Shown: piece after piece, positions 1-64,000 of the stretch
How the letters are laid out: the number at the start of each line of letters is the position of its first letter
Position numbering within the stretch: the stretch's first letter is position 1
The notes under the pieces: model-generated
What the model was told of the DNA's origin: nothing
Seen by the model: only the letters and a program-made list of their open reading frames with translations
Databases searched by the model: none
Position numbers and translations under genes: made by a program
DNA from: an uncultured Enterobacterales bacterium
Lineage (GTDB): Bacteria; Myxococcota_A; UBA796; UBA2385
Assembly (NCBI GenBank): GCA_964599085.1
Contig: CAZRFD010000013.1
Location: 2,369 to 66,368 of the forward strand
Direction of reading: 5' to 3'
DNA: 64,000 bases

Positions 1-321
1 GGCATCGAGTGGTCGCCGATCTACGCCAAGATGAACTGGATGGGCAAGGGCGTGGTCCACCACGACGTCTACGCCAGCGGCAGCCTGGGCGCAGTGCTCG
101 AGCAGGCCATCCTGCCCGACCACGAGCTCGCGGTCGCGCCCGCGCTGGGCCTGGGCATCGGGATGCGCTTCTTCCTGTCGGACAAGACGACCTTCCGCGT
201 CCAGCTCAAGGACGACCTGATGGCCCAGTACCGCAGCAAGACCGCGGACACCCAGGGCTGGTTCTTCAAGCAGAACGCGGCGATCACCGCCGGCCTCACC
301 TTCCTCGGGAAGCGCAAGTGA
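1..321 (+). CDS. 3' end of an outer-membrane beta-barrel-type protein (5' part lies outside the window)
   Basis: Frame 1 is open from base 1 to the TGA at 319-321. The sequence alternates polar and hydrophobic residues in a beta-strand pattern and ends ...AAITAGLTFLGKRK. GC3 is high. Confidence 0.5.
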   Translation, partial: GIEWSPIYAKMNWMGKGVVHHDVYASGSLGAVLEQAILPDHELAVAPALGLGIGMRFFLSDKTTFRVQLKDDLMAQYRSKTADTQGWFFKQNAAITAGLTFLGKRK

Positions 322-1856
322 GCTGTCAACGCACCCTCGCCGCCCTGCTCTGCGCGACAGGGCTGGCACTCATGGCCCCGCCGGCCGCTGCCCAGGAGGA
401 CGCGGGCGCCCTGCCCATGCCCTCCATGGAAGAGCGCGCCGCGGCCTTCGGCGAGATCGACGATGCGGTCAAGGCCGGCGATGACGCACGGGCCGCCGAC
501 CTGCTGCTCGCCCTCTCCGAGGACCCCACGCAGGAGGTCTTCCATGCGGAAGCCCTCGCCCGGCTGGGCGCCGCCATCGAGGACATGGGCTACCCCTCGG
601 CGGCCCTGCACGCCTACGCCCGGGCGCTTCAGATCGACGCCGACATGGTCAGCTCGGTGGCACCCAAGGCGCTGGAGCTGGCGGTTCAGGAGGGCGACGA
701 AGCACTCCTGCAGGATGTGTTCGCCGCCAACGTCGGCATCGACGTCGACGACGCGACCCGCGGCCGCGTGGCCCTGTTGGCGGCCCGCGATGCCCACAGC
801 AAGGGCAACTACGGCACCGCCGTCGCCTTCCTCAAGATGGTGCCCGCCACTTCGCCGGCCTACGCCGAAGCCAAGGCGCTGGAGGGGGTGGTCCTCTCCC
901 ACACCCAGCACTACGCCGAAGCCGTCGCCTCGCTGCAGATCGCACTGGCCGCCGGGTCGGAGCGCGACGACATCGACCGGTGGACCAACCTGATGAACCT
1001 CAACATCGCCCGCGCCTGGTTCGGTGCGGGGGAGTTCGTCCGGGCCATCGAGTACTTCGCCAAGGTCGACCGCGATAGCCCCTACTGGCCCGAGACGCAG
1101 TTCGAGCGGGCCTGGGCGCACTTCCGGCTCGACGATCTCAACGGGACGCTCGGCCTGCTGGCCACCCACAGCTCGCCCTTCTTCCAGCAGGAATACTTCC
1201 CCGAAGCCGCCCTGCTCGAGATCTACAGCCTCTTCCTGCTGTGCAAGTTCCCGTCGGCCAGCGAACACATCGACGCCTTCCAGGCGCGCTTCTCGACGAT
1301 GCGCGACCAGATCCGCGCCGTCACCGGCGAGGATCCGCAGACCCTGTTCGACACCATGCGGCGCGATGTCGACGCCACCGGCGGCACCGAGCTGCCGATC
1401 ATGGTCGTGCGGCCCTTCCGCCACGAAGACCGCTTCGCCGACGCCGTGGCAGCGGCCGACCGCCTCGACGGGGAAGCCGCGCGGCTGGCAAGAGCCGGAG
1501 GCGCCTGGGCCGACACCGCCGAGGGCTGGCTGCGCCAGCGTCGGGACGAGCTGATCGAGGTCGAGGGCCGCCGGGTCCGAGACCGGGCCCGCCGCATGGA
1601 CGACGAGCTGTCGGCGATGCTCGACAACGCCGAACTGAACAAGCTCGACATCCTGCAGATGGAGAGCCGCATGTACGAGCGGGCCAGCTACACGGGCGTC
1701 ATGGAGAAGGCGCGCCGGGTGGTGGACCGCGACATCCGCGTCCGGAAGGGCTACCGCTGGTGGCCCTACGAGGGCGAGTACTGGGCCGACGAGATCGGCT
1801 GGTTCCGCATCAACACCCAGCCCGAGTGCCCGGAGAGCCTGCGGTCCGGCGAGTAG
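318..1856 (+). CDS. secreted TPR-like helical-repeat protein
   Basis: GTG 318 overlaps the upstream stop (GTGA). The N-terminus VSCQRTLAALLCATGLALMAPPAAAQ looks like a signal peptide. Ala/Leu-rich helical repeats follow. The track start at 9 is an out-of-gene extension. Confidence 0.65.
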   Translation: MSCQRTLAALLCATGLALMAPPAAAQEDAGALPMPSMEERAAAFGEIDDAVKAGDDARAADLLLALSEDPTQEVFHAEALARLGAAIEDMGYPSAALHAYARALQIDADMVSSVAPKALELAVQEGDEALLQDVFAANVGIDVDDATRGRVALLAARDAHSKGNYGTAVAFLKMVPATSPAYAEAKALEGVVLSHTQHYAEAVASLQIALAAGSERDDIDRWTNLMNLNIARAWFGAGEFVRAIEYFAKVDRDSPYWPETQFERAWAHFRLDDLNGTLGLLATHSSPFFQQEYFPEAALLEIYSLFLLCKFPSASEHIDAFQARFSTMRDQIRAVTGEDPQTLFDTMRRDVDATGGTELPIMVVRPFRHEDRFADAVAAADRLDGEAARLARAGGAWADTAEGWLRQRRDELIEVEGRRVRDRARRMDDELSAMLDNAELNKLDILQMESRMYERASYTGVMEKARRVVDRDIRVRKGYRWWPYEGEYWADEIGWFRINTQPECPESLRSGE

Positions 1857-1859
1857 CCG

Positions 1860-2924
1860 TCAGCCTTCTTCTTCGTCGGCGGGCTTGCGCGGCTTCCGGT
1901 CGCCGAGCGTCATGCGGCCGCCCGCAGCCGCCATGCCGAACAGGTCGTCGAGGCTGTCCCCCATGGGCATGGCCGCGCGAGGCGGGGGCGGCGCTTCCTC
2001 GGTGACCGGGCCCGCGGCTTCTTCCGCGCTGACCTCGTCGAGGCGGCGGATCTCCTTGACCACGGGCGCCGACACGCTGGTCGAGGCCATCCGGAAGCGG
2101 CCGCCCGACGCGCGGGCCCGCTTCGCGCGACCTCCGGCGGAGGGTGCGGGACCCTGCGGCGAGGGTGGCGCCTGCGACGGGGGCGCCGCCGCCGGAGAGG
2201 CCACGGGGGTGCTGGTCGCCGCGGCCGCGTCCCCGTCACCGCCGATGTCCGGCCGCACGGGCAGCGGCTTGCGCAGCGGCTGCTTCCCCGAGGTGGCCCC
2301 GAACTCCCGCGCGAGGGCCGAGGGCTCGGCCTTGGCGCCACGGGCCCGGGAGGTCGACGACGACGACCGCGTGGGGGTCGGCGCGGTCGGCCTGGGCGAG
2401 GGAGTCGGCCTTTCAGTGGGCCCTGACCGGGTGCTGGTCGCGCTGGCAGAGGGGACACGAGGCCGGAAGCTGCCGGGATCGCGGGCCTTGCGCCCCTTGT
2501 TCTTGTCCTTGCGCTTCGGGGGCTTGAGGTGGGGCGCGGGCTGGCGGCGATCACCGAGCTTCAGGGAGACCGGGCCCAGCGCGATCGGGTCTTCGGGTTC
2601 CGAGGGGTCGGGATCCCAGGGGTCCCGCACCCGGTACTTGCGGAAGATCCGGGAGCTCACAGCCACGCGGGGCCGGGAGAAGCCCCGGTGCCCGATGCGG
2701 GCGAGGACCCGCTCGGCCGGCGTCGGGCGGTGCTCCAGCGCGTCGTCGGCCGGATCGTCCGCGGGCAGGTCGTCCGCGGGCAGGTCATCGGCAGGCGAGT
2801 CATCAGCGGCCGGGTCATCGGCGGCCGGTGCCGACACCGGGCCGCCCGCGGCCGGCGCTTCGGCGTCCTCGGTCGCGTGCTGCAGCGGCTCGAGGTCGTC
2901 GTCACCGAAGCCCAGGTCGGGCAT
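1860..2924 (-). CDS. hypothetical low-complexity (Pro/Ala/Asp/Ser-rich) protein
   Basis: Start is ATG 2924, with TTG 2945 as an alternative. The protein has ADDxP repeats near the N-terminus and a KRKDKNKGRK basic patch. It lies on the same strand about 50 nt downstream of the M16 gene and has high GC3. No domain was recognised. Confidence 0.45.
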   Translation of the reverse strand: MPDLGFGDDDLEPLQHATEDAEAPAAGGPVSAPAADDPAADDSPADDLPADDLPADDPADDALEHRPTPAERVLARIGHRGFSRPRVAVSSRIFRKYRVRDPWDPDPSEPEDPIALGPVSLKLGDRRQPAPHLKPPKRKDKNKGRKARDPGSFRPRVPSASATSTRSGPTERPTPSPRPTAPTPTRSSSSTSRARGAKAEPSALAREFGATSGKQPLRKPLPVRPDIGGDGDAAAATSTPVASPAAAPPSQAPPSPQGPAPSAGGRAKRARASGGRFRMASTSVSAPVVKEIRRLDEVSAEEAAGPVTEEAPPPPRAAMPMGDSLDDLFGMAAAGGRMTLGDRKPRKPADEEEG

Positions 2925-2978
2925 CACCGGCGGGCGCTTGGGCAAGGGGGCTCCGGGGGAGGGTCACCACCCGGGTGC

Positions 2979-5651
2979 TCAGGTGGGGCTCTCCACTGTA
3001 GCGCGGTCGGGACCGACCTCGGCGAGCACGCAGCGGTCGGGACGCAGGACGCGGCGGGCGAGGGCCAGGACGTCCTCGGCGCTGACCGCGCTGGGGGCCT
3101 CGATGTGTTCCCGGTACCGGCGGGCACCCGGGCCGTAGCGCTCCGCCGCCGCCAGCAGCCGCGCCCGGTCCACGACGCGCTGCATGCCGAGGACGGCACC
3201 GTCGACGACCCGCGCCTTGACCCGCGCCAGCTCGTCGTCGCTGACGCGCTCCTCCCGCAGCCGGGCCAGCTCGGCGCGCACCGCGGCGAGCGCCTCGTCG
3301 CTGCGCTCCGGATCGACGGCGGCCGCCACGAAGAAGGCGCCACCGCCGAGGCCCTCGACCGCCGCCGCGTCGACGCTGTAGGCCAGCCCGCGCTCCTCGC
3401 GCAGCGACAGGAAGAGCCGACCGCTCTGTCCCGACAGGATGCCCTCGAGCAGACGCTGCGCTGGGGCCGCGGCCTCGCCATGTCCACAGGCCGGGAAGCC
3501 CAGCACGAGGTGGTGTTGCTCGCGCGCGCGGCGGCGCCACCGCCGCCGCCGGAAGTGTTCGTCGACCTGCGGTGGGCGCGGCGACACGGGCGCGCCAGGC
3601 GGCAGATCGGCGAGCAGCCGATCCAGCTCATCGGTCACCTCGGCCGGGTCGACATCGCCGACGACCGCGAGCACCAGGTTCTTGCCGACGATGCAGCGCT
3701 GGTGGTAGGCCCGCAGCGACCGCGGCGTCAGGCGCGCGGTGCTCGCCGGCGTCCCCAGGCCGGAGCGACCCCAGGGGTGGTTGCCGTAGAGCGCGCGCCA
3801 GGCCAGCTCCCAGGACAGCCCCGAGGGGTCGTCGTGCGCGAGCGCCTGCCGCGCGTGATCCAGGTCGTCCCGGACCCGCGCCACCTCGTCGGTATCGAAG
3901 CGAGGACGGCAGAGCACCCGGGCCAGCAGGCTCAGCCCGAGGTCCAGCTCTTCTCCCGGAAAGCGCGCCTCCAGGCCGAGCGTGTTCCGCGATCGCCAGG
4001 CCCGCATGCCGCCGGCCCGCGCTTCGACGAGGGCGCTGAACTCTTGCGCGTCGAAGTCGCCGGCCCCGCGGGTCAGCGCAGCCGCCCAGGCCCCCGCCTG
4101 CCCGGCACGGTCGGCGGCCTCGGCGATCATCCCGCCGACCCCGACGAGCGACACCGCCGCCAGCTCGGCGCGCGGGTCGGCCTGCACGACGACCCGCAGG
4201 CCGCAGCGTAGCCGGCGCTCGACGATGGCGTCCTCACCCGCAGGGCGTCCGGTCGGACCGGCCGGCACCTCCACCGCCAGCCCGCCGGCCCGCTCCCCGG
4301 CGGCCCGCTCCCCGGCGGCCAGCGCTGTCGCCAGGCCGTCGACGTCCAGCTCCTCACCCGAGCAGACCGCCCCCGCGACACGGGCACCGGGGGCGAGCCA
4401 GGCGAGCGCCGCCGCCTGCACGTCGGTCCCTCGCACCGCCCGCAGCCGCGCTTCGTAGAGGTCCTCGGCGTCGAGGCTGCCGAGCTGGGCCAGCACCCAG
4501 GCCAGGCGGTAGGCCCGCCCGTCCACCGTCTCCCGGTCGGTCATCCGCGACAGCAGGATGCCCCGGCGTGCGCGACGCAGGGCTCCCTGTGGCAGTCCGC
4601 GGGCGCGCAGCTCCTCGACGGCCCGGGCCAGCTCGCGGGCGACCTCGGATGCCCGCCCCGGCCGCGCCATGGCCCCGACCACGAACAGGCCCCGATCGAC
4701 GTCCGTCTCCAGCGTCGCCCACGCGTCGACCGCGACCTCGAGCTCGTCGCGCAGCCGGCGCCGCAGCAGCGCGGACTCCCCGTCGCCCAGCGCCGCCGCG
4801 GCGAGATCGAGCGCCGCGAGCTCGGGGTGCTCGAGGCCGGGGATCGGCCAGGCCAGCTCGACGACCCGCTCCTCGAAGTCCCCATCGAGGACGAAACAGC
4901 CCGGCTCCGGCACCGCAGCCGCGCGGGGCCAGGCGGCGCGCGCTGCCTGCGGGCCGAAACGGGCCAGGGAGGCCTCTGCCGCCGCCCGGATGTCCTCGGC
5001 GTCCACCGGCCCAGCCACCGCCAGCACGACCTGGTCGGGGCGGTAGTGGCTGCGGTGGTGCGCAGCCAGGGCCGCAGCCTCCATCCCCCGCACCGTCTCC
5101 TCCTCTCCGAGGATCGGCCGCGCGTAGGGGTGACCGGCGTGGGCACGGGCGCGCAGCGCCTCGGCGAGGCGATCCTCGGGATCGTCGAGGGCGGCCCGCA
5201 GCTCCTCGATGACCACGCCCTTCTCCGTCACCAGCTCACCCGGGTCGAGGTGGGGGGCGAAGCCCATCTCGGTGAGGATGTCGATGATGGCGGCTTCCTG
5301 GCCCGACGGCACGGTCGCGTGCAGCACGGTCTGCTCATACGAGGTGAAGGCGTTCAGATCGCCCCCGAGGCCCTCGATGCGGGCCGCGGCCGCGCTCACA
5401 CCGTGATCACCGGCACCCTTGAACAGCATGTGCTCCAGGAGGTGGGCCGCCCCCTGCATGGCGGGCCCCTCCTCGGCCGAGCCCCGCCGGATCCACAGGT
5501 ACACGGCCGACACCGGCACCTGGCCACCGGCGTCGACAGCGATGGTCGGCCCGGCCCCCTCCGTGGGACGCCACACCACCACGGCGCCGCGTGACAGGGG
5601 CGCATCCGGGGTGGAGGTGGGGAGCGCGTCGGCGACAGGGGGGCGCGGCAC
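2979..5651 (-). CDS. M16 (pitrilysin) family zinc peptidase, two fused M16 units
   Basis: The inverted zincin motif HxxEH is present (AAHLLEHMLFKG). At about 890 aa it equals two M16 halves. The start is set at GTG 5651. The track extension to 7133 runs antisense through hemW. Confidence 0.85.
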   Translation of the reverse strand: MPRPPVADALPTSTPDAPLSRGAVVVWRPTEGAGPTIAVDAGGQVPVSAVYLWIRRGSAEEGPAMQGAAHLLEHMLFKGAGDHGVSAAAARIEGLGGDLNAFTSYEQTVLHATVPSGQEAAIIDILTEMGFAPHLDPGELVTEKGVVIEELRAALDDPEDRLAEALRARAHAGHPYARPILGEEETVRGMEAAALAAHHRSHYRPDQVVLAVAGPVDAEDIRAAAEASLARFGPQAARAAWPRAAAVPEPGCFVLDGDFEERVVELAWPIPGLEHPELAALDLAAAALGDGESALLRRRLRDELEVAVDAWATLETDVDRGLFVVGAMARPGRASEVARELARAVEELRARGLPQGALRRARRGILLSRMTDRETVDGRAYRLAWVLAQLGSLDAEDLYEARLRAVRGTDVQAAALAWLAPGARVAGAVCSGEELDVDGLATALAAGERAAGERAGGLAVEVPAGPTGRPAGEDAIVERRLRCGLRVVVQADPRAELAAVSLVGVGGMIAEAADRAGQAGAWAAALTRGAGDFDAQEFSALVEARAGGMRAWRSRNTLGLEARFPGEELDLGLSLLARVLCRPRFDTDEVARVRDDLDHARQALAHDDPSGLSWELAWRALYGNHPWGRSGLGTPASTARLTPRSLRAYHQRCIVGKNLVLAVVGDVDPAEVTDELDRLLADLPPGAPVSPRPPQVDEHFRRRRWRRRAREQHHLVLGFPACGHGEAAAPAQRLLEGILSGQSGRLFLSLREERGLAYSVDAAAVEGLGGGAFFVAAAVDPERSDEALAAVRAELARLREERVSDDELARVKARVVDGAVLGMQRVVDRARLLAAAERYGPGARRYREHIEAPSAVSAEDVLALARRVLRPDRCVLAEVGPDRATVESPT

Positions 5652-5912
5652 GAGGCGGCTCCGTGCGAGAGGGGAGGAGAGGTCTGCGACAGGGGTACCG
5701 GGAGGAGCCCCCCCCTGGTTGCGAGCCAAGGGGCGCGGGCGACTCACGGATGGTCGCGGCGCGCCGGCAGCCGGCCGGCTATCCCGCTGCCACCGACCGC
5801 CCCACGCCCCGACCTGACAGGGCTGACCAGCCCGGCGCCGCCACGTCGGGCCTGCCGCATCCCACGGCGCCCCTGCCACGCGGGCACCACCTCCCAACGG
5901 AGTCGCCCCGCC

Positions 5913-7037
5913 ATGACCCACGGCATCTACGTCCACGTGCCCTGGTGCCGGGTCCACTGTCCCTACTGCGCCTTCGATGTCCGGATCGCCCGCGCGCCGG
6001 CGTGGAAGGACTGGCTGGGGGGCGTGCTGCGGGACCACGCCGCCTTCGCCGACGCCGTGGAGGGTCCGGCGGAGACGGTATACCTCGGGGGCGGCACGCC
6101 CTCCCTGGTCCCCATCGACGTCCTGGAAGCGCTGCTCGCCGCCCTGCCGCGCGCGCCCGGCGCCGAGCTCACCCTGGAGGTCGATCCCGGCACGCTGGAC
6201 GCCGACGGCCTCCTCGCCCGCCTCGCGCTGGGGATCGATCGGCTCAGCGTCGGGGTCCAGAGCTTCCACCCCGCGCACGCCCGCCGCCTGGGCCGCGGTC
6301 ACGGGCCGCGTCACGCCCGCGCCCTGCTGGCCGAGGTGGTCGACCTCCCGCTGCGCTCCTGGTCGCTCGACCTGATGTTCGCGCTGCCGGGCCAGACGCT
6401 GGCCGAGCTGGACGCCGACATCGACGAGCTGCTCGACTGGGCACCGCCCCACGTGTCGCTGTACGGGCTGACCTACGAGCCGGGCACACCCTTCGACCGC
6501 CTGCGACAGCGGGGGCGCCTGGTCGAGGCGGCCCCAGAGCTGTGGCGGGCGATGTACGACCGCATCGTCGACCGGCTCCAGGCCGGGGGCTGGGAGCGCT
6601 ACGAGGTCAGCAACTTCGCCCGCCCCGGCCACCGCTCCCGCCACAACGAGGCCACCTGGCGCGGCCGCCACTACCTGGGCTGCGGCCCGGGCGCCCACGG
6701 CTACCTGCCGCCGGGGCCCCGCGCGCCGTGGGGGCGACGGACCATCAACGCCACCGGGGTGGAGCCGTGGCTTCACCAGCCGGGCCCCGAGGTCGAGGTC
6801 CTCGATGCCCGCACAGCCGCCCTCGATCTGCTCCTCAGCACCCTGCGCCACACCGACGGTGTCCCGCTGGCCGAGCTGGCCCGCCTGGGCTTGTCGCTGT
6901 CGGAGCGCGCCCTCACCCCCCTCATCGAGGGTCGGCTCATCACCCTCAGCCCCACCGATGTCCGACTGACACCGCAGGGTTTCGCGGTCGCCGACGGCAT
7001 CACCGCCGCCCTCGCCGACGGGCTGGAACCCGGCTGA
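5913..7037 (+). CDS. hemW: radical SAM heme chaperone HemW (HemN-like)
   Basis: The CxxxCxxC cluster motif CRVHCPYC sits at residues 12-19. The 374-aa length fits the HemW subfamily, and a HemN_C-like C-terminal domain is present. Confidence 0.8.
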   Translation: MTHGIYVHVPWCRVHCPYCAFDVRIARAPAWKDWLGGVLRDHAAFADAVEGPAETVYLGGGTPSLVPIDVLEALLAALPRAPGAELTLEVDPGTLDADGLLARLALGIDRLSVGVQSFHPAHARRLGRGHGPRHARALLAEVVDLPLRSWSLDLMFALPGQTLAELDADIDELLDWAPPHVSLYGLTYEPGTPFDRLRQRGRLVEAAPELWRAMYDRIVDRLQAGGWERYEVSNFARPGHRSRHNEATWRGRHYLGCGPGAHGYLPPGPRAPWGRRTINATGVEPWLHQPGPEVEVLDARTAALDLLLSTLRHTDGVPLAELARLGLSLSERALTPLIEGRLITLSPTDVRLTPQGFAVADGITAALADGLEPG

Positions 7038-7050
7038 GCCGCTCGCGGGG

Positions 7051-7078
7051 TTGCGGATGGGGTGGGGTCCAGTACAAT
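7051..7078 (+). promoter_or_regulatory. candidate sigma70-type promoter upstream of grpE
   Basis: TTGCGG (7051-7056), a 16-nt spacer, then TACAAT (7073-7078). It lies 76 nt upstream of the proposed grpE start. Confidence 0.3.
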
Positions 7079-7153
7079 CGCGGCTCCACAGCGACCGGGG
7101 GGCGGCACCGATCCCGTCCCCCGCGCCCACCACCTCCCGCCAGGGGACAGCCC

Positions 7154-8311
7154 GTGCCTTCCGATCCCGACTCCGGAGCGGACAGCGGCGGCTTCGGCCT
7201 CGACCTCGACGAGCTGCTCAGCGAAGCGGTCGACGCCGTGGAGAGCATCGAGAAGAAGGCCGTGAAGCGGCCGCGCGGTCCAGGTGTCGACGACGAGGAG
7301 CTGCTGCTGTCGGGCGACGATGTCCCGACAGGCGAAGAACTGGACATCGACCTCGACGACACGCTCACCTCGCTGACGGACACGCTGGCTGACGACACCG
7401 AGCTGGGCGACGACGGTCCGGATGCTGCGGCAGGTCTCGAAGACGACCTCGTCATCGTCGAGCTCGAAGCCGAGCTCAGCCGGATCCGCAAGGCGCACGA
7501 CGACCAGCTCGGCTTGACGCAGCAGGCCCGCGTCGAGCTGAGCCGAGTCCGCGGCTCGCTGCGCCGCCACGAAGAGCAGCTCGCCCGGGAGGGCGCCAAG
7601 CTGGAACGCGAACGGCAGATGCGGCGGGGGGCCGAAGAGCAGCTCTCGACGATGAAGCGGCGCCTCGATCAGCTCGAAGCCAACCTGGCCGGGCTCCGCC
7701 GGCGCGCCCAGCGGGAACGCGACGAGGCGCGGACCGTCGGAACCACCCGAGCGGTGGAGACGCTCCTGCCCGTGCTCGACAACCTGGAGCTGGCGATCTC
7801 CCACAAGCAAGCTGACCCCGCCCGCGTCGTCGAGGGGATCGGGATGATCGTCCAGCAGTTCCTGCAGACCCTCGCCCAGCTCGGCGTGGAGCGGGTGGTG
7901 TGCGCCCCCGGGGTCCTGTTCGACCCCGAGGTGCACGAAGCCCTCTCCCAGATCGAGACCCACGACATGCTGCCCGGCAGCATCGTCGAGCAGCTCCGGC
8001 CCGGCTACCTCTTCGACGGGCGCCTGCTGCGGGCGGCGCGGGTCTCCGTCGCGGCCACGCCGCCGTCGGCCATCGCCTCCGACCGTGTCGCCGACAGCAT
8101 CGACGATGTGCCACCGCCAGGCGGCGACGCCGCCCCCATGCTGGTGGAACCGCCAGCCCCGGCGGACATCCCCGCCGACGCCGACAAGCCCGCCGATGTA
8201 GACGACGCCCCACCGGAACCGCCCGCGGCTCCGGCGGCATCCGATGCGTCCCCGCATGACGAGCCGGCGCCACCGGACACCGACGACTCCGGCCCAGCGG
8301 ACCCGGCCTAG
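7154..8311 (+). CDS. grpE: nucleotide exchange factor GrpE with long acidic N-terminal and Pro/Ala/Asp-rich C-terminal extensions
   Basis: The GrpE core is ...[16 protein letters not shown]...[13 protein letters not shown]...[19 protein letters not shown] 7154 is the first start after the hemW stop. The gene lies immediately upstream of dnaK. Confidence 0.8.
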
Positions 8312-8418
8312 GGGCCTGCGGACGCCCACGGTTTCGGACCGTCCCCTGCTTCCGGCCGCCGCCCGGCGGTCTCCACGTGCTAAAACCCTGCCCGCTCGCC
8401 TGCCTGCACGGAGCCTGC

Positions 8419-10332
<1,914 letters not shown>

Positions 10333-10403
10333 GGGCTGTCTGCCTTAGAGGGGTGTCCTCGCCCTGACGCGGGCATCGGTGGCCCGTCGGGCCGGGAGCA
10401 GAC

Positions 10404-11486
10404 GTGGCTCGTCGCGATTACTACGCCGTGCTGGGTGTCGAGCGGAACGCGACGCCCGACGACATCAAGCGCGCCTTCCGCGACCTGGCGAAGCGCTACC
10501 ACCCCGATCGCAACCCCGACGACATCGACGCCGAGGCACGCTTCCGCGAGATCGTCGAAGCCTGGGAGGTCCTGGGATCCCCCGACGAACGCTACCGCTA
10601 CGACCGCCTGGGACCCTTCTACCGCCCCGACGGACGGCCACCGACGCCCGACGACGTGTCCGCTGTGGTCCAGGACGCCATCGCCAGCATCTTCCGGCGA
10701 CGTCCCCCTCCCGAGAAGGGCGAGGATCTGCGGTACACGCTGGAGATCAGCCTCGAAGAAGCGTCCAACGGCACCGAGCGCACGATCGAGGTGCGCCGCC
10801 AGGCGCGCTGCCGCCAGTGCGGGGGGAGCGGGGCCGAACCCGAGGGCGGGACCCGCGTCTGCGACGACTGCGGCGGCACCGGCCGCTCGGGGCGGGCGCG
10901 CCTGCTGCGCATGGACTGCCCCCGGTGCAGCGGGCGCGGCTTCGTCATCGTCCAGAAATGCGGCCAGTGCAGTGGCGACGGGCGGGTCCAGAGCCTCGAC
11001 ACGCTCAAGGTGCGGGTGCCGCCCGGTGTGGCCACCGGCCAGAAGCTCAAGCTGCGCGAGCGGGGCAACGTCCCCCGCCGCGGCGACGGGAAGCACGGCG
11101 ATCTCTTCGTGTTGATCGAGGTAGGCGAGCACGCCCTGTTCCGCCGCCGAGGTGCCGACCTGTTCTGCGAGGTCCCCATCACCGTGATCGAGGCCGCCCT
11201 GGGTGCCGACGTCGAGGTCCCGACCTTGTCCGGCACCACGACGATCCGCGTGCCGCCCGGGACCGCCTCGGGGCAGGTGCTGCGCCTGGCCGGTCGCGGC
11301 CTGCCCGGCGCAGGGGGCCGTGGCCGCAAGCAGCGCGGCGACCTCCACTTCCGCGTGATGATCGAGGTCCCGACCCGGCTCGGCTCCGCCGACAAGCGCC
11401 TGCTGCAAGAGCTCGACCGCTCCCTCTCCGACGACGCCTACCCCCAGCGCCGCGCGTTCGCCGACCAGCTCGGCAAGCTCCGCTGA
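10404..11486 (+). CDS. dnaJ: co-chaperone DnaJ
   Basis: The J domain carries the HPD motif (RYHPDRNPDD). Four CxxCxGxG repeats are present (CRQCGGSG, CDDCGGTG, CPRCSGRG, CGQCSGDG). GTG 10404 is preceded by GGGAG. Confidence 0.95.
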   Translation: MARRDYYAVLGVERNATPDDIKRAFRDLAKRYHPDRNPDDIDAEARFREIVEAWEVLGSPDERYRYDRLGPFYRPDGRPPTPDDVSAVVQDAIASIFRRRPPPEKGEDLRYTLEISLEEASNGTERTIEVRRQARCRQCGGSGAEPEGGTRVCDDCGGTGRSGRARLLRMDCPRCSGRGFVIVQKCGQCSGDGRVQSLDTLKVRVPPGVATGQKLKLRERGNVPRRGDGKHGDLFVLIEVGEHALFRRRGADLFCEVPITVIEAALGADVEVPTLSGTTTIRVPPGTASGQVLRLAGRGLPGAGGRGRKQRGDLHFRVMIEVPTRLGSADKRLLQELDRSLSDDAYPQRRAFADQLGKLR

Positions 11487-11524
11487 GCGCCGCCCCCCTC
11501 CACACCCTCCGACCGCCGCTGCCC

Positions 11525-13513
11525 GTGATCCCTCTCCGCCGCCTGCTCGTCGCCGCGACCTTCGTCCTGCTCAGCACGGGGGGGCGCAACCGCAAGCCAC
11601 CGGCCGTACCGCCGCAGGTCCTCGCAGGACAGGTGGCGGCCGCGTCCGACCGGGCCGAGGGCATCGCGCAGCTCGAAGCGCTCGCCGCCGATCGCAGCCA
11701 GCCGGACCTGCAGCCCTGGGCACAGGTCTGGGCCGGTGAAGCTCGCCGCGTGGCCGGGGACGCCGACGTGGCCCGGGGCTGGTTCGAAGCCGCGGCGGGC
11801 GATCACCCCACCCACGTCGTCAAGGACGCCGCGATCCTGGGGATGGCGCTGGTCGACGCGCAAGCCCACATGACGGGCAACACGTTGGCGACACTGCAGC
11901 TCATGGACCCGGCCGTCGCGCCCGACACCATGCGGGCCGACCGCCTGCGCATCCTGGCCCGCACCGCTGCCAACGAGGGCACGCCCGGCAAGCGCGTGCG
12001 CGAGATGGCCGAGGAAGCGCTGCGGTGGGCGGCCGCGGACCCCGTCGTCGAACAGCGCGTCCGCCTCGTGCTCGCCGACCTGCTGCCCCGCGCCGACGGC
12101 AGCCGCCCCGACGCGGTCATGCGCATCGACCCCGAGACCGGCGACCCCCTCCCCCCGCAGGCCGTCGCCCTCGCAGCGGCCCGCGACGCCATGGCCCGCG
12201 ACGAGCTGGACGCCGTGATCCGCCAGGCCGACGCCCTGATCGCGAGCTGGCCCGACAGCGACGAAGCCGCGCAGGCCGGCTGGCTGAAGCAGCGGGCCGA
12301 GGCCGGCGACCCGACGGTGGCCGGCCGGGTCGGCGTGCTGCTGCCGCTGACCGGCGAGTACGCCCCGCCAGCCCAGCGCCTCCGCGACGCCATCACCCTG
12401 GCCAACGACCGCGCCGGCAAGCCGCTGGACCTGGTGTTTCGCGACACCGCCGGCGACCCCGACACGGCCCTGGATGCGGCGCGCGACCTGGTGCTCGCGC
12501 AGGGCTGCGTGGCGCTCATCGGCCCCCTGCACCGCGACGCCGTGGCCGCAGCCGCCCCTGCCGCCCAGGGCATGGGCGTCCCCATGGTCGCCCTGACGCA
12601 GTCCGGCGATCCGACGAAGGTGGGCGAGTACGTCTACCGGGGCTTCCTGTCGCTGGAGTCCCAGGTCGACGCCCTGCTGGACCACGCCACGGCCGCCCGT
12701 GGCTTCACCCGCTTCGCCGTGCTCCACCCCTCCAACGCCTATGGCGAGCAGGCCCGCGACCTGTTCGTGTCGGCGGCGGGCGCGCGGGGGGTCAGCGTCA
12801 CGCAGATCGTGTCCTACGACCCGACCGCCACCGACTTCCGCGAGCAGGCACAACAGCTCGGCCAGAAGGACTACGTCCAGCGCTCCGACGAGTACCGCAA
12901 GCTCAAGAAGGCGGCGGTCGAGCGCCACCAGGACCCCGACAAGGTCGTCCTGCCGCCCATCATCGACTTCGACGCGATCTTCATCCCCGACAACTACCGG
13001 CGGGCGGCCCTCGTCGCGAGCTCCCTGGCCTACGAAGAATTCCCCATCGGCGTGTTCCGCCCGCGCACGGGCGACGCCGGCGTCACCCTGCTCGGCCTCA
13101 ACGCCTGGAACAACGACGCGATCATCGAGTCCGGCGGCGAGTACATGCGCGACGCCGTGTTCGTGGACGCCTTCGACGCGGACGCCAACGACCCGGCGGT
13201 CGTCGCCTTCGTCGACGCCTACACGATGGCCTTCGAGCGCCGCCCCATCGTGCTCGATGCTGTCGCCTACGACGCCGCCAGCGTGCTGTCGGTGGCGGTC
13301 CAGGCCGGCGGACAGGACCGGGACGAGATCCGCAAGCAGCTCCACGACGTCCGGCTGATGACCCCGGTGACCGGCGCCGTCGGCTTCAACGACGCCCGCG
13401 AGGTCGACCGCAAGCTGCTGGTGCTGACCGTGGGCAGCGAACGCATCGAGCCCTGGGCCCCGCCCGAAGCCCTCCTCCCGCCCGAGGGCCTCCCCTCCGA
13501 CGGTTCGCCCTGA
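11525..13513 (+). CDS. exported TPR plus type-1 periplasmic-binding-fold protein (Leu/Ile/Val-binding / LpoA-like family)
   Basis: Start is GTG 11525. The N-terminus has a hydrophobic segment (LLVAATFVLLS). The C-terminal half reads ...ALIGPLHRDAV...VPMVALTQ...FAVLHPSNAYG..., typical of the Peripla_BP_6-type fold. Confidence 0.6.
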   Translation: MIPLRRLLVAATFVLLSTGGRNRKPPAVPPQVLAGQVAAASDRAEGIAQLEALAADRSQPDLQPWAQVWAGEARRVAGDADVARGWFEAAAGDHPTHVVKDAAILGMALVDAQAHMTGNTLATLQLMDPAVAPDTMRADRLRILARTAANEGTPGKRVREMAEEALRWAAADPVVEQRVRLVLADLLPRADGSRPDAVMRIDPETGDPLPPQAVALAAARDAMARDELDAVIRQADALIASWPDSDEAAQAGWLKQRAEAGDPTVAGRVGVLLPLTGEYAPPAQRLRDAITLANDRAGKPLDLVFRDTAGDPDTALDAARDLVLAQGCVALIGPLHRDAVAAAAPAAQGMGVPMVALTQSGDPTKVGEYVYRGFLSLESQVDALLDHATAARGFTRFAVLHPSNAYGEQARDLFVSAAGARGVSVTQIVSYDPTATDFREQAQQLGQKDYVQRSDEYRKLKKAAVERHQDPDKVVLPPIIDFDAIFIPDNYRRAALVASSLAYEEFPIGVFRPRTGDAGVTLLGLNAWNNDAIIESGGEYMRDAVFVDAFDADANDPAVVAFVDAYTMAFERRPIVLDAVAYDAASVLSVAVQAGGQDRDEIRKQLHDVRLMTPVTGAVGFNDAREVDRKLLVLTVGSERIEPWAPPEALLPPEGLPSDGSP

Positions 13514-13601
13514 TCCTCCCCCCCGACGACCCGCGCCTCGCCCTCCTGCCGCCGCAGGGGCGACTCCGCTGCGACCCGTGATAGCCTGCAAGTACGCACC
13601 G

Positions 13602-14570
13602 ATGGCCGGCGACCTGGACGAGAAACGCATCATCGAGCTGGTCCTCCAGCACGCACCGGACCGGGGCCGCCGACCGCTTCCCGCACATCCGGCCGCGCGG
13701 CCCGGCGACGACGCTGCCGTCACCGCTCCCCGCCAGGTGGTGACCTGCGACCTCATGGTGGAGGGCGTGCACTGGGACGATCGCAGCAGCGCCGCCGACG
13801 TCGGCTACAAGCTCGCCGCGGTCAACGCCTCGGACGTGGCCGCCATGGGCTGCCGCCCGGACTGGGCGGTGCTGATGCTCAGCCTGCCGAAGACACCCGA
13901 CCCGGCGTGGGTCGAGGGCTTCGCCCGTGGCCTGGGAGACGGACTGTCGCGCTTCGGTGCGCGCCTCGTCGGCGGCGACACCACGGCCAGCCCGGGGCCG
14001 CGCTTCGCCGGACTCACCATGGCCGGCAGCGGATCGACGATCATCGGACGGCACGGCGCCCGACCCGGTGACCAGCTCTGGGTCACCGGGACGCTCGGCG
14101 ACGCCGCCGCAGGCTTCTTCGACGACGACGCGGTCGGGCTGGCCTGGCTCCGCCGCCCCCTCCCCCCGGTCGACCTGGGGGCCGCGCTGGCGGACACCGG
14201 GCTGGTTCACGCCATGATGGACCTCTCCGACGGGCTGGCCCGGGACCTCCCTCGCCTGTGTCAGCGCAGCGGCGTCGGCGCCCTCGTCGACCCGCACGCG
14301 CTCCCCGCCGGCCCCACCGTCGCCGCCATGCCGCCGGCCCTCCGCCTGCAGCGACAGGTCGGCTTCGGCGACGACTACCAGCTCCTGTTTGCGGCCTCCG
14401 CGGCGTCGGAAGCCAGCATCCGCGGGCTGGGCGCAGCGCTCGGCGTGCCGCTGACGACCATCGGAGTGGTCCGGTCCACGCCGGACGTCATGCTCGACGG
14501 CGCGGCTTGGCCGGCGCCGAGCTTCGACCACTTCGGCTCCCCCGACCCTCGGCCGGGTGTCCCTGCATGA
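13602..14570 (+). CDS. thiL: thiamine-monophosphate kinase
   Basis: PurM/AIR-synthase-like motifs are present (GDDAAV, DLMVEGVHW, VGGDTT). ATG 13602 gives a ThiL-like N-terminus, with GTG 13578 as an alternative. Confidence 0.8.
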   Translation: MAGDLDEKRIIELVLQHAPDRGRRPLPAHPAARPGDDAAVTAPRQVVTCDLMVEGVHWDDRSSAADVGYKLAAVNASDVAAMGCRPDWAVLMLSLPKTPDPAWVEGFARGLGDGLSRFGARLVGGDTTASPGPRFAGLTMAGSGSTIIGRHGARPGDQLWVTGTLGDAAAGFFDDDAVGLAWLRRPLPPVDLGAALADTGLVHAMMDLSDGLARDLPRLCQRSGVGALVDPHALPAGPTVAAMPPALRLQRQVGFGDDYQLLFAASAASEASIRGLGAALGVPLTTIGVVRSTPDVMLDGAAWPAPSFDHFGSPDPRPGVPA

Positions 14571-15982
14571 CACCTGCTTGCTGGCCGGCCCTCCTGGGCC
14601 TCATCCCCGCGGCCGCCGCCCAGGCCCCCGAGGACACCCTCGACCTCGAAGCGGGTGCCGCGCAGCTCGACCCCACCGCGGCGGTCCTCATCGCCGTGGG
14701 CCTGCTCGTGCTCTCGGCCTTCTTCTCGGGCTCCGAGACCGCGCTCTTCAGCCTCCAGCCCATCGACCGCAAGGCCCTCACCCCCGAAGGCGACAGCCCG
14801 GTGGAGTCGCTGCTCCGCCAGCCCCGCCGCACGCTGGCGTCGCTGCTGATCGGCAACGAATTCGTCAACGTGCTGCTGTCGACCGTCACCGCCGGGCTCG
14901 TGCTGTCGCTCTTCCCCGGCAGGCCCTGGCTCAACGTCGTGCTGCTGGCCCCCCTGCTGCTTTTGTTCGGCGAGGTGCTCCCCAAGACGCTGGCCCTGCG
15001 ACTCAACCGCCGCGCCGCTCCCATCGTGGCGCCACCGCTGCTGCTGTTCTCCCGGCTGGTCACGCCGCTGCGCTGGGTGCTCACGCACATCGCCGAGCTC
15101 TTCCTGCTGACCACCGGCGGCGGTGGACTGCGCAAGGACGCCGCCCTGCAGGAAGCCCGCCTGCTGGAGCTGCTGGAGCAGGGGCGGGCATCGGGCGCGG
15201 TCGGCCAGATGGAAGAGGAGATGATCCAGAAGGTCTTCGAGTTCGGCGACCTCACCATCAGCCGCCTGATGACCCCGCGCCCCGACATCTTCTCGCTGTC
15301 GCTGACCACACCCTGGCCCGAGCTGGTCGACGAGCTGCGACGCCACGGCCAGAGCCGCGTCCCCATCTGGCAGGGGCGTCCCGACAACATCATCGGCCTG
15401 CTCATGGTCAAGGACCTGCTCCCACACCTCGCCGCTCGCCTGCGCGAAGCCGACAGCTCCGAGGGCGACCCACGCGACCTCCCCCTCACCACCCGACAGC
15501 TCCAGAAGATCCTCCATCCCGCCCACTTCGTCCCCACCAGCAAGCGGGCAGAGGACATGCTCGCCGAGTTCCGCGAGCAGAAGTTCCACATGGCCATCGT
15601 CGTCGACGAGCACGGCAACGTCGCCGGGCTCGTCACGCTGGACGACCTGCTCGCCGAGCTGGTCGGGGAGCTGCTCGACGAGGTGGACGAGCTGGCGGAC
15701 GAGGTCACCCAGGTCGTCGAGGGCGTCTTCAACGTGCGCGGCAACATGGACGTCGACGACTTCGCCGAGCGCTTCGGCGTGACCCTGCCGGAGGGCGAGT
15801 ACGACACCGTGGCGGGCTTCGTGCTCGACCGGGCGGGCACCGTGCCCGACAAGGGCGACGAGCTGGAGTGGGAGGGCCTGTCGTTCACGGTGCGGGACCT
15901 CGAAGGCAAGCGCATCACCGAGCTCTGCGTGCGGCTCCCCGATGCTGCAGGGGCAGGCGGCGACGAGGAGACCGCCTCGTGA
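14567..15982 (+). CDS. CNNM/DUF21-CBS-CorC_HlyC family membrane protein (hemolysin/Mg-Co efflux-like)
   Basis: The ATG overlaps the thiL stop (ATGA). The protein has a DUF21 transmembrane region with FFSGSETALFS, a CBS pair and a CorC_HlyC C-terminal domain. Confidence 0.85.
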   Translation: MTPACWPALLGLIPAAAAQAPEDTLDLEAGAAQLDPTAAVLIAVGLLVLSAFFSGSETALFSLQPIDRKALTPEGDSPVESLLRQPRRTLASLLIGNEFVNVLLSTVTAGLVLSLFPGRPWLNVVLLAPLLLLFGEVLPKTLALRLNRRAAPIVAPPLLLFSRLVTPLRWVLTHIAELFLLTTGGGGLRKDAALQEARLLELLEQGRASGAVGQMEEEMIQKVFEFGDLTISRLMTPRPDIFSLSLTTPWPELVDELRRHGQSRVPIWQGRPDNIIGLLMVKDLLPHLAARLREADSSEGDPRDLPLTTRQLQKILHPAHFVPTSKRAEDMLAEFREQKFHMAIVVDEHGNVAGLVTLDDLLAELVGELLDEVDELADEVTQVVEGVFNVRGNMDVDDFAERFGVTLPEGEYDTVAGFVLDRAGTVPDKGDELEWEGLSFTVRDLEGKRITELCVRLPDAAGAGGDEETAS

Positions 15983-17205
15983 CGACCTCGCTGCTCCTGT
16001 CCCTGCTGGTGCTCTGCGTCCTGTCCGAGGGCTTCTTCTCGGGCAGCGAGATCTCGGTCGTGAGCGCGGATCGCCTCAGCCTGCGGGCCGCCGCCGACCA
16101 GGGCGGTCGGGGTGCGGCGCTGGCGCTGCGCCTGCTGGAGCGTCCCACCTGGCTGCTCGGCACCTGCCTCATCGGCACCAACCTCTCGACCATCAGCGGC
16201 GCGACCATCGCCGCCATCCTGGTCTCTCGCCTGCTGTCGCTGCCCGAAGCCGCCGCCGTCCTGTTCTTCTGGCCCATCACGCTGACCTTCGGCGAGCTGG
16301 TCCCCAAGGCGCTGTTCCAGCACCACGCCAGCCGCATCACGCCGATCGTCGTCTTCCCGCTGCGCGCGCTCACCTACGTGTTCGCCCCAGCGCTCTGGGT
16401 CTTCGAGTCGATCAGCCGCGCCCTGGGCGCCGAAGACGACGGCGCCAAGCCCGCCGTGACCCGAGAAGAGATCCGCCTGCTGCTCGAAGCCCCGCAGGAG
16501 GAGGGCGCCGACATCCGCCCCGCCGAGCAGGCGTTGATCAAGCGCGTCTTCCAGTTCACAGAGTCCGACGTCGAAGACGCCATGGTGCCCCTCATCGAGG
16601 TCGTCGCCGTCCCGGCCAGCACGCCGGTGGCCCAGGTCGCCCGGAGGATGGCGATCAGCGGGCTGTCGCGCCTGCCCGTCTACCGCGACCGCATCGACCA
16701 GATCATCGGCCTCGTGCTGCACCAGGACGTGCTCGCGGCCGGCGACTGGACGGCCCCCGTCCAGAGCGTCATGCGGCAGGTCATGTTCGTCCCCGAGTCC
16801 AAGCAGGTCGACGAGCTGCTGGTCGAGATGCGTCGCCAGCGAGCCCACATGGCGGTGGCGGTGGACGAGTACGGGGGTGCCGTCGGGATCATCACGGTCG
16901 AGGATCTCCTCGAGGAGATCGTCGGCGAGATCGAAGACGAGAGCGATCGGACGCGCGACCTGGTCCGGCGCGTTGGCGAGCGGGAGTGGGCCGCCAGCGG
17001 GCGGGCCGAGCGGGAACACCTCGAGCAGAGCTGTGGCCTCAGCCTGCCCGACGGGGACTTCGAGACCCTGGCCGGCTACATCCTCAGCGTGCTGGGGAGG
17101 GTGCCGCGGACCGGCGAATTCGTGAGCCTCGACGACTTCGTGCTCACGGTCAGCAAGGCCAACGACCGGGCGATTCTCGAGGTGATGCTGCGCAACCGGC
17201 GCTGA
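15979..17205 (+). CDS. second CNNM/DUF21-CBS-CorC_HlyC family membrane protein (tandem paralog)
   Basis: The GTG overlaps the upstream stop (GTGA). The motif FFSGSEISVVS is present and the architecture matches the upstream gene. Confidence 0.85.
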   Translation: MTTSLLLSLLVLCVLSEGFFSGSEISVVSADRLSLRAAADQGGRGAALALRLLERPTWLLGTCLIGTNLSTISGATIAAILVSRLLSLPEAAAVLFFWPITLTFGELVPKALFQHHASRITPIVVFPLRALTYVFAPALWVFESISRALGAEDDGAKPAVTREEIRLLLEAPQEEGADIRPAEQALIKRVFQFTESDVEDAMVPLIEVVAVPASTPVAQVARRMAISGLSRLPVYRDRIDQIIGLVLHQDVLAAGDWTAPVQSVMRQVMFVPESKQVDELLVEMRRQRAHMAVAVDEYGGAVGIITVEDLLEEIVGEIEDESDRTRDLVRRVGEREWAASGRAEREHLEQSCGLSLPDGDFETLAGYILSVLGRVPRTGEFVSLDDFVLTVSKANDRAILEVMLRNRR

Positions 17206-17360
17206 CCTCCCGCCAGCGCACGCGTCCGCGCGACATCGGCGGCGGTGGGTGCCCACCGGGGCGGTCGCGCAGCCGGCCCGGGATCGCGCTAGGATCTCGC
17301 CCGACGAACAGGTTCACGACCACGACCGCACCCGGGGCGGTCGCACCGCAGGAGTCGACC

Positions 17361-18533
17361 GTGCAGGCCATCGAGCTCATCGCAGACTGGGATCCCCGCC
17401 CCGGCTACGACATCACCGACGTCGAGAAGGCCTCGGGCAAGGCCACCATGGCCTGCCACGTGTTCCGCAACCCGCGGCTGGAGGAACACCGCGTGGCCGA
17501 TCCCACCCCCGGCCACGGCGAGGTCGTCGTGAAGATCCGGGGCTGCGGGGTCTGCGGCAGCGACACCCACAGCATCGAGACCGACGCCGACGGCTACATG
17601 ATCTTCTCGGGGCCGGCCAGCTTCCCCTGCATCCTCGGCCACGAGTACGCCGGAGAAGTGGTGGAGGTCGGCCCCGGCGTGCGCGAGCTGAAGCGCGGGG
17701 ACCTCGTCACCGCCGAGGGCATGCTGTACTGCGGCGTCTGCGAAGCCTGCCGCAAGGGCCTGTTCAACCAGTGCGTGCGCCTCGACATGGTCGGCTTCAG
17801 CAGCCCGGGCGCCTACGCGCAGTACATCTCCGTGCACGAGAAGCACTGCTGGAACCTCGGTGCTCTGGCAGACCGTCTCGGTAGCGCCCAGGCGGCCTGT
17901 GAGCAGGGCGCCCTGGTCGAGCCGGTCGGCTGCTCCTTCAACGGGATGTTCGTCGCCGCCGGCGGCATGCTCCCCGGCAGCCACGTCGCGGTCTTCGGCT
18001 GCGGCCCCATCGGCCTGGGCGCCGTGGCGCTGGCCCGGGCGACGGGTGCTGCGACCATCGTCGCCTTCGACCTGTCGGCGCCCCGCCTGCAGTCGGCCCG
18101 TGACCTCGGCGCCGACGAAGCCTGGGACGTGCGCGAGCTCGCCGCCCAGGGCGGCAGCCCGGCCGACGTGATGCGCCGCATCAGCGGCGGCTGGGGCAGC
18201 GACATGGTGGTGGAGGCCGCCGGTGCCGCGGTGCAGACCATGCCCGAGATCGAACAAGCCCTCGCCCCCGCCGCCAAGGTCGTCTACCTGGGCCGCACCG
18301 GTGAACGCGCCCCCGTGATGCTGGATGTCCTGGTCAGCGGGGCGTCCAGCATCGTCGGCGCCCGCGGGCACGCCGGCGGCGGGGTCTACCCCCACATCAT
18401 CCGGATGATGGAGCACGGCGTGCTCGACATCGGCGGCATGATCAGCCACCGCATGCCGCTGTCGGACGCCGCCGCCGCTGTGGAACGCTCCCGGACACGA
18501 GAAGACAGCAAGATCATGCTCGTTGTCGACTGA
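17361..18533 (+). CDS. zinc-dependent medium-chain alcohol/polyol dehydrogenase
   Basis: GHEYAGEVVEVG is the catalytic zinc motif and CGVCEACRKGLFNQC is the structural zinc loop. A Rossmann motif GCGPIGLGA is present. GTG 17361 is preceded by GGAG. Confidence 0.85.
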   Translation: MQAIELIADWDPRPGYDITDVEKASGKATMACHVFRNPRLEEHRVADPTPGHGEVVVKIRGCGVCGSDTHSIETDADGYMIFSGPASFPCILGHEYAGEVVEVGPGVRELKRGDLVTAEGMLYCGVCEACRKGLFNQCVRLDMVGFSSPGAYAQYISVHEKHCWNLGALADRLGSAQAACEQGALVEPVGCSFNGMFVAAGGMLPGSHVAVFGCGPIGLGAVALARATGAATIVAFDLSAPRLQSARDLGADEAWDVRELAAQGGSPADVMRRISGGWGSDMVVEAAGAAVQTMPEIEQALAPAAKVVYLGRTGERAPVMLDVLVSGASSIVGARGHAGGGVYPHIIRMMEHGVLDIGGMISHRMPLSDAAAAVERSRTREDSKIMLVVD

Positions 18534-18603
18534 GTGCCGGACGGCGATCCGGTCGCCGCGACAGCGCCGCGGTGGCTCCGGCCACGCCCCCGCAGCGCCC
18601 CGT

Positions 18604-19116
18604 TCAGAGGCTGCGCTTGGGGCGCTCCGCCGGGTCGCGTGACGAATCCTCACCGTCGCTGACAGCGTCGACGACGGGACGCAGCTCGAACACGCGGACG
18701 AGCAGTTCTTCGAGCCCCTTGTCGAACAAGGGCCGGACAGCGCCATGCGGTGGGTACAGCCCCCACCGGGCGAGCTCGTCGTTGAACTCGAGCCGCCAGC
18801 CGTCGCGCAAGCCGTCACCGCTCACGGTGACACCCTCGCCCTCTTCCGGCACGGCGAAGCGCAGGCTGCGGTCCCCCAGTCGGATGACGACGAGGGCGCT
18901 GTTGGCGGTGACGTCGGCGTGCCCCAGCGCCGTCCCGAAGCCCTCCAGGTCAGCCAGCAGCTCTCGGCGCGCCTGCTCGACCCGCGCCTTGCGGCGACGC
19001 TCCTGGTCGGCCGCGCGCCGACCGGCCGCCGCGCGGGCGTCGAGCGCGGCCCGGAAGCGCTGCGCCAGCCCGCGCCCGCGTCCGCCCCCGCCACCGTCCC
19101 GCTGCCCTCCGGCCAT
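18604..19116 (-). CDS. hypothetical protein (170 aa)
   Basis: The ORF has high GC3, an ATG start and a Gly/Arg-rich N-terminus. It is transcribed divergently from the Hsp70 paralog. No domain was recognised. Confidence 0.5.
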   Translation of the reverse strand: MAGGQRDGGGGGRGRGLAQRFRAALDARAAAGRRAADQERRRKARVEQARRELLADLEGFGTALGHADVTANSALVVIRLGDRSLRFAVPEEGEGVTVSGDGLRDGWRLEFNDELARWGLYPPHGAVRPLFDKGLEELLVRVFELRPVVDAVSDGEDSSRDPAERPKRSL

Positions 19117-19263
19117 CGATCCTCCGCCTGCACAGCGCGGGACCGCGCCGATCAGCGCGTGTGCCCGGCACCGCCCTGGCTAACGCGACGAGCGCCTGTT
19201 TGACGGGCTCTTTCGGTGCATGGTAGGAAAGCAGCCGCTTCGGACTCCAGAGGAATCACCCGC

Positions 19264-21189
<1,926 letters not shown>

Positions 21190-21209
21190 CCGGCCGCCCG
21201 GCGTTCCCC

Positions 21210-21992
21210 ATGAAGCTCGACGAGGTCGTGGTCGTCATGGTGCGTCCGCGTGGGTCACGCAACGTGGGCATGGCCGCGCGCGCCATCGCCAACCACGGCC
21301 TCGCCGGGCTGGTCCTGGTCGCACCAGCGGCCTTCGACCCCGACCAGGCCCGCTGGATGGCGCCGGGCGCCCACGATGTGGTCGACGCCGCCCGCATCGT
21401 CGCCACGGTGGAAGACGCCGTCGCCGACCGCCGGCTCGTCGTCGGGACCACCGCCCGACGGCGTCGCTTCCGCTGGCCGGTCTGGAGCCCAGCACAGCTC
21501 GCCGACCAGGTCCTCGACGGTCACGGACCCGCGGCCATCCTGTTCGGCCCCGAACACTCCGGCCTGTCCAACGACGACCTCGCGTGCTGCCACGGCCTGC
21601 TGAGCCTGCCGACGACCGACACCAGCTCGCTCAACCTCGCCCAGGCCATCACGGTCACCGCCCACGCTCTCCGCACCCGCCTCGCCGAGCGCCGGGCCGA
21701 CCCGCTACCCCCGCCCTCCTCTGCCACCACCGGCACCGTCGCCGGCCTCGCCGACGACGCGACCGACGTGCTGCGCCGGGGGGGCTACCTCGCCGGGCGC
21801 AGCGCAGAGCAGGTCCGCGGCACGCTGTTCCGAATGCTGGCCCGCGTCGACGTGACCCGCGCCGAGGCCGGCGTGCTCCGCGGGATGCTCCGGCAGGTCC
21901 GGTGGACCCTGGAACACCCGGCCGAGGTGCTCCAGCGGCGGAGCGCTCCGCCCCCTGCCGGCGCAGGCGGCGCGCCGTCTGACGACGGCTGA
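21210..21992 (+). CDS. SpoU/TrmH-class RNA 2'-O-methyltransferase (TrmJ-like)
   Basis: VRPRGSRNVGMAARA..., ...ILFGPEHSGLSNDDL... and ...LNLAQAITV... match the three SPOUT motifs. Confidence 0.75.
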   Translation: MKLDEVVVVMVRPRGSRNVGMAARAIANHGLAGLVLVAPAAFDPDQARWMAPGAHDVVDAARIVATVEDAVADRRLVVGTTARRRRFRWPVWSPAQLADQVLDGHGPAAILFGPEHSGLSNDDLACCHGLLSLPTTDTSSLNLAQAITVTAHALRTRLAERRADPLPPPSSATTGTVAGLADDATDVLRRGGYLAGRSAEQVRGTLFRMLARVDVTRAEAGVLRGMLRQVRWTLEHPAEVLQRRSAPPPAGAGGAPSDDG

Positions 21993-22005
21993 CAGCGGCC
22001 GCCGC

Positions 22006-26141
<4,136 letters not shown>

Positions 26142-26220
26142 GGGCGCACCGCGGAGGAGGCTGCGTGGAGCCGGGGGAGTGCCATCGAGGGGGCCGAGCA
26201 GGGCTGGGACCCCACATGAG

Positions 26221-26249
26221 AGGGTAGGTCAGCAACCTTGCCATGTCAA
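26221..26249 (-). promoter_or_regulatory. candidate sigma70-type promoter for the 25068-26141 gene
   Basis: On the minus strand: TTGACA (26249-26244), a 17-nt spacer, then TACCCT (26226-26221). It sits in an unusually A/T-rich patch about 80 nt upstream of the ATG. Confidence 0.45.
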
Positions 26250-26304
26250 TACTATCTATGTGGTGATACGTGAGCTTTCCCACGCGACGCGATAGGCTGT
26301 CGTC

Positions 26305-27996
26305 ATGGAAGGCAGGCGCTCCCGGGCCGACCTCGTGCCCAACGCCAACAACCCGCGGCTCCTGCTGCGACTGCTGGGCTTCGTCGCCACGGGGGTCCGG
26401 CGCCCCGCCGCCCTCGCCGAGCTGCTCGAGGTCGAGCTGCGCACGGTGCACTACTACACCCAGGCCGGCGAGTGGCTGGGCCTGCTCCGGGCCGACGGCG
26501 AGCTGCGGCTGAGCCCGCGCGGGCTCGCCCTCGTCTACGCCGACCCCGACACCCAGGCAGCCCTCTACGCCGAGGCGGTCTGGGCCAACCCGCTGGCCGC
26601 CGAGGTCCTCGGCACGGGCGACGAGCTCCCCGACCTCGCGACGACGACCGCCATCGTCCAGGCCCGTCAGCCCAGGCTCTCCCCTGCCACGGCGCGCCGC
26701 CGCGCCGGTGCCCTCCGGGGGCTGCTCCAGCCCGCCCTCCTCCACAAGCCCCACCGCCGCACACCGCGCGGCGACCAGCTCACGCTGCCCTTCCCGCGCG
26801 CCCTTGCTGTCGACGCCGATGCCTCGGTCGACCTCCGCGCTGGCGCGGACGAGAGCCCTGACGTCTACCGCCGCCTGCTGGTCGCCCTCCTCGACCACGG
26901 GGAGCTGTCGACAGGCAACATCCGCGCCCTGCTCGACGGCATGGGGGCCCCAGCGGCCGCGCTGGGAGCCTACGTCGACATGGCCACCCGGCGGGCGGAC
27001 GCCGTCCGGGTCGAGGAGCGCCTCGTCGCCACCGCCGGCGCCACGCGCCGACGCGAGGTCACCGAAGACAGCGTCCTCGTCGCCCTCACCGACCCCCTCT
27101 ACCGCGAGTACCTGACCCTGCTCGACGACGCCGCGGCCGCGCTGCAGCGCACCGCGGCCGGCAAGGCCACGCCCGACGACGCCCGCCTGCGCGCCCGCCT
27201 CACTCCGCTTGCCCGCCGCTTCGCCTCCTGGGACCAGCGCATCTTCGGGCGGCGCCTGCAGCCCGGAGAGGTGGACGCGGCGGTCGGCGGGCTGCTCGTC
27301 GGACGGCGCCTGCAGGGCCTGCCGGTCGCCGGCGACCCCGGTCCCGAGCACCCGGTCACGGAGGGCCCCTTCATCGACCTCCTCGATGTCGCGGGGCTGC
27401 CCATCGCGCTGCCGCGCGCCCTGGTCGGCCTGCACGGGGGTGTGGCCACCGTCAACCGCCGCCTCCGCACCGACCGCGAGGCCCCCGCCGGGGTGCGCCT
27501 GCCCGGCCCCGTCGATCGACGGCTGCGGATCCACGGCGGCCTCATCGCCGCCGGGGAGAACCTCCCCCGGGCGATCCCCGACAACCTCAGCCTGCGGCTG
27601 CGGGCCCTCACCCACGTCCCGGCCCTGTCGCTGCTCGGAAGCCTGCTGCTGGCCGGCCGCCGCGGTGCCGGGCGCCCGGTCGTCCGGGCCGGCGCAGAGC
27701 AGGATCCCCTCGTCGTCCAGCTCCGGGGACGCTCGCTCGGGTCCGTCGTCGAGCTGTTCGGGGCCCTGTGCGACGACCAGGGCTGGCGGCTGATCCATCC
27801 GAGCTGCGAGGGGCTGGGCAGCGCCGAGCTCGGCGCGCTCGCGGTGGACCTGGGCATCGCGGTGCGCGCCGCCGGCCGCCTGCTGCTGGAGGAGAAGCTG
27901 TTCGCACGGCTGCAGGACGACCCCGAGTGCCGGCTGGTCTACGACGCGATGCTGCCGCTGGAGGATCGCTTCATGGGGCTGCTGACCGGCCCCTGA
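26305..27996 (+). CDS. hypothetical 563-aa protein with an N-terminal winged-helix/HTH-like region
   Basis: Start is ATG 26305. Nearly all codons end in G/C, whereas the overlapping 953-aa antisense ORF has junk-like Gly/Arg/Gln composition. The N-terminus reads ...LLRLLGFVATGVRRPAALAELLEVELRTVHYYTQAGEWLGLL... Confidence 0.6.
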   Translation: MEGRRSRADLVPNANNPRLLLRLLGFVATGVRRPAALAELLEVELRTVHYYTQAGEWLGLLRADGELRLSPRGLALVYADPDTQAALYAEAVWANPLAAEVLGTGDELPDLATTTAIVQARQPRLSPATARRRAGALRGLLQPALLHKPHRRTPRGDQLTLPFPRALAVDADASVDLRAGADESPDVYRRLLVALLDHGELSTGNIRALLDGMGAPAAALGAYVDMATRRADAVRVEERLVATAGATRRREVTEDSVLVALTDPLYREYLTLLDDAAAALQRTAAGKATPDDARLRARLTPLARRFASWDQRIFGRRLQPGEVDAAVGGLLVGRRLQGLPVAGDPGPEHPVTEGPFIDLLDVAGLPIALPRALVGLHGGVATVNRRLRTDREAPAGVRLPGPVDRRLRIHGGLIAAGENLPRAIPDNLSLRLRALTHVPALSLLGSLLLAGRRGAGRPVVRAGAEQDPLVVQLRGRSLGSVVELFGALCDDQGWRLIHPSCEGLGSAELGALAVDLGIAVRAAGRLLLEEKLFARLQDDPECRLVYDAMLPLEDRFMGLLTGP

Positions 27997-28106
27997 CGCG
28001 GTCTCTACGAGCCCGGTGACGGCGGGGGCCCGGCCCACGACGTGCGGGTTAGGGGCGCGGGACGCCGGTGGTCGGGCTACCGTGCGCAGCACCTCGGAGC
28101 GACTCG

Positions 28107-29048
28107 ATGCTGAAGTCCATGGTCAAGAAAGCCGTCCGGCGCACCCCCGGCCTGCGCCGCTTCACCCGCGGTGAGCAGCCAGCCGATCACGGGCCGGCCC
28201 CGACGCCGCAGCGCTTCGGGTCGGAGTCGCCGGTGTCGACGGTCGACTCCGCGGCGGCGAAGCCAGCCGCGCCGACGTCCACCCCGACCTCCACCCCGAC
28301 CTCCACCCCTCCCGCCGCACCAAGGTCCGCTGCCTCTCCGGACCCGGCTCCGGCAGCAGCGGTCGACACCGCGGCTGCCGCCGCACCCGACCAGACCACC
28401 GCCGCAGAACCGGCTCCCGCCAGCACGAAGACCGCCCCACGCAAGAAGGGCGGCCGCAAGCGGGCCGCCAAGAAGAAGAGCGCCGCTCGGAAGACCGAGG
28501 GCGGTCGCGACAGCGCCGAGGTCGAAGCGCTCCGCGCCGAAGCCGAACGCAAGAAGGCGGAGATCCGGGCCCGAAAGGAACAGGAAGCCGGCCAACAGGC
28601 CAGCGGCGGGCTCACCGGCATCGCCGCACTGATCGCCCAGAGCGGCGGCAACGTCGACGAGCTGGCCGCCGCCCGCGGCGACCAGGGCGGCGGGGTCCGC
28701 GCCACCAGCGGCATCGAGTGGGTGCCGGAAGACACGGACACCCACGTCGCCGAAGACGGCGTCGAGTACTGGGGCGCCATCGACAACGACAGCTCGCGCG
28801 CCTTCGCCCGGGGCCACACGCTCATCATCGACCAGTGGGAGTGCATCAACTGCGGCACCTGCGTCGAGAACACGGAACACGTCTTCGTCCTCCCCGACGA
28901 CGCCAAGGCGGTGGTGATCTCCCAGGAGGGCCCCATGGACCTGATCCAGGACGCCATCGACGCCTGCCCCGTGACCTGCATCCACTGGACCGACGACCCC
29001 GCCCAGTTCGAGCAGATCAACGACGCCCAGGGCGCGCCGCTGACCTGA
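28107..29048 (+). CDS. ferredoxin-domain protein with a long disordered basic N-terminal region
   Basis: The C-terminal ...WECINCGTCVENTEH...AIDACPVTCIHW fits a single-cluster CxxCxxC...CP ferredoxin. The N-terminus has (STPT)n and KKGGRKRAAKKKSAARK stretches. ATG 28107 is preceded by GGAG. Confidence 0.7.
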   Translation: MLKSMVKKAVRRTPGLRRFTRGEQPADHGPAPTPQRFGSESPVSTVDSAAAKPAAPTSTPTSTPTSTPPAAPRSAASPDPAPAAAVDTAAAAAPDQTTAAEPAPASTKTAPRKKGGRKRAAKKKSAARKTEGGRDSAEVEALRAEAERKKAEIRARKEQEAGQQASGGLTGIAALIAQSGGNVDELAAARGDQGGGVRATSGIEWVPEDTDTHVAEDGVEYWGAIDNDSSRAFARGHTLIIDQWECINCGTCVENTEHVFVLPDDAKAVVISQEGPMDLIQDAIDACPVTCIHWTDDPAQFEQINDAQGAPLT

Positions 29049-29846
29049 TCAGCGCTTGACCACTGCGTCGATGGCGGCCAGCTCGTCGAGCAGGCGGGGC
29101 AGCAGCGCCAGCGGGAGCTGGTTGGACGCGTCGCTGCGCGCCCGCGCCGGGTCGTCGTGGACCTCCATGAACACGGCGTCCACTCCCGCGGCGACCGCCC
29201 CGCGGGCGATGAAGGGCACCATCTCGCGATCGCCGCCGGTGCTGCCGTCGGCGGCACCAGGCCGCTGGACCGAGTGGGTGGCGTCGATGCAGACCGGCAC
29301 GCCCAGCGCACGCACCCGGGGCAGCGCCCGCAGGTCGACGACCAGGCTGTCGTAGCCGAAGCTGGTGCCGCGCTCCGTCGCAATCACCCCGCGCGCGCCG
29401 CTCGACCGCAGCTTGTCGATGACGAGCGCCATGGCCGCCGGCGAGAGGAACTGACCCTTCTTGACGTTGACGGGCCGCCCCGTCGCGGCGCAGGCCACCA
29501 GGAGGTCGGTCTGGCGACAGAGGAAGGCCGGCACCTGCAGCAGATCGACGACCTCGGCCGCCGGCGCGGCCTGTTCCGGCAGGTGAACGTCGGTCGTGAC
29601 CGGCACGCCGAAGCGCCGGCGCACCTCGGCGAGGAGCGCGAGCCCCGCGTCCAGCCCGGGGCCCCGGAACGCGTCGAGCCGGGAGCGGTTCGCCTTGTCG
29701 AAGCTGCCCTTGAACACGCAGGCCATGCCCGCCGCGGCCGCCGCGGCCACAACGCCCTCGGCGATACGCAGCACGCGGTCGGGCTCCTCGAGCACGCAGG
29801 GCCCGGCCACCAGGAGCAGCGGATCGCCCGGCGCGCCGACGGACAC
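29049..29846 (-). CDS. kdsA: 3-deoxy-8-phosphooctulonate (KDO8P) synthase
   Basis: ...VFKGSFDKANRS..., ...LQVPAFLCRQTDL..., ...NVKKGQF... and ...DATHSVQ... are present. GTG 29846 gives an N-terminus collinear with known KdsA. The upstream GTG 29975 would add about 43 low-complexity residues. Confidence 0.88.
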   Translation of the reverse strand: MSVGAPGDPLLLVAGPCVLEEPDRVLRIAEGVVAAAAAAGMACVFKGSFDKANRSRLDAFRGPGLDAGLALLAEVRRRFGVPVTTDVHLPEQAAPAAEVVDLLQVPAFLCRQTDLLVACAATGRPVNVKKGQFLSPAAMALVIDKLRSSGARGVIATERGTSFGYDSLVVDLRALPRVRALGVPVCIDATHSVQRPGAADGSTGGDREMVPFIARGAVAAGVDAVFMEVHDDPARARSDASNQLPLALLPRLLDELAAIDAVVKR

Positions 29847-30016
29847 CTCGCCGCAGGGCCCCGGGATACGCAGTGGCCTACACTCGTCCGTGATCCCGAT
29901 CGCTGCCAGCGTCCACCTCCCGGGTGCTGGTGGGTCCCCATCGGGACCCCGGCCCGCAGGGGCGGGCCTGCCCACGATATACTCTCCGGAGGGAGCAGAA
30001 GCTCCGAGATTCGCTG

Positions 30017-31459
30017 ATGGAACGGAACCGACCGGTCGTGTACCAGATGCTCGCGATGGCGCTGGACGTCATCGTGCTCGTCGCCACGTGGGTGTCCGTG
30101 ACCGCGCTGCGACACTGGTTCGGCCACGCCTGGTCGCTCGATCTCGTCCCCGGCGACCCCGTCTTCCGCCCCCTGGCGACCGAACACAACCTGGCGATGG
30201 TCCTGCTGGTGGTGCCGGTGTGGCTGTTCGCCCAGTACCGCGGCGGCACCTACGACGATCTCCGCCGCATCCGCAGCGACGTGCTCCTGCTGCGCGTGGC
30301 GCGGTCCAGCGCCGTGGGCCTGCTGATCCTGCTGGCCGTGACCTTCGCCCTGCAGGTCGGCGACCAGCTCTCCCGCACCGTCCTCGTCGGCTTCGCGGCG
30401 GCCAGCGTCGTCACGGTCTGGGCCAGCCGCCTGCTGACGATCCAGCTCGTCCACCGCCAGCTCAGGAACACGGTCAGCCACAACATCCTGGTGGTCGGCA
30501 CGGTCGCCGACGTGGTCCCGCTCCTCGGCGTGCTCAAGCGCCACCGCGACTGGGGGATCTCGGTGCTCGGCGTGGTGCGAGCGGACGACGGCGGAACGAC
30601 AGAGGTCAGCGGCGCCCGCATCCTCGGGGTGCTGGCCGATCTGCCGCGCATCCTCGAACGCCACGCCGTCGACGAAGTCATGGTCACCGGGAGCTCGCTC
30701 GACGTCGACACACTCCGAAGGGTCGCCGACTCCTGCGAAGAGCTGGGCGTGCGCTTCAGCATGGACGCCAACTTCCTGGGGCTCTCGACCAGCCGCGCCC
30801 ACCTCACCGACCTCGACGGCTGGCACGTGCTGTCGTTCACCAGCACGCCCGAAGACGCCGAAGCCCTGGCCGTGAAGCGCGCCATGGATGTGTTGCTCGC
30901 CGGTGCCGCGCTGCTCGCCCTCTCCCCGGTCTTCCTGCTCACAGCGCTCGCCATCAAGCTCGAGGACGGCGGCCCCATCTTCTTCAGCCAGGAACGCAGC
31001 GGGCTGTTCGGCCGCACCTTCCCCATGTACAAGTTCCGATCCATGGTCGTGGACGCCGAACTGCTCAAGGCCCAGCTCGCCGCCGGCAACGAGATGGACG
31101 GGCCGGTGTTCAAGATGCGCAACGACCCTCGCATCACCCGCGTGGGCCGGTTCATCCGCAAGACCTCCATCGACGAGCTGCCCCAGTTCTGGAACGTCGT
31201 CCGCGGTGAGATGAGCCTGGTCGGCCCCCGCCCGCCCCTGCCCCGAGAGGTCGAGGACTACCAGCGCTGGCAGCGCCGTCGCCTGTCCATGAAGCCGGGC
31301 ATCACCTGCATCTGGCAGGTCTCGGGCCGCAACGAGATCGACTTCGAGACCTGGATGAAGCTCGACCTGCAGTACATCGACAACTGGTCGCTCTTCCTGG
31401 ACGTCAAGCTGCTCTGCCGCACGGTGCCGGTGGTGCTGCTGGGCACCGGGGCCTCCTGA
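30017..31459 (+). CDS. polyprenyl-phosphate sugar phosphotransferase (WbaP/EpsB-type bacterial sugar transferase)
   Basis: Transmembrane helices at the N-terminus are followed by ...FFSQERSGLFGRTFPMYKFRSM...DELPQFWNVVRGEMSLVGPRPP.... Confidence 0.9.
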   Translation: MERNRPVVYQMLAMALDVIVLVATWVSVTALRHWFGHAWSLDLVPGDPVFRPLATEHNLAMVLLVVPVWLFAQYRGGTYDDLRRIRSDVLLLRVARSSAVGLLILLAVTFALQVGDQLSRTVLVGFAAASVVTVWASRLLTIQLVHRQLRNTVSHNILVVGTVADVVPLLGVLKRHRDWGISVLGVVRADDGGTTEVSGARILGVLADLPRILERHAVDEVMVTGSSLDVDTLRRVADSCEELGVRFSMDANFLGLSTSRAHLTDLDGWHVLSFTSTPEDAEALAVKRAMDVLLAGAALLALSPVFLLTALAIKLEDGGPIFFSQERSGLFGRTFPMYKFRSMVVDAELLKAQLAAGNEMDGPVFKMRNDPRITRVGRFIRKTSIDELPQFWNVVRGEMSLVGPRPPLPREVEDYQRWQRRRLSMKPGITCIWQVSGRNEIDFETWMKLDLQYIDNWSLFLDVKLLCRTVPVVLLGTGAS

Positions 31460-31469
31460 CGCGCACCGG

Positions 31470-31499
31470 TTGACCGGCCGTCGGGCGGTCTGCTACCAA
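31470..31499 (+). promoter_or_regulatory. weak candidate sigma70-type promoter upstream of the ATP-grasp gene
   Basis: TTGACC (31470-31475), an 18-nt spacer, then TACCAA (31494-31499). A GGAGG ribosome-binding site lies at 31515-31519. Confidence 0.25.
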
Positions 31500-31524
31500 C
31501 GAGGGAGTCGAGCGGAGGCCAGCA

Positions 31525-33096
31525 ATGACGACTCCCCCGGCGCCCGGGTCACCCGAAGAGCTCCTCGCCTTTTCGCGGCTGCAGGCGCGTCTGCCCGAGC
31601 TGTTCGACAGGGTGGCGGCCGACCACCGGATCCACAACACCGTGGTCGTCGTGCCCAGCCTGTCGCTGCACCCCGAAGAGCTGCAGAAGATCAGCGGCGT
31701 CCATCACTACGAGGAGCGGCTGCTCTTCCTGCTGATGTTGCTGCGGCAGCCGCGGACCCGACTGGTCTTCGTCACCAGCCAGCAGCTCGACCCCACGGTC
31801 ATCGACTACTACCTGCACCTGCTGTCGGGGGTGCCGACCTCGCACGCGCGGCGGCGGCTGTGCCTGCTGCACTGTGGCGACGCCTCCAGCAAGCCGCTGA
31901 CCGCCAAGATCCTGGCCCGACCGCGCATGCAGGAACGGATCCGCCGAGCCGTGGGCGACACCCGCAACGCGCACATGACCTGCTTCAACAGCACGCCGCT
32001 GGAGCGCACGCTGGCGGTCACGCTGGACCTGCCGCTGTACGCCAACGACCCGGCCCTGCTCGATCTCGGCACCAAGTCGGGCTGCCGCGAGGTGTTCCGC
32101 GAAGCCGGCGTCACGTTCCCCGACGGCTTCGAGCGCCTCCGGGACCCCGACGACATCGCAGGCGCGCTGGCCGCGCTGAAGACGCGCCACCCCGACGCCC
32201 GCCGGGCGGTCGTCAAGCTCAACGAGGGCTTCTCCGGCGAGGGCAACGCGCTGTTCTACTACGACGGCATCGACGGCAGCACCGAAGCCGAACGCAAGCA
32301 GCAGATCAAGCGCACGCTGCCGACGGCCCTGCGCTTCGAAGCCGCCCGCGAACACTGGCAGAGCTACGCCGCCAAGTTCGAGGAGATGGGCGGGGTCGTC
32401 GAGCTGTTCGTCGAGGGCGCCTACAAGCGCAGCCCGTCCAGCCAGAACCGCGTCAACGCCATCGGGCAGGCGCAGGTCATCAGCACCCACGACCAGGTGC
32501 TCGGAGGCCCCTCGGGCCAGGTCTTCGAGGGCTGCACCTTCCCCGCCGACCCCGCCTACCGCATGGAGGTCCAGCAGGATGGGCTTCGGGTCGCCCGGGT
32601 GCTGGCCAGCAAGGGCGTCATCGGTCGTTTCGCGACCGACTTCGTCAGCGTGCCCGACGGCGACCCGGATCGCGGCCCCGTCTCCTGGACCCACCACGCC
32701 ATCGAGGTCAACCTGCGCAAGGGGGGCACGACCCACCCCTTCCTGACGCTGCGCTTCCTGACCGACGGCGACTACGACCCGTCGACCGGCGAATTCCTCG
32801 CCCAGAACGGTACCCCCAAGTACTACTTCGCCAGCGACACCATGCAGTCCGAACACTACGTCGGCTTGCTCCCCGACGACCTGGTGGACATCAGCGTCTA
32901 CCACGGCCTGCACTTCCACGGCGCGACCGAACGGGGCGTGGTCTTCCACCTGATGGGGGCGCTGTCCGAGTTCGGCAAGCTCGGCGTCGTGTGCATCGGG
33001 GACAACCTCCAGCAGGCGCGCTTCCTGCACAAGCGGACCACCCAGGTCCTCGACGAAGAGACCGGCGCCCCGCATGAACCCATCACGCTGGCCTGA
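31525..33096 (+). CDS. PGM1-like pre-ATP-grasp/ATP-grasp carboxylate-amine (peptide) ligase family protein
   Basis: ...VVVVPSLSLHPEELQKISGVHHYEERLLFLL...LGTKSGCREVFREAGV...AVVKLNEGFSGEGNA... follows my recollection of the PGM1-related ligase family. This was not verified by a search. Confidence 0.55.
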   Translation: MTTPPAPGSPEELLAFSRLQARLPELFDRVAADHRIHNTVVVVPSLSLHPEELQKISGVHHYEERLLFLLMLLRQPRTRLVFVTSQQLDPTVIDYYLHLLSGVPTSHARRRLCLLHCGDASSKPLTAKILARPRMQERIRRAVGDTRNAHMTCFNSTPLERTLAVTLDLPLYANDPALLDLGTKSGCREVFREAGVTFPDGFERLRDPDDIAGALAALKTRHPDARRAVVKLNEGFSGEGNALFYYDGIDGSTEAERKQQIKRTLPTALRFEAAREHWQSYAAKFEEMGGVVELFVEGAYKRSPSSQNRVNAIGQAQVISTHDQVLGGPSGQVFEGCTFPADPAYRMEVQQDGLRVARVLASKGVIGRFATDFVSVPDGDPDRGPVSWTHHAIEVNLRKGGTTHPFLTLRFLTDGDYDPSTGEFLAQNGTPKYYFASDTMQSEHYVGLLPDDLVDISVYHGLHFHGATERGVVFHLMGALSEFGKLGVVCIGDNLQQARFLHKRTTQVLDEETGAPHEPITLA

Positions 33097-33129
33097 CGCC
33101 ACTGGCCTGACTCCACTGGCCTGACGCCA
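33088..33129. repeat. 3 x 14-nt tandem repeat (ctggcctgac[g/t]cca) spanning the ATP-grasp stop codon
   Basis: The units are at 33088-33101, 33102-33115 and 33116-33129. Each contains a TGA, and the 14-nt period places one TGA in every reading frame. Confidence 0.9.
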
Positions 33130-33223
33130 CCATCGCCGTCGGAGCAGCCCATCCCAGCTTGCCTGGGTTCGCAGGCGTGCCTAGACACTGCGGACCCGCC
33201 CCCCGCATCCAGGCCGACGCTCC

Positions 33224-35200
33224 GTGAACCGCAATCGCCCCATCTGGCTGGCCCTCAACCTCGGCCTCCTGCTGTTCATCGGTTTCCTGCTGTTCAGCTG
33301 GCTGCGGGGGGAGATGTCCACTGCGCTCCCATGGAGCGAGCTGAAGGCACAGGTGGCGGCCGACCAGGTCGACCGCGTCGTCTTCGATGACAGCAGCGTC
33401 ACGGTGTTCTACAAGGACGGCAAGGGACCCGTCCCCCAGCAGGGTGTCGGCATGGTGCGCGAGGGGGTGAAGGTGCCCCTGGTTCCGGCGGACGACAGCT
33501 TCATCCCCCTGCTCGAAGAGCACGGCGTCGCCTTTGCCAGCAAGCCCTCGTCGGCCTGCGAGGGCGGCGGCGCCTGGATGCTCTCGCTCATGGTCATGGC
33601 CGTCCTGTTCATGTTCCTGTTCCGCCGGGAGGGCGGCGCTCCTCCGGGCGTGGCGACCTTCGGCAAGTCGCGGGCGACCCTGGCCCCTGAAGAAGGCACC
33701 GGCGTCACCTTCGACGACGTCGCCGGCATCGACGAAGCCATCGAAGAGCTGCAGGAGATCGTCCAGTTCCTGAGCACGCCGGAGCGCTTCACCGCGCTCG
33801 GCGGCAAGATCCCCAAGGGTGTGCTGCTGGTCGGGCCTCCGGGCACCGGCAAGACCCTGCTGGCGCGGGCGGTCGCCGGCGAAGCGGGCGTGCCCTTCTA
33901 CAGCATCAGCGGCTCGGACTTCGTCGAGATGTTCGTGGGGGTGGGCGCTGCGCGCGTGCGCGACCTGTTCAAGGAGGCCACCGAGCGGGCGCCCTGCATC
34001 ATCTTCATCGACGAGCTCGACGCCATCGGCAAGGCACGCGGCGGGGCCAGCCCCGTGGGCGGCCACGACGAACGCGAACAGACGCTCAACCAGCTCCTGG
34101 TGGAGATGGACGGCTTCGATGGCCGCAAGGGCGTCATCGTCATGGCCGCCACGAACCGCCCGGAGATCCTCGACCCCGCGCTGCTCCGAGCCGGGCGCTT
34201 CGACCGGCAGGTGCTGGTCGACCGCCCCGACGTCCGCGGGCGGGAGGCCATCCTGCGGGTCCACAGCGCCGACCTGACGCTGTCTCCCGACGTCGACCTC
34301 GCCGAGCTGGCGCGCATCACGCCCGGCTTCGCCGGCGCCGACCTGGCCAACGCGCTCAACGAGGGCGCGCTGTTGGCCGCTCGACGCGACAAGTCGGCCG
34401 TCGAGTTCGAGGACCTCCAGGACGCGGTCGAGCGCATGGTGGCCGGCCTCGAGAAGAAGTCCCGCCGCCTCTCGGAGCAGGAGAAGCGCGTGGTCGCCTT
34501 CCACGAAGCCGGGCACGCGATCTGCGCGGCCGCCAGCCCGGGTGCGGACCCCGTCCAGAAGATCAGCATCATCCCGCGCGGCATCGGTGCGCTCGGCTAC
34601 ACCATGCAGATGCCGCTGGAAGACCGCTACCTCATGAGCCGCAGCGAGCTGCTCAACCGGCTCACGGTGCTCTACGGCGGACGTGCCGCCGAAGAGCTGG
34701 TGTTCGGGGACTTCACGACGGGCGCCGGCGACGACATTCGCAAGGCCAGCGACCTCGCCCGGCGCATGGTCAGCCAGTTCGGGATGAGCCCCGCGATGGG
34801 CGCCGTCGACTACGGCGGCGAGATGCAGAACCCCTTCGGGATCGGCGGCGGCGGCATGCGCGACGTGCCGGTGAGCGAGCTGACCTCGCAGCACATCGAC
34901 CAGGAGGTACGGCGGATCCTCGACGAGGCCCACGCCCGCAGCCGCCGGATCCTGTCGGGCCACGAAGCCCTGCTGCGACGCATGGCCGAGGAGCTGCTTC
35001 AGACCGAGGTGCTGGAGAAGGATGCCCTGGAGAGCTTCTTCTTGGAGGTCCAGGCCGAGGTGGGCGATGGCCCCCGGTTGCGCGAGGTCCTGGAGCTGGC
35101 GACGGCACGAAAGACCGCCCCACAGACCGGCACGCCTCCCACCGACACGGTCCGCGCCGCCCAGGGTGGCGGCGGCGACGACGCCACCGACGAAGCCTGA
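33224..35200 (+). CDS. ftsH: ATP-dependent zinc metalloprotease FtsH
   Basis: Two N-terminal transmembrane segments are followed by Walker A GPPGTGKT, Walker B IIFIDELD, the second region of homology, and the HEAGH zinc motif. Confidence 0.97.
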
Positions 35201-35302
35201 CCCGGCCGACTGGGATACCCCCTCGCGGGTCGCCGCAGGTCGGCGCCCGGCACCCGTGGGTCCGCGGGTGCACCGTCCCCCAGGCCCACCGCCCGAGTCG
35301 CC

Positions 35303-36082
35303 GTGCACAAGGCCGACAACAAACGCGCCCCCTCGCCGCGCGCCCCCTCGCCACGCGCAGAGCTCGTCCGCAGGCCCTCCTTCGGTGCCTGCCTCGCCGC
35401 GATCCGCGCCCCGGAGCTGTACCGCAACTTCGCGATCCACCTGTTCGTGATGTTCCCCGCGGCGATGGTGATGTGCTTCATCGCCACGCGCATCGACGGC
35501 GTGCTGGGCTGGGCCCCCCTGCTGCCGCAGCCCCTGCGGATCGCGCTGGGCGGCGGGCTGGTGTTCCTCGGCGGCTTCTGGGTCTGGTACGTCTACGGCT
35601 ACCTCTACCTGTCCGGTGGCGGCTCGCCGGGCACCCACGTCGACGGTGGCCCCACCGCCATGGTCGACACCGGCCCCTACACCGTGGTCCGTCACCCCTC
35701 GGTCCTCGGCAAGCTGCTCGGCGTCATCGGCCTCGGCATCGCCTGGGGCAGCAGCATCTTCCTGGTCGCCTTCGTGCCGGTGCTGGTCGTCTACTCGCTC
35801 GTCACCAACCGCTACCTGCAGGAGCGCTTCTGCGATCAGCGCTTCGGCGCGCGCTACCAGGCCTACCGCCAGGTCGTGCCAATGCTCCTACCGCGCCCGG
35901 CCGGCATGTTGCGCTGGATCCGTGACGAAGCCGCGCTGGGCGAAGAGGACCACACCCTGCCGCCCCCCGCCACCGAACACCCGCCCGGGGTCTGGGGAGA
36001 GCTGCGCTGGTACCTCGTCGGCCTCGTGGGGCTCATCACCCTGTTCGGCGCGCTGCTCGGCCTGCTGTCCGGCCTGCGCTGA
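35303..36082 (+). CDS. membrane methyltransferase of the isoprenylcysteine carboxyl / phospholipid methyltransferase (ICMT/PEMT) family
   Basis: The protein is polytopic with ...GPYTVVRHPSVLGKLL...NRYLQERFCDQRFGARYQAYRQVV.... Start is GTG 35303 and is uncertain. Confidence 0.6.
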   Translation: MHKADNKRAPSPRAPSPRAELVRRPSFGACLAAIRAPELYRNFAIHLFVMFPAAMVMCFIATRIDGVLGWAPLLPQPLRIALGGGLVFLGGFWVWYVYGYLYLSGGGSPGTHVDGGPTAMVDTGPYTVVRHPSVLGKLLGVIGLGIAWGSSIFLVAFVPVLVVYSLVTNRYLQERFCDQRFGARYQAYRQVVPMLLPRPAGMLRWIRDEAALGEEDHTLPPPATEHPPGVWGELRWYLVGLVGLITLFGALLGLLSGLR

Positions 36083-36118
36083 GCACGGGGCTCTGCGGCC
36101 TCCCGAACCTCCGCGACC

Positions 36119-37900
36119 TCAGCGCCCCGTGTACCACGGGCCATCCGGCCCCATGCGCAGCAGGCGACCCGGCCGCGCGCCGGTCAACGCACCGTCGCGG
36201 CTCACGATCGCCCCGGCGACCAGCGTGGCCCGGTAGCCCTCGGCGTCCTGGAGCAGGCGGCGGCCGCCCGCCGGCAGGTCAATGGCCAGCCGCGGCGGCC
36301 GCAGCCGCAGGCGCTCCATGTCGATGACGTTGAGATCCGCCCGCAACCCGGGCGCGATGCGCCCCCGGTCCCGGAGCCCCAGGAAGTCCGCCACCGCGCC
36401 CGTCTGGAAGGCGACGAGCCGCGAGAGCGGCAGGAGACCCTCCGGGCGGTCGCGCCCCCACCAGGACAGCAGGAAGCTGGGGAAGCTGGCGTCGCAGATG
36501 GTGCCCACGTGCGCGCCGCCATCGGACAGGCCCGGCAGGGCCAGCGGGTGCCGCAGCATGGTGGCGACGTTGTCGAGGTTGCCGTCGGTGTAGTTGAAGA
36601 GCGGGAAGTAGATGAGGGCGCGGCCATCATCTTCGAGGAGGGCGTCGTAGAGCACCTCGAGCACGTGCCTGCCCTGGGCGATGGCCTGCTGTCCCAGGGC
36701 CTGGTCGAGGGGGGGCTCGTAGTTGCAGTCGTCGCCGAGGCGGAACAGCCGCATGCTCAGCAGGGGCAAGGCCTGCAGGAAGTCGTCGGCCATCTTGGGG
36801 ATCGGGCTGCCGTCGCCGGCCACGGGCTCGCTCTCTTCCGAGAGGATGGCGGCGCGCACGTCGGGCCGGCGCATGGCGGCCACGCGCTCGGCGAGGGGGC
36901 GCTGGCTGATGGCCTTGTAGGTCGGGAAGCCCATGAAGGGATGGAAGCTCGCCTCCAGGCCCAGCAGCACACCGATGGCACGGGGGGCGACCTGCACGCG
37001 GACATCGAGCCCATCGGCCACGGCCGCTTCGGCGCGGGCGAGGATCCGCTTCCACTGGTCCGACGCCATGTCCCGCTGCATCAGCGAGATCGACAGCGGC
37101 CGGCCCCCGGAGGCCGCGACCATGCCCTGGAGCAGGTCGAACTCCGGGTCGAAGCGGGCCACCGAGTGGTTCATGTCGAAGTCGCTGACCGCCTGCAGCA
37201 CACCGAAGGAGAGCCCCCGGAACGCGGCCCCGATGGCAGCAAGCTCGCGTGCCGGCGCGTCGCTGGCCGGGGTGTATGCGCCGCGGGCGGTGCGGTGGTT
37301 GTCCGAACGGCCCGTGCTGAAGCCCACCGCGCCGGCCAGGAGCGCCTCCCGCACCAGGGCGGCCATGGTCGCGATGTCGTCGTCGCTGCTGTCGGCCCCC
37401 GCCGAGCCCCGCTCGCCCATGACGTAGTAGCGCAGCACATCGTGGGGCACCTGGGCCATGACGTCCATGGTGCGCGGCAGCCCGTCCAGCACGTCCATGT
37501 ACTCGGGGAAGGACGAAAAGCCCCAGGACAGGCCCTCGGCCAGCGCGCTCCCGGGGATGTCCTCGACCCCCTCCATCAGCTCCACGAGCCGGTCGTGGTC
37601 GGTCGGCCGCACCGGCGCGAAGCCGACGCCGCAGCTCCCCATGACCGCTGTGGTCACGCCGTGCGCCGAGCTGGGCAGCAGCTCCGGATCCCAGGTCGCC
37701 TGGCCGTCGTAGTGGGTGTGGAGGTCGATGAAGCCCGGCGTGACCAGCGCCCCGTCGGCGTCGATCACCTGCGCCGCCGCCTGCGTGATCCGACCGACCT
37801 CGACGATACGCCCACCGGCGATGCCGACGTCGGCCACGCGCCCTTCCGCCCCCGTGCCGTCCAGTACGGTGCCACCCGAGATGATCACGTCCAGCGCCAT
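36119..37900 (-). CDS. N-acyl-D-amino-acid deacylase (D-aminoacylase) family amidohydrolase
   Basis: ...[11 protein letters not shown]...[15 protein letters not shown]... is the amidohydrolase metal motif. The 593-aa length is typical of the family. Confidence 0.8.
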
Positions 37901-38012
37901 GGCGTCCTCCTCCGCTGTCGCGCCGCGGCAACGCCGCGGCCAGGGACCGCAACGGCTCTAACGGCACCGTCCCGTGGCGCAGCGGATAGACGGCCGGACC
38001 CGGAGAACCGCA

Positions 38013-38354
38013 ATGAAGCCCCTCGTCCTCGCCCTGCTCCTCCCCCTGGCCTGCGACAAGGGCCTCGGCGACGCCGACTACGGCGGCGTGACCAACCAGG
38101 ACTTCCTCGACGACTACTCGGCCGCCTGGTGTGCTCGCCTCGACGAGTGCTACCCCGGCACCTATGCCTCGCAGCAGGAGTGCCTCGACAGCTACAACGA
38201 CTACTGGGGCGACTTCGCGTCGGTGGCCGACGAGTGCGCGCTCGACCCCTCCCAGGCCCAGGACTGCGTCGACTCCGTCCTCGCCGAGCCCTGCGACACG
38301 CTGCTGGCCAGCCCGACCATCGACGCCGCCTGCAGCAACCTCTGGAACTGCTGA
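38013..38354 (+). CDS. small Cys-rich lipoprotein
   Basis: MKPLVLALLLPLACDKG provides a signal peptide and lipobox. The mature part has eight further Cys. The ATG is preceded by GGAGA. Confidence 0.6.
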   Translation: MKPLVLALLLPLACDKGLGDADYGGVTNQDFLDDYSAAWCARLDECYPGTYASQQECLDSYNDYWGDFASVADECALDPSQAQDCVDSVLAEPCDTLLASPTIDAACSNLWNC

Positions 38355-38378
38355 GGGCCGACCACCGGGCCCCCTCGG

Positions 38379-39302
38379 TCAGCCGGCAGCCGCCCGGCGG
38401 TCTCGCCACGCCCACAACGCCGCCAGCGACAAGCCCGCCAGGATGTGCCAGATCCCCCACCAGGCGGCGACCACCGCCATGCCCCCCAGGCCGGCGAAGA
38501 AGGTGAAGACGATCACCAGGCCGAGCCCGCTGTTCTGGATGCCGACCTCGATCGACACCGCCCGCCGGTCGGCTTCCGGCAGGCGAGCGAGGGCGGCGGC
38601 GCCGTAGCCGGTGGCCAGGGCGGTGGCGTTCATGAGCGCGACCGGCAGGAAGACGGCACCGATGGCCACCAGGAAGTGATCGAAGTTCTTCTGGAAGGCG
38701 ATGAGCACGAAGGCCGCGAAGAACAGCAGCGAGCCCACCTTGAAGGGCCTGCGGAGGCGAGCGGCCACCGCCGGAAGGTGTTCGTTGAGGACCATGCCGA
38801 CGGTGACCGGCAGCACCAGCAGCAGGGCGAGGTTGCCCGCGAGTTGCACCGGGTCGAGGGCGAAGTCGCGCACCAGGCCGGCCGTCAGCTCCGAGCGAGT
38901 CCCCCAGAAGCCGAGGTTCAGCGGCGTCATCACCATGGCCGCCAGCGTGCTCACCGCCGTCATGCCCACGCTGACGCTGATCCTTCCGCCGGCGACGCTG
39001 GTGATGAAGTTGCTGACGTTGCCGCCCGGGCAGGCCGCCACCAGCATCATGCCGAGTGCCATGCTGGGGGTCGGCGCGAACCGGATGGCCAGCAGCCAGG
39101 TGAGCGCCGGCAGCAACAGGAACTGGCTGGCCAGGCCGATCAGTGGAGCCTTCGGGTCCCGCGCGAGCTGCCGGAAGTCGTCGACGCGCAGGTCCAGCGC
39201 CACGCCGAACATGACGAGGCCGAGCACGACGTTGAGGACGAACAGGCCGCGGGCATCGAAGGCGAGCTGGAGCTGGTCGATGGCGTCGGGTGAGACCTTC
39301 AC
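38379..39302 (-). CDS. bile acid:sodium symporter (BASS/SBF) family transporter
   Basis: The protein is polytopic. ...FGVALDLRVDDF...LLLPALTWLL...VAACPGGNVSNF... is typical of the SBF family. Confidence 0.85.
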   Translation of the reverse strand: MKVSPDAIDQLQLAFDARGLFVLNVVLGLVMFGVALDLRVDDFRQLARDPKAPLIGLASQFLLLPALTWLLAIRFAPTPSMALGMMLVAACPGGNVSNFITSVAGGRISVSVGMTAVSTLAAMVMTPLNLGFWGTRSELTAGLVRDFALDPVQLAGNLALLLVLPVTVGMVLNEHLPAVAARLRRPFKVGSLLFFAAFVLIAFQKNFDHFLVAIGAVFLPVALMNATALATGYGAAALARLPEADRRAVSIEVGIQNSGLGLVIVFTFFAGLGGMAVVAAWWGIWHILAGLSLAALWAWRDRRAAAG

Positions 39303-39397
39303 GCCGGCAGCCTACAGGTGGGCCACCGCGAACACCAGACCGCGGAACCGCGGGCCCGCCGGCCCCCGCAACGGGAAGAGCGGACAGCGGGGTGGTA

Positions 39398-40849
39398 CTA
39401 CACCGGCGCCTCGTGGCTGCTGGTCTTCAGCAGCTCCATCTGCAGGATGCTGGCCGCCCCCATGGCCAGGCGCTTCAGCTCCTGGCGGCTCTGGAGCTGG
39501 AGGAGCTGGCGCGCGACGAAGCGCGGCCGGAAGTAGAACTTGCGGTGGCAGGTCTTGATGAGCTCGAGCAGCTCTTCCTTGCTCAGGTGTTCTTCCCAGG
39601 CGACCGGCACGGTCTCTCCGCACAGGGGATCGCGCATCAGCTTGTCCCAGCAGTCCGCCGGGTACAGGCCGAGCTTTGCGCCCTCGTGGAAGGTCGGCGT
39701 GCCGGGGTAGGGCGTGTAGATGGCGAAGGCGGCGTAGTCGGCGTCGAGCTTCATCGCCTCGTCGAGGTTCTTGAGGACGTGCTGCGGCGTCTTCTCGTGG
39801 GGGCCGCCGATCATGATGTAGGCGACGGAGCGGACCCCCTCTTCCCGGCACCAGCGGAAGACGCGGTGGACGTCGTCGGTGTCGCAGTGCTTGTCGTGTT
39901 CGGCCAGGCCGTCGTTGCTCATCGACTCCACGCCGAAGTGCATCTTGGTGCAGCCGGCTTCCCGGCAGCGCCGGACCTGCTCCCGCGTCGTGCCAGCGAC
40001 GGTGGTCTTGTAGCCCCAGGAGAATTTCAGCCCCCGCTGCTCGATGCGGTCGCAGAAGCGCATCGCCCACTGGCTGTTGGGCGTGAACAGATCGTCGACG
40101 AAGAAGACCTCGGTGATGCCGAGCGAGATGCAGTGCTCGATCTCGTCGAGGATGTTGTCGATCTCCCGGATCCGGTACTGCTTGGTGTAGGTGAAGCAGA
40201 ACGGACAGGAGTGAGGGCAGCCGCGGCTGGTGATGGCGGTCGTGACCAGCGGCTGCTTGGCGCCGGGCACCCAGTAGTCCCGGTACCGGGTGCGGCTGCG
40301 GTCGGGCCAGATCTGCCAGTCCAGCGAGCGCGTCTCCTTGCGGGGTGGGTTCTTGACCACCTGACCGCTGCTGTCCTTGAACCAGGTGCCCGCGACGCCT
40401 TGCAGGCTGCGCCCCTGGTCCACCGCCTGCACCATCTCGAGGAAGGCATCGTCGCCATCACCGGTGCAGATGCTGTCCACCCCCTGCAGGCCGATGGCGT
40501 ACTCGGGGAACATGATGGGGTGCGGGCCCCCCAGCGAGATGTGGGCGTTCGGGTTGCGGGCCCGGACGGCGTTGATGGTCTTCTGGACGTCGGGGAGGCT
40601 GTGCGTGTAGGTGGAGATCCCCACGAAGTCGAGGTCGTACCGGGACAGCCCGGCCTGGAAGTCGTCGTGGTCCATGTCGTCGACGACGGCGTCGTAGACC
40701 TCTGCCCGGAACGGTGTACGCTGCTCGAGGCTGGCCTGGAGGTACATCAAGCCCAGCGGCGGGAAGCAGTACACGCCGTAGGCCATGGACTCGCTGATGC
40801 CCGCCCAGACGCGCAGCTTCTCGGGGGGGTTGATGAGGGTGACGCTCAT
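39398..40849 (-). CDS. B12-binding-domain radical SAM enzyme
   Basis: An N-terminal B12-binding-like Rossmann region (...DFVGISTYTHS...) is followed by the CxxxCxxC motif in SRGCPHSCPFCF. Confidence 0.85.
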   Translation of the reverse strand: MSVTLINPPEKLRVWAGISESMAYGVYCFPPLGLMYLQASLEQRTPFRAEVYDAVVDDMDHDDFQAGLSRYDLDFVGISTYTHSLPDVQKTINAVRARNPNAHISLGGPHPIMFPEYAIGLQGVDSICTGDGDDAFLEMVQAVDQGRSLQGVAGTWFKDSSGQVVKNPPRKETRSLDWQIWPDRSRTRYRDYWVPGAKQPLVTTAITSRGCPHSCPFCFTYTKQYRIREIDNILDEIEHCISLGITEVFFVDDLFTPNSQWAMRFCDRIEQRGLKFSWGYKTTVAGTTREQVRRCREAGCTKMHFGVESMSNDGLAEHDKHCDTDDVHRVFRWCREEGVRSVAYIMIGGPHEKTPQHVLKNLDEAMKLDADYAAFAIYTPYPGTPTFHEGAKLGLYPADCWDKLMRDPLCGETVPVAWEEHLSKEELLELIKTCHRKFYFRPRFVARQLLQLQSRQELKRLAMGAASILQMELLKTSSHEAPV

Positions 40850-40974
40850 GGGACAGCTCCTGCGGGCACCGGCGGCGCCTCGCTCCGAGCTTCTCTCTTA
40901 CCATGCGCGCCAGCGGCGGGAACCGCTGGTCCTGCGGCACCGCGCGGCCCCTCCCCGCGTTGCGACCGCGCCGC

Positions 40975-42648
40975 TCAGCGCCCGCCGCGCATCGTGGTCA
41001 GTGCGCGCCGCGCCCGCGCGGCGTCCGCCGTCGGCTCGGGCACCCGGTAGAGGACCAGCCCGCCCGACTCTGTCGCAGGGGGGCCCAGCAGCTCGCCGAG
41101 GACCGCCTGGAGCGTCGGCAGATCCTCCGCGCGGAACCAGTCGCGGTGCAGCACGACGCTGCCCACCCCCGCCGCCGCGAGGCGCCGGCTCGTGTCGGCC
41201 GGCGGCCCCTGGGGACGCATCAGCCGGGGCAGCAGCCACGTCGCCACGCGCACCCGGGGGCTGGCGACACTGGTGCCGATGCAGCGCTCGAGGACTGGCT
41301 GGCCGTGGGCGAGCTGGCGCGCACAGCTCTCGTTGCGGGCCCACATCTCGACGTCGGACTGTTCGGGCCAGGCGGCGAGGCCGTAGAGGTCGAGCACGGC
41401 CCCCTCTCCCTCGCCGAGGGACACCGGCGCTGCGATCTCACCCTGCCGTCCGGGCATGCCGGTGACCACGAACACGTCGAGCAGCGCCACCGAGAGCGCC
41501 GCCACACGGAACAGCCCGGTCGGCCGAGCCCGGTCCAGCAGCAGCGCCGCCGCGACCCCGCCGCACATGGCCGTGAGCCACGCGAAGCGCACCGGAAAGC
41601 GCAGCACCGCACCCAGCGGCGGCAGCCACAGGAAGGACAGCGGCGAGGGCATCCCCGCGTCGTCCAGCTCCAGGCGCCACACAGGCCCCAGCGCGAGCAG
41701 CAGGCCGACCGCTGCGAGGCCGAGCAGCCACCGCGCTCCCCTGGCCCGCCAGCCGAGCAGCAGCCCGGCCGCCACCAGGGCCCCCGTGGGGGCGCCCACG
41801 CTGTGGCCCACCACGTCGACGGTCGGGGTCCAGGTCAGCAGGCTGTCCAGCGAGGCCGAGCCGAGCCGCGCCAGATCGACGATGCGCCGCGGCGGCACGG
41901 TGTCGCCAGCACCCGCCCGATAGGTCAGGGCCAACCAGCCGGTCACCGGCAGGAGCACCACGAGCGCCGCACAGTGGTGCAGCACCGCGCGCCAGCCGGT
42001 CGTCAGGGCGCGCAGACCGAGCACGACGAGCACGACGACGGCGACGAGCCCGTGGTAGGCCGTCGTCAGCAGGGCGAGCGACGCCCCCAGGCCCGCCCAC
42101 AGCCCGTGCCGCAGCCGGCCGTCGGACCCGCTGGCCAGCCACGCTGCCCCGAGCACGAGCGGCAACCCCGGCTCGAGCACGTGCGGGACCTGCCCCTCCA
42201 GCGCAGCACTCGCCATCACGCCCGAGAAGCCGGTCGCCAGCCCGGCCACGAGCGACCAGGGCCGCGACACCCCGAAGCCCAGTGCAGCACAGCGCTCCGC
42301 GGCGAAGGCCGTCAGCGCCGGCCCCAGCCAGGCGACCAGCCCCACGATGGTGCTGGCCGACAACAGCGGCCGCAGCAGCCACGACAGGGCCAGGAAGACC
42401 CAGGAGTCCAGGCGGGCGAGGGTCTCGCCCTCCGGCCAGGCGCTGGTGGCGTGGAACAGGTCGGTGCCCACGCGCGGCGCCTGGTCGGCCAGCCACAGGG
42501 CGGGCAGCAGGTCGAAGTGACGCCCCGGCAGGCGGCCGGGATCCAACAGCACCGCCGGGTAGCTCCACGCAGCAGACACCAGGACGAAGCATCCCAGGAC
42601 GAGGAGATGCCCCCCCACGCGGCGCGCGGTCACGGGTGGGCTGCTCAC
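40975..42648 (-). CDS. polytopic membrane protein with a C-terminal soluble domain (GT-C/glycosyltransferase-39-like topology; function uncertain)
   Basis: I read about 12 hydrophobic segments followed by a roughly 150-aa soluble tail. GTG 42648 overlaps the upstream stop (GTGA), with GTG 42633 and 42618 as alternatives. Confidence 0.6.
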   Translation of the reverse strand: MSSPPVTARRVGGHLLVLGCFVLVSAAWSYPAVLLDPGRLPGRHFDLLPALWLADQAPRVGTDLFHATSAWPEGETLARLDSWVFLALSWLLRPLLSASTIVGLVAWLGPALTAFAAERCAALGFGVSRPWSLVAGLATGFSGVMASAALEGQVPHVLEPGLPLVLGAAWLASGSDGRLRHGLWAGLGASLALLTTAYHGLVAVVVLVVLGLRALTTGWRAVLHHCAALVVLLPVTGWLALTYRAGAGDTVPPRRIVDLARLGSASLDSLLTWTPTVDVVGHSVGAPTGALVAAGLLLGWRARGARWLLGLAAVGLLLALGPVWRLELDDAGMPSPLSFLWLPPLGAVLRFPVRFAWLTAMCGGVAAALLLDRARPTGLFRVAALSVALLDVFVVTGMPGRQGEIAAPVSLGEGEGAVLDLYGLAAWPEQSDVEMWARNESCARQLAHGQPVLERCIGTSVASPRVRVATWLLPRLMRPQGPPADTSRRLAAAGVGSVVLHRDWFRAEDLPTLQAVLGELLGPPATESGGLVLYRVPEPTADAARARRALTTMRGGR

Positions 42649-43280
42649 GGCTGCTCGCTGGCAACGGTGCCGCGGCCATGTCCCCCGCGCAGCGACAGCC
42701 CGAAGCTCACCAGCCCGGCCAGCAGCCACAGCCCGGCCAGCCCGCGCCGCCAGCCCTGTTCAGGTGGCGGCGGCGGCGGGTCCGGGGCAGCCGGCAGGCG
42801 CTCGATGCGGTCGTGCGCGCCCGCCCAGGACAGGGACACCAGGGCGTCGTCACCCGCGAGCACCTCGCCGCTCCACAGGGTCCGGTCCTCGTCGCGCAGC
42901 AGCAGGCGCCCCTCCGCCGGCACGCCCCGCAGCCGCACGGCGAACACCGCGAGCCCCATGTGCTCCAGCCGCCCCTCGACCGTCCCCATCCGCGCGGACA
43001 GCGGCGCGTCCCGGGGGGCGCCCCGCAGGACCACCGTGAGCGAGGGGCTCCCCTCCCCCACTTCTGGCAGGTCGAGCCCGAGCCAGGTCTCGTCGACCAC
43101 CGGCGGCGGCGCAGCGGCCTGCACCATGTCCGCCGCACCCGCGCCCGGAGCGGCCGCACCCGGATCGGCCGCGACCGGCGTCGAGGCAGCCAGGAGGGCC
43201 GTGCCGAGGAGAAGGGACACACGCTGCTCGGAGACGCGGAGTGGGCGGGAGGACAGCGCCAGGAGGATACCCCTGCGCAC
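42645..43280 (-). CDS. exported protein with a Pro-rich stalk and a C-terminal transmembrane anchor
   Basis: Start is GTG 43280. A signal-like segment ...VSLLLGTALLAASTPVAA is followed by ...PDPPPPPPEQGW... and then GLAGLWLLAGLVSFGLSL. Its 5' end lies inside direct-repeat copy A. Confidence 0.55.
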   Translation of the reverse strand: MRRGILLALSSRPLRVSEQRVSLLLGTALLAASTPVAADPGAAAPGAGAADMVQAAAPPPVVDETWLGLDLPEVGEGSPSLTVVLRGAPRDAPLSARMGTVEGRLEHMGLAVFAVRLRGVPAEGRLLLRDEDRTLWSGEVLAGDDALVSLSWAGAHDRIERLPAAPDPPPPPPEQGWRRGLAGLWLLAGLVSFGLSLRGGHGRGTVASEQP

Positions 43281-43345
43281 CCTCCTCCCCCTCCCCCCCG
43301 CCAGAGACGATGTCCGGACCGGTGCGCGATCTGCGCGAGGTCCTC
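43233..43345. repeat. direct repeat copy A (left flank of the protease cassette)
   Basis: 43233-43281 matches 47936-47984 at 46 of 49 nt. 43305-43336 is identical to 48030-48061 (32 nt). Confidence 0.9.
43310..43345 (+). pseudogene. orphan 5' fragment of the UbiD-family gene (ATG plus about 10 codons, MSGPVRDLRE...)
   Basis: It is identical to the true start of the 48035-49840 gene. Beyond codon 10 the frame runs antisense through the 43344-43832 gene. Confidence 0.6.
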
Positions 43346-43832
43346 ACCGAGGCCGGTTCGAACCGCCTCCGGCCTCGGGGCGCGCATCGGCTGCGGCAGC
43401 GCCTGCATCGAGCGATGCCCGGACCGCGCGGATCCGGTAGAGCTGGCGCACGGCCTGACGCGAGGCCGCGTAGCCCCGGCCTCCAAACAGCTCGCGGTTG
43501 TCGTCGTAGAACGCGCGCGCTTCGGCGTCACCGGGCGTCGCCATCGACAGGCGGCGCGCGATCTCGACGCCGATGTCCCCGACACCCGCATCCCGGAGCG
43601 CGCCCGCCCAGGCATCCGACCGGTCGACCAACGCCGCGACCAGCGCGGGCGACATGCCGGGCGCCAGAGCCGAGATCTGGAAGCGGCGCCGCTCCAGCGC
43701 CGGCCCGTGTGCTCGCGGCGAGCTGATCTCCTCCATCCCGGGATCCGGCCACCGTCGGACCGAGGTCAGGCGACCGCCGATCAGGACGGCGGCGACCACC
43801 ACCGCCACTACCGGGAGCGCTCTGGACGACAT
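43344..43832 (-). CDS. N-terminally anchored protein with a SurA_N/PpiD-like chaperone-type segment (tentative)
   Basis: ATG 43832 lies 4 nt after the upstream stop. The transmembrane segment is LPVVAVVVAAVLIGG. ...ATPGDAEARAFYDDNRELFGG... resembles the 'xxEvxxyYxxNxxxF' pattern of SurA N-terminal-type domains. The stop lies at the edge of repeat copy A. Confidence 0.5.
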   Translation of the reverse strand: MSSRALPVVAVVVAAVLIGGRLTSVRRWPDPGMEEISSPRAHGPALERRRFQISALAPGMSPALVAALVDRSDAWAGALRDAGVGDIGVEIARRLSMATPGDAEARAFYDDNRELFGGRGYAASRQAVRQLYRIRAVRASLDAGAAAADARPEAGGGSNRPR

Positions 43833-43836
43833 CGGG

Positions 43837-44454
43837 CTACCCCGCGCCGACGACGGACAGGGTCGCGGTGATCGTGTCGAATTCCACCACGGGGATGGTG
43901 ACGACGTTGTAGAGGCAGGCCTCCGCCGACCCGCCCCCATCCACCACCACACGCGACTCATCGACCATCAAGGTCGATCCCCCGAGGCTGACTTGATCGA
44001 CCCGGAGCGAGTCGTGCAGGCTTGGCGCATGCGGGATGAACGAGATCAGCGCGATCTCGCCGTCCAGCGACAGCGCCGGCGCGGGCGTCCCGAGGTACGC
44101 CTCAAACAACTTGTTGAACCGGGCGACGTCCGCGGCAGCGACCACGGCCAGCGTGCCGTCCGCGAATCCGTCCACGACCAGCGAGTCCGCTTCCACGCAG
44201 TCATCCACGTAGCTGGATCGCCCGTGTGCGATCTCCGTGAACGCGATCCCCGGATCCCCGGTCTCCTTGCCGCCACCGTCGGGGCTACCGCCGTCTCCGC
44301 CACCACCGTCCGCGACGCCACCGTCCGCGACGCCGCCGTCCGCGACGCCGCCGTCCGCGACGCCGCCGTCGCCGCCTCCACCGGGTTCACCGCACGACGT
44401 GCACAGGGCAGCGAAGACGCTCAGCATCAGGATCTTCGGTTGACCACGGGTCAT
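43837..44454 (-). CDS. lipoprotein, paralog 1 (Asp/Gly/Val/Ala-repeat linker plus C-terminal beta-rich domain)
   Basis: ATG 44454 is preceded by GAGGAGGA. The N-terminus reads MTRGQPKILMLSVFAALCTSCG, followed by (DGGVA)4. The C-terminal end ...CLYNVVTIPVVEFDTITATL is shared with paralog 2. Confidence 0.7.
   Translation of the reverse strand: MTRGQPKILMLSVFAALCTSCGEPGGGGDGGVADGGVADGGVADGGVADGGGGDGGSPDGGGKETGDPGIAFTEIAHGRSSYVDDCVEADSLVVDGFADGTLAVVAAADVARFNKLFEAYLGTPAPALSLDGEIALISFIPHAPSLHDSLRVDQVSLGGSTLMVDESRVVVDGGGSAEACLYNVVTIPVVEFDTITATLSVVGAG
44308..44367. repeat. 4 x 15-nt tandem repeat encoding (DGGVA)n in lipoprotein paralog 1
   Basis: The plus-strand unit gtccgcgacgcc[a/g]cc occurs four times. 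Related copies are present at about 45056-45115 in paralog 2. Confidence 0.85.
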
Positions 44455-44465
44455 GGCAGTCCTCC

Positions 44466-44588
44466 TCACTGGATGCCGGTCAACGGCGTGTGGGCCCGGC
44501 CCCCGTCACCGGACTGCCCAGTGGCCGCAAGCGGGCGCCGCACATCCGTCGGCACGTCGACCACTACCGGCAGCAATCCGGACGACAT
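44466..44588 (-). pseudogene. 40-codon chimeric junction ORF created by the tandem duplication
   Basis: The product is MSSGLLPVVVDVPTDVRRPLAATGQSGDGGRAHTPLTGIQ. Its 5' end copies the start of the 43344-43832 gene (MSSRALPVV...) and its 3' end copies the last codons and stop of the S8 gene (...TGIQ*). Confidence 0.55.
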
Positions 44589-44593
44589 CGGGT

Positions 44594-45220
44594 CTACCCC
44601 GCCCCGGCGACGGTCAGCGTCGCGGTTATCGTGTCGAATTCCACCACGGGGATGGTGACGACGTTGTAGAGGCAGGCAGGCTCATCGCCGCCGTCCGCAT
44701 CGACCCGTGTCTCATCCACGACGAGCGCTGTCCCAGCGAGATCCACGCGGTCGACACGCAGGGTCTCGTTCAGCGTGGGACAGAGGGGCAGGTAGGAGAT
44801 CAGCGCGATCTCAGACTTGAGATCAACGGCGGGCGGGGCCACCGGGATGTTGTCTGAGAACAGCGAGATGAACTCTGCGTCCGAATAGGCAGCGAGCACG
44901 ACGAGATCTTCCTCCGCGCAGGCGACGGTGTCCGACTTCGTTGGCCCGCAGGTCACAGATGGGATCAGATCGTTGACCACCTCGACAAACGCGATCCCCG
45001 GATCCCCCGTCTCCTTGCCGCCACCGTCGGGGCTACCGCCGTCTCCGCCACCACCGTCCGCGACGCCGCCGTCCGCGACGCCGCCGTCTCCGCCACCACC
45101 GTCCGCGACGCCGCCGTCGCCGCCTCCACCACCGCCGTCGGCTTCATCGGGCTCGCCGCAGGCGGTGCACAGGGCAGCGAAGACGCTCAGCATCAGGATC
45201 TTCGGTTGAACACGGGTCAT
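44594..45220 (-). CDS. lipoprotein, paralog 2
   Basis: ATG 45220 is preceded by the same GAGGAGGA ribosome-binding site, 12 nt after the S8 stop. The N-terminus reads MTRVQPKILMLSVFAALCTACG. The ends are near-identical to paralog 1 and the central third has diverged. Confidence 0.7.
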   Translation of the reverse strand: MTRVQPKILMLSVFAALCTACGEPDEADGGGGGGDGGVADGGGGDGGVADGGVADGGGGDGGSPDGGGKETGDPGIAFVEVVNDLIPSVTCGPTKSDTVACAEEDLVVLAAYSDAEFISLFSDNIPVAPPAVDLKSEIALISYLPLCPTLNETLRVDRVDLAGTALVVDETRVDADGGDEPACLYNVVTIPVVEFDTITATLTVAGAG

Positions 45221-45231
45221 GGCCGTCCTCC

Positions 45232-47541
45232 TCACTGGATGCCGGTGTCGGGGCCGTCCGCATCGTCACGGGCCCGGTCTTCCCAGTAGAACGCGGTGAA
45301 CACGGAGCGCCGCTGCAAGCCGTAGTGGTCGCTCGGGTCGGCGTTGGCGGGCACCGACAGGCCGGTCACATCGATGCGCCACGGGTTGCCGGGCAGTCCG
45401 TCGCTGGCGTCGAGCTGCAGCCGGTGGGCATCGGGACCGGTGTTGGGATGGTTCGTACACACGCCGATGTCGTCGCGGCACACGCGGGTGCGCATCACCG
45501 CCACGTCTGCACCGGTCACGTTCATGTTCGGTTCGTACCACCAGACGGCGGCCTTGAAGCGGTCCACCGCCAGGGGGATGTCCTGGTTGACGCCGACGAT
45601 GTTCGGATTGAGGTCCGTGGATCGCGTCTCTCCATCGTCGATGGTCCAGGCGTGGAGCTGCACCCGAAACGGAGCGTCCATGCCGGCCGGTGTCCACATG
45701 CGCATCCGGATCCGGCCCGCCCCCCACAGATCGTCCACGGGCGCGCCATAGCCCTTGACGCCGGTGTCGAGCTGGCCATCCCCCATCAACAGCATCTGGG
45801 CGTGCAGCAGGCCGACGTTGTTGGCCGTCGCCGCCCCGTACTCCTCCACCAGCAGATCCTTGAGGTTGGCGGCAGCGCCAGCGACGACGGGAGCCGCAAA
45901 GCTGGTGCCGTGATGCTCGATCGTGGAGTAGCCATCGTCATACTCCGCCATCCCCGACGAGCGCCCCGCCGCAGCCACCAGGTCGATGATGGCGTTGCCA
46001 TCGGCGCCACCACCGCGCGAAGAGCTGCCGTAGATCGGCCCAGCGTTCAGGTTCGACGCCGAGTAGTCGTAGCCGCCGACCGAGAATGTCCCCGCAGCCG
46101 GCGAGGGCACGTCCACCGTGCAGCCGCTGCTGCCCTGGTTTCCGGCCGCGTGCACGAAGAAGACGCCCGCGTGGTACAGCGCGTTTGCGTAGTCGTTGCG
46201 GGAATGCACCGCCTGGCGAGGGTCGCACTTGGACGGAGCGCAGTGCAGCGACATGTTGACCACGTCGAGCCCCAGCGTGGCGGCGTACTGCATCGACCGG
46301 TTCACACCGCCGCTGTTGGAGTCGATGGCGCAGAACGACGACTCGGTCGTCATGCCGGTGCGCGCCCGCCGCTCGGCCCACGATGTCACGGCGGGATCCT
46401 GCGCCTGGGTCAGATCGGCGATGAGCTGGCCGGCGACAAGATTGCCGTGCTGCTCCGACGTGCTGGTCGTACCCACCGGATCGCTCACCCAACCCGAGTC
46501 GTAGACCCACTGGTCGGTCAGCCGGGGGCCGCCGCAGGACAGCGGCGGGCCGCAGTCCTTCCAGGCGGGGTGGTCCACGTCGACCTTGCTGTCGATGATG
46601 CCGACGAAGATGTCGTCGACGTTGCTGCGGCCGCTGGCCCGGTCCCCGTCGTAGCCGTCGTCGAGGAACTGCTGCACCTGCGACGCATCGCGGATCTCCT
46701 GGCCCCGGTTGACCGCGGAGTATTGCGCGTCGGGCCGCAGCTCGATCCGGGCGACGGCGCTGTCCGCGGCCAGCCGCTCGATCACCGCCGGAGGGGCTTC
46801 GACATCAAAGGCGTTGACGAGCCAGGTGTGAGACAGGACGCGCGCGCCGCCAGCCTCTGCCATTGCGCGTAGCTCAGCCTGCGACGCGTCGATCACCGTC
46901 TTCCGGTCTTCGATGGCCAGCACGCGGGCTTCCATACGGTCGAGCACGAAGGCCGGGTCGGTGTCGAGCATGCCCGGTCCAGCGTCGGGCAGATCCAGGG
47001 CCGGCTGATCCGCCAGCACGACCCGGACCTCAAGCAGATCGTCGCTGGCCGCGGTGCTGAGCCAGTCGGAGACATGCCAGTCCATCTCGAAGCTGGTCGC
47101 GGGCAGGTCGGTCCCCGCCGCGCGCCGCGCGATGAACACGTCGGTTTCATCGACAGTGGCGTCGGGGTGGACTTCGAGCCACGCCGCAAGCAGTTCGTCT
47201 TCGGACAGGACCACGGAGTCGACGCGAAGGACCCGCACCTCTGAGACAAGGTCACTGTCGACGGAGTCCTGCCAGGAGTCCGCGACGATCTCGTAGTGAC
47301 CGCCGTCGGGATCGACCAACGAGTCGAAGCCCACCGTGAAGCTGCTTCCGTCCCGCAAGGTGACGACGTTGCTGCCGGTCACCGACCAGCTCTCGGCACC
47401 GTCGGGAGCGACGCGGCGCTGCTGGTAGAAGAGCACCTCTCCCCCGGTCGCGGCCGCCGTGGTGGCACTTGCTGCCGTGTCTGCGCCGCCCGTGTCCGCC
47501 GCGCGGGACGCTGAACTGGAGGCGAGCGCCACGAGCACCAC
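45232..47541 (-). CDS. subtilisin-like serine peptidase (S8 family) with large N- and C-terminal extensions
   Basis: The catalytic triad contexts are VGIIDSKVD (Asp), SEQHGNLVAG (His) and HGTSFAAPVVAG (Ser). GTG 47541 is the only in-frame start but gives a poor signal peptide (see findings). Confidence 0.9.
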   Translation of the reverse strand: MVLVALASSSASRAADTGGADTAASATTAAATGGEVLFYQQRRVAPDGAESWSVTGSNVVTLRDGSSFTVGFDSLVDPDGGHYEIVADSWQDSVDSDLVSEVRVLRVDSVVLSEDELLAAWLEVHPDATVDETDVFIARRAAGTDLPATSFEMDWHVSDWLSTAASDDLLEVRVVLADQPALDLPDAGPGMLDTDPAFVLDRMEARVLAIEDRKTVIDASQAELRAMAEAGGARVLSHTWLVNAFDVEAPPAVIERLAADSAVARIELRPDAQYSAVNRGQEIRDASQVQQFLDDGYDGDRASGRSNVDDIFVGIIDSKVDVDHPAWKDCGPPLSCGGPRLTDQWVYDSGWVSDPVGTTSTSEQHGNLVAGQLIADLTQAQDPAVTSWAERRARTGMTTESSFCAIDSNSGGVNRSMQYAATLGLDVVNMSLHCAPSKCDPRQAVHSRNDYANALYHAGVFFVHAAGNQGSSGCTVDVPSPAAGTFSVGGYDYSASNLNAGPIYGSSSRGGGADGNAIIDLVAAAGRSSGMAEYDDGYSTIEHHGTSFAAPVVAGAAANLKDLLVEEYGAATANNVGLLHAQMLLMGDGQLDTGVKGYGAPVDDLWGAGRIRMRMWTPAGMDAPFRVQLHAWTIDDGETRSTDLNPNIVGVNQDIPLAVDRFKAAVWWYEPNMNVTGADVAVMRTRVCRDDIGVCTNHPNTGPDAHRLQLDASDGLPGNPWRIDVTGLSVPANADPSDHYGLQRRSVFTAFYWEDRARDDADGPDTGIQ

Positions 47542-47603
47542 GACCCACGTGGTCGGGCGTCCCCAGGCCCCACCATCTCCACGGTCAGGCCGAGCTACGC
47601 GCG

Positions 47604-47623
47604 GCGAGCGAGCGAGCGAGCGA
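47604..47623. repeat. (GCGA)5 tetranucleotide repeat
   Basis: There are five perfect units, read as (TCGC)5 on the minus strand. The first unit coincides with the -12 element of the sigma54-like motif. Confidence 0.9.
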
Positions 47624-47634
47624 GATTCGTGCCA
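47620..47634 (-). promoter_or_regulatory. candidate sigma54 (-24/-12) promoter upstream of the S8 peptidase operon
   Basis: The minus strand reads tTGGCACGaatcTCGCt, against the consensus YTGGCACG-N4-TTGCW. The GG and GC dinucleotides are correctly spaced, with one mismatch in the -12 box. It lies about 80 nt upstream of GTG 47541. Confidence 0.4.
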
Positions 47635-47673
47635 ACATCGGAACCTCCTGCCGAAACGCTAACACAGAATGCA

Positions 47674-47703
47674 GCGAGCCACAGCCCCGCGAGCCACAGC
47701 CCC
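47674..47703. repeat. 2 x 15-nt tandem repeat (gcgagccacagcccc)
   Basis: There are two perfect adjacent copies, followed by a degenerate gcgagcggtgagccgcgagccgcgg. Confidence 0.85.
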
Positions 47704-47772
47704 GCGAGCGGTGAGCCGCGAGCCGCGGAGTCGATGGGGTACGGCTTGCGTCACAGTTCCATGAACGGTGGC

Positions 47773-47925
47773 GGATCGAGCGGTGCCGGCTCCGGCGAGC
47801 CTCGCCCGCTCGATCCCCTCATCGGATCGAGCGGCGCCGGCTCCCGCGAGCCTCGGTCGCTCGATCCCCTCAGCGGATCGAGAAGCGCCGGCTCCGGCGA
47901 GCCTCGCCCGCTCGATCCGCTCGCC
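47773..47925. repeat. 3 x 51-nt tandem repeat, each unit an 11-bp-arm inverted repeat (GGATCGAGCGG-N22-CCGCTCGATCC)
   Basis: The units are at 47773-47823, 47824-47874 and 47875-47925. The units abut with no spacers between them. The third unit has a degenerate left arm (ggatcgagaag). Confidence 0.92.
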
Positions 47926-47935
47926 GCCACCCCGC

Positions 47936-48070
47936 GACGCAGAGTGGGTGGGAGGACTGCGCCAGGAGGATACCCCTGCGCACCTGGCCGCCGCCTGCCG
48001 AGCAGCTCAGGCCCCCTCCCCCCCGGTGAAGACGATGTCCGGACCGGTGCGCGATCTGCGCCAATTCCTC
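47936..48070. repeat. direct repeat copy B (right flank of the cassette; contains the true ubiD-family start)
   Basis: See copy A. Copy B has about 22 extra nt (47985-48012 against 43282-43287) between the two conserved blocks. Confidence 0.9.
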
Positions 48071-49840
48071 GACCTGCTCCGCCGCGACCGCGATCTGGTG
48101 GTCATCGACGCCCCCGTCGCCCCCTACCTGGAGCTGGCCGAGATCCACAAGCGGGTCATCGCCGCCAACGGGCCGGCCCTGCTGTTCACGAACCCGCTGG
48201 GCGCCGACATGCCCGTGGTCACCAACCTGTTCGGCACGAAGAAGCGCGCCGAGCTGGCCTTCGGCGACCGCCCGCTGCGCTTCGTGCAGGAGGCCGCCCG
48301 CCTGCCCATGGAGATGCTGCCGCCGACCCTCGGCAAGCTGTGGGACAAGCGCGGCTTCCTCGGCCAGGGCCTCAAGGTGGGTATGAAGCGCCGCGCCCGC
48401 GGGCCCATCACGGAGGTGGTCGAGGAGCCGCGCCTGACCCGTCTCCCCCTGCTGCATGCCCACAAGGACGACGGCGGCGCCTTCGTGACCCTGCCGCTCG
48501 TGTACACCGAGCACCCCGAGCACGGCGGGCACAACCTCGGCATGTACCGGATCCAGCGCTACGACGACCGCACCACCGGGATCCACTGGCAGATCGGCAA
48601 GGGCGGCGGCTTCCACCACCACGTCGCCGAGCAGCGCGGCGAGGCCCTGCCCGTCACCGTCTTCGTCGGTGGCCCCCCCGCGCTCATGCTCTCAGCCATC
48701 GCGCCGCTGCCCGAGAACGTGCCCGAGCTGCTGCTGGCCAGCCTGCTGCTCGGCGACAAGCTGCCCCGGGTCGACAACCCCGCCGGCCCCCACCCGCTCA
48801 TCGCCGACGCCGAGCTGGCGCTCATCGGCAAGGTGCCGCCGGGCGTGCGTCGCCCGGAGGGGCCCTTCGGCGACCACTACGGCTACTACAGCCTCACCCA
48901 CGACTTCCCGATCATCGAGCTGGACGCCGTCTGCCGACGCCGGGACGCCATCTGGCCGGCCACCGTGGTGGCCAAGCCCCGCCAGGAGGACTTCTACATC
49001 GGCGACTACCTTCAGGAGCTGCTGTCGCCGCTCTTCCCGGTGGTCATGCCCGGCGTCCGGGACCTGTGGTCCTACGGCGAGACCGGCTTCCACAGCCTCG
49101 GCGCCGCCGTGGTCCAGGACCGCTTCGGCCGGGAAGCCATGCAGCACGCCTTCCGCATCCTCGGAGAGGGGCAGCTCGCCCTGACCAAGTTCCTGCTGGT
49201 CACCGACAGGCCGCGGGATCTGCGCGACTTCCGGTCCCTCCTGACCCACGTCCTGGCCCGCTTCCGCCCGGAGACCGACCTCTATGTCTTCGGCCGGCTC
49301 AGCCTGGACACGCTGGACTACACCGGCCCGGCGCTGAACGAGGGCAGCCGCGGCGTGATGCTCGGCGTCGGCGACCCGGTCCGCGACTGCCCCGCGCAGT
49401 TCCAGGGCGAGCTGCCCGCAGACATCACCACCGCCGAAGCCTTCGTCCCCGGCTGCCTCGTCCTCTCCGGCGCCTCCCACGACGACGAACCCGACCTCGC
49501 CGCGCGGCTGGTCGACCACGCCGACGCGCTCTCGGCCTGGCCGCTGATCGTCCTGGTCGACGACGCCCGCCGTACCTGCGCCGACCCCACGCGCTTCCTG
49601 TGGACCGTGTTCACCCGCTTCGAACCGGCCAGCGACATCTTCGCCCGCCAGCGGATCGTCCACAACCACATCGTGCGTGAGGGCCCCATCGTCATCGACG
49701 CCCGCATGAAGGCCCGCTACCCCGCCGAGCTGTTCTGCGACCCCGACACGAAGGCCCGGGTGGATACCCGCTGGAACGAGTACTTCCCCGACGGCGACGT
49801 GGTCATGGGCGACGGCGACTGGGAGGCCGGGGCGAGCTGA
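48035..49840 (+). CDS. UbiD-family (prenylated-FMN-dependent) decarboxylase
   Basis: The N-terminus MSGPVRDLRQFLDLL...GPALLFTNPLGADMPVVTNLFGT is collinear with UbiD. The UbiD core is ...HWQIGKGGGFHH.... The track start at 47768 is rejected. Confidence 0.9.
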   Translation: MSGPVRDLRQFLDLLRRDRDLVVIDAPVAPYLELAEIHKRVIAANGPALLFTNPLGADMPVVTNLFGTKKRAELAFGDRPLRFVQEAARLPMEMLPPTLGKLWDKRGFLGQGLKVGMKRRARGPITEVVEEPRLTRLPLLHAHKDDGGAFVTLPLVYTEHPEHGGHNLGMYRIQRYDDRTTGIHWQIGKGGGFHHHVAEQRGEALPVTVFVGGPPALMLSAIAPLPENVPELLLASLLLGDKLPRVDNPAGPHPLIADAELALIGKVPPGVRRPEGPFGDHYGYYSLTHDFPIIELDAVCRRRDAIWPATVVAKPRQEDFYIGDYLQELLSPLFPVVMPGVRDLWSYGETGFHSLGAAVVQDRFGREAMQHAFRILGEGQLALTKFLLVTDRPRDLRDFRSLLTHVLARFRPETDLYVFGRLSLDTLDYTGPALNEGSRGVMLGVGDPVRDCPAQFQGELPADITTAEAFVPGCLVLSGASHDDEPDLAARLVDHADALSAWPLIVLVDDARRTCADPTRFLWTVFTRFEPASDIFARQRIVHNHIVREGPIVIDARMKARYPAELFCDPDTKARVDTRWNEYFPDGDVVMGDGDWEAGAS

Positions 49841-49925
49841 GTCGGACGGCGTCGCCTGCGCTCCGACGCACGCCCTGCGTGGGCCGCCCCTCTCCCTCCG
49901 CCCGACCGACGGCAGCGCGGCGGAC

Positions 49926-49998
49926 GCTGCTGACACCACCCTGTCAGCAGGCCGGGGCGAGGCGGAAGGCTGCTGACACGAGGCTGTCAGCAGGCCGG
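49926..49998. promoter_or_regulatory. two copies of a 24-bp palindrome (CTGCTGACA-N6-TGTCAGCAG), candidate operator pair
   Basis: The copies are 49926-49955 (gctgctgacaccaccctgtcagcaggccgg) and 49969-49998 (gctgctgacacgaggctgtcagcaggccgg), with a period of 43 nt. They lie 55-125 nt upstream of the VOC gene. Confidence 0.5.
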
Positions 49999-50052
49999 CG
50001 GTACGTGGACCGTGTCCGCAAGCCCGCGGGCAATGACTCCCAAGGAAAAAGC

Positions 50053-50412
50053 GTGTCCCTCCCTCCTCCCGGCACCATCATCTGGCACGAGGTGGTCGGC
50101 GCCGACGCCGACGGCCTCCGCTCCTTCTACGGCCAGCTCTTCGGGTGGCGCTTCACCGAAGACAAGCCCACCTACAGCATGTTCCCCGGCCCGGACGGTC
50201 GACCGGTCGGCGGGATCGGCGCCATCGGTGCCGGCCAGAGCTGGACGACCTTCTACGTGGCCGTGGCTGACCTGGAGACGGCCATGCAGGATGCGTCCGC
50301 GCTCGGGGCCACGGTGCTGCGGCAGGTGGTCGACGCCGGTCCCAACCGCTTCTGCGTGATGGCCGACCCCGAGGGCCACCCCTTCGGCCTCGTCCAGGTC
50401 AGCGCCGCCTGA
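50053..50412 (+). CDS. VOC (glyoxalase/bleomycin-resistance fold) family protein
   Basis: GTG 50053 is preceded by AAGGA. ...IWHEVVGADADGLRSFYGQLFGWRF...FCVMADPEGHPFGLV matches the VOC fold pattern. Confidence 0.8.
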   Translation: MSLPPPGTIIWHEVVGADADGLRSFYGQLFGWRFTEDKPTYSMFPGPDGRPVGGIGAIGAGQSWTTFYVAVADLETAMQDASALGATVLRQVVDAGPNRFCVMADPEGHPFGLVQVSAA

Positions 50413-50446
50413 CGGCGCTCCGTCGCGGCGTGCCATCCTGTGGACC

Positions 50447-51124
50447 ATGCGCCGCGCCGACCGCCTCTTCCGCCTCGTCCAGCTCCTCCGCAAGCGCCGC
50501 TTCGCCACGGCCGAGGAGCTGGCCGAGGCGCTGGCGGTGTCGAAGCGAACCGTCTACCGCGACATCCGAGACCTCCAGGACAGCGACGTCCCGATCCATG
50601 GCGAGGCCGGCGTCGGCTACACGCTGCAGCGCGGCTTCGAGCTGCCACCCTTGACCTTCTCCACCGCCGAGCTGGAGTCGCTGGTCCTGGGCGCTCGAAT
50701 GGTGCAGGCCTGGGCCGATCCTGCGCTGGGTGAGGCCGCCGCCACGGCGATCGAGAAGATCGAGGGAGTGTTGCCCGACGCCCTCCGCCGGGTCGTCGAC
50801 GAGTCGGCGCTGTTCGCCATGCGCCTGCACCGCGAAGCCGACGTGGAGGGCAACCTCGGGCTCCTCCGCACCGCGGTGCGAGAGCGTCGCGTGGTCCGCT
50901 TCGAGTATGAAGCCCAGGACGGTCGGCGCAGCGACCGCCAGGTCCGGTCGCTCGGGCTGTTCTTCTGGGGCCAGGTGTGGACACTGGCGAGTTGGGACCC
51001 GCTGCGCGCCGACTTCCGGTCGTTCCGTACCGACCGCATGTCGGCGCTGGCCCTGACCGACACGCGCTTCGCTCCCGACGAACGAGACCTCGACGCCTTC
51101 CTGCAGGCCCAGCGGCGACGCTGA
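50447..51124 (+). CDS. YafY-family transcriptional regulator (HTH plus WYL domain)
   Basis: The N-terminal HTH is RLFRLVQLLRKRRFATAEELAEALAVSKRTVYRDIRDL. A WYL-type segment ...VVRFEYEAQDGRRSDRQVRSLGLFFWGQVWTLASWD... follows. Confidence 0.85.
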   Translation: MRRADRLFRLVQLLRKRRFATAEELAEALAVSKRTVYRDIRDLQDSDVPIHGEAGVGYTLQRGFELPPLTFSTAELESLVLGARMVQAWADPALGEAAATAIEKIEGVLPDALRRVVDESALFAMRLHREADVEGNLGLLRTAVRERRVVRFEYEAQDGRRSDRQVRSLGLFFWGQVWTLASWDPLRADFRSFRTDRMSALALTDTRFAPDERDLDAFLQAQRRR

Positions 51125-51136
51125 CGGACCGCCCCC

Positions 51137-52879
51137 TCAGTCCGATCCGCCCCCAGCCGCTTCACCCGCAGGCGCGGCCGGCGGCCCCTGGATGTAGGCC
51201 TTCAGCGCCGCCGTGCGCTCACCCTTGGAGAGAGCAGCCAGCCGATCCGGGAAGGGGATCCCGGGGTCGGCCTGGATGAGGCGCTCCAGGATGACGGGCC
51301 CGGCGTCGGCGTTGGCGACGAGGGGGCCGACGTTGCCCAGCAGGGCGTCGTGCATCCAGGCTTCCGTCATGTAGGCGAACAGGTAGTTCTGGCTGTAGGC
51401 CGGGTACACCCAGACGATGCTGGAGACGAGGGCCGGGTCATAGACGAAGTCGCGCCCGTCCGCCGGTGGCAGCGGCATGCCCGTGAGCCGCGAGCGGGTC
51501 TCGGCGGCGAAGCGCTGGATGGCCCGGAGGTCCTTGGGATCTTCGTAGAGCTTCCGCTCGACCAGGGTCTGCACGATGCTGTCCGTGATCCAGCCGGCCA
51601 TGTGGCGGGCACGCCAGGCGTCGAGCGCCTGTGCCCGGGCGGCGTCCATCTCGGGCACGTAGCGGGAGGAGAAGTCCGGGTCGTAGACCACGCGCTCGAA
51701 GAACTGGGCGAAGCCCTCGGACCAGGGTGGCGGCAGCTCCCACAGCACGGGGCTCTTCACCGCCGCGTCGGGCAGGTTGTTCCACCACACGGCGTGTCCA
51801 CCCTCGTGGGCGAGGGCTTCGTACTGCCACACCGACCAGCGCTGGTCCTGGCTCATGACGATGGCGATGTTGCCCGGCGGGCGGATGGGGAAGCCGTAGA
51901 CGCCCGACCGCGTGTAGCGCCGCGGGCCGGCGTAGACCTGCCAGCCCTCCGTCGACAGGCCCATGTCCTGGAAGGCGGTGCGGACGCGTTCTTCAGCCAG
52001 GTCGGTGTCGAAGTAGAGATCGGCTTCGTCGCGGCCCTGTTCCAGGCCGGCGCGCCGCCGGAGCAGCGGCTCGTTTGCGAACTCGAGCTGGATGCCCATG
52101 GCGTCGGCTTCGGCCTGCAGGCGGTCATGGACCGCTTCGTCGATGGGCTTCACGATGGGCTGCAGGTCCGCAATGATGCGGTCGACGTCGTCGGGGCTGA
52201 GGCCCTGGCTGGCCAGGGCCAGCTCCCAGTAGTTGGCGTAGCCGGCCGCCTGGGCGACCGTGTTGCGCAGCCCGACCAGCGCGAGCAGGTCGGCGTCGAC
52301 GCTCGAGAGCTGCTGGTCGACGTACTCCTGTGCCAGCTCCCGGCGTAGCTCGACCGAGAGATCGTCGGCGTCCTTTGAGACGTTGACCCACGAGTCCGAC
52401 AGCGGGATGGCGATGCTGCCGTCGGCCGCCGTCCAGGTGGCTTCCTGGGCGCGGGCTTCCTCCAGCCGCCCGATGAGGCGCGTCTCCTCGGCCTTCTGAT
52501 CTTCCGTCCAGGCCTTCGCGATGATCATCTGGCGCCAGTAGGCGTCGGCCTTGGTGCGCTCCAGGCTGCCCTCGGGCGCCCCCCGAGACTTCTCGATGGT
52601 CTCGCCGACCAGCGGTTCCCGGAAGAAGGACACCCGGGCGGTCTCGGCGTCGGAGAGGCGCCGACGCGCTTCGGCGTTGCGGATGTTCCGGGCCGTGTCC
52701 CGGTCGGCGATGCCGAGCCGTACCGCAAGCTCGGTGTAGCGCTTGTCGATGCGGGCCAGCGGGTCCGAGCTGGCGGTACAGCCGGGAGCGAGCCCGGCCG
52801 AGACCGACAGGAGCAGGGACAGCCACACGGCAGAGGCGCGACCGGACCGCGGGGAGGAGGAGGAGGCGACGGGACCCAT
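51137..52879 (-). CDS. lipoprotein zinc metallopeptidase (HExxH gluzincin, M2/M3/M32-like)
   Basis: Start is ATG 52879. The signal and lipobox read ...AVWLSLLLSVSAGLAPGC. The zinc motif is ALAHEGGHAVW. The 919 extra N-terminal codons in the track ORF are antisense to the next gene. Confidence 0.75.
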   Translation of the reverse strand: MGPVASSSSPRSGRASAVWLSLLLSVSAGLAPGCTASSDPLARIDKRYTELAVRLGIADRDTARNIRNAEARRRLSDAETARVSFFREPLVGETIEKSRGAPEGSLERTKADAYWRQMIIAKAWTEDQKAEETRLIGRLEEARAQEATWTAADGSIAIPLSDSWVNVSKDADDLSVELRRELAQEYVDQQLSSVDADLLALVGLRNTVAQAAGYANYWELALASQGLSPDDVDRIIADLQPIVKPIDEAVHDRLQAEADAMGIQLEFANEPLLRRRAGLEQGRDEADLYFDTDLAEERVRTAFQDMGLSTEGWQVYAGPRRYTRSGVYGFPIRPPGNIAIVMSQDQRWSVWQYEALAHEGGHAVWWNNLPDAAVKSPVLWELPPPWSEGFAQFFERVVYDPDFSSRYVPEMDAARAQALDAWRARHMAGWITDSIVQTLVERKLYEDPKDLRAIQRFAAETRSRLTGMPLPPADGRDFVYDPALVSSIVWVYPAYSQNYLFAYMTEAWMHDALLGNVGPLVANADAGPVILERLIQADPGIPFPDRLAALSKGERTAALKAYIQGPPAAPAGEAAGGGSD

Positions 52880-53056
52880 GGCAACTCCTGGTACAGAGAA
52901 GGCTATCGCCCTGTGGCGAGGCCGCGCCCTGCGACGTGCCGGCGCGTGGCCCGGAGAGCCCCATGGCTGCTCGTTCGCTGGAGGTGCAAGGCACGGCGTG
53001 GCGCCCGCTGGACCCGGCACGGGGACGGCGCGATAGGCCACCGCTGCGAGGATCCC

Positions 53057-55174
53057 ATGACGCTCTGGCTGATGCTGCTGACCCTGGGCTGCGGCGACAA
53101 AGACGACGGCTCCAAGCTGCAGATCGACGACGACGCCGATGGCTGGCTGGCCGAGGACGACTGCGACGACACGGACGCCGCCGTCCACCCCGACGCCATC
53201 GAGACCTGCAACGGCGTCGACGACGACTGCGACGGCATCGTCGACGACAACCCCGCCGACGGCGAGATCTGGTTTCAGGACGGCGACGGCGACGGCTTCG
53301 GCGACCCCATCGCCATCGACCAGGAGTGCGTCCGTCCCCAGGGCTACGTCGCCGACGACACCGACTGCGACGACGGCGACCCCACCGTGTACCCGGGGGC
53401 GCCCGAGACCTGCAACGACACCGACGACGACTGCGACACCCAGGTCGACGAAGAAGCCATCGACGCCGACACCTGGCACCCCGACCGCGACGACGACGGC
53501 TACGGCGACCCCGCAGAGTCCCTGGCCGCCTGCAGCCGGCCCGAGGGCTACGTCGCCGACGACACCGACTGCAACGACGACGTCGACAGCATCCACCCCG
53601 GCGCCGACGAGACCTGCGACGACGTCGACCAGGACTGCGACGACATCGTCGACAACGACGCCATCGACGGCACCACCTACTACACGGACGCCGACGGCGA
53701 CGACTTCGGTGACGACGCCACGGCAGAGGTCCGCTGCGACGACGGCGGCACCCTGGTCGAGGTGCCCGGCGACTGCGACGACAGCGACGACACGGTCTTC
53801 CCCGACGCCCCAGAGCTGTGCGGCGACGGCCAGGTCAACGCCTGCGAGGCCGTCCCCGACGACGCCGCCCTCGTCTGCGGCGGCTGGGGTGACCCGGTCC
53901 TGACCGCCGACGCCAGCAGCAGCGGCAGCGGCGAAGCGGCCCTGGGTAGCGCGCTGGCGGCCGCCGGCGACATCGACGGCGACGGCGACATCGACCTCGT
54001 GATCGGCGCGGTCGACGGCGGCACCGACGGCGCCGGCGCGGTGGCCGTCGTGCGCATGCCGGCCCCCGCCGGGGACCTCTTCGCGCGGGTGACCTGGCTG
54101 GAGGGCGCTGCCGCCCAGGCGGGGCTCGGCAGCGAGGTCGCGAGTGCGGGCGACGTCGACGGCGACGACAAAGCGGACCTCCTCGTCGCCGCGCGCCACG
54201 CCGACAGCGACGCCCAGGGGCTGGTCTACCTGCTGCCGGGCACCGCCAGCAGCACCGCTGACGCCCTGGCCACCTGGACGGGAGAGGCTGCCGGGGACCT
54301 CGCCGGCGCCGAAGCGCTGGCCGGCACCGGCGACGTCACCGGCGACGGCGTCCCCGACTTCGTCGTCGGCGCGCGCTACGGGTCGCTCGGCGACACCCTC
54401 GCCGGGCAGGCCTACCTGGTCAGCGGGGCCGTCCGGGGTGACCACGACCTCGCCGACGCCAGCGCTCGGCTCTACGCCACCAGCGCCTACGGCTTCGCCG
54501 CCGCGCGCGTCCTCGCGCCGGGCGACCTCGACGGCGACGGCACCGCCGACTTCGTGCTGGAGGGCACCGGCGACCTGGCCTGGATCGTCCTGGGCCCGGT
54601 GAGCGGCGATGTCGACGTCCAGGCCGACGCCGACCTCCGCGTCGTCGACGACGGCGGCGGTGACCTCGGGGACCTCGACGCCGCCGATGTCGACGGCGAT
54701 GGCAGCCTCGACCTCGCCCTGAGCGTGCCCGCCGACAGCAGCCTCGCGACCTACGCCGGCGCCGCCTGGCTGCTCACCGGCCCGTGGGAGGCCGACCGCG
54801 ACCTCACCGACGCCAGCCTGGTCGTGCAGTCCGACAACCCTAGCGACTTCCTGGGCGGCGAGCTGGCGCTGGCCGACGACATCGACGGCGACGGGCAGGT
54901 GGATCTTGTGCTCGGCAGCGGCAGCTCGACCATCGAAGACGACCGCGTCACGCTGCTCGGCGGCAGCGGCCGCGGGGTGATGGTCTCGGGGGTGGGAGGA
55001 CGGTCCGGGTCCGTGCTCGCCGCCGACGCCGACCTTGTCTTCGAGGGCAGCGGCAGCTTCGGCATGGACCTCGCCGCCGTGGGCGACCTCGACGGTGACG
55101 GGCGCAGCGACCTGCTCATCGGCGACCCCGACGCTGGCGCCGTGTGGCTGTTCCAGTCCGACATCCGGTACTGA
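53057..55174 (+). CDS. lipoprotein with MopE-type Cys-rich 'putative metal-binding' repeats followed by FG-GAP/integrin-alpha-like repeats
   Basis: The N-terminus is MTLWLMLLTLGCG. I count about 5 to 6 repeats of the D-x-D-C-D-D-x-D-x-x-[VI]-[HY]-P-G-A-x-E-x-C-[ND]-x-x-D-x-D-C-D type, then multiple ...GD[VI]DGDG.[AP]D[LF][LV][VI]G... repeats. Confidence 0.8.
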   Translation: MTLWLMLLTLGCGDKDDGSKLQIDDDADGWLAEDDCDDTDAAVHPDAIETCNGVDDDCDGIVDDNPADGEIWFQDGDGDGFGDPIAIDQECVRPQGYVADDTDCDDGDPTVYPGAPETCNDTDDDCDTQVDEEAIDADTWHPDRDDDGYGDPAESLAACSRPEGYVADDTDCNDDVDSIHPGADETCDDVDQDCDDIVDNDAIDGTTYYTDADGDDFGDDATAEVRCDDGGTLVEVPGDCDDSDDTVFPDAPELCGDGQVNACEAVPDDAALVCGGWGDPVLTADASSSGSGEAALGSALAAAGDIDGDGDIDLVIGAVDGGTDGAGAVAVVRMPAPAGDLFARVTWLEGAAAQAGLGSEVASAGDVDGDDKADLLVAARHADSDAQGLVYLLPGTASSTADALATWTGEAAGDLAGAEALAGTGDVTGDGVPDFVVGARYGSLGDTLAGQAYLVSGAVRGDHDLADASARLYATSAYGFAAARVLAPGDLDGDGTADFVLEGTGDLAWIVLGPVSGDVDVQADADLRVVDDGGGDLGDLDAADVDGDGSLDLALSVPADSSLATYAGAAWLLTGPWEADRDLTDASLVVQSDNPSDFLGGELALADDIDGDGQVDLVLGSGSSTIEDDRVTLLGGSGRGVMVSGVGGRSGSVLAADADLVFEGSGSFGMDLAAVGDLDGDGRSDLLIGDPDAGAVWLFQSDIRY

Positions 55175-55253
55175 GGGCGACGCGCTGACGGTCCCTCTGG
55201 CTCCGCCGGCGACAGGCGTTATACGCCGCTCCTCGGCGAACCCAGGAAGACCG

Positions 55254-56261
55254 ATGCGCCACGCGGTGACGCTCACGATCGTGCTCGCGGCCCTCTCTGC
55301 CTGCGCCAGCGGACGGGTCCGCGGCGATGACGACGACGGTGGCGGCGGTGGCGGCGGCTGGGACCTGGGCATCGACAGCGGCGACGCCAGCGACGGCGGG
55401 GGCTGGGGTGACGCGGGCGGCGCCGACGGCGGCGGCACAGGCGACGGCGGGGGCACGGGCGACGGCGGCGGCACGGGCGACGGCGGGGGCACGGGCGATG
55501 GCGGCGGCACGGGCGACGGCGGCGGCACCGGAGACGGCGGCGGCACCGGAGACGGCGGCGGCACAGGCGACGGCGGCGGCACCGGAGACGGCGGCGGCAG
55601 CGGAGACGGCGGCGGCAGCACGACCGCCTTCTGCAACGCCTACGCTCCCTTCGAGGTCGAGGGCGACACCCGCCGGATCTACGACACCGACTTCTACGAC
55701 GGCGGCACCTACACCGAGACCATCCGCACCGTGAGCTGGAACGCCTCCAGCGGCACCTCGGTCCAGCGCCGCAGCTACACCGCCGGCTCGTCCAGCATCA
55801 GCATCGAGGAGGACTGGGCCTGTGAAGGCGGCACCGTCACCATGTCCGGCTACAGCTACGACGGTGGCCGCGATCCCTGGGAGGTCAGCTTCTCCGAGGA
55901 CGTGGTGCGCCTGTTGCCCGACACCGACCTCACCCCCGGCCAGAGCTGGGACGTCAGCTACGTGAGCACGGTCGCCGGCATGGGCAACGTCTGGTCGTTT
56001 GACGCCAGCTTCCAGGTGAAGCGACAGGACAGCGTGACGACCCCCGCAGGCAGCTTCGACTGCATGACCATCGAGACCGACTACTTCTTCGACGACCTGA
56101 CCGGGTACATGGGCGACCGCAACGGCACGATCACCGCGTGCTACGCCCCCGGCCTGGGCCTGGTGCACTCCGTCGACGAACGAGCGGACGGCACCGTGCT
56201 CGAAGAGCGGACGCTCACCTCCTACGGCGACTTCGACCCCTTCAGCCCGTCCGACCTGTAG
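55254..56261 (+). CDS. lipoprotein with a (GTGDGG)n linker and an unknown C-terminal domain
   Basis: MRHAVTLTIVLAALSACASG provides a signal peptide and lipobox. A long Asp/Gly linker is followed by a roughly 210-aa beta-rich domain. Confidence 0.7.
   Translation: MRHAVTLTIVLAALSACASGRVRGDDDDGGGGGGGWDLGIDSGDASDGGGWGDAGGADGGGTGDGGGTGDGGGTGDGGGTGDGGGTGDGGGTGDGGGTGDGGGTGDGGGTGDGGGSGDGGGSTTAFCNAYAPFEVEGDTRRIYDTDFYDGGTYTETIRTVSWNASSGTSVQRRSYTAGSSSISIEEDWACEGGTVTMSGYSYDGGRDPWEVSFSEDVVRLLPDTDLTPGQSWDVSYVSTVAGMGNVWSFDASFQVKRQDSVTTPAGSFDCMTIETDYFFDDLTGYMGDRNGTITACYAPGLGLVHSVDERADGTVLEERTLTSYGDFDPFSPSDL
55434..55613. repeat. 10 x 18-nt near-perfect tandem repeat (ggcacNggNgacggcggN) encoding GTGDGG/GSGDGG
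   Basis: Ten consecutive in-frame units differ only at synonymous positions, except that the last has Ser in place of Thr. Confidence 0.92.
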
Positions 56262-56277
56262 GCGCCAGCGCGGTCGC

Positions 56278-56673
56278 TCACTGCGTAGTGCTCACCTCGG
56301 CCAGCGCAACCCGATCAGCCAGGTCCTGCACCCGCCGATCGAGATCCTGCAGGCGGGCGTCGATCTCTGGCCCCTCCGTGTGACCGTCGAGGTCGTGGGC
56401 GAGCGCCCCGAAGGCGAACTCCAGCTCGAAGGTGGTCTGGGCGTCCGTCGCCCGCAGCTTGTCTTCGAGCGGCTCGAAGTGCTCGCTGTAGGTCTGCCGC
56501 AGCGCCCGGGCCGCACCGCCCCGATCATCGGCAGCCAGGGACCGTCGAGCGTCCGACAGACCCTGATGCACCGACATCACGCCCTCCGTCAGCCCGACCG
56601 GCTCCGGAGCGGCCACGGGCGTGGGCGCCGACCGGCACGCCAGCCACACCCCGAAGCCAAGCGCCCCGGTCAC
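56278..56673 (-). CDS. small hypothetical lipoprotein downstream of the M13 peptidase
   Basis: A GTG start is followed by GFGVWLACRS (lipobox-like). The rest is predicted to be helical. It begins 4 nt after the M13 stop. Confidence 0.5.
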   Translation of the reverse strand: MTGALGFGVWLACRSAPTPVAAPEPVGLTEGVMSVHQGLSDARRSLAADDRGGAARALRQTYSEHFEPLEDKLRATDAQTTFELEFAFGALAHDLDGHTEGPEIDARLQDLDRRVQDLADRVALAEVSTTQ

Positions 56674-56677
56674 GGGA

Positions 56678-58807
56678 CTACCAGACCTCGCAGGCGGGGT
56701 CGCGCACCATGCTGTCCCCCGCCTCGCAGGAGAAGGCCGCCTGGAAGGCCGGCGTGTTCACCAGCGGGCCGTTGACCCGGTAGCGCGGCGGCGAGTGCGG
56801 GTTGCTCGACACCAGCATCTTCTCGAGCTCGGGGCTCATGATGGTGCACCAGCCCTGGGCGAAGGCCACGAAGAAGAGCTGGTCGTTGGTCAACTCCGGC
56901 ATCATCTGCGGCGTGCCACCGATGGCGGCATCGTGGGCCTTGTAGGCTTCCCAGGCCAGCTTGATTCCGCCGAGATCCGCGATGTTCTCGCCGAGCGTCA
57001 GCTTGCCGTTGACATGCAGGCCGTCGACGGCTTCGTAGCCGTTGTACTGCTCCTCGACGCAGCCGGTACGCTCCTCGAAGCGCGCGCTGACGTCTTCGCT
57101 CCACCACTCCGTCAGCCGCCCGTCCTTGTCGAACTTGCGACCCTCGTCGTCGAAGCCGTGCGTCAGCTCGTGCCCGATGACCATGCCGATGGCGCCGTAG
57201 TTCATGGCGTCGGGGTAGGCGTGGTGGAAGAAGGGCGGCTGCAGGATGCCCGCCGGGAACACCATCTCGTTCTCCAGCGGGTTGTAGTAGGCGTTGACCA
57301 TGGCCGGCGGCATGAACCACTCGGTCGGGTCGACGGGGTTGCCGACCTTGGCCAGCTCGCGGGCGATGTGGAAGCGCCGGCCGGCCAGCAGGTTGGCGGC
57401 GTAGGGCTGGACCGCGATCTCCATGGCCGAGGTGTCCAGCCACTTGTCGGGGTAGCCGATCTTCTCGACGAGGGTGTTCGACTTCTCGGTGGCCTTGCCC
57501 CGCGTCTCGTCGTCCATCCACGACAGGCCCGTCAGCCCACCGCGGAAGGCGTCTTCGATGTCGTGCACCATGGTGAGCGCGGTGTCCTTGCTGTCACCGG
57601 GGAAGCGCCGGGTCACGTAGTGACGGCCCAGCGCCTCGCCCAGCAGGCCGTTGGCCGTGTCCACGCAGCGCTTCCAGCGGTCCTTGCGTTCCGCCTGGCC
57701 ATAGACCTTCTGGCCATAGAACTCGAAGCGGGCCTGGCCCCAGGCGTCCGGCAGCGCATCAGCCATGCCCGAGAGGGCGTTGAAGCGCAGCCAGGCGCGC
57801 ACGACGGCCGGGTCGGTGCCAGCGACGAGCTTGTCCAGGGCCTTGAACCAGTCGAGGTTGTGGAGCGCCACCGGGTAGCCGGTCGACAGGCCCGCGGCGG
57901 CAGCCCAGCCCACGAGATCGATGTGCCCGCCCAGGCCCGGCAGCTCTTCGGCGGTCACCGGGTTGTAGATGGCGTTGGGGTCGCGCAGGGCTTCCTTGGG
58001 CAGGCTGAACTCGGCGATGGCGTGCTCGAGCGCGTAGATGGCTTCGGCGTCGGCCTTGGCCTGGTCGGCGGAGGCCCCGCCCATCTCCAGCATCTTCGCC
58101 ACGTAGTCGCGGTAGGCCTGCTGCAGGGCGACGCTGTTGTCGTCGTCGCGCAGGTAGTAGTCGCGGTCGGGCAGGCCGAGCCCACCCTGGCTCATGTAGA
58201 ACATGCTGGTGTCGGGGGCCTTCAGGTCGCCCCAGACCTCGCTGTCCCAGAAGCCGTCGACGCCCTGGGCATCGAGCCGCCCGAGCAGGGCCGGGAGCTG
58301 GTCCATGCTCTGCAGGCCGTCGATGTCGTCGAGGATGGGCTGCACCGGCGCCAGGCCTGCCGCTTCGATGCCGGCTTCGTCCATGCACGAGCCATACAGC
58401 TCTCCGAGGCGCTTCCAGTCGCCAGCGGCCGCCGGGTCGTCGCCACCGGCACCGGGATCGGCAGCCGCTTCTTCGAGCAGCTCGCGCAGGACGACGCGGT
58501 TGTCTTCGTTGATGACGCTGAAGCTGCGCGTCCAGGACGCCTGGTCCGCCGGGCGTTCGGTGGTATCCAGCCAGCCCCCGCAGGCGTAGCGGTAGAAGTC
58601 GGTGCAGGGATCCGCCGCGAGATCCATGGCGGCCAGCGTGGCGGCGGCGGTCTCGGCGATGAAGTCCGCGTCGGCGGCGGCCTGGGCAGCGGCTTCGGCT
58701 GCGGCGGCGTCGGCCGCCGGCTGGGCCGCGGCTTCGACGGGGGCGTCCTTGCCGCCACAGGCAGGCAGGAGCAGGGCGAGGGCGAGGATGGTCGAGCGGG
58801 TGTGCAT
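56678..58807 (-). CDS. M13 family metallopeptidase (PepO / endothelin-converting-enzyme-like) lipoprotein
   Basis: The N-terminus is MHTRSTILALALLLPACGG. The zinc motif is VIGHELTHGFDDEG, with ...NAYY..., ...GENIADLGG... and the C-terminal ...CEVW. Confidence 0.92.
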   Translation of the reverse strand: MHTRSTILALALLLPACGGKDAPVEAAAQPAADAAAAEAAAQAAADADFIAETAAATLAAMDLAADPCTDFYRYACGGWLDTTERPADQASWTRSFSVINEDNRVVLRELLEEAAADPGAGGDDPAAAGDWKRLGELYGSCMDEAGIEAAGLAPVQPILDDIDGLQSMDQLPALLGRLDAQGVDGFWDSEVWGDLKAPDTSMFYMSQGGLGLPDRDYYLRDDDNSVALQQAYRDYVAKMLEMGGASADQAKADAEAIYALEHAIAEFSLPKEALRDPNAIYNPVTAEELPGLGGHIDLVGWAAAAGLSTGYPVALHNLDWFKALDKLVAGTDPAVVRAWLRFNALSGMADALPDAWGQARFEFYGQKVYGQAERKDRWKRCVDTANGLLGEALGRHYVTRRFPGDSKDTALTMVHDIEDAFRGGLTGLSWMDDETRGKATEKSNTLVEKIGYPDKWLDTSAMEIAVQPYAANLLAGRRFHIARELAKVGNPVDPTEWFMPPAMVNAYYNPLENEMVFPAGILQPPFFHHAYPDAMNYGAIGMVIGHELTHGFDDEGRKFDKDGRLTEWWSEDVSARFEERTGCVEEQYNGYEAVDGLHVNGKLTLGENIADLGGIKLAWEAYKAHDAAIGGTPQMMPELTNDQLFFVAFAQGWCTIMSPELEKMLVSSNPHSPPRYRVNGPLVNTPAFQAAFSCEAGDSMVRDPACEVW

Positions 58808-58870
58808 GGGGGGCTCCGGGAGGGGGGCGGCCTAGCCTCGCCACGCAGTGGCGGCCACCCCGCCCCTTGT

Positions 58871-59428
58871 TCACACCGGGCCGGTCACCACCAGCAGATC
58901 CCCCTGGTGCTCCACGGCGTACACCCGCAGCGGCGTCTTGGCCGGCCCCGCCGTCACGCTGCCGTCGAGCTGGAAGATCGAGGCGTGGCAGCCACAGAAC
59001 AGGTCATCGGCCTTGATCCGGTAGCCGACGAAGCAACCCTGGTGCGTGCAGACGGCGGACAAGGCCGCCCAGGCGTCGTCGCCCAGGCGCACCACGATGA
59101 TCACGTCGTCGTCGGTCCACGCATAGGCGTAGCCGCCGACCTCGGCGAGGTCTTCGGCGGACCGCCCGTCGGACAGATCGATGCAGGCCAGCGCCCCCTC
59201 CGGGCAGGCGTCCAACGCGCCGGTGTCGCCGCCCCCGCCGCTGTCGAGACCACGCGCCCCACCGCTGTCCGCGGCCGCGCGCTCCGGTGTGCAGGCCAGC
59301 AGCGGCGGCAGCCCCGCCAGGCACAGCACAGGCGCCGCCCCCATGCCGCACAGCACGCCCCGACGGGTGCAGGGCGTCCCGCTTGCGGGTGTGGCTACTT
59401 CCGTTCGGGCCCGAACGTCGTCCGACAT
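58871..59428 (-). CDS. Tat-signal Rieske [2Fe-2S] domain protein
   Basis: The twin-arginine region is TRRGVLCGMG. The Rieske boxes are CTHQGC and CGCHAS, with 12 residues between them. Confidence 0.8.
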   Translation of the reverse strand: MSDDVRARTEVATPASGTPCTRRGVLCGMGAAPVLCLAGLPPLLACTPERAAADSGGARGLDSGGGGDTGALDACPEGALACIDLSDGRSAEDLAEVGGYAYAWTDDDVIIVVRLGDDAWAALSAVCTHQGCFVGYRIKADDLFCGCHASIFQLDGSVTAGPAKTPLRVYAVEHQGDLLVVTGPV

Positions 59429-59651
59429 GCCAGCTCCTCGGCTTCACGCTCGAGAGTAGCCAGACCCGCCGCGCCCCGCGATGCCCGATCCCCCTCCGAC
59501 GGCCCGGGCCCACCGACCCCCGCGACGGGGGGCATTCCACGACGTGGGTGCTTTCCCACACCCCGATCGTGCATACACTGGCGGCAACGACCGCGGCGCG
59601 GGGCCTGTCCCGCCCGCTGCATCCATCCGCTGCACGCCACCGAGGCCATCC

Positions 59652-62276
<2,625 letters not shown>

Positions 62277-62343
62277 CAGGCGCCGGGCGGAGATCCCGCC
62301 AGTCAGGGGATCATCGACCCGGTCTCGCACATTTCACAAAGCG

Positions 62344-62378
62344 CACGCCCCCCGCCTGCCACGGGGGGCGTTCCTTCT
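62344..62378 (+). terminator. Rho-independent terminator after clpB
   Basis: A perfect 10-bp G/C-rich stem (acgccccccg / cggggggcgt) has a 7-nt loop and is followed by ttccttct. Confidence 0.6.
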
Positions 62379-62487
62379 GGTAGGGTGACGCCGTTCGGGG
62401 TGCTCTCGCCCGGTACTCCGGATGCCCCGCCCGGTCCTTGGGCGAACCTCTACCAGTCGGACCGAGCTCACAACGGAGAACGCCAAC

Positions 62488-62931
62488 ATGCCCACCGAAG
62501 AACTGTACGGTGCGTACCACTTCCTCCTCGAGATCGTCGGGGTCATCAACGACAACAAGGTGATCGTCGGCGGCTTCAAGTCCGTCTCCGGCATGGACTC
62601 CGAGACCGAGGTCATCGAGTTCAAGCAGGGCAACGACATGGTCGTCCGCAAGAAGCCGGGCCGGACCACCTACGCCAACATCGTGCTCGAGCGCGGCTAC
62701 ACCGCCACCGACGACCTGTGGCAGTGGCGCAAGAACATCGAAGACGGGAAGATCGACCGCCGCCACGGCTCGGTCATCATCCTCGACCAGGACGGCCAGA
62801 CCGAGATCGGCCGCTACAACTTCTACGAAGGCTGGCCCTGCAAGTGGAACGTGCCCGACATGGACTCGGACAGCTCCGCCATGGCCATCGAGAAGATCGA
62901 GATCGCCGTCGAGAAGGTCGAACGCGCCTGA
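62488..62931 (+). CDS. contractile-tail tube protein homolog (phage T4 gp19 / eCIS 'conserved phage tail region protein' family)
   Basis: ...YHFLLEI...GGFKSVSGMDSETEVIEFKQGND...KKPGRTTYANIVLERGYT...DLWQWRK...IILDQDG...RYNFYEGWPCKW...AIEKIEIAVEKVE matches the family pattern along its whole length. The ATG is preceded by GGAGA. Confidence 0.85.
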   Translation: MPTEELYGAYHFLLEIVGVINDNKVIVGGFKSVSGMDSETEVIEFKQGNDMVVRKKPGRTTYANIVLERGYTATDDLWQWRKNIEDGKIDRRHGSVIILDQDGQTEIGRYNFYEGWPCKWNVPDMDSDSSAMAIEKIEIAVEKVERA

Positions 62932-62955
62932 TCGCCTGATCGCATCGACAAGATC

Positions 62956-62987
62956 GAGGGTCGCCGCGCAGCCGCACGGCGGCCCTC
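62956..62987 (+). terminator. terminator-like hairpin after the tail-tube gene
   Basis: An 11-bp stem (gagggtcgccg / cggcggccctc, with one G-U pair) has a 10-nt loop. There is no clear U-tract. Confidence 0.35.
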
Positions 62988-63058
62988 GCTGCGTCTGGCG
63001 TCCGCGCCAGCGTGGTCGACCGCGCGACGGCGCATAGCTTTGCGGTGCCGCAACCAGG

Positions 63059-63886
63059 GTGGACACCGTGCATCTCGTCCTGGCCTTCCTGCTGGCCTGC
63101 GCACGCCCCGATGCACCGCCGGAGCCAAGCATCGCTGCACCCTCGACGCCGCAGGCGCGGCCGGCCGACCCCGCAGAGGACCCCGCCATCACCGCTGCTC
63201 GCCAGTCCATGGTCGCCACCCAGCTCGCCGCCCGAGACATCGCCGATCCCCGGGTGCTCGCGGCCATGGGCGCGGTCCCGCGACACCGCTTCGTGCCCGA
63301 GTCGAGCTGGCCGCTTGCCTACCAAGACGGCGCCGCCCCCATCGGCCACGGCCAGACGATCAGCCAGCCCTACATCGTGGCCTTCATGACCCAGGCACTC
63401 GGGGTCCAGCCCGGCATGCGCGTGCTCGAGATCGGCACCGGCAGCGGCTACCAGGCAGCGGTCCTCAGCGAGCTGGGTGCCCAGGTGTGGAGCATCGAGA
63501 TCGTCGAGCCCCTGGCCCGCTGGGCGGACGGCTGCCTGCGGGCCGCCGGCTACCCGGTTGTGGAGAGCGACGAGGGGCCGGACGGGCCCCGTGACCCGGC
63601 GCTCCCCGCGCACCGCGGCTCGATCCACCTGCGCACCGGCGACGGCTACCGCGGCTGGCCGGAGCCCGGCGGTGCCCCCTTCGACCGCGTCATCGTGACC
63701 GCGTCGCCCGACCACGTGCCACCGGCCCTGGTCGAACAGCTCGCGGACGGTGGCCGCATGATCATCCCCGTCGGTGACGACTTCAGCCAGCAGCTCCTGC
63801 TGATCGAGCGCACACCGGAAGGCTTCACAGAGCGGCGGGTCCTACCGGTGCTCTTCGTGCCGATGACGGGAGAAGCGCAGAAGTGA
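63059..63886 (+). CDS. pcm: protein-L-isoaspartate O-methyltransferase with an N-terminal lipoprotein-type signal
   Basis: ...GQTISQPYIVAFM...VLEIGTGSGYQAAVL...DRVIVTAS... are PCMT motifs. The N-terminus reads VDTVHLVLAFLLACARP. The protein has an internal roughly 25-aa insertion (ESDEGPDGPRDPALPAHRG). Confidence 0.9.
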   Translation: MDTVHLVLAFLLACARPDAPPEPSIAAPSTPQARPADPAEDPAITAARQSMVATQLAARDIADPRVLAAMGAVPRHRFVPESSWPLAYQDGAAPIGHGQTISQPYIVAFMTQALGVQPGMRVLEIGTGSGYQAAVLSELGAQVWSIEIVEPLARWADGCLRAAGYPVVESDEGPDGPRDPALPAHRGSIHLRTGDGYRGWPEPGGAPFDRVIVTASPDHVPPALVEQLADGGRMIIPVGDDFSQQLLLIERTPEGFTERRVLPVLFVPMTGEAQK

Positions 63887-64000
63887 TCCCCCTGCTTGCA
63901 CTGCTGGCGGCCCCCGCGGCCGCAACCGAGGTCTTCCTGTCCGCGGCCCGGGCCCGCCAGCTCGTCGACGCGGGCGCGACGGTGATCGACGCCCGCGGCG
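63883..64000 (+). CDS. 5' end of an exported protein, possibly rhodanese-like (continues beyond the window)
   Basis: The GTG overlaps the pcm stop (GTGA). VIPLLALLAAPAAATEV is signal-like. ...ARQLVDAGATVIDARG resembles the start of a rhodanese domain. Only 39 codons are visible. Confidence 0.35.
   Translation, partial: MIPLLALLAAPAAATEVFLSAARARQLVDAGATVIDARG

Follow-up and report, generated by a model that had tools for sequence, protein, structure and literature searches.

The locus described here raises the question of how a 4.6-kb block of genes encoding an S8 peptidase and its companions came to lie between two divergently oriented neighbors, bracketed by long direct repeats. Throughout, the window denotes the whole 64-kb stretch of metagenome contig, from an uncultured Myxococcota-like bacterium, that was analyzed. 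The probable explanation is a lineage-specific insertion of the S8 operon accompanied by duplication of its target through host recombination, of Campbell type or similar. The genes flanking the block are the following.

39398-40849: B12-binding radical SAM enzyme, same operon as the 211-aa ORF
40975-42633: 552-aa membrane protein, same operon as the 211-aa ORF
42645-43280, minus strand: left flanking gene, the 211-aa ORF as called (likely true start GTG 43220), first gene of its operon
48035-49840, plus strand: right flanking gene, UbiD-family decarboxylase, 601 aa

Direct repeats flanking the cassette

The two repeat copies and their shared core are located as follows.

43233-43345, unstranded: copy A of the direct repeat, 113 nt, homologous to the one intergenic copy of relative L003; made up of block 1 (which includes the conserved GGAGGATACC element), a tract rich in C, and the dead start of ubiD (ATG 43311 plus 9-12 codons)
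43305-43336, unstranded: perfect-identity core of copy A, 32 nt, spanning the ubiD start codon and codons 1-9
47936-48070, unstranded: copy B of the direct repeat, 135 nt and thereby exceeding A by 22 nt; the same elements, running on into the live ubiD gene
48030-48061, unstranded: perfect-identity core of copy B, 32 nt, partner of 43305-43336

Realignment bears out the first-pass annotation in its description of the two blocks, the 32-nt core, and the approximately 22 extra nucleotides in copy B. Block 1 is identical at 46 of 49 positions (43233-43281 versus 47936-47984) and block 2 at 52 of 59 (43287-43345 versus 48012-48070), and global alignment of the two copies counts 102 matches and 11 mismatches, with 22 gap columns that reflect extra bases in B. 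Their local alignment score is 137; elsewhere in the window, the highest-scoring unrelated stretch reaches 27-29 on either strand. The 32-mer AGACGATGTCCGGACCGGTGCGCGATCTGCGC has exactly two matches in the window with up to three mismatches, where none is expected by chance, and the 26-mer core of block 1 likewise has exactly two sites. The unit is not a dispersed repeat within the material compared: it occurs nowhere else in the window, and the ∼90 fetched loci add only the homologous single copy in L003. The 32-nt core coincides with the most conserved UbiD codons. As a separate observation, a perfect 32-nt core in repeats otherwise diverged by ∼10% is an att-core-like pattern, which counts against the host-recombination reading.

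Reading frames and Pfam domains confirm that only copy B leads into a full-length gene, as had been proposed: it continues into the 601-aa protein with all three UbiD Pfam domains, while copy A holds an ATG and the codons MSGPVRDLR before the frame enters the last gene of the cassette in antisense. A GGATA(C/G)C motif and a C-rich tract lie 30-70 nt upstream of ubiD in relatives L003, L004, L088, and L089, and both are present in L005 but displaced relative to ubiD. Because motif and tract precede ubiD whatever gene is upstream, block 1 belongs to ubiD, and judged from these alignments it is probably the ubiD upstream control or promoter region rather than coding sequence of the 211-aa ORF. 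No sigma-70-like promoter is detected in copy A or copy B. The first-pass annotation had placed the start and first codons of the 211-aa ORF in copy A. Although the GTG of the mechanically called ORF does lie there, the coding status of this part is doubtful, since the DNA of the 5′ stretch is conserved relative to L003 across frame-breaking indels of 1 nt and 2 nt, and the L003 homologue is called from a GTG matching window position 43220, 13 nt outside the repeat.

The window being a metagenome contig, and a related MAG breaking near the site, the arrangement might in principle be a chimera in which assembly joined two strains or loci through the repeat. This is extremely unlikely, given that 11 mismatches and a 22-nt indel separate the copies, unlike an overlap artefact, and that both junctions are embedded in continuous genes. 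In addition, an NCBI source lists both S8 and UbiD on an 86,588-bp longest contig, which suggests that a second assembly may link them.

An empty site in a relative

The cassette is absent from one relative found with an empty site, L003, a 4.1-kb contig whose UbiD is 92% identical to that of the window in protein and 89.7% in DNA, with no step in identity along the length of the gene. In L003, ubiD and the homologue of the 211-aa ORF (85% identical) are immediate divergent neighbors, the homologue of the membrane protein (89% identical) comes next after the latter, and the repeat unit is present once in the 172-nt intergenic region. The arrangement supports the earlier core reading that the two were once divergent neighbors between which 4.6 kb was inserted, the junction being duplicated. 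None of the relatives whose UbiD is 75-92% identical carries the cassette here; in the nearest named MAG, GCA_003694325.1, the contig breaks on both sides of the site.

The polarity of the change is given by a ∼57-nt intergenic segment that is present in L003, where it aligns to the ubiD-upstream region of outgroup L004, and is missing from both copies A and B. Since both copies lack a segment kept in L003 and L004, they are each other's closest relatives, and by this alignment they duplicate each other within this lineage. For the same reason L003 cannot be the product of recombination (excision) between A and B. This bears on the alternative that the cassette is ancestral at the site and was lost from L003 by recombination between the repeats, for which it can be said that RecA could delete the DNA between direct repeats that share an identical 32-nt core and that the empty site is known from one contig only. 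Beyond the segment shared with L004, however, the more distant L004, L005, and L088 also have no cassette at the site, and no S8 orthologue at 69-100% identity is present among 5.8 billion proteins, so that ancestral presence is very unlikely.

Genes of the cassette and their module family

The cassette contains four genes and a repeat-rich leader.

43346-47935, minus strand: inserted cassette, 4590 nt, absent from the L003 empty site, one transcription-unit-like block
43344-43832, minus strand: 162-aa helical protein with an N-terminal anchor; the edge of repeat A falls within its stop codon
43347-43378, unstranded: perfect inverted repeat with 10-bp arms, CCGAGGCCGG-N12-CCGGCCTCGG, at the extreme left of the cassette
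43837-44454, minus strand: 205-aa putative lipoprotein A, carrying (DGGVA)n repeats
44594-45220, minus strand: 208-aa putative lipoprotein B, tandem paralogue of lipoprotein A (67% identity)
45232-47541, minus strand: S8 (subtilase) peptidase, 769 aa, Pfam PF00082 (E 6.6e-22)
47542-47935, minus strand: leader upstream of the S8 gene, 394 nt

Both putative lipoproteins bear a Cys and a signal peptide. The first-pass label of the anchored protein as SurA_N-like finds some echo in sub-threshold matches to the N-terminal part of Rotamase_2 (best E 0.006), a weak similarity, and the AlphaFold single-sequence model is all-helical with a pLDDT of 55. The inverted repeat at the left edge falls within a 14-aa C-terminal extension of this last cassette gene relative to its homologues. 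RNA folding of 121 nt around it is no more stable than that of shuffled sequences, so that a role as terminator would be a guess. The leader carries (GCGA)5, a 15-nt repeat in 2.4 copies, and three imperfectly palindromic 51-nt tandem repeats at 47772-47924, abutting copy B; its proximal ∼110 nt (to 47651) alone are homologous to the S8 upstream regions of two relatives, L006 and L007, and the 51-nt unit has no match elsewhere among the sequences compared.

The insert is one unit of a conserved three-gene module, composed of S8 protease, putative lipoprotein, and small anchored protein, with the lipoprotein duplicated here. The module is found at other loci in uncultured Myxococcota relatives (L006, L007, and L090-L092) with the same gene families in the same order and a conserved proximal S8 leader containing a (GCGA)n run, and is recognizable down to 47% S8 identity. 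The 154-aa homologues of the anchored protein come after the lipoprotein gene in L006, L007, and L090, and in L006 the module is tandemly duplicated. In contrast to these, the window copy has a duplicated lipoprotein, a longer leader with 51-nt repeats, and a different locus, and its proteins are divergent: the best non-self homologue of S8 is 69% identical, and the other proteins are only 42-47% identical. At the DNA level the cassette is 71-72% identical to the modules of L006, a related MAG, and L007, another contig of the same metagenome. Those two modules are 90% identical to each other, and the flanking genes of the window are 88.6% identical to the L006 MAG, the same distance as L006 to L007. 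The cassette being far more diverged than the flanking genes, the inserted copy diverged long before its arrival here.

Base composition had been put forward as a further mark of insertion. The cassette does have a lower GC3, 0.79-0.87 compared with a window mean of 0.905 (sd 0.036), with lipoprotein B the lowest in the window at 0.79, but the deviation is modest, and the paralogous lipoprotein genes at their other locus have GC3 of 0.77-0.79. Low GC3 is thus a trait of the gene family and poor evidence of foreign origin.

Route of insertion

Domain searches agree with the earlier statement that the cassette is free of integrase, transposase, and relaxase: its four genes have no recombinase or transposase match in Pfam, NCBIfam, or PADLOC, none of the three domain types is found, and neither are terminal inverted or direct repeats of the cassette's own. 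No signs of site-specific recombination are found at the locus. A ∼115-nt duplication bracketing an insert with no recombinase makes host recombination the most likely route. The insertion point is the short control region between the divergent core genes, the operon of the 211-aa ORF and ubiD, and the repeats are a duplication of the lineage's own target rather than mobile-element ends or a dispersed repeat. What was duplicated is block 1, the probable upstream control element of ubiD, together with the C-rich spacer and the initial 9-12 codons of that gene. After the event ubiD would keep its full putative promoter and 5′ end through copy B, and the leftward operon would keep its original upstream sequence, copy A, now ending in the dead ubiD start. 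Both copies may have persisted because each would serve one flanking gene, by putative promoter retention.

One route would be a single, Campbell-type crossover of a circle carrying the module together with this ∼115-nt stretch. In E. coli, single crossovers of circular DNA with the chromosome gave inserts flanked by duplications of 109-950 bp (PMC3240628). As at this locus, such an insert has the crossover segment directly duplicated on its two sides, needs no element-encoded recombinase, and involves a segment that is single-copy in the un-inserted allele. The E. coli cases were laboratory plasmids with cloned homology, whereas no donor circle is known here and the origin of one would require an extra assumption; moreover, the homology of ∼115-135 nt falls in the lowest part of that range, and since then the copies have acquired ∼10% divergence and an indel. 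An equivalent route would have the two ends of the incoming DNA joined at staggered positions, for example on two sister chromosomes. A transformation study (PMC3784515) describes incoming DNA that bridges sister chromosomes and forms merodiploids or tandem duplications, and there too fragment ends joined at staggered positions duplicate the interval between them. The process is described there for homologous pairing at repeats and for large duplications, whereas the present case would involve illegitimate joins and a 115-nt interval.

Integrative elements such as SXT, which inserts in the 5′ end of prfC and supplies a replacement promoter and 5′ end, leave a similar arrangement, in which one side retains a dead 5′ fragment of the target gene and the other an intact gene whose upstream region is duplicated. 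Unlike the cassette, such elements encode an integrase; what they have in common with the target is a short core alone, and the replacement sequence they introduce is their own and nonhomologous. The corresponding explanation here, which is unlikely, is a decayed site-specific integrative element that integrated into and rebuilt the ubiD 5′ end, the repeats being attL and attR, the 32-nt stretch the crossover core, and the integrase lost or acting in trans. In its favor, the same module adjoins a large serine recombinase along with HTH and ParA-like genes in L090, a distant contig. Against it, the att sites of large serine recombinases are short, with a crossover of 2 bp, and identities of ∼115 nt are not produced by these enzymes. 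The perfect core with diverged arms would suit this explanation, but the core coincides with the most conserved codons of UbiD, which is alone enough to explain why the live copy has preserved it. Elements retaining attL and attR without integration genes are a recognized class of integrative-element remnant, the cis-mobilizable elements (CIMEs; PMC5704250), and share with this locus the flanking direct repeats, a content of cargo only, the lack of an integrase, and one repeat copy at the empty site. The cassette differs in that it contains neither a recombinase nor the relic of one, that the site has no accreted or related element, and that no second occupied site or second element using it was found. 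Both of its repeat copies come from the lineage's own intergenic sequence, their role as recombinase sites being unsupported, and since both arms share the derived deletion of that sequence, an element-borne copy would have to come from the same lineage.

The shared deletion weighs similarly on one-sided homologous acquisition of a linear fragment from a very close relative (homology-facilitated illegitimate recombination, HFIR). The donor would have carried the cassette with its own ubiD upstream region and ubiD 5′ end, joined homologously inside ubiD and illegitimately at recipient ubiD codon ∼12, so that B would be donor and A recipient DNA. Documented in several bacteria (PMC3240628), this process gives exactly the observed order with no dedicated duplication step, and the left junction has only a few bases of possible microhomology (TCCTC/ACC). 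It is nevertheless decidedly unlikely: ubiD lacks an identity step relative to L003, a lineage-specific deletion common to A and B means that the donor was nearly the same organism, and a donor already having the cassette directly upstream of block 1 merely moves the original insertion elsewhere. Insertion by host recombination with duplication of the target is thus the probable reading, and the locus is a clean but fairly ordinary case of gene gain without a visible mobility enzyme.

Direct repeats on either side of the protease cassette

The window is part of a 70-kb contig from JGI metagenome 3300023548. The segment inserted between the 211-aa ORF and ubiD is bracketed by two direct repeats, copy A and copy B, each built of two blocks (block 1 and block 2, together termed the unit). 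The features of the locus are listed below.

Features of the cassette locus
Left flank, minus strand: B12-binding radical SAM enzyme, 552-aa membrane protein, and 211-aa ORF (42645–43280)
43233–43345: repeat copy A (113 nt)
43346–47935, minus strand: cassette, from left to right a 162-aa anchored protein, two lipoprotein-type genes, a 769-aa S8 peptidase, and a 394-nt repeat-rich leader
47936–48070: repeat copy B (135 nt)
Right flank, plus strand: 601-aa UbiD-family decarboxylase (ubiD, 48035–49840), then a glyoxalase-like protein and an HTH-WYL regulator

Block 1 is identical at 46 of 49 positions (43233–43281 vs 47936–47984) and block 2 at 52 of 59 (43287–43345 vs 48012–48070), the latter including a perfect match of 32 nt, and copy B carries 22 extra bases between the blocks. 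Over the whole unit the alignment has 102 matches, 11 mismatches, and 22 gap columns, with a local score of 137, compared with 27–29 for the best unrelated stretch on either strand of the whole window. The 32-mer and a 26-mer core of block 1 each have exactly two sites in the window at up to three mismatches, where none is expected. These alignments place the repeats where the first-pass annotation had sited them. The left edge of the duplication lies near 43233/47936 and the right edge at 43345/48070, where the sequence TCCTC is conserved ubiD sequence and the four bases preceding it are altered in copy A.

A dispersed REP- or MITE-like repeat is rejected as an explanation, as the 64-kb window contains the unit just twice and the fetched loci (about 90) add only a homologous single copy in L003, the empty-site relative described below; over this sequence, the question raised earlier, whether the unit might be a multi-copy repeat, is answered in the negative. 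A pattern for block 1, GCCAGGAGGATACCCCN{0,2}TGCGCAC, was scanned in the JGI metagenome collection and gave no match; the window's own contig was also unmatched, its sample lying outside that collection.

An empty site in a close relative

The 211-aa ORF has just two relatives among 5.8 billion proteins, so UbiD was used to find related loci. A protein-profile scan for the 211-aa-ORF family in the JGI metagenome collection, which does not include the window's sample, also yielded nothing, and among the matches listed in a UbiD scan of species-representative genomes the relatives, Myxococcota and other MAGs, have at most 71% identity. The closest relative is L003 (Logan SRR29593759), with UbiD identity of 92% at the amino acid level and 89.7% at the nucleotide level. 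In L003 a 186-aa homologue of the 211-aa ORF (85% identical) lies directly upstream of ubiD and divergent from it, the membrane protein gene (89% identical) lies beyond, and the intervening spacer of 172 nt contains block 1 once and the ubiD start once. The empty site proposed in the first-pass annotation thus exists, with a single copy of the unit, and supports the proposal that the 211-aa-ORF operon and ubiD were once divergent neighbours between which the cassette was inserted. More distant ubiD loci also lack the cassette: in L004 (UbiD 81%) and L088 (UbiD 79%) a beta-lactamase-family gene occupies the position, and in L005 (UbiD 78%) a 649-aa gene does.

The direction of the change is indicated by a spacer piece of ∼57 nt that is present in L003 and missing from both A and B. 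This piece aligns with the ubiD-upstream region of L004, so its absence from A and B is derived; recombination between A and B cannot then have produced the L003 spacer, so the empty state is ancestral. By the same comparison, A and B are each other's closest relatives, and the duplication occurred within the window's lineage. An origin of one copy from the chromosome and the other from a distant element is ruled out by the derived absence common to both.

In the related MAG GCA_003694325.1, at the end of L002 (RFKJ01000016.1) and at P0136 (RME20517.1), the assembly is interrupted within the 211-aa-ORF homologue and again within ubiD, in each case about 150–200 nt outside the expected repeat positions.

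Content of the duplicated unit

Block 1 had been taken for the start of the 211-aa ORF, a reading that the comparison with L003 argues against. Block 1 is at least 90% conserved as DNA, yet indels of 1 nt and 2 nt relative to L003 shift the frame between them, the N-terminal coding region that follows is poorly conserved, and the L003 gene is called from a GTG equivalent to window position 43220, 13 nt outside the repeat. A motif GGATA(C/G)C followed by a C-rich tract is found 30–70 nt upstream of ubiD in L003, L004, L088, and a further ubiD locus, L089, and is displaced in L005. Because this combination is present upstream of ubiD whichever gene is its neighbour, block 1 is most likely part of a putative ubiD promoter or operator. 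Pattern scans for promoters and terminators returned nothing useful, including no sigma-70 promoter for block 1 or the unit, and the Rfam scan gave no match. The duplicated unit would thus be essentially the ubiD control region with the first 9–12 codons, a stretch that also lies upstream of the leftward operon.

Proteins, ends, and composition of the cassette

The predicted S8 peptidase matches PF00082 with 78.6 bits (Pfam cut-off 21.8), and the two Cys-bearing signal-peptide proteins are paralogues with 67% identity. The 162-aa protein, labelled SurA_N-like in the first-pass annotation (the N-terminal region of SurA/PpiD-type chaperones), has no Pfam match at E ≤ 0.01 and no PDB sequence match; weak Rotamase_2 matches at the N-terminus in three of five members of its family (best E 0.006) are below the cut-off, and its single-sequence structure model, with pLDDT 55, is too poor for a fold search. 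Its C-terminus is 14 aa longer than in its homologues; this extra stretch is encoded across a 10-bp inverted repeat that lies at the edge of the cassette, and it ends in a stop codon spanning the boundary with repeat copy A. On the other side of copy B, the UbiD protein has UbiD_N, UbiD, and UbiD_C domains all above cut-off and belongs to subfamily TIGR00148 (274.9, cut-off 244.85). Assignment as the menaquinone biosynthesis decarboxylase (TIGR03701 equivalog) was rejected at 442 bits with a cut-off of 495.9, and no specific substrate is therefore assigned.

Searches of Pfam, NCBIfam, and PADLOC, the last of which returned nothing useful overall, gave no recombinase, transposase, or relaxase match for any of the four cassette proteins, and the cassette contains no further ORF of note; the absence of an integrase, transposase, or relaxase reported from the first reading therefore holds. 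Terminal inverted repeats were not detected: aligned in inverted orientation, the two 150-nt ends score at best 20 against a shuffle mean of 21.5. The insert ends have no common direct or inverted repeat beyond chance and none in the window repeat list. Transposition by a transposon or IS is excluded by the missing transposase and terminal repeats and by a duplication of 113/135 nt, too long in comparison with the short 2–15 bp of such elements.

Tandem repeats occur within the cassette. Three 51-nt units, each an imperfect palindrome, lie at 47772–47924, abutting copy B; no other copy is present in any of the sequence examined, and the S8 leaders of two related loci, L006 and L007, lack them. 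A REP-like dispersed role for these units was rejected, as they occur only in their own single array (window and fetched loci), and so was a coding role as a possible 17-aa repeat, the frame running without a stop for 1.9 kb across ubiD. In both lipoprotein genes, 15-nt tandem repeats (44269–44383 and 45017–45130) follow the signal peptide and encode low-complexity linkers of the (DGGVA)n type; these account for the sole plasmid database matches.

The GC3 of the cassette genes is 0.79–0.87, compared with 0.905 ± 0.036 for 37 other ORFs of the window. The compositional difference claimed in the first-pass annotation is thus real, and it is weak evidence for foreign origin: the paralogous lipoprotein genes of L007 are equally low (0.77–0.79, with neighbours at 0.86–0.95), indicating that the deviation is a property of the gene family.

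Mechanism of insertion

The locus records an insertion with a duplication of ∼115 nt of the lineage's own target and with no mobility gene in the cassette. Insertion by host recombination with target duplication is ranked first and, as a whole package, is judged rather probable, by a route that we infer. A single crossover of a circle through a shared stretch would leave the insert flanked by a duplication; alternatively, the two ends of incoming DNA could be joined at staggered positions, for example on sister chromosomes, giving the same structure. Copy B would survive because it is needed for ubiD, and copy A because the leftward operon has no other native upstream sequence remaining. In E. 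coli, single crossover of circles gave flanking duplications of 109–950 bp (PMC3240628). The likeness to such Campbell-type events lies in an insert bracketed by a direct duplication of at least ∼100 bp that is single-copy in the uninserted allele, here L003. The weak point of the host-recombination reading is the donor molecule: none was found, and plasmid and phage collections gave low-complexity matches only or nothing. A variant of host recombination, one-sided homologous acquisition from a near-identical donor, is disfavoured by a mosaic test, in which ubiD identity to L003 shows no step.

Ranked below host recombination is the remnant of a site-specific element, in which the repeats would be attL and attR of a CIME as defined in PMC5704250. 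Direct repeats that are single-copy at the unoccupied site between the same two genes of L003 are in keeping with such a remnant, and the pattern of a perfect core fits as well; that 32-nt core, however, coincides with the most conserved UbiD codons. Moreover, neither repeat arm looks foreign, both carrying the lineage's own derived deletion, the cassette has no integrase, recombinase, or relic of one (Pfam, NCBIfam, PADLOC), no second use of the site is seen in the window and ∼90 loci, and no cassette homologue is closer than the 69% S8 homologue.

It is very improbable, in our estimate, that the operon of S8 peptidase, lipoproteins, and anchored protein is an undescribed mobile unit that moves as a whole transcription unit, has no recombinase of its own, and makes target duplications of more than 100 nt. 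Under that proposal, a divergent promoter that is open for transcription might acquire staggered breaks into which an RNA or DNA intermediate is copied. Compatible observations are that the insert extends from 394 nt before its first gene precisely to the 10-bp inverted repeat past the last, that module contexts differ among relatives, and that another gene occupies the ubiD-upstream spot in L004 and L088, with a flanking repeat of ∼30 nt in L004. The event is of a known kind, and well polarised; it is not a new kind of element.

Origin of the cassette and its relatives

The S8 protein has just ten homologues, and the best non-self match (69% identical) belongs to a different locus, where S8, lipoprotein, and small anchored protein genes follow one another as in the cassette. 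This locus is present in the related MAG GCA_003694325.1 (L006) and on another contig of the window's metagenome (L007). L006 and L007 have 90% DNA identity, similar to the 88.6% between the window's flanking genes and GCA_003694325.1, so L007 probably represents the orthologue of this locus in the window organism or in a sibling. The cassette and the module at that other locus are 71–72% identical in nucleotide sequence; the cassette must, on this comparison, be a much older, diverged copy that resided elsewhere before landing at ubiD. Conservation of the module extends to S8 identities as low as 47%.

The most diverged example, at 3628–11329 of L090, is an S8/lipoprotein/small-protein module with 47% identity just downstream of a large serine recombinase. 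Upstream of this module are also two HTH genes, a ParA-like gene, and a 176-aa gene, and a second copy of part of an HTH gene follows it near the contig end; this locus may be an integrative element with the module as its cargo. At 1–4606 of L006 the module is locally (tandemly) duplicated: the locus opens with the 3' end of a further S8 copy, after which come a lipoprotein gene and an anchor gene that is truncated, 86–92% identical to those downstream of the S8 gene. At 3278–5276 L007 has an additional lipoprotein gene, again with a truncated anchor gene, and 70 nt left over from the 194-aa gene upstream. The tandem duplication in L006 and the recombinase neighbour in L090 indicate that the module is recombinationally active and possibly borne by mobile elements.

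The flanking-duplication structure of the window is not reproduced at L006, L007, or L090. Each candidate repeat was rejected: the repeats of L006 come from the module's own tandem duplication, that of L007 (70 nt) is left from a segmental duplication and does not adjoin the module ends, and that of L090 is the second HTH gene copy.

Further variation around ubiD

The beta-lactamase-family gene upstream of ubiD lies at 2169–3792 in L004 and 150–1677 in L088, and in L004 it is flanked by an imperfect repeat of the C-rich spacer motif whose score was reached by 3 of 500 shuffles. This gene and its flanking repeat suggest that the spacer may be a recurrent insertion spot.

A second lineage-specific indel (49841–51126) directly follows ubiD. 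L003 and L004 lack the glyoxalase-like gene (50005–50412) and the HTH-WYL regulator gene (50447–51124), and their ubiD stop directly adjoins a convergent gene of ∼580 aa. A short imperfect repeat, GCTGA(GT)CGGAC, is common to the two junctions of the indel. Upstream of these two genes, at about 49929–49993, are two copies of an inverted repeat, CTGCTGACA-N6-TGTCAGCAG, that look like candidate operator sites. On the minus strand at 51137–55636, a mechanical ORF of 1499 aa opens with a long (PPPSPV)n, and its first two-thirds resemble translated antisense or non-coding sequence. Probably just the C-terminal ∼580 aa, homologous to the post-ubiD gene of L003 and L004, correspond to a real gene. 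Elsewhere in the window, ARAGORN calls a candidate tRNA-Gly(GCC) at 38325–38425 (minus strand) that is overlong at 101 nt and lies between or overlaps ORF calls.

Implications

The occupied site, empty site, and outgroups together document a natural operon gain in an uncultured Myxococcota-like lineage, in which the target duplication covers the whole divergent control region and consequently leaves both neighbouring transcription units intact. Integrase-free insertions with duplications of ∼100 nt thus happen outside the laboratory too, and flanking repeats of ∼100 nt are not automatically att sites. A new question would be opened only if the mobile-unit reading were true. The finding also marks the spacer upstream of ubiD as variable, and the protease module as a unit that is repeatedly rearranged and possibly mobile.
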